Below are positions 1-32,000 of a stretch of 32,000 bases of DNA, one piece after another. The stretch covers positions 2,340,001-2,372,000 of the forward strand of contig OZ245049.1 of the NCBI GenBank assembly GCA_965224465.1, read 5' to 3'. Position 1 is the stretch's first letter. Each line of letters starts with the position of its first letter. The notes beneath the pieces were generated by a model. That model was given only the letters and a program-made list of their open reading frames with translations, did no database searches and was not told the origin of the DNA. The stretch comes from Flavobacteriaceae bacterium. GTDB lineage: Bacteria; Bacteroidota; Bacteroidia; Flavobacteriales; Flavobacteriaceae. Position numbers and translations under genes: made by a program.

Positions 1-3000
1 TTATTGTTAAAATTTAATGTCAAGCCTTTATCTTTGTTTATTTGACCGCTGAAAGATACGGAATTTTTCATTTTTAAACTCACTTTTAAAAGGGGAGAAA
101 ACTCCTCTATTAAATTTACATTGGTATAAAGCCTTTTATTTTGATAATTCCCTATAATATCTTTCACCTCATACGGTTTTGTTGAATTATAGTTTAAATT
201 ATTTGTGAAATTAGTAATAGAATAAAGCGAATTATAACTATGAGAGATCGAAAAACTTCTAAATCGTTTTTTAAACCACTTCATTTTCATAAATCCTTTA
301 TAAGTCATTTTCCAACTAGGAATAGGAATATTTCTAAGAGGATTTATTTTAACATTTGCAGCATCTTGACCACTATAAGCAGCTAAAAAGGCTGGCAATG
401 CTACCTGCTGACTTGTGTAACCAAAACCTGCGACAGATTGCCCAGATTCCGCAGACAAACGCTGTGCGATAATGGCTCTATTTCTTTTAAATGTTTCGAA
501 AGTTTTATCTGTATTCTCGAATGATGTACGAAGCATATTAAAACCAATACTATAACTTCCAAACTCCGTAACAGGTGCTTTACTACTCCTTACTCCGTCG
601 ATTACATCCAATTGTTGAGTAGTTCTACTTGTCAATAATTTATTGGCTGATAATTCTATCTTCAAATATTTAAAGGGCCTTATATCGATGCTGAAATCGA
701 GTTTCTCCATATGTGTTTGCATATAAGTTTTATTGTAATAAGGATCGTCTTCTCCTCTAGAAATCAACCAACCATTTTCTATCGCTTTATTTCTAATATC
801 AATTTGACTTCCAAAAACAAATCCAAAGCTAGGTGCTAAACCACCACTAAAATTATCACGTCCTAAAAACCCTACTTCTGGAATGTAGCCAGGCAATAAA
901 GTTCCATTATTTTCCGAATAGCTCAATCTCGCCTTTTTAACAGAGGTAATCAAGTCATAAAAAGTTTGGCCTACTTTTGCTCCAATAGATTTTGCTTTAC
1001 TTTTTCCTTTTTTACCGTTTTTCCGAACAGGTTTTCGCTTGTTCAACAACTTGGTAAGTCCAACCGATTTATAAAACTTTTTAAAGTCCATATCTACATT
1101 AAAGGTATGCGTATTGGAATTTTGAATGGTATTTCCAATTTGGTTGACATAGGACTGCGATGCAGATTGCCAATCAAAATCAGCAGTATATGCGTAATCG
1201 GCTCGAATAAATTTAAACATTGGAATTTTATCCAAGGGCACTTTATAGGAAGCACTTAAAGATTGATGGTACTTATCTGGACGTCCTATTTCAAAGAAAT
1301 TATCAAACAACTCTACATCCTCTGTAGATCTAAAACTATCATATACATAATTATTTGCCGCTCTAAAGTTAAATTGTAATGACTTGGTAATATTATAGCC
1401 TATATTATAATCCCAATCAAACAAATAACGACGTTTTCTTAAGGTTGGTAATTGAGACAAACCGACAATTTCTACCAAATCTCTAGATTTTTGCTCATTA
1501 AAAGAGCGGACAATATTAGAATTCACAGCAAAGGTTGACGGCAGAAAATTGATATTAAAATCTTTTATTAGATCAAAATATTTACTCTTTTTTAAGAAAC
1601 TCCAGTCCTTAAAGGGTTCTAAAATTATTGGTTCAAAGGAGTAGTTATAATTTGCAGAAGCGCGCACCGACTTATCACTGAATTTTTCCACATTATAATC
1701 CTTGTGAAATGTTTCGTTATAAGCATAAGAAACCGACACGTTTTCTACGTTGTAAAATTTAGGTTTTTTACTGTTTTCTGCGGATCTATTCTTACGAACA
1801 TTTAAAAAACTAATACTACGACGCTTGGTATAATCTCTTGCTTTACTGCTATTCGGATTGATGTCTTTTGCATCTTCAAACAAGACATCTTGATATTGAG
1901 GATCAAACCTCGGATCACTCACCTCTTCTGACTGACTAACATTTAGAGGAAATTGTATCCCCCATCGTTTTGGAAGTAATTGTCCCAAATTCACATTTGC
2001 TACTACATCATAGGATTTTCTATCATTTTTACTACGTTCATTAACACGTTGCGCTATACTTCCGAAACCTTGAGTCTCCATACGTCCTGATGCAGATACG
2101 GAGGCAAAATCTGCAAAATTTGCATCTGCGCTAACTACAGTAGCCCATCCGCCCTCATTGTCAAAACCGGCAATACGCAATTCGTTAAACCATACTTCTC
2201 CACTTTTCACAAAACGTTTATCATTATTGCGAACTCCCAACATGATGGTTTTTATTTTTGCCAAATTAGGATTCCCTTTTACCCGAACAATATAACCTGC
2301 AATTTCATCATAAGGTGCATCATCGAACGAAGGATATTGGACATTGGAAGCGATTCCAGCTTCAAATCGTTTTAATTTTAGCTTACCAAAATGTTCTAAA
2401 ATCGCTTCTACATCATTATCTGGCAACCAAATATCTGTTTTCGAAATTGCTGTAAAATCAGATATGTCTAATTTTTTTTCTATCTGATAATAGTTATCAT
2501 TCAAATCACTTCCCAATCTAATAATTGCAGTTAAATCGCCATTTTCTATGGTGGACTGCCCCACAATCCCTTCTGCATGTAAAAACATTTTCAGTTTTTT
2601 ATACATCCGTAAATCTACGCGGACATTTTTAAAAACTGCTCTTGTTTCTTTGGCTTTTAAATCGGTAACTTTTATGGATAAAGACTGTTCATTTTGTTGT
2701 TGTAAAGTAGTACTTCCGCGTAAAACTTCTCTTCGAATTCCTGGAGGCAATACATACGGAATCGGTTTTTTATTTTCGTTTTCTTGTATATTTACAACCC
2801 CTACTTCGAAGTTTTGCAAGTCTGTATTACTCAATTTCTCAGGAGGGATGATAGATTCGCTTAGTGTTTTTGTATAACGTCTCCAATCTCCACGCACCAA
2901 TTGTAATTCTCCAAAACGAAGCACCACTGGCATTTTAAACTTGGTTAAAAACATTCGCATAAACCGAATGGAATAAAAGCCATTCATATCGTTTATCACC

Positions 3001-6000
3001 TCATCAGGTGCACTTACTTGAATCCTAAATTGATACCAAGTAAAGCTTTTTTGCGAACCATTAGCCAAGGTTACAGTCACCTCTTTTTTATCTACAATAT
3101 GATTCTTACCTACTACCAAATCGCTCTTATTTAGCGAAACTTTATACTGGTAATAGCTCTCTACAGAATTCATAGTTTGATCTTTATTGATATCTTCCGT
3201 ATCTGGATACGTAGTTGCAGAAGTAGGATAGGATTCTGGCGACAAATTATTGGTAGGAGAATTTCCCTGAGTGTTATTATAGCGTTTATACCTACTTAGT
3301 ATAGATGCCTTTTCACTATCGTATTTTCTACTTCTAAAATACATATAATTATCACTGGAAGGATCCTCTTTATCCGCAAACGCAGGGAAGAACTTCTTTT
3401 CTTCAGCATCATTTAATCCATCCAAACCAATATCTTGACTTAAGCGCTCACTATCATCAGAACTAAACGCATACAATAGGGATTGATTTGTAGGGATTTT
3501 ACCCCAAATAGTTTCTGCGGTATTCGCAGTACTTAATGGACTTTCTGGCAATCCATTTTCGTACATTTTACGACCGTCTTTTAAAACATCTTCGGAAATA
3601 TTACCTAAGTTAAAATACAATTCTCCTACTTGATTCGTAAGATCATTAGGATTTGTTCCAACAGGTAAACCTTCTGCTTCAGTAATGGAATAGTTTTCAA
3701 ATGGATCCATCATCCAAAACTGAATATACTCCACATTGGATTGTTGAAAATTGGTTGTTGTTAAAGGTCTTGTTATCCCTGCCCACCGATCTTCTGGATT
3801 TATAAATTGTCCTTGAGCATTAACATTATTAGTGTCATAATTATAACTCCCACGTTCATTTGGATAATAGGCCAAATCTAAAGTTCTAACAATAGTAGAC
3901 TGTGTAATATCTAAATCTTGCTCAGGAAATAATTCTTCGTACCTCACTCTTCTCACCTCTGCTCTAGATAATTCATTATTATCAATTCCGTCAGGTTTTA
4001 AAGAACCACCGCCATAAAACAATGGATCGATAATATACCAAGCCAACCTAGCTCTTTTATAGCCATAAGATAAATTATTTTCTATTCCTCCGAGCTTAAA
4101 TTTAGTTTGGTATTGAGGAGTACTTGCCATATGCCATTGCAAGGTCGATTTAATTTCTAATGGAATTTGAGACCCTTCAAAATCATCGATATACGAAGTT
4201 GCCTCCCCATCTTGTTCCACTCTTTTGGGAGATCCAGGTCTTAGATATGCAAAATCCCCTCGAATAGAAAAGTTTGACACGGCATCTGTATCTATATTTG
4301 GCAAATAATTCACCCATTTTGTAAATTTCGGAACTTCCGTTCCGTAACTAGCATTCAGTCCAAACATCGTATTAAAAATTGGTTCTTGACCAAATACTGA
4401 TTTTTGGGTAATGACTTTTTCCTTTAAACTTAAAAAAGTAGCCCCCGCAATAAAATTATCGGAGAATTTATGTTCAATATCTACCCCCAAAAAGCGTTTG
4501 GTTTGTAAATTAAAAACGGCATTATTTTCTACAGACACGTTGATTGGAGTATTGGAAGCTTCCAGAGCTGGGTCAATAATCTGAACACGACCTATTTGGT
4601 AATCCACAACATAATCAATCCCTTCTACTAATTCTCTACCTCCAGCAGTTACACGCACGGAACCTTTAGGAACATTAAACGCATTTAAAGGAATCCCATT
4701 AGATGTTTCTGACTTGTGATATCCAATAATTAAAAACTTATCTTTACCCTGATAACTGTTCTTTGCTTCCGATTTTGTTTCTTCGTACAGTTCCTTGAAA
4801 ACATAAATTTCATCAGCTGGATCTGTTAATTTCAATGCTAAATCATCACCAAAAGGTGCCACAGAAGGAAAAATAATATATCCTTTTTCAGAATTCACAG
4901 TAGCCCCTTCCACATAATCAAAGAATCCATCTCCTTCGGGCGTATCAAATAGACTTTGATCCAATCTATCCACACCAATCAGATTTAGCAATGTTCTATC
5001 TTTAACACCTGCTGTTTTAGCATTTTGCAAAATATTAACGGGCACCCCTGTAGCTGGATCTTCGTATACGACCTCTAACCTAAACCCATCTGGATTCATA
5101 TTATAAGCATTTAAAGCATATACATTCTTCATCATCAAATCCCACATAGGAATTTTTGTGCTTAAAATTTCACTCCTCAATAATTTTACTACAATATTAT
5201 TTGGATTTACGATACCGTCACTTGTAAACTCCCCCACTTTATACACCTTAGCATCTCCACTAATAGTATATTCAAAAGCAACAGCTAACACATCAGAATC
5301 GGTCAATCTTCTATTCAATGAGATAAAACCTAACTGCGGATGAATTTTGTATTCGTTGGGTAATAATTTACGTGCATTTTCCAATACAGAATAATCACGT
5401 CCTTGTTGCATTGCAAAAGGCGATAAGCCATTACTTACGGTTGAGATATTACGTACACTACCTGTTTCTGTAAGAATGCTTTCTATATTATTTGCTTGGT
5501 TTGATGGATATATTTGCCCTGGTTTAACTGTGACTGTTGCAGGCCCAATATTAGCTGGATTAAATTCTCCTATATCTGCCAACGCAACGATATTACGGAC
5601 ATTCAAGGTAGTTGAATTCCTATTTGTCACCCAAACTTCTACACGGGTAATACTAATGGGGCTATTTATTAAAGGATAATTTTTAAGCGCTATATTGTAA
5701 TTATCTCTAAAATAATGCGCTAAGAAAAAGTGTCGATTATCATCATAATCCGTTGTTTGTAATTCAAATTTATTTATAGTAGAACCACCCTGTGCAGTAA
5801 CAGATCTTGTTTGCGATTTTTGTTCTGCAAACACCCCTGTAATGGTAGTATTTCCAAATTTAAGTCTCGTTTTCACTCCAAATAAACTCTGCGCTCCTGT
5901 GATTAAAGAATTTTTTATAGGCATGCTTATATTCCCTACTTCGACCGCTTGTAAAATATCGTCCTCCGTGGGAGAATATTCTAACTTAATTAAATTCTGA

Positions 6001-6644
6001 AAATTAAAGGTAGATTGCGTATCATAATTTGCAGATACATTTAACCGTGTTCCGATTTTCGCACGAATACTCGCACTTATTTGTTGGTCAAAATCAAAAG
6101 TAAAACTACTTCTATTACGTTCTGATAATTGTGGGTTGTCAACTTTTTGATACAAAATCCCCATTTTTATATTTACAGAACCTGTAGGCTGTACTTCTAT
6201 TTCGTTTCCTCCAAAAAGACTTTCAAAAAAACTAGAATTCACATAGTACTTAGGCAGTAAATTCTTTTGAGCAGCAGCACTTCCTTTCTTTTTACTATTA
6301 AGGGCACTTAACTTCTCTTTATTATAAAGCAGCATATCTTTTTTTAGACGATATTCTTTATACTCCTCTAAAGTCATGTACACAGGTCGTTTAATTTCAA
6401 CGTTCCCCACTTTTTCGATAATTAAATATTTACCGAGAATAGGATCGTAAATAATTTCCTTTTTAAAGGGGTTTTTTAAAAACAACCCTCCATCTTTATC
6501 GTTCTTAAATTTGTATTTTAATTCTGAGATAGAATCCTTAGCACTCCCAGATTTTGGGGTGTCTTGAGCACTCAGAGTTGCTATAGAAAACACCCATAAA
6601 AGACAACCTAATAGGAAACCCGTTTTTAGTTGATATTTTTTCAA
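1..6644 (-). CDS. sprA: Gliding-motility / type IX secretion protein SprA (Sov family). About 2214 N-terminal codons are present; the C-terminus lies beyond the window start.
   Basis: Missing from the ORF track because no stop codon falls inside the window. Hand translation of the minus strand from TTG at 6644 gives a signal peptide, MKKYQLKTGFLLGCLLWVFSIATLSAQD. The same frame is still open at bases 1-120 (..VNLIEEFSPLLKVSLKMKNSVSFSGQINKDKGLTLNFNN). Internal stretches WYQFRIQVSAPDEV and MRMFLTKFKMPVVLRFGELQLVRGDWRRY match my recollection of SprA. No minus-strand ORF of 60 aa or more with an in-window stop is listed in 1-6650, consistent with one uninterrupted frame. Confidence 0.85.
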   Translation of the reverse strand, partial: MKKYQLKTGFLLGCLLWVFSIATLSAQDTPKSGSAKDSISELKYKFKNDKDGGLFLKNPFKKEIIYDPILGKYLIIEKVGNVEIKRPVYMTLEEYKEYRLKKDMLLYNKEKLSALNSKKKGSAAAQKNLLPKYYVNSSFFESLFGGNEIEVQPTGSVNIKMGILYQKVDNPQLSERNRSSFTFDFDQQISASIRAKIGTRLNVSANYDTQSTFNFQNLIKLEYSPTEDDILQAVEVGNISMPIKNSLITGAQSLFGVKTRLKFGNTTITGVFAEQKSQTRSVTAQGGSTINKFELQTTDYDDNRHFFLAHYFRDNYNIALKNYPLINSPISITRVEVWVTNRNSTTLNVRNIVALADIGEFNPANIGPATVTVKPGQIYPSNQANNIESILTETGSVRNISTVSNGLSPFAMQQGRDYSVLENARKLLPNEYKIHPQLGFISLNRRLTDSDVLAVAFEYTISGDAKVYKVGEFTSDGIVNPNNIVVKLLRSEILSTKIPMWDLMMKNVYALNAYNMNPDGFRLEVVYEDPATGVPVNILQNAKTAGVKDRTLLNLIGVDRLDQSLFDTPEGDGFFDYVEGATVNSEKGYIIFPSVAPFGDDLALKLTDPADEIYVFKELYEETKSEAKNSYQGKDKFLIIGYHKSETSNGIPLNAFNVPKGSVRVTAGGRELVEGIDYVVDYQIGRVQIIDPALEASNTPINVSVENNAVFNLQTKRFLGVDIEHKFSDNFIAGATFLSLKEKVITQKSVFGQEPIFNTMFGLNASYGTEVPKFTKWVNYLPNIDTDAVSNFSIRGDFAYLRPGSPKRVEQDGEATSYIDDFEGSQIPLEIKSTLQWHMASTPQYQTKFKLGGIENNLSYGYKRARLAWYIIDPLFYGGGSLKPDGIDNNELSRAEVRRVRYEELFPEQDLDITQSTIVRTLDLAYYPNERGSYNYDTNNVNAQGQFINPEDRWAGITRPLTTTNFQQSNVEYIQFWMMDPFENYSITEAEGLPVGTNPNDLTNQVGELYFNLGNISEDVLKDGRKMYENGLPESPLSTANTAETIWGKIPTNQSLLYAFSSDDSERLSQDIGLDGLNDAEEKKFFPAFADKEDPSSDNYMYFRSRKYDSEKASILSRYKRYNNTQGNSPTNNLSPESYPTSATTYPDTEDINKDQTMNSVESYYQYKVSLNKSDLVVGKNHIVDKKEVTVTLANGSQKSFTWYQFRIQVSAPDEVINDMNGFYSIRFMRMFLTKFKMPVVLRFGELQLVRGDWRRYTKTLSESIIPPEKLSNTDLQNFEVGVVNIQENENKKPIPYVLPPGIRREVLRGSTTLQQQNEQSLSIKVTDLKAKETRAVFKNVRVDLRMYKKLKMFLHAEGIVGQSTIENGDLTAIIRLGSDLNDNYYQIEKKLDISDFTAISKTDIWLPDNDVEAILEHFGKLKLKRFEAGIASNVQYPSFDDAPYDEIAGYIVRVKGNPNLAKIKTIMLGVRNNDKRFVKSGEVWFNELRIAGFDNEGGWATVVSADANFADFASVSASGRMETQGFGSIAQRVNERSKNDRKSYDVVANVNLGQLLPKRWGIQFPLNVSQSEEVSDPRFDPQYQDVLFEDAKDINPNSSKARDYTKRRSISFLNVRKNRSAENSKKPKFYNVENVSVSYAYNETFHKDYNVEKFSDKSVRASANYNYSFEPIILEPFKDWSFLKKSKYFDLIKDFNINFLPSTFAVNSNIVRSFNEQKSRDLVEIVGLSQLPTLRKRRYLFDWDYNIGYNITKSLQFNFRAANNYVYDSFRSTEDVELFDNFFEIGRPDKYHQSLSASYKVPLDKIPMFKFIRADYAYTADFDWQSASQSYVNQIGNTIQNSNTHTFNVDMDFKKFYKSVGLTKLLNKRKPVRKNGKKGKSKAKSIGAKVGQTFYDLITSVKKARLSYSENNGTLLPGYIPEVGFLGRDNFSGGLAPSFGFVFGSQIDIRNKAIENGWLISRGEDDPYYNKTYMQTHMEKLDFSIDIRPFKYLKIELSANKLLTSRTTQQLDVIDGVRSSKAPVTEFGSYSIGFNMLRTSFENTDKTFETFKRNRAIIAQRLSAESGQSVAGFGYTSQQVALPAFLAAYSGQDAANVKINPLRNIPIPSWKMTYKGFMKMKWFKKRFRSFSISHSYNSLYSITNFTNNLNYNSTKPYEVKDIIGNYQNKRLYTNVNLIEEFSPLLKVSLKMKNSVSFSGQINKDKGLTLNFNN

Positions 6645-6649
6645 TTTTT

Positions 6650-7231
6650 TTACAGTTTTTTTAGCGCCATTTTAATCAGTTGTTCAACCCTTAAATCGGC
6701 TTCTGATGCTAGTATTTTATCAATTACTTTTTCTGACTGCTTGCGAACAAACCCTAACACTTCTAATGCTGTTAACGCTTCTTCCTTGGTTGTATTGCTC
6801 AGACTTACAGGAACTTCATCAATTGTAAATGATTTTAATATTTTATCTTTCAAGTCTATAATTACTCTTTGAGCCGTTTTAACTCCGATACCTTTAACCG
6901 ATTGTATAATGTCTGCATTTCCCGTAGCAATGGCATTTTTAACCTCATCTGTAGACATAGAAGAAAGCATGGTACGTGCAATACTAGGACCAACTCCAGA
7001 CACAGAGATTAATAATTTAAATAAGGCACGTTCTATTTTTGTACTAAATCCAAACAAGGTTTGAGAATCCTCTTTTACAGACAAAAACGTATATAAAAAA
7101 ACGGATTCATCCTCAGGTAATTGCGAAAAAGTATTTAAAGATATATTTAAAAAATATCCAATTCCTCCAGTTTCAACAATTGCATATGTAGGATTTTTTT
7201 CTATTAATTTTCCACGAACATGGGTTATCAT
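6650..7231 (-). CDS. ruvA: Holliday junction branch migration complex subunit RuvA
   Basis: 193 aa. N-terminus MITHVRGKLIEKNPTYAIVETGGIGY, helix-hairpin-helix region GVGPSIA..IKGIGVKTAQRVI, and a C-terminal domain III-like tail. The stop codon lies 5 nt upstream of the sprA TTG start. Confidence 0.95.
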   Translation of the reverse strand: MITHVRGKLIEKNPTYAIVETGGIGYFLNISLNTFSQLPEDESVFLYTFLSVKEDSQTLFGFSTKIERALFKLLISVSGVGPSIARTMLSSMSTDEVKNAIATGNADIIQSVKGIGVKTAQRVIIDLKDKILKSFTIDEVPVSLSNTTKEEALTALEVLGFVRKQSEKVIDKILASEADLRVEQLIKMALKKL

Positions 7232-7418
7232 TTGCGTTTTATTTTTTTGAGTTACAAGTTTTTAAAAAACCTCTGAAAGCTAATGTAAAACAAATGTTTC
7301 ACATAGCGAACATAATATTTTAGAATCGTTTCTAAACAATTTCTGCATATTCATACATACCTTATTAATGAATCTTATTTTTTGAATCCTCCCATTGATT
7401 ACAACCGACTTTAAGCCT

Positions 7419-7462
7419 AAAAAAAACCGTTTCTCTTTTTAGATAATAAGGGAAACGGTTTT
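7419..7462 (-). terminator. Rho-independent terminator downstream of maeB
   Basis: Inverted repeat aaccgtttc (7425-7433) / gaaacggtt (7452-7460). On the minus strand it is followed by a T-run, seen as the plus-strand A-run at 7419-7426. It lies about 45 nt after the maeB stop. Confidence 0.6.
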
Positions 7463-7507
7463 CTGTTTTTAAATCCACTGCTAAGTTTAAATTTAGCAAC
7501 TGTTTAT

Positions 7508-9787
7508 TTATTTCATAATAGCATTCTCTTGAGCATGTACTATTGCAACACTCGCAATATTTACAATTTCGTCTACACTCGCTCCAAATTGGATTAAATG
7601 TACAGGTTTTTTAAGCCCCATAACAATTGGCCCGATAGAGTCCATATCTGCGAATTCTTTCATTAATTTATAACTGATATTTGCAGATTCTAAATTTGGA
7701 AAAATCAATCCATTTACTTTTTTATCAATCAATTTAGAAAAAGGAAATTTTTCTTTAAGCATTCGTGGGTTTAATGCAAAATCAGCTTGTAATTCTCCAT
7801 CTACGGTAATATCTGGAAAATGTTTGTGCATATACTCTACTGCATCACTAACTTTTAATGTTTGTTCTACATCTGTGGAACCAAAATTAGAAAAAGACAA
7901 CATGGCTAAATTAGGTTCAAAACCAAACATACGCATTGTTTTCGCCATCATCGAACCTATCAAAGCCAATTCCTTAGCTGTTGGATTGATATTCATTGTT
8001 GTATCGGCAAAAAAGATAGGACCTCGTTTGGTCATCATAATATTGGTAGCTGCCGCACGTTTTACACCTTTTTGAATTCCAATAAGCTCTATCATAGGTT
8101 TTGCAACGGTAGGATAACTTCTAGAATATCCAGTAATCAAACAATCTGCTTGCCCTTCATTCACCATCATAGCAGCAAAATAATTACGCTCTCGCATCCA
8201 TTTTTGCGCATCCAAATAGGCAATTCCTTTACGTTGGCGTTTCTTCCAATATGCTTTTGCAAAGAGGTTCCTCCTATCGGTTTCTCCTGCACATTTTGGA
8301 TCAATAATATCAATATCATCAGCTTCAAAGCTTATCTCTTCCATCAAGCCTTTAATTTCCTCCTTATCACCTAATAATATAGGAATCCCAATTTTATCAT
8401 CGTAAATTATCTGAGCAGCTTTTAATACATCCAAATGATCCGCCTCTGCAAAAACAATCCGTTTAGGATCTGATTTTGCCTTTGAAACTAAGGTACGCAT
8501 CAATTTATTACTAGTACCCAATCGTTCCTCCAATTGCTCTTTATACGCATTCCAATCTGTAATAGGCTGCAATGCCACCCCAGATTCCATTGCAGCTTTC
8601 GCTACTGCAGGAGGCACTTCTGTAATCAATCTATTATCAAAAGGTTTTGGAATGATATAATCACGACCAAACTGTAAATTGGTTTCTCCATAAGTAATAT
8701 TTACTTGTTCTGGAACCGATTCTTTCGCCAAATTAGCAAGTGCATGCACTGCCGCAATTTTCATTTCTTCGTTTATTTTTGTCGCTCTAACATCCAAAGC
8801 ACCTCTAAAAATAAAAGGAAAACCTAGCACATTATTTACTTGGTTTGGATAATCCGAACGCCCTGTAGCAAAGATTAAATCGTCTCTAGTTTCTATGGCT
8901 GTTTTATAGGCAATTTCTGGATCTGGATTCGCCATTGCAAAAACAATAGGATCTTTTGCCATGGTCAATAGCATCTCTGCAGTCAAAACATCTTTTACAG
9001 ATAAACCAATAAACACGTCGGCATTTTTAATGGCATCTCCCAGGGTATATAAATCTAAACTAGTTGCAAACTCCTTCTTTTGGGAACTTAAATTCTCAAT
9101 ATCTTTTCGAATCACCCCTTTGCTATCACACATCACCACGTTTTCACGTATGACTCCAATTGCCATATACAAGCGTGTACAAGAAATAGCCGCAGCTCCC
9201 GCTCCGTTAACTACCACTTTAATTTTTGAAATGTCTTTTCCTGTAATTTCAACCGCATTTTTTAAAGCAGCCGCAGAAATAATAGCAGTTCCGTGCTGAT
9301 CATCATGCATTACCGGAATATTTAACTCCTCTTTTAACCTACGTTCTATTTCAAAAGCCTCTGGAGCTTTGATATCTTCTAAGTTAATCCCTCCAAAAGT
9401 AGGGGCAATGGCTTTTACTGTATTTACAAATAGGTCTACATCTTTGGCATCTACTTCTATATCAAACACGTCAATATCCGCAAAAATCTTAAATAATAAC
9501 CCTTTCCCTTCCATTACTGGCTTAGAAGCTTCTGGACCAATATCCCCCAGACCTAATACAGCCGTTCCATTTGTAATTACCGCTACTAAATTACTTTTAG
9601 CAGTATATTTATATACGTTATTCACGTCTTTTGCAATTTCTAAACAAGGTTCCGCAACACCTGGAGAGTATGCCAATGACAAATCACGTTTGGTTGCATA
9701 CTTTTTCGTTGGAACTACCTCGATCTTACCTGGCCGTGGTTTGGCATGATACAATAATGCCTCACGTCTTAGTTTTTTTTTATCCAT
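7508..9787 (-). CDS. maeB: NADP-dependent malic enzyme (malic enzyme domain plus C-terminal phosphate acetyltransferase-like domain)
   Basis: 759 aa. N-terminus REALLYHAKPRPGKIEVVPTK, then LSLAYSPGVAEPC and GTAVLGLGDIGP. The long PTA-like C-terminal half is typical of MaeB-type enzymes. Confidence 0.93.
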   Translation of the reverse strand: MDKKKLRREALLYHAKPRPGKIEVVPTKKYATKRDLSLAYSPGVAEPCLEIAKDVNNVYKYTAKSNLVAVITNGTAVLGLGDIGPEASKPVMEGKGLLFKIFADIDVFDIEVDAKDVDLFVNTVKAIAPTFGGINLEDIKAPEAFEIERRLKEELNIPVMHDDQHGTAIISAAALKNAVEITGKDISKIKVVVNGAGAAAISCTRLYMAIGVIRENVVMCDSKGVIRKDIENLSSQKKEFATSLDLYTLGDAIKNADVFIGLSVKDVLTAEMLLTMAKDPIVFAMANPDPEIAYKTAIETRDDLIFATGRSDYPNQVNNVLGFPFIFRGALDVRATKINEEMKIAAVHALANLAKESVPEQVNITYGETNLQFGRDYIIPKPFDNRLITEVPPAVAKAAMESGVALQPITDWNAYKEQLEERLGTSNKLMRTLVSKAKSDPKRIVFAEADHLDVLKAAQIIYDDKIGIPILLGDKEEIKGLMEEISFEADDIDIIDPKCAGETDRRNLFAKAYWKKRQRKGIAYLDAQKWMRERNYFAAMMVNEGQADCLITGYSRSYPTVAKPMIELIGIQKGVKRAAATNIMMTKRGPIFFADTTMNINPTAKELALIGSMMAKTMRMFGFEPNLAMLSFSNFGSTDVEQTLKVSDAVEYMHKHFPDITVDGELQADFALNPRMLKEKFPFSKLIDKKVNGLIFPNLESANISYKLMKEFADMDSIGPIVMGLKKPVHLIQFGASVDEIVNIASVAIVHAQENAIMK

Positions 9788-9810
9788 AACATTGTCTTAG
9801 TATGAGCCGA

Positions 9811-9818
9811 CAAATATA
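9811..9818 (-). promoter_or_regulatory. Candidate Bacteroidota -7 box (TAtaTTTG) for maeB
   Basis: The minus strand reads TATATTTG 23 nt upstream of the maeB ATG, matching the TAnnTTTG consensus. No clean TTG lies at N19, so only the -7 box is supported. Confidence 0.35.
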
Positions 9819-10007
9819 TGGATATAATTAACAGCAGGGAACAACAATGACATATTATAATACAATTGGCGATTTTATTAACATATCTGTAAAATAACTT
9901 CTTTTAAAACCTGTTTTCCGTCATATTTACACGCAAAAACTGATTTCACCAATAAAAATAAAAAAGGTATTTTTACAATTATTAACAAATATCAAAAATT
10001 CTTACTA

Positions 10008-10250
10008 ATGAAATGTAACATTCTTCTTTTTGGAATTGCGGCTGACATTGTTGGCTCTAACGAATTAACCCTTCAAATAGCAGAAAATACAAATGTCTTT
10101 CAGCTAAAATCAATACTAACAAACAACTATAAAGCATTTAAAAATATTCATCAATTTGCAATCGCTATAAATGAATCTTATGCCAATGACGATGTTCTTA
10201 TTCTAGAAAATGACATTGTAGCAATCATTCCTCCTGTGAGTGGCGGTTAA
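10008..10250 (+). CDS. moaD: Molybdopterin synthase sulfur-carrier subunit MoaD (ThiS/MoaD family)
   Basis: 80 aa ending in the diagnostic C-terminal Gly-Gly (..IIPPVSGG). The size fits and other Moco genes are nearby. Confidence 0.85.
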   Translation: MKCNILLFGIAADIVGSNELTLQIAENTNVFQLKSILTNNYKAFKNIHQFAIAINESYANDDVLILENDIVAIIPPVSGG

Positions 10251-10275
10251 AAAAAGCCCACTTCTCCACCTTTTA

Positions 10276-10436
10276 ACACCAATTACAATCCAAAATAACC
10301 GATATAAATAGTTTGTTTTACGCTCTAGCACTGTTAAAATACAGGACGATAGCTATGTCTGTCCTTAGACATTTCGCCTAACTAAAACAAAAAACAATTC
10401 CAATTCTAAAACATCCCTTGGAAATGTATTTGGTAT
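10276..10436 (+). repeat. Copy A of the ~161-bp imperfect-palindromic intergenic repeat; the most diverged copy
   Basis: The plus strand aligns base for base, without gaps, to the reverse complement of 23000-23160. My hand count gives about 26 mismatches in 161. Termini are acaccaattaca...tgtatttggtat. It lies between moaD and the DUF5686-like gene. Confidence 0.8.
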
Positions 10437-10723
10437 CATATTCATATTTCTTGTGATTTTAAATCCCTTTCTATAGAAAACGATGCGCGTTCACATATAG
10501 CTTCCATGTATAGTACTGAAAATTTACATTTCTAACACTCATATTTCACGCACTGATTATATGTTCATTAAAATTCGTAAGCTACTTCGAAATTACGTCT
10601 CCAAAACCAGCTGTGTTGTCGGAATATTTAATTTCCTAAAAAAAACAAACAGCCAGACAAGCAATGTAAACTTAATAAAAACAGCATTTTAATACTTCTT
10701 GAGAAATATATTTAACATTTTTT

Positions 10724-10757
10724 TTTGAAGGTTATTGTTTACGAACCAGTACGTTTG
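10724..10757 (+). promoter_or_regulatory. Candidate promoter for the DUF5686-like gene
   Basis: TTTG at 10724-10727 and TAcgTTTG at 10750-10757. The spacing is 22 nt, slightly longer than the usual ~19. The -7 box ends 21 nt before the ATG at 10779. Confidence 0.3.
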
Positions 10758-10778
10758 TTTATCAAACAAAACCAAACT

Positions 10779-13241
10779 ATGCTGAGAAAAATTACGTTTC
10801 TATTCTTATTTGGCGCCATTTCTTCTGTGTCTTCACAGATAAAAGGCATCGTTACCAACAATAATAAAGAACCTTTACCTTTTGTGAGTGTCTATTTTGA
10901 AAACTCGTTCAAGGGAACCACTAGCAATGAAAAAGGATATTTTGAACTTCAAAACTCAGAAAAAAAATCACAAACACTCGTTTTTCAATTTTTAGGATAC
11001 AAAACATTAAAAAAGAAGCTTACTCCTAAAGACCGTTCCATATCACTCCATATAATACTCGAGGACGAAAGTGTTCTTTTAAACACAGTCTCCATTAGTT
11101 CTAAAGAAAACCCAGCGCATCGCATTGTAAAAAATGCAATAAAAAACAGGAAAAGGTATCTTGAAAAAATAAATGCATTTACCTGTGATTTTTATTCCAA
11201 AGGGATGTTCGGAATTAAAAACGCACCTAAAAGAATACTCGGGCAAGAGGTAGGAGATCTAGGAGGAACTTTAGACTCCACCAGAAGTGGCATCGTGTAT
11301 TTATCTGAAACTGTTTCCAAGGTTGCATACAAAAGACCACATACTTTTAAAGAAACTATTTCTGCTTCAAAAGTAAGTGGAAATGACAATGGTTTTAGCT
11401 ATAACCAAGCATCTCAAGTAGATTTTAACTTTTACAAAAACACCATAGAGCTCGAATCAAAAGTAATATCGCCCATTGCCACGTATGCTTTTAACTATTA
11501 CAGCTATAAACTTCTCGGAAGTTTTTATGAAAACGATTTTTTAATCAATAAAATAGCAGTCCGACCAAAACACAAAACGGACAATGCTTTTACAGGCATC
11601 ATTTATATTGTAGAAGACCAATGGGCAATATACGGGCTTGACCTAAGTGTTAAAGGAACCCAAATGAACAGCCCCATGGTAGATGAATTCACCATAAAAC
11701 AAACCTGTATTTACAATGATACGTTTGAATACTGGCCAATTATCTCTCAAGTTTTAGGTTTTAAATTTGGTATGCTTGGAATTAACGTCGCTGGACAAAT
11801 GACGGCAATTTACAGCAATTACGTTTTTAATCCTGTGTTCGAGAAAAACATGTTTAATAATGAGGTGTTGGCGTTTAGTAAAGCATCTAACAAAAAAGAC
11901 TCCTTGTACTGGAAAGCACATAGACCCATAAAACTAACAAGCGAAGAAGTAAAAGATTACATTAAAAAGGACAGTATTCAACTCCTAAAAAAAACAAAAA
12001 AATATTTAGACTCTATAGATACGAAAAGAAACCAATTGAAATTTGGAGATTTACTAGGAGGATATACCTACCAAAACACCTATAAAAATCAATATTTCAA
12101 CATCTCATCTCCCTTGCTCACCACACAGTTTAACACGGTACAAGGATGGAATTTAAAGACTACAATTTCATATTCTAACCAAGACAAAGACAAAGGTTCT
12201 AGACTCTATACTTCTGCAACTATGGCGTATGGTTTCTCAGATAAGAAATTCAGAGGAAGCGGGCGTATCAACTATCTTTTTAATGGCTTAAGTAAACCAT
12301 ATATCCAACTCTCAGGAGGAAAAAAATACGCTCAATTTAATAGCAACCAACCCATATCACCAATTATAAACACCGTTGCCACCTTATTTTTCGAGGAAAA
12401 TTACGCCAAATATTATGACAAAACATTTGTTAAATTATTGTTTTCGGATGAAATCACCAATGGGCTTCGTTTTCAAAGTTCCATTGGTTACGAAAAACGA
12501 GCTGCTCTAGTAAACACAAGTGATTACGTACTACTCAACAACAAAAACAAAACCTATACATCAAATGCACCTTTGCAACCAAATCTTATAGGAACCCCCT
12601 CATTTAACACACACAATGTGTACCTATTTAATACTGCATTACGCTATGTATTTGGACAAAAATACATTACCTATCCAAACAAAAAGATCAACTTAAATTA
12701 CAACGAGAACCCGACAATAACACTTTCTTACGAACAGAAATTTGCAGGAAGCTCAAGTAGATATAATTACGGAAAAATACAGGGCGTGCTCAAACAACAC
12801 TTTAATGTAGACAACAAAGGGATGTTTCATTACAAGATAAAAACGGGAACTTTTATAAATGCTCAAAATATTTCTTTTATTGACTACCAACACTTTAACG
12901 GAAACCAAACGCATTACAGTTCAGAAAGCATCAACACAAACTCTTTTGATTTAATGCCTTATTACGCATATAGCACTAACAGTTCTTTTGCAGAGCTACA
13001 TGCAGAACATCATTTTAATGGATATTTAATAAGAAAAATACCTTTATTAAAATACACAGGGTTTCAATGTATTATAGGAGGACGCAGCTTAGTACGCAAG
13101 AACCAAAAACCATACACAGAATTTAGTGTAGGCTTAGACAATATTGGAATTGGTAAAATTCGTTTTTTAAAAGTAAGCTACGTAAAATCTTTCCACGATG
13201 GAATTACAGAAAACGGATTTGTTTTTGGATTTAATTTTTAA
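10779..13241 (+). CDS. Secreted, probably outer-membrane protein with an N-terminal carboxypeptidase-regulatory-like domain (DUF5686-like family)
   Basis: The track ORF starts at TTG 10725. The ATG at 10779 gives a clean signal peptide, MLRKITFLFLFGAISSVSSQ. This is followed by IKGIVTNNNKEPLPFVSVYFENSFKGTTSNEKGYFEL, which is CarboxypepD_reg-like. The remaining ~750 aa are aromatic- and Gly-rich, beta-rich in character, and end ..GFVFGFNF. Confidence 0.75.
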   Translation: MLRKITFLFLFGAISSVSSQIKGIVTNNNKEPLPFVSVYFENSFKGTTSNEKGYFELQNSEKKSQTLVFQFLGYKTLKKKLTPKDRSISLHIILEDESVLLNTVSISSKENPAHRIVKNAIKNRKRYLEKINAFTCDFYSKGMFGIKNAPKRILGQEVGDLGGTLDSTRSGIVYLSETVSKVAYKRPHTFKETISASKVSGNDNGFSYNQASQVDFNFYKNTIELESKVISPIATYAFNYYSYKLLGSFYENDFLINKIAVRPKHKTDNAFTGIIYIVEDQWAIYGLDLSVKGTQMNSPMVDEFTIKQTCIYNDTFEYWPIISQVLGFKFGMLGINVAGQMTAIYSNYVFNPVFEKNMFNNEVLAFSKASNKKDSLYWKAHRPIKLTSEEVKDYIKKDSIQLLKKTKKYLDSIDTKRNQLKFGDLLGGYTYQNTYKNQYFNISSPLLTTQFNTVQGWNLKTTISYSNQDKDKGSRLYTSATMAYGFSDKKFRGSGRINYLFNGLSKPYIQLSGGKKYAQFNSNQPISPIINTVATLFFEENYAKYYDKTFVKLLFSDEITNGLRFQSSIGYEKRAALVNTSDYVLLNNKNKTYTSNAPLQPNLIGTPSFNTHNVYLFNTALRYVFGQKYITYPNKKINLNYNENPTITLSYEQKFAGSSSRYNYGKIQGVLKQHFNVDNKGMFHYKIKTGTFINAQNISFIDYQHFNGNQTHYSSESINTNSFDLMPYYAYSTNSSFAELHAEHHFNGYLIRKIPLLKYTGFQCIIGGRSLVRKNQKPYTEFSVGLDNIGIGKIRFLKVSYVKSFHDGITENGFVFGFNF

Positions 13242-13282
13242 CTGTTTAAACTCAAAGATTTGATGTATTTTCGCCATTAATT

Positions 13283-13705
13283 ATGAACAATATTTCAACA
13301 TTAATCACAAGCGATGTATTAAGTTTAGACCGCTGTTACCGTTTTGTAGAATCACCACAATGTGGTGGAATTTCCATTTTTGTAGGAACAGTACGCAACC
13401 TAACAAAAGGAAAAAAAGTAATCCAATTAGATTTCTCTACGTACAAGCCCATGGCAATAAAAGAAATTGATAAAATAGCAGTAACTGCAATGAAGAAATA
13501 TGACATTACAAAAATAGCGATACACCATGCTGAGGGAAGCTTAAGTATAGGAGCTATTCCAGTGATTATTGCCGTTTCTTCTGCGCATAGAAATGCAGCG
13601 TTTGATGCGTGTCAATTTGCGATAGACCGCTTAAAAGAAACCGTACCTATTTGGAAAAAAGAACATTTTGAAAACGGTAAAACATGGGTAAATAGCCACC
13701 CTTAA
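13283..13705 (+). CDS. moaE: Molybdopterin synthase catalytic subunit MoaE
   Basis: 140 aa with GGISIFVGTVRN, AVSSAHRNAAFDACQFAIDRLKETVPIWKKE and a typical MoaE length. Confidence 0.9.
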   Translation: MNNISTLITSDVLSLDRCYRFVESPQCGGISIFVGTVRNLTKGKKVIQLDFSTYKPMAIKEIDKIAVTAMKKYDITKIAIHHAEGSLSIGAIPVIIAVSSAHRNAAFDACQFAIDRLKETVPIWKKEHFENGKTWVNSHP

Positions 13706-13714
13706 AAACGATAT

Positions 13715-14203
13715 ATGATACATTTAATTGTAGGAAATACAGGCGCAGGAAAAACAAGCTATTCACATCAGTTAAAAAAGAAAACAAATGGTATTGTTTT
13801 TTCTATTGACACATGGAACAATACATTATTTATTCCAGACAAAACAAAAGATGATGGACTAGATTGGTTTCTAGAACGTATCAACAGAGCAGAATCACTT
13901 ATAAAAAAATTATGCATTCAGCTGGAAGAATCTGGTGTAGATGCCATTTTAGACTTAGGGCTTTCAAAACACGAACACCGCGAAAAATTTAGAGAATTTT
14001 CTACTAAACATCAAATTCCTTTTCAATTACATTTTTTAGACATTCCTAAAGACATACGTAAACAACGGATTTTAAAACGAAATTTAACGCGAGGCAACAC
14101 CTATGAATTCGAAGTCAACGAATCCGATTTTGAGTTTATGGAAACTTGGTTTGAGACACCGAGTTTAGAGGAGTTAAAAAACGCCATTATAAGCAACAGC
14201 TAA
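13715..14203 (+). CDS. P-loop NTPase, small kinase-like (AAA_33 / zeta-toxin-like fold)
   Basis: 162 aa. Walker A is GNTGAGKTS. SID follows strand 2, and an Arg/Lys-rich lid-like segment IRKQRILKRNLTRG is present. It starts 9 nt after the moaE stop. Confidence 0.65.
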   Translation: MIHLIVGNTGAGKTSYSHQLKKKTNGIVFSIDTWNNTLFIPDKTKDDGLDWFLERINRAESLIKKLCIQLEESGVDAILDLGLSKHEHREKFREFSTKHQIPFQLHFLDIPKDIRKQRILKRNLTRGNTYEFEVNESDFEFMETWFETPSLEELKNAIISNS

Positions 14204-14332
14204 TCAAAATAATCAATGTGGATATTTTCTCTTTAGCCTCTTTTATCATTTTAAAACAAAAACATCGGTACACCATTAAAATGAGGGTTTAATTTATAAA
14301 CAATCATTTGGAAATTAATTTGGTAAAAAAAC

Positions 14333-14818
14333 ATGAAAACAGCAACTCTTAAAGAACTTAAATCCGAACTTACAACACTTACATCCTCCGAATTACTGAA
14401 CATATGTTTAGAACTCTCCAAATTCAAAAAAGAGAACAAAGAACTAATGACCTATCTTCTATTCGAATCAAAAGATGAAGATACTTTTATACAAAACGTA
14501 CAAACCGAAATAAAGGAGCAATTTTTAGACATCAACACAAGCTCTTATTTTTACATTAAAAAAAGTACGAGAAAAATTCTTAAAAAAACAAAGACTCACA
14601 TCCGATATTCTAAAAGTAAAGTTACCGAAATAGAGCTATTACTGTGTTTTTGCCAGCAAATGTCAAAAATACACCCCTCTATTAAAGGCAATTTACCCCT
14701 CTATAATATTTTTAATCGCGAAAAAATAGCTATTGAAAAAAAACTTTTAAATCTCCATGATGATTTACGGCACGATTATAGCATTGAACTAAATAGCATA
14801 ATACAGGCTGTTATATAG
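14333..14818 (+). CDS. Hypothetical protein (helical, Lys-rich)
   Basis: 161-aa ORF with an ATG start. I recognise no motif. Coding is supported only by ORF length in AT-rich DNA and by its direction matching the flanking genes. Confidence 0.55.
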   Translation: MKTATLKELKSELTTLTSSELLNICLELSKFKKENKELMTYLLFESKDEDTFIQNVQTEIKEQFLDINTSSYFYIKKSTRKILKKTKTHIRYSKSKVTEIELLLCFCQQMSKIHPSIKGNLPLYNIFNREKIAIEKKLLNLHDDLRHDYSIELNSIIQAVI

Positions 14819-14932
14819 GACTGCAACACAATATTTACAACCGTTAGCGTTCTATTATATTCAATACTAATAAGTACAAAAGTAACATGATGAACACCCC
14901 CTTAAAAAAAAAAAAATACAAGGATTTATCCT

Positions 14933-14963
14933 CTTGATTTTTAAGTAGTTTCTGTTATATTTG
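14933..14963 (+). promoter_or_regulatory. Candidate promoter upstream of the PAS histidine kinase
   Basis: cTTG at 14933-14936, exactly 19 nt of spacer, then TAtaTTTG at 14956-14963. This implies a 5' UTR of about 145 nt before the ATG at 15116. Confidence 0.45.
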
Positions 14964-15115
14964 CGACACATAAAATAACACCTCAAAATTTCTGATAATT
15001 ATCATTAATAGTTTTTTATAATGTACTGATTTTTTTTTACTAAATCGTACAGGTTTAAAAAACACGAATTAGTTACAAATAATAAAGCCCAAGTCAAAGC
15101 CCCAATTAATCAATT

Positions 15116-16306
15116 ATGTTTTTAGAAGCAGAATTAAATCAGTTGAAACAACAGATTAAAGATTTAGAAAAGGAAAATAACACCCTCAAACTCCTTAATA
15201 AATCTCACAAAAAACACACCGATGAAATTTTTTCATTTATAGACACTTTTCCGTGTCATATTTGGAAATCTTCTCATGAGCATAACCTATTATACATTAA
15301 TAAATCCCTTCAGAAATTTGTTGGGACAGATTCTCAAAAGCTCAACAAAGACGAGATGTTCACTGTGATACATCCCGATGACATACAGTTTTATACAAAC
15401 ACCCTAAACTCCGCAACAGAAAACCAACACTTTTTTACAATAGATTATAGAATTAAAAAAAACAACGAGAGTTATAAATGGATTCGAAATCTAGGAGCAC
15501 CTTATTTTAAAGAAAATAAGTTGGCAGGTTTTATAGGCATTTGTCAAGACATCACAAAAGACAAAGTGAACGAAAAGAAACTCACTACCTTATTAGCAAG
15601 TAAAGATCGTTTTTTCTCTGTTATGGCACACGACTTGCGAAACCCTTTTAACAGCATCTTAGGATTCAGTGAATTACTGACAGATAGCAATCAATCTTTT
15701 GATGAACAAAAAATTAAACGTATTGGAAAACACTTATACAGTTCAACAAAAAAAACATTGAACCTATTAGAGAATCTTTTAGAATGGGGACGTTTACAAT
15801 CCAATCATATAAGTTTTAATCCTATTTCAATTAATTTAAAAGAAGCTTGTACAGAAGTTATAGATAATATAGTGCCTTTAGACATTCTAAAAAAATGTAA
15901 GATAAACAACAAGATCGACACATCTATTAAGGTACTTGCGGATATAAACATGCTCCATTCTGTCTTTAGGAATTTAATTACAAATGCACTAAAATACACT
16001 TCGAAAAAAGGAGTCATTAACATATCGGCACAAAACAACGCCACTACAGTTCAGATCACAATAGAAGACAATGGAATAGGAATAGAAGCATTTAGAATAA
16101 AAAACCTCTTTAATATTCATAAAAAGTTCTCATTACCTGGAACTCAAGGAGAAAAAGGGAGTGGTCTTGGACTTATAATATGTAAAGAATTTATTGAAAA
16201 AAACAATGGTGACATTTGGGCTGAGAGCGAACTAGGCAAAGGAAGTAAGTTTATTTTTACACTCCCATTTCCCCGTGCTCCTATTTCATTGAATAAATCA
16301 GATTAA
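15116..16306 (+). CDS. Cytoplasmic PAS-domain sensor histidine kinase
   Basis: 396 aa. N-terminal coiled coil (LNQLKQQIKDLEKENNTLK) and a PAS-like region (..YRIKKNNESYKWIRNLGAPYF..GICQDIT). H-box FFSVMAHDLRNP, N-box NLITNALKYT, G1 DNGIGI and G2 GSGLGL are present. There is no TM segment and no adjacent response regulator. Confidence 0.9.
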   Translation: MFLEAELNQLKQQIKDLEKENNTLKLLNKSHKKHTDEIFSFIDTFPCHIWKSSHEHNLLYINKSLQKFVGTDSQKLNKDEMFTVIHPDDIQFYTNTLNSATENQHFFTIDYRIKKNNESYKWIRNLGAPYFKENKLAGFIGICQDITKDKVNEKKLTTLLASKDRFFSVMAHDLRNPFNSILGFSELLTDSNQSFDEQKIKRIGKHLYSSTKKTLNLLENLLEWGRLQSNHISFNPISINLKEACTEVIDNIVPLDILKKCKINNKIDTSIKVLADINMLHSVFRNLITNALKYTSKKGVINISAQNNATTVQITIEDNGIGIEAFRIKNLFNIHKKFSLPGTQGEKGSGLGLIICKEFIEKNNGDIWAESELGKGSKFIFTLPFPRAPISLNKSD

Positions 16307-16628
16307 TGACATACGTTTAGTTTTTAAAACTATTTTATACAGGTCACCCACAAATTCGGGTACTTTTTATCTGTTGTATAAATAATAAGTATTGCCCGTT
16401 CTTATTTTAAATATCTTTACTCAATATTCAGCGTTTAAAAAAGCTAGTACTCCCCCTTTTACTTAAATTAAACCTCTTAATAAGAGAAAACAGTTATCAA
16501 TAAACGCCTCAAACAACACAAAACCCCCTTACAAATGACCACGTAAATCAAATTTTTTAGAAATTAATTTAGTATAACTACCCGTTCCCATAGATGCCAC
16601 TTTTAAAAAAATAATAATTACAACATCC

Positions 16629-17612
16629 ATGATGACAATTGCCAATCAAAATTTAACACTCCTAGAATTAGCACTATCGGCATTAAACGAAAGCCTATAT
16701 CTGAGACATGATAAAGAAGAGAAAATGGCTCCTTTCGTACACCTGAGTACAAAGACAGATTCCTACATTGGCTATTTAAAAAAAGACACGGATCCAATAC
16801 TACAAGTCCAAGACTTATTAAAAAACCAAAAACATATATACACCTATATAACGATTGGTCATGAAAGCACTTTAAAGGACGACAATGGCAATAGAGTGGA
16901 TGCCATACTTATCACGGTGTTTGACGTATCTCAAGCAAAAGGCATTCAAATAGCACAATTATTTAGCGCAAAAAACACAGGAGAATTCAAAAAGATAGGC
17001 CCTATTATAACGTTGAAAAGCCCCCCTTTAATCGTGTCATTACATGAATCAAAAAAGGATAAAACCCAAAACGATCCGCCTCATTTTGATACAGAAATCA
17101 GAACTAACGACCGCGGTTTAAAATCCATTCACACTAAAATATCGCATGACTCACCTAGTTTAATAAGTCAATCTATCTCTCATTTTTTATCAGAAAAAAT
17201 CAAAAAAGAACTCGATAAAAGTTTTGGAGGATGCATTGAAATAAACATTTATGAACGCAGTCCTATTCACAAAAAAGGACTCCTAAAGTTCTTATGTACA
17301 AACACTATAAACGAATTTATAGATTCAAAGTCCTGTAAAATTTGGATAAAAAAACACAAAAAAGCATTGACTGTCACTTGCAACTTTAATAAAGACCTTC
17401 TATACCAAGCAAAAGCCAGAAAGGATAAACCTAGAAAATTTAAACTTGGCACTAACAATTACATTGATTTCAACAAAAGTGAATTAGATAAAGAATACAA
17501 TGAAATACTGATAGACTTCGAAAAAAATACTGACACAAAATCAATCCTAAAACTATCCAAACTAAATTCCGAGTTTAACAAAAGGGGACTTCATCATCCA
17601 TCTCAAAAATAA
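16629..17612 (+). CDS. Hypothetical protein
   Basis: 327-aa ORF with no motif I recognise and no signal peptide or TM segment. Confidence 0.55.
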   Translation: MMTIANQNLTLLELALSALNESLYLRHDKEEKMAPFVHLSTKTDSYIGYLKKDTDPILQVQDLLKNQKHIYTYITIGHESTLKDDNGNRVDAILITVFDVSQAKGIQIAQLFSAKNTGEFKKIGPIITLKSPPLIVSLHESKKDKTQNDPPHFDTEIRTNDRGLKSIHTKISHDSPSLISQSISHFLSEKIKKELDKSFGGCIEINIYERSPIHKKGLLKFLCTNTINEFIDSKSCKIWIKKHKKALTVTCNFNKDLLYQAKARKDKPRKFKLGTNNYIDFNKSELDKEYNEILIDFEKNTDTKSILKLSKLNSEFNKRGLHHPSQK

Positions 17613-17646
17613 AGAAAAGACTCTAGTTTACATCCTCCAACACCAA

Positions 17647-18729
17647 CTAATAGCCTTCAATTCCACCCTTTAAACTATAAACCTCAATCATTGGATAGCA
17701 TTCTTTTATACGAAGGGTTGCGCTATAACTAGCATTTCCTTTCTGACAAACTACAATGTGCTTTTTAGAAAGTTCCAATTCCATTTTTTCAGGAGACAGC
17801 GTCTTCAAAAGACACGTTTTATCAATCCTAAAAGGATAAGAAACAATCGCATTGGCGATCACGGAAAGGACAACAATATCCTCATTTTCGAACGCTCTCT
17901 TCAATTCTTCAGCACTTATCAATAATTTTTTGTTCTGCAACTCACAATCGTCATTTTTATAATCTTCCTTATTAAAGAGCGCTCCAATCACTGATTTTAA
18001 TTGCGTGTGCTTTAACTTAAGTACAAAATTAGTGTTTCTAAGACTGTTATAAATCAATAATTTATCAATCAATAAATCACCTGTTTGAGTCGCTATTTTC
18101 AACACTTCATTTACCTGTAGCATGGCTATAGTTCCGACAATAGCATTCATAGTTCCCGCTGTTTCACAAGTTGGAATATCGGTTGCTATCACAGGAAAAG
18201 CATCCCTCAAATTACAACTGTAAGCGCCATCATCTTGCAAACAATTAAACGTAGCTACATAGCCATCAAATTTATACAAAGACCCATAGACTAATGGTTT
18301 CCCAAGTATTACACAAGCATCATTTATTAAATATTTTACAGACAAACGATCCGTACCATCTACAACAATGTCGTATTTTTTAATGATCTCTAAAGCGTTC
18401 GATTTTTCAAATGCAACAGTAGAAAATGTAACTTTTGTAAATGGAGCTCTTGCACTTATAAATGCTGCTAAAGTCTCCGCTTTTAAACTACCCACATCAT
18501 TTAAACTATAAAAAACTTGGCGATGAAGATTGCTTAAAGATACCACATCAAAATCTATTAGGTGTAATTCTCCAATACCACTTGCTGCCAAATGTACAGC
18601 AACAGGACTCCCCAAACCACCACAACCTACAACAAGTACTTTGGTTTTTTGAAGTTTCTCTTGTCCTTTTTCTCCTATTTCAGCTAAGGTAATTTGCCTT
18701 TTAAAGACCTCTGTGTACTCCGTTTTCAT
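17647..18729 (-). CDS. moeB: Molybdopterin-synthase adenylyltransferase MoeB (ThiF/HesA family) with a C-terminal rhodanese-like domain
   Basis: 360 aa. Nucleotide-binding VLVVGCGGLGSPVAVHLAASGIG and LSNLHRQ are present. The C-terminal ~90 aa carry an active-site-like loop VVCQKGNAS, comparable to the MOCS3/MoeZ rhodanese loop. Confidence 0.88.
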   Translation of the reverse strand: MKTEYTEVFKRQITLAEIGEKGQEKLQKTKVLVVGCGGLGSPVAVHLAASGIGELHLIDFDVVSLSNLHRQVFYSLNDVGSLKAETLAAFISARAPFTKVTFSTVAFEKSNALEIIKKYDIVVDGTDRLSVKYLINDACVILGKPLVYGSLYKFDGYVATFNCLQDDGAYSCNLRDAFPVIATDIPTCETAGTMNAIVGTIAMLQVNEVLKIATQTGDLLIDKLLIYNSLRNTNFVLKLKHTQLKSVIGALFNKEDYKNDDCELQNKKLLISAEELKRAFENEDIVVLSVIANAIVSYPFRIDKTCLLKTLSPEKMELELSKKHIVVCQKGNASYSATLRIKECYPMIEVYSLKGGIEGY

Positions 18730-18759
18730 AAGCCTCTATTTATATCTTTACAAGATCCA

Positions 18760-19872
18760 TTAAGCATCCAATTCGTTTTTAGCAACATCAAATTCCTCAG
18801 GCGTATTAATATTTCTTATAAAATGATCCTCAACCTCAACAATTTCAACCTCGGAATTAATTAAGACTTTACGTGGACAAGAATAGCCCTGTGCTAAATA
18901 GCTCAATAAAACAGGGTAACTTTTAGGCTCCCAGATAGTAATCAACGGTTCCATAAACTCCTTAGACTTTCCTTTAATAGCCGTGGCAATTTTTGATGGA
19001 TTTCGTTTTTCTAACAACAACTTAATCAACGCTTCGGTTATAAACGGCAAATCTGTAGCGACTACCAACCATGCACTATTAGGATCTTTTTGAAAAGCAG
19101 AACAAATTGCTCCAAAAGGACCTAAACCCAAAAAGGAATCCCTTATAACGGCATTAGAGCTAACTTCCTGCCCTTCTCTAAGAGATAAAAATGTCTGTAA
19201 ATCACAAGCCTCCAGTAAATTTACTGCCACGTTGCGTTGTGGTCTTCCTTGAAATTCTAACAATCCTTTATCTGTTCCCATGCGAACACTTTTACCACCT
19301 GCTAAAACCAACCCTTTTACGGGAGCTCTTTTCTCTTCTATCAATGCTTTAACATGCTTAGAAATTCCATTAATATCGGAGAAATCATAGCATTTTAATT
19401 TTTTAATTTCTGGATATTTTTCTTCCAAAAAATCAAAATAAACAGCAGTATCATCGCGTTTTATTATAAATTGAATTTGATCTAATTGTTCCAAGCGCTT
19501 TAAAACAGAAGCTTTTTTCTGAGCATCCAAAATCAATATTTGTTTGCTCCCTTTATAATGATTTCCATTTATAAACGTAAAATCATACGCTGAGAAATCG
19601 ATCACTTGATTGAACGTATTTAGTCTTTTGTTTACTGATGACCTCAATGTTCCCTGAGAATGAAACACAAAATTATCAAACAATAAAGTTTCTTGGTTTT
19701 TTTCGTGAGAGGCATCCAAATAGGCAAGTTTATAGGAGGACAATTTTTCAGAAACCTGTGTCACTAGATTAGATATATCACTACACTTTGTGCCTAAAAT
19801 GGCTATTTCGTTAGGAGCATAGATATCGTTTTCTTTGCGAGATAATTTACTGTGCTTGGAATGTTTTTTCAT
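18760..19872 (-). CDS. mobA: Molybdenum cofactor guanylyltransferase MobA domain (C-terminal) fused to a MobB-like N-terminal domain
   Basis: 370 aa. Residues ~185-370 contain LVLAGGKSVRMGTDKGLL and VATDLPF, which are MobA / NTP_transf_3 signatures. Residues ~20-180 resemble MobB in layout, but the Walker A position reads ILGTKCSDIS. Confidence 0.82.
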   Translation of the reverse strand: MKKHSKHSKLSRKENDIYAPNEIAILGTKCSDISNLVTQVSEKLSSYKLAYLDASHEKNQETLLFDNFVFHSQGTLRSSVNKRLNTFNQVIDFSAYDFTFINGNHYKGSKQILILDAQKKASVLKRLEQLDQIQFIIKRDDTAVYFDFLEEKYPEIKKLKCYDFSDINGISKHVKALIEEKRAPVKGLVLAGGKSVRMGTDKGLLEFQGRPQRNVAVNLLEACDLQTFLSLREGQEVSSNAVIRDSFLGLGPFGAICSAFQKDPNSAWLVVATDLPFITEALIKLLLEKRNPSKIATAIKGKSKEFMEPLITIWEPKSYPVLLSYLAQGYSCPRKVLINSEVEIVEVEDHFIRNINTPEEFDVAKNELDA

Positions 19873-19897
19873 AATTAATCCTGTTATTTTTGAGTAA

Positions 19898-19948
19898 TAC
19901 TAATTAAATTGCCAAGTGACGGTTTAGAAATAGAATTATTTTTTGTTC
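19898..19948 (-). repeat. Partial (51-bp) tandem duplicate of one end of repeat copy C
   Basis: 19898-19948 (tactaattaaattgccaagtgacggtttagaaatagaattattttttgttc.) repeats 19949-19999 at a 51-bp period with a few substitutions. It ends 25 nt upstream of the mobA-fusion ATG. Confidence 0.7.
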
Positions 19949-20107
19949 TACCAATTAAATTCCCAAGAGACGGTTTAGAAATAGATTTATTTTTTGTTCT
20001 AGCTAAGCGGAAAACCTAAGGATAGCCGTAGCTATCGTTCTATTTTTCAACAACGCTAGAACGTAAAATAAACTATTTATATCGGTCTTTTTGGGTTTTA
20101 ATTGGTA
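19949..20107 (-). repeat. Copy C of the ~161-bp imperfect-palindromic repeat
   Basis: Aligns without gaps to 23000-23160; I estimate roughly 90% identity by eye. It contains the conserved central hairpin gatagc-cgta-gctatc and overlaps the 3' end of moaC. Confidence 0.8.
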
Positions 20108-20588
20108 GAATAGCCTTGCGATTTATATCCGACTTTCCACCTGATTTCCGCAACAGACGAACCTGTTCTATGACCATATCTTGAGAAATGCTTTTACACA
20201 TATCATACACCGTAAGAGCCGTAATATTAGCGCCGGTAAGCGCCTCCATCTCAACACCTGTTTTTCCCTCTATATAAACGGAACACACAATTTTTATATG
20301 GGTCTTACTTATCAATTCTATGTCTATATCTACCCCGTTTATCAATAACGGATGGCACATGGGAATTAATTCTGACGTTTTTTTGACCGCTTGAATCCCT
20401 GCAATAATTGCAGTTTGAAAGACAGGTCCTTTTTTTGTGCGCAATTCGTCTCCCTGAAAACATTGGATAATTTCTTTACCTAGGAACATCAATGCCTCTG
20501 CTGTAGCACTCCGTTTGGTAATTTGTTTTGCAGCAATATTCACCATTTTCGGTTGGTTTTTATCACTTATATGTGTAAAATCACTCAT
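20073..20588 (-). CDS. moaC: Cyclic pyranopterin monophosphate synthase MoaC
   Basis: 171 aa with KMVNIAAKQITKRSATA, IPMCHPL and EMEALTGANITALTVYDMCK. The last 11 codons (LPIKTQKDRYK) and the stop lie inside repeat copy C. Confidence 0.93.
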   Translation of the reverse strand: MSDFTHISDKNQPKMVNIAAKQITKRSATAEALMFLGKEIIQCFQGDELRTKKGPVFQTAIIAGIQAVKKTSELIPMCHPLLINGVDIDIELISKTHIKIVCSVYIEGKTGVEMEALTGANITALTVYDMCKSISQDMVIEQVRLLRKSGGKSDINRKAILPIKTQKDRYK

Positions 20589-20599
20589 AATACTCTTAA

Positions 20600-21802
20600 T
20601 TAAAGATTCCTATATAAAATAACAGGAAAAACAGTTCCTTTTTTAAACACTGTAATATGGGCAGGTAATTCTAAAAACGCATCCGAACTTACAAGGTTCA
20701 CCAAATCTCCAGAACCATTGCCTTTTTGTGGGTATGCCATCAATACTCCTTGTTCGTTTTTTAAAGCTACTTGCAAAAAATAAGTCATGGAAGGTTTAAA
20801 AATTAAATCTTCACCTAACACGGCTTTCATTGTGTTTTCTGACGGTAAGCCTATCGACTTGAGCAACCAAGGACTAAAATATTTCAAACAACTCGCATAA
20901 GTAGAAACTGGATTCCCAGGGAAAGCAAAAATAGTTGTCTTCCCTTTTTTACCAAACCAAAATGGTTTCCCAGGACGTTGTTTTACTTTGTGAAATAATT
21001 TATCGACACCCAATTGCTTCAAAACTTGAGGAATAAAATCAAATTTACCTTTTGACACTGCCCCACTAAACAGTAATACATCATACTCCTTTAAATAGCC
21101 GTCTATCAAAGCTGTTAGTTTTTCCTTATCATCCGAGATATGTATGGACTGAGCATGAATTTGAAACGTTTTTAAAATAGAAACTAAAGCGTGTACATTA
21201 CTGCGTCTTATTTGATATTCTAAAGGAATTTCAGTTACTTCTACAAGTTCATCACCTGTAGAAATAACCAAGACTTTAGGAAGTCTAGCCACTTTTACCA
21301 TCGTTTTACCAACGGTAGCTAATACAGCAATCTCTGCAGAAGAAACAAGTGTATTTTCGGGAATTAACACATTGTTTAATTCCTGATCCATTCCTTTTTT
21401 ATGTACATTTCTAAAATAAAAAACATCGTAGTCTTGAACAGTAGCAACTCCGTTTTCTATAGACAATAACTCATAAGGAATTACTGCGTCCGTGTTTTTT
21501 GGAAGTACAGCCCCCGTCATCGCTTCGACACAATGCAAGGGATTATCAAGAGTTAGCTGGGGACTACCAGCAGCTTGGACAGCCTCAACAAAATATGATC
21601 GATGTCCCTTTTTATAACTTTGAGAACAAATGGCAATACCATCCATACTCACACGATTAAAGGGAGGTAAATCACGGTCAGAAACAATTGTTTCCTTTAA
21701 AACTCGACCTACAGCATCCTGAAAAGGAATCCTTTCGACGCCCCAATATTCGGTGCTTTGTACTATTATTTCTAAAGCTTCTTTACTTGTTATTAAATCC
21801 AT
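20600..21802 (-). CDS. moeA: Molybdopterin molybdotransferase MoeA
   Basis: 400 aa with DLPPFNRVSMDGIA, VISTGDELV, LLFSGAVSKGKFDF and FAFPGNPVS. Confidence 0.92.
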   Translation of the reverse strand: MDLITSKEALEIIVQSTEYWGVERIPFQDAVGRVLKETIVSDRDLPPFNRVSMDGIAICSQSYKKGHRSYFVEAVQAAGSPQLTLDNPLHCVEAMTGAVLPKNTDAVIPYELLSIENGVATVQDYDVFYFRNVHKKGMDQELNNVLIPENTLVSSAEIAVLATVGKTMVKVARLPKVLVISTGDELVEVTEIPLEYQIRRSNVHALVSILKTFQIHAQSIHISDDKEKLTALIDGYLKEYDVLLFSGAVSKGKFDFIPQVLKQLGVDKLFHKVKQRPGKPFWFGKKGKTTIFAFPGNPVSTYASCLKYFSPWLLKSIGLPSENTMKAVLGEDLIFKPSMTYFLQVALKNEQGVLMAYPQKGNGSGDLVNLVSSDAFLELPAHITVFKKGTVFPVILYRNL

Positions 21803-21814
21803 TATTTAACTATT

Positions 21815-22807
21815 TTAACCTCCAATGGTAGACATACTTTCAGAAACAAGGCTTGATCCTCGCATTTTTTCAGCAACAAACCCATTTTTAGGTTTGTGAT
21901 GGACCGTTTTAATAAATAATTGTTTCAAATCATCATCACTAGCCCCTTTTCTAATAAAATCACGAATATTAAACACCCCTTGATCAAACAGGCAATTTTT
22001 AAACAAGCCTGTTGCAGTGATGCGAATACGGTTACAATCTCCACAAATTGTCCGGGTATATGCTGGAATAATACCAAAAGTACCTTTATTGCCTTTTATC
22101 TTAAAATTATGAGACGTGGAAGATATTCCATTGTCTACTTTTTCTATATTTTTAAAAAAGTGAGTAATGTGATTGTATATCTTATGGTAATCCCAAAGTG
22201 TATCCGTTTTACGTAGACCTATTCCATTAAATGGCATTTCTTCAATAAACCGAACTGCAATATTTCTATCTTTGGTTAACCTTACAAAATCAACAATTTC
22301 AGTTGTATTGACACCAGGTATAATCACAACATTCAATTTCAATTTTATGGAGCTACCTTCTATAGCATCCATTGCTTTTAATACTTTATCAAAGGACTTT
22401 CTTCGAACAATGGTATTAAACACCTCTGGGTTTAAACTATCTATACTCAGGTTGATGGCATTGATCTTAATTTTCTCTAACGCACGAATATGTTGTCCAA
22501 TCAACGCTCCATTTGTAGTGATATTAATCTGTTCCAATTTTTTATTAAAGGAAAGTGACTCCAAAAAATTCACGAAATCTTTTCTTACAAAAGGTTCTCC
22601 ACCCGTTAAGCGTACTTTATTAACTCCGAGTTCTGAGAGTACTCTAGTAATACGGTACATTTCTTTAAATGTCAATAAATCGGATCTATCCACAATTTTT
22701 ATTCCCTCAGCAGGCATACAATACTGACACCGAAAGTTACATCTATCCGTAACTGCCAATCGTAAATACGAGATTCTCCTACCAAATTTATCCAACAATA
22801 GATCCAT
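21815..22807 (-). CDS. moaA: GTP 3',8-cyclase MoaA (radical SAM)
   Basis: 330 aa. The CNFRCQYC radical-SAM cluster motif, LTGGEPF, and a C-terminal CGDCNRIRITATGLFKNCLF second-cluster region ending in ..IGG are present. Confidence 0.95.
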   Translation of the reverse strand: MDLLLDKFGRRISYLRLAVTDRCNFRCQYCMPAEGIKIVDRSDLLTFKEMYRITRVLSELGVNKVRLTGGEPFVRKDFVNFLESLSFNKKLEQINITTNGALIGQHIRALEKIKINAINLSIDSLNPEVFNTIVRRKSFDKVLKAMDAIEGSSIKLKLNVVIIPGVNTTEIVDFVRLTKDRNIAVRFIEEMPFNGIGLRKTDTLWDYHKIYNHITHFFKNIEKVDNGISSTSHNFKIKGNKGTFGIIPAYTRTICGDCNRIRITATGLFKNCLFDQGVFNIRDFIRKGASDDDLKQLFIKTVHHKPKNGFVAEKMRGSSLVSESMSTIGG

Positions 22808-22837
22808 AGCTTTTTTTCTTTATCGGGGAGGTAATTT

Positions 22838-22998
22838 ATACCAAATACATTTCCAAGTAACGGTTTAGAAATGGAATTATTTTTTGTTTTAACTAGATGG
22901 AAAATCTAAGGATAGCCTTAGCTATCGTTCTGTTTTCCAACAACGCTAGAACGCAAAATAAACTATTTATATCGGTCATTTTGGATTGTAATTGGTAT
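22838..22998 (-). repeat. Copy B2 of the ~161-bp imperfect-palindromic repeat, proximal to moaA
   Basis: 161 bp, differing from 23000-23160 at only 3 positions. It starts 30 nt upstream of the moaA ATG. Termini are ataccaaataca...tgtaattggtat. Confidence 0.85.
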
Positions 22999-22999
22999 T

Positions 23000-23160
23000 A
23001 TACCAAATACATTTCCAAGTAACGGTTTAGAAATGGAATTATTTTTTGTTTTAGCTAGACGGAAAATCTAAGGATAGCCTTAGCTATCGTTCTATTTTCC
23101 AACAACGCTAGAACGCAAAATAAACTATTTATATCGGTCATTTTGGATTGTAATTGGTAT
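23000..23160 (-). repeat. Copy B1 of the ~161-bp imperfect-palindromic repeat, in tandem with B2
   Basis: Separated from B2 by a single T at 22999, giving a 162-bp period. The central stem-loop is ggaaaat (23061-23067) .. gatagc-ctta-gctatc (23073-23088) .. attttcc (23094-23100). It ends 6 nt from the stop of the upstream YeeE/YedE gene. Confidence 0.85.
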
Positions 23161-23166
23161 TATACG

Positions 23167-23583
23167 TTAATGAGGTAAAAACCGTTTGAATTTACCATAT
23201 AAAAACGTTCCTATTAAAGCACCAGCAATCACGATCAAAATAGAAAAAACACCATTCCCTATCAATACAAACATAGGCCCAGGGCAAGCACCTGCTAAAG
23301 CCCAACCTAGCCCAAAGATAAGACCACCAAACAAGGCTCTTTTCCATTTAAATTCTTTATCTGGAACACTGATTTTCTCTCCTCTTATATTTTTTATAAT
23401 TCCTTTTCTAAAAAGAAACATTAACAATGCCCCAAGTCCTACTGCAGAACCAATCACTCCATACATATGAAAAGATTGAAATTTGAACATTTCGTAAATT
23501 CGAAACCAAGATACGAGTTCACCTTTGGTCATAACAATACCAAAAAGAATTCCAATCACTAAAAATTTTAACTGTTTTATCAT
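23167..23583 (-). CDS. YeeE/YedE family membrane protein (sulfur-transport-related half-protein)
   Basis: 138 aa with about 4 predicted TM helices. GWALAGACPGP is the conserved Cys-containing loop of DUF395/YeeE-YedE repeats. Confidence 0.8.
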   Translation of the reverse strand: MIKQLKFLVIGILFGIVMTKGELVSWFRIYEMFKFQSFHMYGVIGSAVGLGALLMFLFRKGIIKNIRGEKISVPDKEFKWKRALFGGLIFGLGWALAGACPGPMFVLIGNGVFSILIVIAGALIGTFLYGKFKRFLPH

Positions 23584-23590
23584 CTTTTTC

Positions 23591-24151
23591 TTAAAATATT
23601 ACGGGAAAAATTAGCCAAGTCATAATAATACCTCCAATAAAAAAACCAACGACTGCAATCAGAGAAGGAATTTGCAAATTACTCAATCCTACAATTGCGT
23701 GACCAGAGGTACAACCGCCAGCCCATCGGGCTCCAAAGCCAATACAGAGACCTCCCATTAAAAGTAAGACAACTCCTTTAATACTTCCTACAGCTTCCAA
23801 TCCAAACAACTCGTTTGGCACGATCGTAGCACCTGCATTTTGAATACCCAAAACACTTAATTCCTTAATAGTTTCTGAATTCAATGCAATCGGAATATCA
23901 GAAGACAAATAATTAGAAGCTATAAAACCACCGATTACAGCCCCCATCAAGAAAACAATATTCCAGAAATTTTGTTTCCAATCTTTTTTAAAATAATCAC
24001 TGTATTTTCCAGCTCCTCCCATAGTACAAAGGGTTTCCAAATTAGAAGAAACACCAAATACCTTTCCGAAAAAATACAACAAAAACATGACTGCCACAAT
24101 ACTAGGCCCCGCCACATACCATTCCCATGGTTGAGAAATAAACTCTATCAT
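23591..24151 (-). CDS. YeeE/YedE family membrane protein (sulfur-transport-related half-protein)
   Basis: 186 aa, multi-TM. RWAGGCTSGHAIVG is a YeeE/YedE signature. It lies 7 nt upstream of its partner gene. Confidence 0.85.
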   Translation of the reverse strand: MIEFISQPWEWYVAGPSIVAVMFLLYFFGKVFGVSSNLETLCTMGGAGKYSDYFKKDWKQNFWNIVFLMGAVIGGFIASNYLSSDIPIALNSETIKELSVLGIQNAGATIVPNELFGLEAVGSIKGVVLLLMGGLCIGFGARWAGGCTSGHAIVGLSNLQIPSLIAVVGFFIGGIIMTWLIFPVIF

Positions 24152-24181
24152 TTAATTTTTAATTTGATTCTTAATCAATAA

Positions 24182-24212
24182 CAAAAATACACATTTTTAA
24201 AGTGTGAACAAA
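24182..24212 (-). promoter_or_regulatory. Candidate promoter of the YeeE/YedE genes, possibly extending into moaA and beyond
   Basis: The minus strand reads TTTG (24212-24209), exactly 19 nt of spacer, then TAttTTTG (24189-24182). This is a full match to the Bacteroidota TTTG-N19-TAnnTTTG consensus. The -7 box ends 30 nt before the ATG at 24151. Confidence 0.5.
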
Positions 24213-24224
24213 TTTAGTTCTCAC
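24202..24224. promoter_or_regulatory. Imperfect palindrome GTGTGAAC-N7-GTTCTCAC. Candidate operator; alternatively a weak terminator hairpin for the Crp/Fnr gene.
   Basis: 8-bp arms with one mismatch. It spans the -33 TTTG of the promoter above and abuts the stop codon of the Crp/Fnr-family gene. Confidence 0.35.
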
Positions 24225-24856
24225 TAGAATACAAGTACATCTATTCGATTTCTAAATAATTTAATTTTACCATCATTCTCTAACTGCTTCAACAACCTAG
24301 AAACAACCACTCTAGAAGTGTTTAAGTCGTAGGCTATTTCTTGATGTGTGGTATTTAACGAAGTTTCTCTAAGCACTTGAGCCTTATCACACAAGTATTT
24401 GTACAAACGCTGATCCATCTTCATAAACGCCAATGTATCAATCGTTTCTATCATTTCGTTCATGCGAATATTATAGCTATCTATCACAAACTCACGCCAA
24501 GATCTGTACTTAATTAACCATTCATCCAATTTCTCTAATGGAATAAATATAATTTCAGATTCTTTTTCGGTAATTGCCCTCACTTTACTTTTTACATTCG
24601 CAAAACCACTGGCAAAAGAAATAGCACAGGTATCACCTCTTTCCAAAAAATACAATAATATTTCGTCCCCATTTTTATCTTCACGCACTATTTTTATAGC
24701 ACCGTTTAACAACAAAGGAATCGCTGTCATCTTCCCTCCTAAATCTATCAACAATTCGTTTTCTTTCAGTTTTTTAAATGTACCTACTTGGATAATTTCC
24801 TCCAATAATGCTGGTTCAAATACAACGGAATAATAATTATTTAACTTTTCTCTCAT
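24224..24856 (-). CDS. Crp/Fnr family transcriptional regulator
   Basis: 210 aa. It has an N-terminal cNMP-binding-like beta-roll (LLLNGAIKIVREDKNGDEILLYFLERGDTCA) and a C-terminal HTH (THQEIAYDLNTSRVVVSRLLKQLENDG). I see no N-terminal Cys cluster of the FNR type. Confidence 0.88.
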   Translation of the reverse strand: MREKLNNYYSVVFEPALLEEIIQVGTFKKLKENELLIDLGGKMTAIPLLLNGAIKIVREDKNGDEILLYFLERGDTCAISFASGFANVKSKVRAITEKESEIIFIPLEKLDEWLIKYRSWREFVIDSYNIRMNEMIETIDTLAFMKMDQRLYKYLCDKAQVLRETSLNTTHQEIAYDLNTSRVVVSRLLKQLENDGKIKLFRNRIDVLVF

Positions 24857-26088
24857 AATTGTAAATTTTTTATAGTGATTTGGGTTGCCCCGACATTATT
24901 TCGAACATAATTATAGGCATTTTTCCCTGTTAAATCTCGGTAGTTTTTATCTGTATAAAAACGAAGTAATAACGCGTTTAATGCTGCTGAATTTTGAATA
25001 GAAAAACACCCTTTTTCTTGTAACAATTCTATAACTTCGTTAAACTTACTGTAATTAGTACCTATTACCAATGGCAACCCATAAGTTGCGGGCTCTAATA
25101 CATTGTGCACACCTGATTTTGTAAACCCTCCACCTATATAAGCAACAGAAGCCACACTATAAATTTTAGTTAAAATACCGATCGTATCTACAATAAAAAC
25201 TTGAAACCCCTTTAAGTCCTTTCCTTTTTTTTCTGAGAACAACACTACTTTTTTCTGAATTGATTGTTGGAGTTTTTGAATCTCTTGTGAGTTTATATTA
25301 TGAGGAGCAATGATAAATTTCTCATCATCTCTTGCGACATCATTTATATATGCAACAAGTAAATCCTCATCATCCTTCCATGTACTCCCAGCAACTAACA
25401 CGTAATTGCCATCTACAAACTCGTGAATAAAATCTAAATAATTATCTTGTTTGGTAATTTCAAAAACACGGTCAAATCTAGTATCACCAGATACAGTAAC
25501 CTGATGCACTCCTATTTTATTTAATAATAATTTAGAGGCATTGTCTTGAACAAAAAGATGATCCATCCCTTGCAATACATTACGCATCCATCCCCCATAC
25601 CATTTAAAAAACACTTGATTTTTACGGAATATCCCAGAGACCAACACCGTTTTCACACCTTTTATTTTTAATTGAGATAAATAATTAGGCCAAAACTCAT
25701 ATTTCACAAATACAGCCAATTCTAGGTTTAATAAATCCACAAATTGTGTTGCATTTTTCTTTGTATCAAGAGGTAAGTAACAAATAAAATCTGCTCCTTT
25801 ATAGTTTTTTCGAACTTCGTAGCCCGAAGGAGAAAAAAAAGTAAGCAGTATTTTTAAATCTGGACGGTCTTTTTTTATTTGTTCCATAATAGGCCTTCCT
25901 TGTTCAAATTCACCTAAAGAAGCACAATGAAACCACACCACCTTATCCTCCGTAGAAAAAGCAGCTTTTATATCAGAAAAAACAGCGGATCTACCCTGCA
26001 CAAAAAGTCTTAATTTCGGGTTAAATAAGGCTGCAATCTTAAGTAATTGCCAAGCGACATTACCTATAATATTATAAATTCCATTCAT
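24853..26088 (-). CDS. waaA: 3-deoxy-D-manno-octulosonic acid (Kdo) transferase
   Basis: The track ORF begins at TTG 26097. The in-frame ATG at 26088 (MNGIYNIIGNVAW..) is more plausible. WFHCASLGEFEQGRPI and the overall GT30 layout fit. The stop overlaps the Crp/Fnr start by 4 nt (ATGA). Confidence 0.82.
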   Translation of the reverse strand: MNGIYNIIGNVAWQLLKIAALFNPKLRLFVQGRSAVFSDIKAAFSTEDKVVWFHCASLGEFEQGRPIMEQIKKDRPDLKILLTFFSPSGYEVRKNYKGADFICYLPLDTKKNATQFVDLLNLELAVFVKYEFWPNYLSQLKIKGVKTVLVSGIFRKNQVFFKWYGGWMRNVLQGMDHLFVQDNASKLLLNKIGVHQVTVSGDTRFDRVFEITKQDNYLDFIHEFVDGNYVLVAGSTWKDDEDLLVAYINDVARDDEKFIIAPHNINSQEIQKLQQSIQKKVVLFSEKKGKDLKGFQVFIVDTIGILTKIYSVASVAYIGGGFTKSGVHNVLEPATYGLPLVIGTNYSKFNEVIELLQEKGCFSIQNSAALNALLLRFYTDKNYRDLTGKNAYNYVRNNVGATQITIKNLQL

Positions 26089-26115
26089 ACCTAACAAAGG
26101 TACGAAATAAGGACA

Positions 26116-26150
26116 TAAAAAAGCTCTTAAACCAATTGGTTTAAGAGCTT
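26116..26150 (-). terminator. Rho-independent terminator after rpmA
   Basis: Perfect 12-bp stem agctcttaaacc (26122-26133) / ggtttaagagct (26138-26149) with loop aatt. On the minus strand it is followed by a T-run, seen as the plus-strand A-run at 26117-26121. Confidence 0.78.
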
Positions 26151-26176
26151 AATCTTATATCTGTAACAAATGTTCC

Positions 26177-26437
26177 TTAAACTTCGAAAGGTTCAATAGA
26201 AACAAAAGATCTGTTATTTCTTTTCTTTTGGAATTTAACAACACCATCTACTTTAGCATGTAAAGTATGGTCTTTTCCCATATACACATTTTCACCTGGG
26301 TGATGTGCAGTTCCTCTTTGACGAACAAGAATATTACCTGCCAATGCAGCTTGTCCTCCAAATATTTTTACTCCTAGTCTTTTCGATTCTGATTCTCTAC
26401 CATTCTTCGAACTACCTACTCCTTTTTTATGTGCCAT
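26177..26437 (-). CDS. rpmA: 50S ribosomal protein L27
   Basis: 86 aa, [24 protein letters not shown].. Confidence 0.97.
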
Positions 26438-26463
26438 GACGTTATGGTTTTAAAATTGAATTA

Positions 26464-26949
26464 TTATTTAGTTAAAGCTTCAATTAATTCTGCTTTCTTT
26501 AAAGAAGTATATCCAGAGATACCTTGTTCTTTAGCCAAAGCTTTTAATTCAGCAACAGTCATTGAAGTTAAATCAGCTGAACCAGCTTCTTCTTTCTCTA
26601 CCGTTTTTTCTACTTTTTTTGCTGGTGCTTTTTTAGCTCCTGATGTAGTAATACCTTCAATCAAAATTTCAGTTAACGCTTGACGGTGACCATTTTTTAC
26701 ACGGTATCCCTTTCTACGTTTCTTTTTGAAAACGATTACTTTATCACCTTGCAAGTGATTTAAAATTTTTGCCGTTACAGCGGCGCCTTCTACAGCCGGG
26801 GCGCCAATAGTTACAGTACCATTATCTACTAAAAGAACATTAGAAAACGTTAAGTTATCTCCTGCTTCTCCTTGTAAACGGTGTACATAAACTTTTTGAT
26901 CTTTAACAACTTTAAATTGCTGCCCTGCTATCTCTACAATTGCGTACAT
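26464..26949 (-). CDS. rplU: 50S ribosomal protein L21 with a ~57-aa C-terminal extension
   Basis: Residues 1-103 are canonical bL21 (MYAIVEIAGQQFKV.. KKRRKGYRVKNGHRQ). Residues ~104-161 are a Lys/Ala/Glu-rich linker followed by MTVAELKALAKEQGISGYTSLKKAELIEAL. Confidence 0.93.
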   Translation of the reverse strand: MYAIVEIAGQQFKVVKDQKVYVHRLQGEAGDNLTFSNVLLVDNGTVTIGAPAVEGAAVTAKILNHLQGDKVIVFKKKRRKGYRVKNGHRQALTEILIEGITTSGAKKAPAKKVEKTVEKEEAGSADLTSMTVAELKALAKEQGISGYTSLKKAELIEALTK

Positions 26950-26986
26950 AGTTTATATTTTAATTCCGTCTTTAATAAAACGAGTG

Positions 26987-27017
26987 CAAATATAATACTT
27001 TTGAACAAATACACAAG
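26987..27017 (-). promoter_or_regulatory. Candidate promoter of rplU-rpmA
   Basis: The minus strand reads cTTG (27017-27014), 19 nt of spacer, then TAtaTTTG (26994-26987). The -7 box ends 37 nt upstream of the rplU ATG. Confidence 0.45.
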
Positions 27018-27591
27018 TCTCTTTTCGATATTTAATTTATGATTAAATAGACAGCCTTTACTTAAAAATAAGCACTTTAGTTGTTTCTTAAATTCAAATA
27101 CATCTCTACTTGAAAACTCAATTTCAGAACAAAAAAAACAAACGAAACTTTATGTCCTTAAAAACCTTAGCGAACTCCTTAACTATTGATCTTGAAATTT
27201 TATACCTATACAATACTCCAATACACGTTTTCTAGAATTTATAGCAGAATTACAGTCGTTACTACTAATTTGAATAGTTACTACCACAAAAAAAGAAACA
27301 ACAATCACAAATAATCCTCTAGAAACACATTTGATAGTATACCTATTAGTAACAACATATTCGCTAAGACACAAGGCATGCTACCAAAAAACGCTCCACA
27401 AACGAAAAAAAATACTACAACACATATTTCTTACAAATATCAATTGTCTCCTATCTTATTCATTAAAAAAAGATCTCATATATAAAAAAATGAACTTTTA
27501 AATCATAAGGAACTTTTTTATCTAAAAGTGTAACAATATCATTTAAAACACGTCTAACCATGGTATAATTAACTAAATAAAATCAGTTTCA

Positions 27592-28914
27592 ATGAAAAAA
27601 ATCTATTATCTAAGCTTTTTGTCATTGCTCATAGGCTCCAACCTATTTGCTCAAAAAGTAACATTTGAAGAATACAATTTAGAAAACGGTTTACACGTAA
27701 TTTTACATCAAGACAACACTGCTCCAGTTGTAACAATAGCGGTTATGTACCATGTAGGATCTAAAGACGAAGTAGCAGGAAGAACAGGAATGGCACATTT
27801 TTTCGAACATTTATTATTTGAAGGAACAAAAAATATTGAGAGAGGAACATGGTTCAAAACAGTATCTTCTAACGGAGGAACCAACAATGCCAACACCACT
27901 CAAGACCGTACTTATTACTACGAGACATTTCCTTCTAACAACCTAGAACTTGGTTTATGGATGGAATCTGAACGAATGCTTCACCCTGTTATCAATCAAA
28001 TTGGAGTTGACACTCAGAACGAAGTTGTAAAAGAAGAAAAACGATCTCGAATAGACAATGCACCTTATGGAAAGATCATTTACAAAACTGGAATTAACAA
28101 ATACATCTTTAAAAAACATCCGTATGGAAATTCTGTTATTGGAAGTATGGAAGATTTAAATGCTGCAAAACTATCGGAATTCAAAGCTTTCTTTAAAGAA
28201 TTTTACATTCCTAATAATGCTGTACTAGTAGTTGCTGGAGATATCAAAACAGCAGAGACAAAAAAACTAGTACGCAACTATTTTGGAGACATTCCAAAAG
28301 GAGCCCCTGTTAAAAGAGTATCTATCATAGAAAAAGATATTACAGAAACTATTAAAGCCACAGAATACGATTCAAACATTCAAATTCCACTAAAAGTATT
28401 TGTGTATCGTACACCAGAGAACACACATAAAGACAGCTATGTTTTAGACATGATATCTTCTATTCTTACGGGAGGAAAAAGTTCTAGAATGTACAAAAAC
28501 TTGGTAGACACAAAAAAAATGGCATTACAAGTACTGGCTTTTAACACCTCACAAGAAGATTATGGAACCTATACGCTAGGGGCATTGCCTTTAGGGAAAA
28601 TAAGTTTAGATGACTTAGGAGCTGAAATGGATTTAGAAATTGAAAAATTACAAAACGAATTGATTTCCGAAAAAGAATACCAAAAGCTTCAAAATCAATT
28701 TGAAAACAGATTTGTAAGTTCAAATGCTAGCATTCAAGGAATAACAAACTCATTGGCTAGTAATTACATGTTATATGGTGATGTAAACCTGATCAATACA
28801 AAAATTGACATTTTTAGATCAATTACAAGAGAAGATATCCAGCGCGTTGCTAAAAAATACCTCAACAAAAATCAACGTTTAGAATTAGATTACTTGAAAG
28901 CAGAGACCAAATAA
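27592..28914 (+). CDS. M16 (pitrilysin/insulinase) family zinc peptidase, catalytic-type subunit, secreted
   Basis: 440 aa. A signal peptide and the inverted zinc motif HFFEH (HxxEH) within GMAHFFEHLLFEGT are present. Confidence 0.9.
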   Translation: MKKIYYLSFLSLLIGSNLFAQKVTFEEYNLENGLHVILHQDNTAPVVTIAVMYHVGSKDEVAGRTGMAHFFEHLLFEGTKNIERGTWFKTVSSNGGTNNANTTQDRTYYYETFPSNNLELGLWMESERMLHPVINQIGVDTQNEVVKEEKRSRIDNAPYGKIIYKTGINKYIFKKHPYGNSVIGSMEDLNAAKLSEFKAFFKEFYIPNNAVLVVAGDIKTAETKKLVRNYFGDIPKGAPVKRVSIIEKDITETIKATEYDSNIQIPLKVFVYRTPENTHKDSYVLDMISSILTGGKSSRMYKNLVDTKKMALQVLAFNTSQEDYGTYTLGALPLGKISLDDLGAEMDLEIEKLQNELISEKEYQKLQNQFENRFVSSNASIQGITNSLASNYMLYGDVNLINTKIDIFRSITREDIQRVAKKYLNKNQRLELDYLKAETK

Positions 28915-28925
28915 AAAACACAAAC

Positions 28926-30977
28926 ATGAAAAAAAACATACTAACATTAATAGTTGTATTCCTAGTATCTATAGGAGCACAAGCACAAATAGACCGATCT
29001 ATACAACCAAAACCAGGACCTGCTCCAAAAATTAAATTAGGAAAACCTCAGTCTTTTAATCTAAAAAACGGCTTGCGTGTTATGGTTGTTGAAAATCATA
29101 AATTACCAAGAGTTTCGGCGAGCTTATCACTAGACAATGGTCCTATTTTTGAGGGAGAAAAAGCTGGAGTTATGAGTTTACTTTCAAGCCTTCTTGGAAG
29201 TGGATCTAAAAACATTTCGAAAGATGATTTTAACGAAAAAGTAGACTTTCTAGGAGCTCAGATTTATTTCGGAAGCCAAAGCGCCAACATGAGTTCTTTA
29301 TCTAAGTACTTCCCAACAGTCTTAGATTTAATGGCAGATGCCGCAAAGAACCCCGTATTTACACAAGAAGAATTTGATACAGAAGTTACAAAGCTAGTAG
29401 AAGGTTTAAAAATGGGAGAAAATAGCGTAGGTGAGATAGCCAATCGTGTACAAGGTGTTTTAACCTACGGAAAAAAACATCCCTATGGAGAATTCGCAAC
29501 AGAAACATCTGTAAAAAACGTTCAACTATCCGATGTGCAACATTTCTACGACACTTATTTTGTGCCTAATAATGCTTACTTGGTGATTATTGGTGATGTC
29601 AATTTCAAAAAAGTAAAGAAACTGGTTAAAAAGCAATTCGGAAACTGGAAAAAAGGAACGGTTCCAAATTACACAATGCCGTCAGTATCTAATGTAGCAC
29701 AAACAGAAATCAATTTTATTAACATGCCAAATGCGGTACAATCAGATGTTTCTGTAATCAGCACTACCCATTTAACAATGAATAATCCAGATTATTATGC
29801 TGTATTATTAGCCAATCAGATTTTAGGGGGTGATTTTGACAGTTATTTAAACATGAATTTACGTGAAAAAAATGGGTACACCTATGGTGCACGTTCTAGA
29901 TTGAGTACAAGCCGTCACACTGTTGCAAAATTCAAAGCAAGAACAACGGTAAGAAATACGGTAACGGACAGTACCGTAGTTGAAATAATGAAAGAAATTA
30001 ACAACATCCGAACAATAGATGTATCTGCAGAAAAATTAAAGGCTGTAAAATCTGGTTATGTAGGGAAATTTGTAATGGCATTGGAACGCCCTTCTACGCT
30101 CGCTAGATATGCTTTAAATATAGAAACAAACAAATTACCTAGTAATTATTATAAAAACTATTTAGCCAATATCAACAAGGTAACTGTAGCGGACATTAAA
30201 CGCGTTGCCCAAAAATACTTTACAACAGAAAAAGCGAGAATTGTTATTACAGGTAAAGCAATTGATGTACTACCAAATCTAGAAAAAACAGGATATACCA
30301 TTCGCTATTTTGACAAGCAAGGAAACAGCACAGACAAACCTGAAATGACGAAGCCAATTCCTGCTGGAATCACAAAAAAAACTGTAATTAACAGTTATTT
30401 TGATGCTATCGGAGGGAAAGATAAAGTTGCAGCTATTACGTCTACCTTGACCGTTTATGAAACTGAAATGAACGGGTCAAAAGTAAGCGTAACAGAAAAA
30501 AGAACTGCAACTCACTATTTGGCAAGTACCGCAATGAATGGTGCGACTATGATGAAAGTTACTGCACATGATGGGGGTGTTTTTATGAACGGACAAGCCA
30601 TGCCTTCTGAAATGGCAAATGAGCTAAAAGTACTGGGAACCTTTATAGAATTTTACTTACTAAACAACGAAAATTCTACACTAAGTGCTATTGAAATGAT
30701 CGATGGAAAAGAAGCGTATGTAATTAAAACAACTGGAGAAATAGTAAACACCTCTATATATTACGATACAAAAACAGGGCTAAAATTAAAAGAAGTACAA
30801 GCGATATCAATGGGAGGTCGCACACAAAATCAAGAAGCCACTTATAGCGAATACAAAACATTTAATGGAATTAAATTTGCTACTAAAAAAACAGGAAGCA
30901 TGGGGCCACAAAAAATGACGTTCACTCTTTCAGAAGCAAAGATAAACGAAGGTGTATCTGACGCAGATTTTAAATAA
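28926..30977 (+). CDS. M16 family peptidase homologue lacking the HxxEH motif, with an extra C-terminal domain
   Basis: 683 aa with a signal peptide. The M16 fold is recognisable, but the position equivalent to HxxEH reads GVMSLLSSLLGSG. About 230 additional C-terminal residues are beta-rich. The gene starts 11 nt after the preceding M16 gene. Confidence 0.85.
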   Translation: MKKNILTLIVVFLVSIGAQAQIDRSIQPKPGPAPKIKLGKPQSFNLKNGLRVMVVENHKLPRVSASLSLDNGPIFEGEKAGVMSLLSSLLGSGSKNISKDDFNEKVDFLGAQIYFGSQSANMSSLSKYFPTVLDLMADAAKNPVFTQEEFDTEVTKLVEGLKMGENSVGEIANRVQGVLTYGKKHPYGEFATETSVKNVQLSDVQHFYDTYFVPNNAYLVIIGDVNFKKVKKLVKKQFGNWKKGTVPNYTMPSVSNVAQTEINFINMPNAVQSDVSVISTTHLTMNNPDYYAVLLANQILGGDFDSYLNMNLREKNGYTYGARSRLSTSRHTVAKFKARTTVRNTVTDSTVVEIMKEINNIRTIDVSAEKLKAVKSGYVGKFVMALERPSTLARYALNIETNKLPSNYYKNYLANINKVTVADIKRVAQKYFTTEKARIVITGKAIDVLPNLEKTGYTIRYFDKQGNSTDKPEMTKPIPAGITKKTVINSYFDAIGGKDKVAAITSTLTVYETEMNGSKVSVTEKRTATHYLASTAMNGATMMKVTAHDGGVFMNGQAMPSEMANELKVLGTFIEFYLLNNENSTLSAIEMIDGKEAYVIKTTGEIVNTSIYYDTKTGLKLKEVQAISMGGRTQNQEATYSEYKTFNGIKFATKKTGSMGPQKMTFTLSEAKINEGVSDADFK

Positions 30978-31006
30978 AATTTGATTCAGAAAATACATAC
31001 TATAAG

Positions 31007-31035
31007 CGCAACTATTTATTTAGTTGCGTTTTTTT
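31007..31035 (+). terminator. Rho-independent terminator after the M16 pair
   Basis: Stem cgcaacta (31007-31014) / tagttgcg (31021-31028) with loop tttatt, followed by T7 at 31029-31035. It overlaps the last codons of the convergent EamA gene. Confidence 0.65.
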
Positions 31036-31903
31036 GTTTTCCATTTACCAAATACACTCCAAACATAATCAAAACTGAAGCCGCAACCTGAACAAAATCC
31101 AACCGCTCTCCATCCCTAAGCCCCCAAGCGATAGCCACAATTGGAATTAAATAGGTTACAGAGGACGAAAATACAGGTGACGCTATTTTTACCAAATTAT
31201 TGAACAATACTTTTGCCACACACGTTCCGAGAACTGCTAAAATAGTAAGGTAAAAAAAACTAATCTTTAGGGTATCTGTATATCTATAATCCTCAAAAAA
31301 ACCAGTTAAATAAACAACCACTAATGCAGGGATAATTAACAATACAAACTGAGCCACAGTAACACTCATTGCTGACAAACCACCCAAATAACGTTTTAAA
31401 ACATTTACATTGAAAGCATATCCAATGGAAGAAACAATCACAAAAACAGCATAAAAATAATCCTGACTAGGATGTAATTCTGCACCTTTTAAAATCAAAA
31501 CTATGGTACCAACTAAACCAATTACAACGCCTAACAATTGCTTTTTTCCAAACAAAAAACCATATAACAAAGCTCCAATTAATAAGGTATTCAATGGGGT
31601 TAATGAATTTAAAATAGCCGCTACTGAGCTATCTATCTTCTGAACAGCAAAAGCAAACAAAAAAGCGGGAAAAAAAGTCCCTAAAAACGAAGTTAACACA
31701 ATATGCTTCCAATGATGTCTCTTGACATACCGAAGCTCTTTAAACCCTACAATCACCAATAGAACAGCCGCAATCAATACTCTAAAAGCACCAACCTGAA
31801 TAGGCGTAAGCCCCATTAGAGATTTTTTTATCAATATAAAAGAACTTCCCCATATTAGCGTAAGCACTATTAAATACACCCATTTCTTTTTTCTGTTATC
31901 CAT
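31016..31903 (-). CDS. EamA/DMT-superfamily transporter
   Basis: 295 aa with about 10 hydrophobic helices in two repeated halves. The N-terminal WGSSFILIK is typical of EamA domains. Confidence 0.88.
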   Translation of the reverse strand: MDNRKKKWVYLIVLTLIWGSSFILIKKSLMGLTPIQVGAFRVLIAAVLLVIVGFKELRYVKRHHWKHIVLTSFLGTFFPAFLFAFAVQKIDSSVAAILNSLTPLNTLLIGALLYGFLFGKKQLLGVVIGLVGTIVLILKGAELHPSQDYFYAVFVIVSSIGYAFNVNVLKRYLGGLSAMSVTVAQFVLLIIPALVVVYLTGFFEDYRYTDTLKISFFYLTILAVLGTCVAKVLFNNLVKIASPVFSSSVTYLIPIVAIAWGLRDGERLDFVQVAASVLIMFGVYLVNGKQKNATK

Positions 31904-32000
31904 TGTTTATTTAAAAACGCTAAATTCTACATTTTTTTTCAAACCATTCTTCTTTTTAGTACATTCGTCATTTAAAATACTATTTAACCATGAAAAAAAT

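Follow-up and report, generated by a model that had tools for sequence, protein, structure and literature searches.

In the window, as we call the whole 32-kb stretch of Flavobacteriaceae DNA analysed here, several copies of one near-palindromic repeat lie between the genes of a Moco cluster, which raises the question whether the repeat serves the pathway that surrounds it or is a mobile element. The initial annotation had offered both readings, an ERIC/MITE-like non-autonomous mobile repeat and an intercistronic RNA element of the Moco operon. We consider it very probable that the repeats are copies of a small non-coding MITE, recently inserted, rather than a control element of the Moco pathway. 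The genes of the cluster were identified by Pfam as MoaD/ThiS (10008-10250, + strand), MoaE (13283-13705, +), MoeB/ThiF (17647-18729, -), a MobA-like protein (18760-19872, -), MoaC (20073-20588, -), MoeA (20600-21802, -), MoaA (21815-22807, -) and two YeeE/YedE-type Sulf_transp proteins (23167-24151, -), which agrees with the gene names assigned earlier. A search for tRNA and tmRNA genes found neither.

Copy A (22839-22997, + strand) and copy B (23001-23159, + strand) stand head to tail between the YeeE/YedE genes and moaA. They had been described as two near-identical units, and the repeat finder and the alignment both gave 98% identity for the pair (22839-23159). The strand of copy A that reads TACCAAATACATTTCC...TTGTAATTGGTA, hereafter the A strand, is the + strand of the window and is antisense to yeeE and moaA. 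Direct reading of the flanking triplets located TTA at 22836-22838 and 22998-23000 for copy A, and at 22998-23000 and 23160-23162 for copy B, beside which the stop codon of a yeeE-type gene is found (23167-23169). The layout is TTA-[A]-TTA-[B]-TTA, with one middle TTA common to both copies. Copy C (19949-20107, + strand) lies between moaC and the mobA-like gene and has unmatched flanks (TTC/GAA). It has either inserted into, or become fused with, an older copy that is now partly deleted; of this older copy a 51-nt 5'-terminal fragment (19898-19948, + strand) abuts copy C and has TAA as its left flank (19895-19897). Copy D (10277-10435, - strand; 83-84% identity) is a reverse complement between moaD and the DUF5686 gene. 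The genes on either side of it are on the + strand, and its A strand is again antisense to them; read along the A strand, TGA lies to its left and TTA to its right.

The repeat finder reported a 162-nt direct-repeat family at 19946-20107 (87%), 22836-22997 (100%) and 22998-23159 (98%), a segment at 10274-10440 that is inverted relative to the other three copies (80-84%), and a separate 54-nt family that adds the 5' fragment at 19897-19950. All further copies and the fragment known from the initial annotation were in this way found again, and an alignment of the five window pieces together with direct reading matched its coordinates. The earlier view that the window contains no other copy held for full copies, none of which was detected by a profile search of the 32 kb. 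It has to be qualified by a candidate in a spacer that had not been listed, at ~14252-14325 on the - strand, where 16 of 18 TIR positions match and a TAAAACAAAAA block is present. Judged by these matches, the candidate is, tentatively, probably a degenerate left-half remnant of the element. It occupies a 129-bp spacer; the relatives described below are without this spacer, and the two genes overlap there.

The core of the element measures 159 bp (TACCAA...TTGGTA), and the 162-bp period of the repeat is the core plus a 3-bp TTA direct repeat. The repeat had thus been recognised correctly, with a unit length of 161 bp that is refined here. Imperfect terminal inverted repeats (TIRs; TACCAAWTAMATTTCCAAG...) of ~19 bp had also been noted; they are real, clear over ~19 bp and recognisable over ~37 bp. 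When the right end was compared with the reverse complement of the left end, similarity could be discerned over the same ~37 bp, and the entire element is a loose, imperfect palindrome nearly from end to end. The element is without an ORF and non-coding, and its variants range from 74 to 181 bp, well inside the ~50-800 bp that are usual for MITEs. A 17-mer within it, AAACTATTTATATCGGT, occurs four times in the window, where 0.29 occurrences are expected.

For comparison we used related loci from NORP167 (GCA_002400885.1) and GCA_016764435.1/SAMN07571232, which are North Pond Flavobacteriaceae MAGs, from two JGI metagenome contigs and from Logan contigs. Their gene order matches that of the window (rplU-rpmA-kdtA-crp-yeeE-yeeE-moaA-moeA-moaC-mobA-moeB ... 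moaE-DUF5686-moaD-maeB-ruvA-sprA), with an identity to the window of 81-82% for MoaA and 71-72% for the DUF5686 protein. All three insertion sites of the window were empty in the four to five closest syntenic relatives compared. The spacer between yeeE and moaA measures 29-33 bp in the relatives and 359 bp in the window, that between moaC and mobA 13-26 bp and 200 bp, and that between moaD and the DUF5686 gene 124-168 bp and ~525 bp, respectively. If both copies and two TTAs are removed from the yeeE-moaA spacer of the window, 35 bp are left, which is the size seen in the relatives. A profile HMM built from 11 copies found no copy in ~261 kb of the relatives' loci (overlapping copies included). 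NORP167 and the JGI sample Ga0209395 carry members of the family elsewhere, yet their Moco loci are empty. The search for empty sites in related strains that the initial annotation had proposed was therefore positive at all three loci, with spacers of 13-33 bp at two of them. Strict conservation at orthologous Moco positions, which it had named as evidence against mobility, is clearly not what the relatives display.

Copies at unrelated loci were sought by scanning 185,579 species genomes with the exact 17-mer. The matches listed were mostly chance matches, and the true copies among them came from NORP129 (at least three contigs), NORP150, NORP167 (at least two contigs) and a Bacteroidota MAG (L066). 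In metagenome contigs a strict two-block pattern gave 0 matches, and a looser pattern gave one full copy and two partial copies. Plasmid, phage and viral (IMG/VR) collections yielded no copy. The full copies from NORP129, NORP150, NORP167, the Bacteroidota MAG (L066) and a JGI contig (L082) are 72-92% identical and have unrelated flanks: their alignment to the window is confined to the element, and the flanks of the outside copies do not align. As all outside copies were found via the exact 17-mer, the sample (11 full copies) is small and biased, and the invariance of the 17-mer outside the window was not counted as constraint, because this would be circular.

The neighbours of these copies are diverse. 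One copy lies between ahpC and ahpF (L069), antisense to its co-directional neighbours; those near rplT (L041), between MBL/rhodanese-type genes (L009) and inside a Y1 transposase gene (L066) are sense to theirs. Two more are situated between convergent genes, one at the stop codon of an amidophosphoribosyltransferase-like (purF-like) ORF (L015) and one near lipA (L006). With the three window loci, all antisense, added to these, the copies follow no rule of orientation. The single orientation relative to transcription that had been described earlier stands for the three window loci; it does not extend to the other genomes, which have both orientations, convergent sites and one intragenic site. 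Copies scattered over unrelated spacers in both orientations, the finding that the initial annotation itself had set against a specific link to Moco, are what these related genomes contain.

Decayed and variant forms were also found. A mini copy of 74 bp (L032) has lost internal sequence but kept both ends and its TTA flanks. Two genomes (L006, L041) share a subfamily marked by an insertion of 23 nt, at L078 a right end stands alone just past a stop codon, and L079 is a deletion derivative. Together with the nested fragment in the window, such forms are debris typical of MITE families.

The triplets flanking the element were identical in 8 of 11 copies. They read TTA/TTA in seven (A, B, L015, L069, L066, L082 and the mini copy L032) and TAA/TAA in one (L006), and match at two of three positions in two (CAA/TAA in L009, TGA/TTA in copy D); the rearranged copy C alone is without a match. 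With the element read in one orientation, TTA flanks outnumber TAA flanks 8:2. At L066 a Y1_Tnp gene is split by the element, with the N-terminal 44 codons on one side and the remainder on the other. Removal of the 160-bp element and one TTA gave a 183-aa ORF in which the Pfam Y1_Tnp match spans the junction, and this restored ORF aligned with nine 183-aa homologues over 183 gapless columns at 67-83% identity. The reconstruction represents an empty site and shows a 3-bp target-site duplication. MITEs occupy several non-homologous sites per genome, and in the window four full copies at three loci plus a fragment were found. A non-coding, TIR-bounded, 3-bp-duplicating, dispersed and polymorphic element of this kind is a MITE. 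The reading as a non-autonomous mobile repeat is thus supported by the empty sites, the copies at unrelated loci and the target-site duplication.

RNA folding of the copies reproduced the long imperfect hairpin with a GATAGC-NNNN-GCTATC cap that had been predicted before. The apex stem-loop GATAGC-CTTA-GCTATC, which caps the hairpin, lies at 22911-22926 in copy A, 23073-23088 in copy B and 20021-20036 in copy C. The minimum free energy of copy A was -47.3 kcal/mol (z -6.7) for the + strand and -38.7 kcal/mol (z -4.7) for the - strand; the two strands of copy D gave -41.1 and -28.4 kcal/mol. In the 11-copy alignment the consensus hairpin comprises 54 pairs, with 94% of the cells paired as compared with 39-50% in slid controls; helix 1, in which the TIRs pair (TACCAAWTAMATTTCCAAG with its complement), was 95% paired. 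Altogether 11 of the 54 pairs were changed on both sides, internal helices included, while shuffles gave 5.6 +/- 1.6 (0/500), in a test that has its own caveat, namely that related sequences may outdo shuffles without any structure. Most of the double changes set a single subfamily (L066, L082) apart from the other copies, so that the number of independent covariation events is small. The terminal helix of any transposon should covary, as its two ends have to be bound by one and the same protein.

The two strands are not equivalent. In every one of the 11 copies the strand TACCAA..ACGGTTTAGAAAT folds better than its complement, by 5.6-20 kcal/mol, and 55 G.T cells stand against 11 A.C cells. 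At each of the three window loci this strand runs antisense to the Moco genes, an arrangement that argues against selection of the element, in this operon, as a sense-strand mRNA structure. The palindrome far exceeds what is needed as a transposase binding site, and a plain 'junk MITE' model does not predict either the compensatory changes or the strand asymmetry. A terminator scan detected a weak terminator-like site at the apex on both strands, with a 6-bp stem and a distant, interrupted T run; a U tract after the long hairpin was not found. A sigma-70 promoter scan, whose model does not cover Bacteroidota promoters, returned 9 sites versus 13.8 expected, and no perfect TAnnTTTG motif was seen by eye on either element strand. 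At the gathering threshold Rfam assigned no family to the window and the element regions. At E <= 10 there were only miRNA-precursor, CRISPR-DR and Flavo-1 matches far below threshold, reflecting the hairpin shape, and the Moco riboswitch (RF01055) gave no covariance-model match even at this value.

These observations have to be weighed against other explanations. An intercistronic RNA element specific to the Moco operon, controlling stability, processing or read-through of moa/moe/mob transcripts, would account for the fact that all full window copies touch Moco genes in one orientation relative to transcription, and for a very stable hairpin whose helices carry compensatory changes. It is hardly credible, since the three orthologous positions are empty in every relative compared, though those genomes carry the element elsewhere, and other copies stand beside ahpCF, a purF-like gene, lipA and rplT, with one inside a transposase gene. 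The mixed orientation outside the window, the antisense position of the better-folding strand and the lack of both an Rfam and a Moco-riboswitch match point the same way. Mobile origin followed by co-option, either of the copies in this operon or of the family as a whole, as RNase III or stability sites in polycistronic mRNA or as a source of structured antisense or small RNA, we regard as unlikely. The extent of pairing (94%) and the 11 pairs changed on both sides would agree with it, the strand-specific G.U excess is consistent with it, and so are the antisense position of the better-folding strand at the three window loci and the insertion into very short intra-operon spacers rather than large promoter-bearing ones. 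Set against this are the subfamily split behind most of the double changes and the caveat on shuffles given above, the covariation of TIRs that any transposon should have, the failure to identify a promoter, and the relatives, which function without the element.

The strand asymmetry bears on two further possibilities. A Y1 (HUH) transposase may have moved the hairpin in single-stranded form, as an IS200/IS605-derived PATE or a REPIN-like doublet, in which case insertion would have occurred 3' of a TTA target and an element-borne terminal TTA would make the duplication merely apparent. A hairpin over the whole length, the same strand folding better in 11 of 11 copies, the dominance of TTA over TAA flanks in one orientation and a head-to-tail tandem, as expected from orientation-specific insertion, would all suit such a mechanism, and a target TTA plus an element-borne TTA restores the L066 ORF equally well. 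It nevertheless appears quite improbable: genuine terminal inverted repeats, 19 bp or longer, bound the element, the triplet in L006 is TAA on either side and hence varies jointly, as a duplication should, and REP-type short palindromes with a flanked RAYT gene were not seen. The sole nearby Y1 gene in L066 is interrupted by the element and not flanked by it, and the strand asymmetry may be an inheritance from a master copy. It is also conceivable, although improbable, that the family goes beyond a passive MITE and that selection on one particular strand maintains the hairpin over its full length, either for ssDNA-hairpin transposition that yields a 3-bp TWA duplication or as a structured RNA module delivered by transposition. 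This idea draws on the G.U excess, seen in every one of the 11 copies, and on compensatory changes within the internal helices. If so, structured antisense or processing sites would have been placed at three points of the Moco operon, and a stop-codon-like TAA target would rewrite gene 3' ends (moaC, and the purF-like ORF in L015). A separate candidate, the association with a RayT-type gene (L066, L117), was rejected, given that the gene is interrupted by the element, that no second copy lies within 17.5 kb and that a 3-bp duplication is present.

Taking the repeats as recently inserted MITE copies, we propose the following history. Mobilisation would have taken place in trans by a transposase encoded outside the window, most likely of the DDE type with 3-bp staggered cuts at T(T/A)A, a family and TWA target preference that we infer. 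No TIR pair enclosing a transposase was present in any locus examined, the window included, and an autonomous partner with matching TIRs was found neither in these loci nor in the plasmid, phage and viral collections. After the lineage had separated from its nearest sequenced relatives, the element would have entered short spacers of the Moco cluster on at least three separate occasions. For the tandem pair the best account, in this presumed order of events, is that a second element landed in the TTA that the first had duplicated, leaving TTA-el-TTA-el-TTA; given the dominance of TTA flanks in one orientation, a head-to-tail arrangement is what such a re-insertion would produce. Alternatives for the tandem pair are unequal exchange or an IR-IR junction / tandem-dimer route, a pathway known for the IS3 and IS30 families.

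At the moaC-mobA site a nested insertion was probably followed by a deletion. The moaC ORF now ends in copy C: its 3' end (20073-20109, - strand), with the final 11 codons and the stop codon, is element sequence. MoaC has 171 aa in the window versus 158-162 aa in the relatives, where it ends ...GGKSDINR(I/M) followed by 13-26 bp; the C-terminus in the window reads ...GGKSDINRKAILPIKTQKDRYK. The 10 nt preceding copy C (AAGGCTATTC) resemble the element apex (AAGGCTATCC), and the 51-nt fragment beyond it, flanked by a TAA of its own, represents the end of a further copy. In the proposed history the deletion would have taken the original moaC stop codon, so that the ORF terminates inside the element.

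The insertions favour tiny intra-operon spacers and gene 3' ends. Two lie 4 nt and 23 nt past stop codons, one is at a stop codon (L015), and one replaces the stop codon (moaC). This preference fits both a TAA-like target and selection against hits in promoter-bearing spacers. For three insertions within 13 kb of one gene cluster, local hopping, high copy number and chance are all possible explanations, and the link between the element and the Moco genes is coincidental or local. An effect on Moco expression, if any, would be a by-product of insertion and not the reason for the existence of the element. Likely candidates for such by-products are two or more long hairpins in the yeeE-moaA mRNA, which might act as RNase III or stability determinants, the weak terminator-like apex and a MoaC that is longer by 13 aa.

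Among known systems, bacterial MITEs such as the Correia elements of Neisseria and the MITEs of Porphyromonas gingivalis are likewise small, non-coding and AT-rich, with TIRs and short duplications. They also share dispersal, nested and truncated copies, presence or absence between related genomes and an intergenic, co-transcribed location. Correia elements duplicate TA, unlike the present element, which duplicates 3-bp TWA. The ERIC/IRU elements of enterobacteria are imperfect palindromes of ~127 bp and resemble it in their whole-length palindrome, in size, in their occurrence in transcribed intra-operon spacers and in a transcript that can fold into one long hairpin; they belong to another phylum and are unrelated in sequence, and here a clear 3-bp duplication and empty sites indicate recent transposition. 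REP/REPIN-RAYT systems and IS200/IS605-derived PATEs are also hairpin-forming extragenic repeats with a strand-asymmetric structure, but the element differs from them by its long TIRs, by a duplication that co-varies on both sides and by the disrupted RAYT gene in L066. With the Moco riboswitch (RF01055) it shares the location upstream of moaA in a Moco operon; no covariance-model match was obtained, and the orthologous position is empty in relatives.

The 3-bp duplication is a feature in common with PIF/Harbinger-Tourist MITEs and bacterial IS5 relatives, and membership would be by the duplication alone. A TTA/TAA target is typical of Tourist MITEs, and IS1031-type IS5 members duplicate TNA; 3-bp duplications are also made by some IS5-, IS3- and IS30-family elements. 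For PIF/Harbinger the 3-bp target-site duplication is characteristic (PMC2213677). The P. gingivalis MITEs BrickBuilt, MITE239 and PgRS have IS5-type GAGACC... TIRs, which do not resemble the element TIR TACCAAWTAMATTTCC (PMC4596501). We found no published description of the 159-bp family, which is new; MITEs as a kind are already known, occurring by the thousand in Flavobacterium and Bacteroidota according to a survey and abundant in Flavobacteriales/Bacteroidota (PMC11602168), and the anatomy is textbook.

The result removes a false lead: the locus holds no new regulatory RNA for Moco. What it adds is a compact MITE family, active until recently, in little-studied Flavobacteriaceae from marine and subseafloor settings; the family makes a defined 3-bp TWA duplication, shows tandem as well as nested insertions, and in one case has replaced the stop codon of a gene with its own sequence. 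In practice the element can serve to trace recent genome dynamics and to mask sequence during annotation, and it is a starting point toward its transposase. Moreover, the three insertions in one operon are a natural test of how transcribed long hairpins affect polycistronic mRNAs in Bacteroidota.

The moaD-DUF5686 spacer contains more than the element. Copy D lies 23 nt past the moaD stop codon, and in addition to it the spacer has ~230 bp of sequence without a counterpart in the relatives. Within these ~230 bp a 74-nt segment (window 10574-10645), which was considered as a candidate RNA gene or ORF, is 74% identical to DNA adjoining the element in L006.

Copy C of the 159-bp palindromic, MITE-like element, which lies between moaC and a mobA-like gene, was found to contain the end of the moaC ORF (window 20073-20109, - strand). 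The MoaC protein is 171 aa long in the window compared with 158-162 aa in the syntenic Flavobacteriaceae relatives, because the original stop codon of moaC has been replaced by an element-derived tail, LPIKTQKDRYK*. A stop codon was also met at the copy in L015, a locus outside the window, where the duplicated TTA to the right of the element (L015 5540-5542) reads, on the opposite strand, as the TAA stop of a 632-aa amidophosphoribosyltransferase-like ORF. The insertion point of this copy is exactly the stop codon of the ORF. In the Bacteroidota MAG locus L066 the element interrupts a gene for a RayT-type Y1 (IS200-like) transposase after codon 44 (L066 7118-7832, the same as L117 9709-10423), and the public annotation of the split gene in L066 holds its C-terminal 140-aa part only.

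Two different MAGs, NORP129 (L006) and NORP167 (L041), carry element copies with a common 23-nt insertion (TACTTGTGCCCAACTTGATTGGG-like) directly ahead of the conserved 17-mer of the element (4582-4604 in L006). We concluded that the shared insertion marks a subfamily of the element, of which the copy in L079 is a deletion derivative.

The tandem copies A and B meet in a palindrome composed of the right TIR, TTA and the left TIR (window 22946-23054), and two alternative folds are therefore possible for the tandem. The same palindrome accounts for the weak matches to Rfam 'miRNA precursor' families on both strands. A putative degenerate left half of the element was located at approx. 14252-14325 on the - strand, with 16/18 matches in the TIR. 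It lies in a 129-bp spacer (window 14204-14332) that separates an AAA_33 kinase-like gene from the ORF after it; these two genes overlap by 4 bp in relatives.

Inside the extra ~230 bp adjoining copy D, a 74-nt segment was observed (window 10574-10645, + strand). It is 74% identical to L006 4337-4410, approx. 60 nt from the NORP129 element copy, and is absent from the moaD-DUF5686 spacers of relatives. Neither an Rfam match nor an intact ORF was detected in it. The segment may be a second small repeat, either co-travelling with the element or inserting beside it.

At the left end of the window, an open frame of >2219 aa (1-6650, - strand) continues past the window end; synteny with the locus L084 identifies it as sprA (SprA_N), followed by ruvA (6650-7231) and a malic enzyme gene (7508-9787). 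Other insertions also set relatives apart from the window (L085 8575-12838; L083, L116). One relative holds a reductive-dehalogenase-like VcrB/Fer4/FMN_bind/AraC block flanked by the DUF5686 gene and moaE, and others a trehalase-MFS-TonB receptor-LacI block with maeB and moaD on either side.
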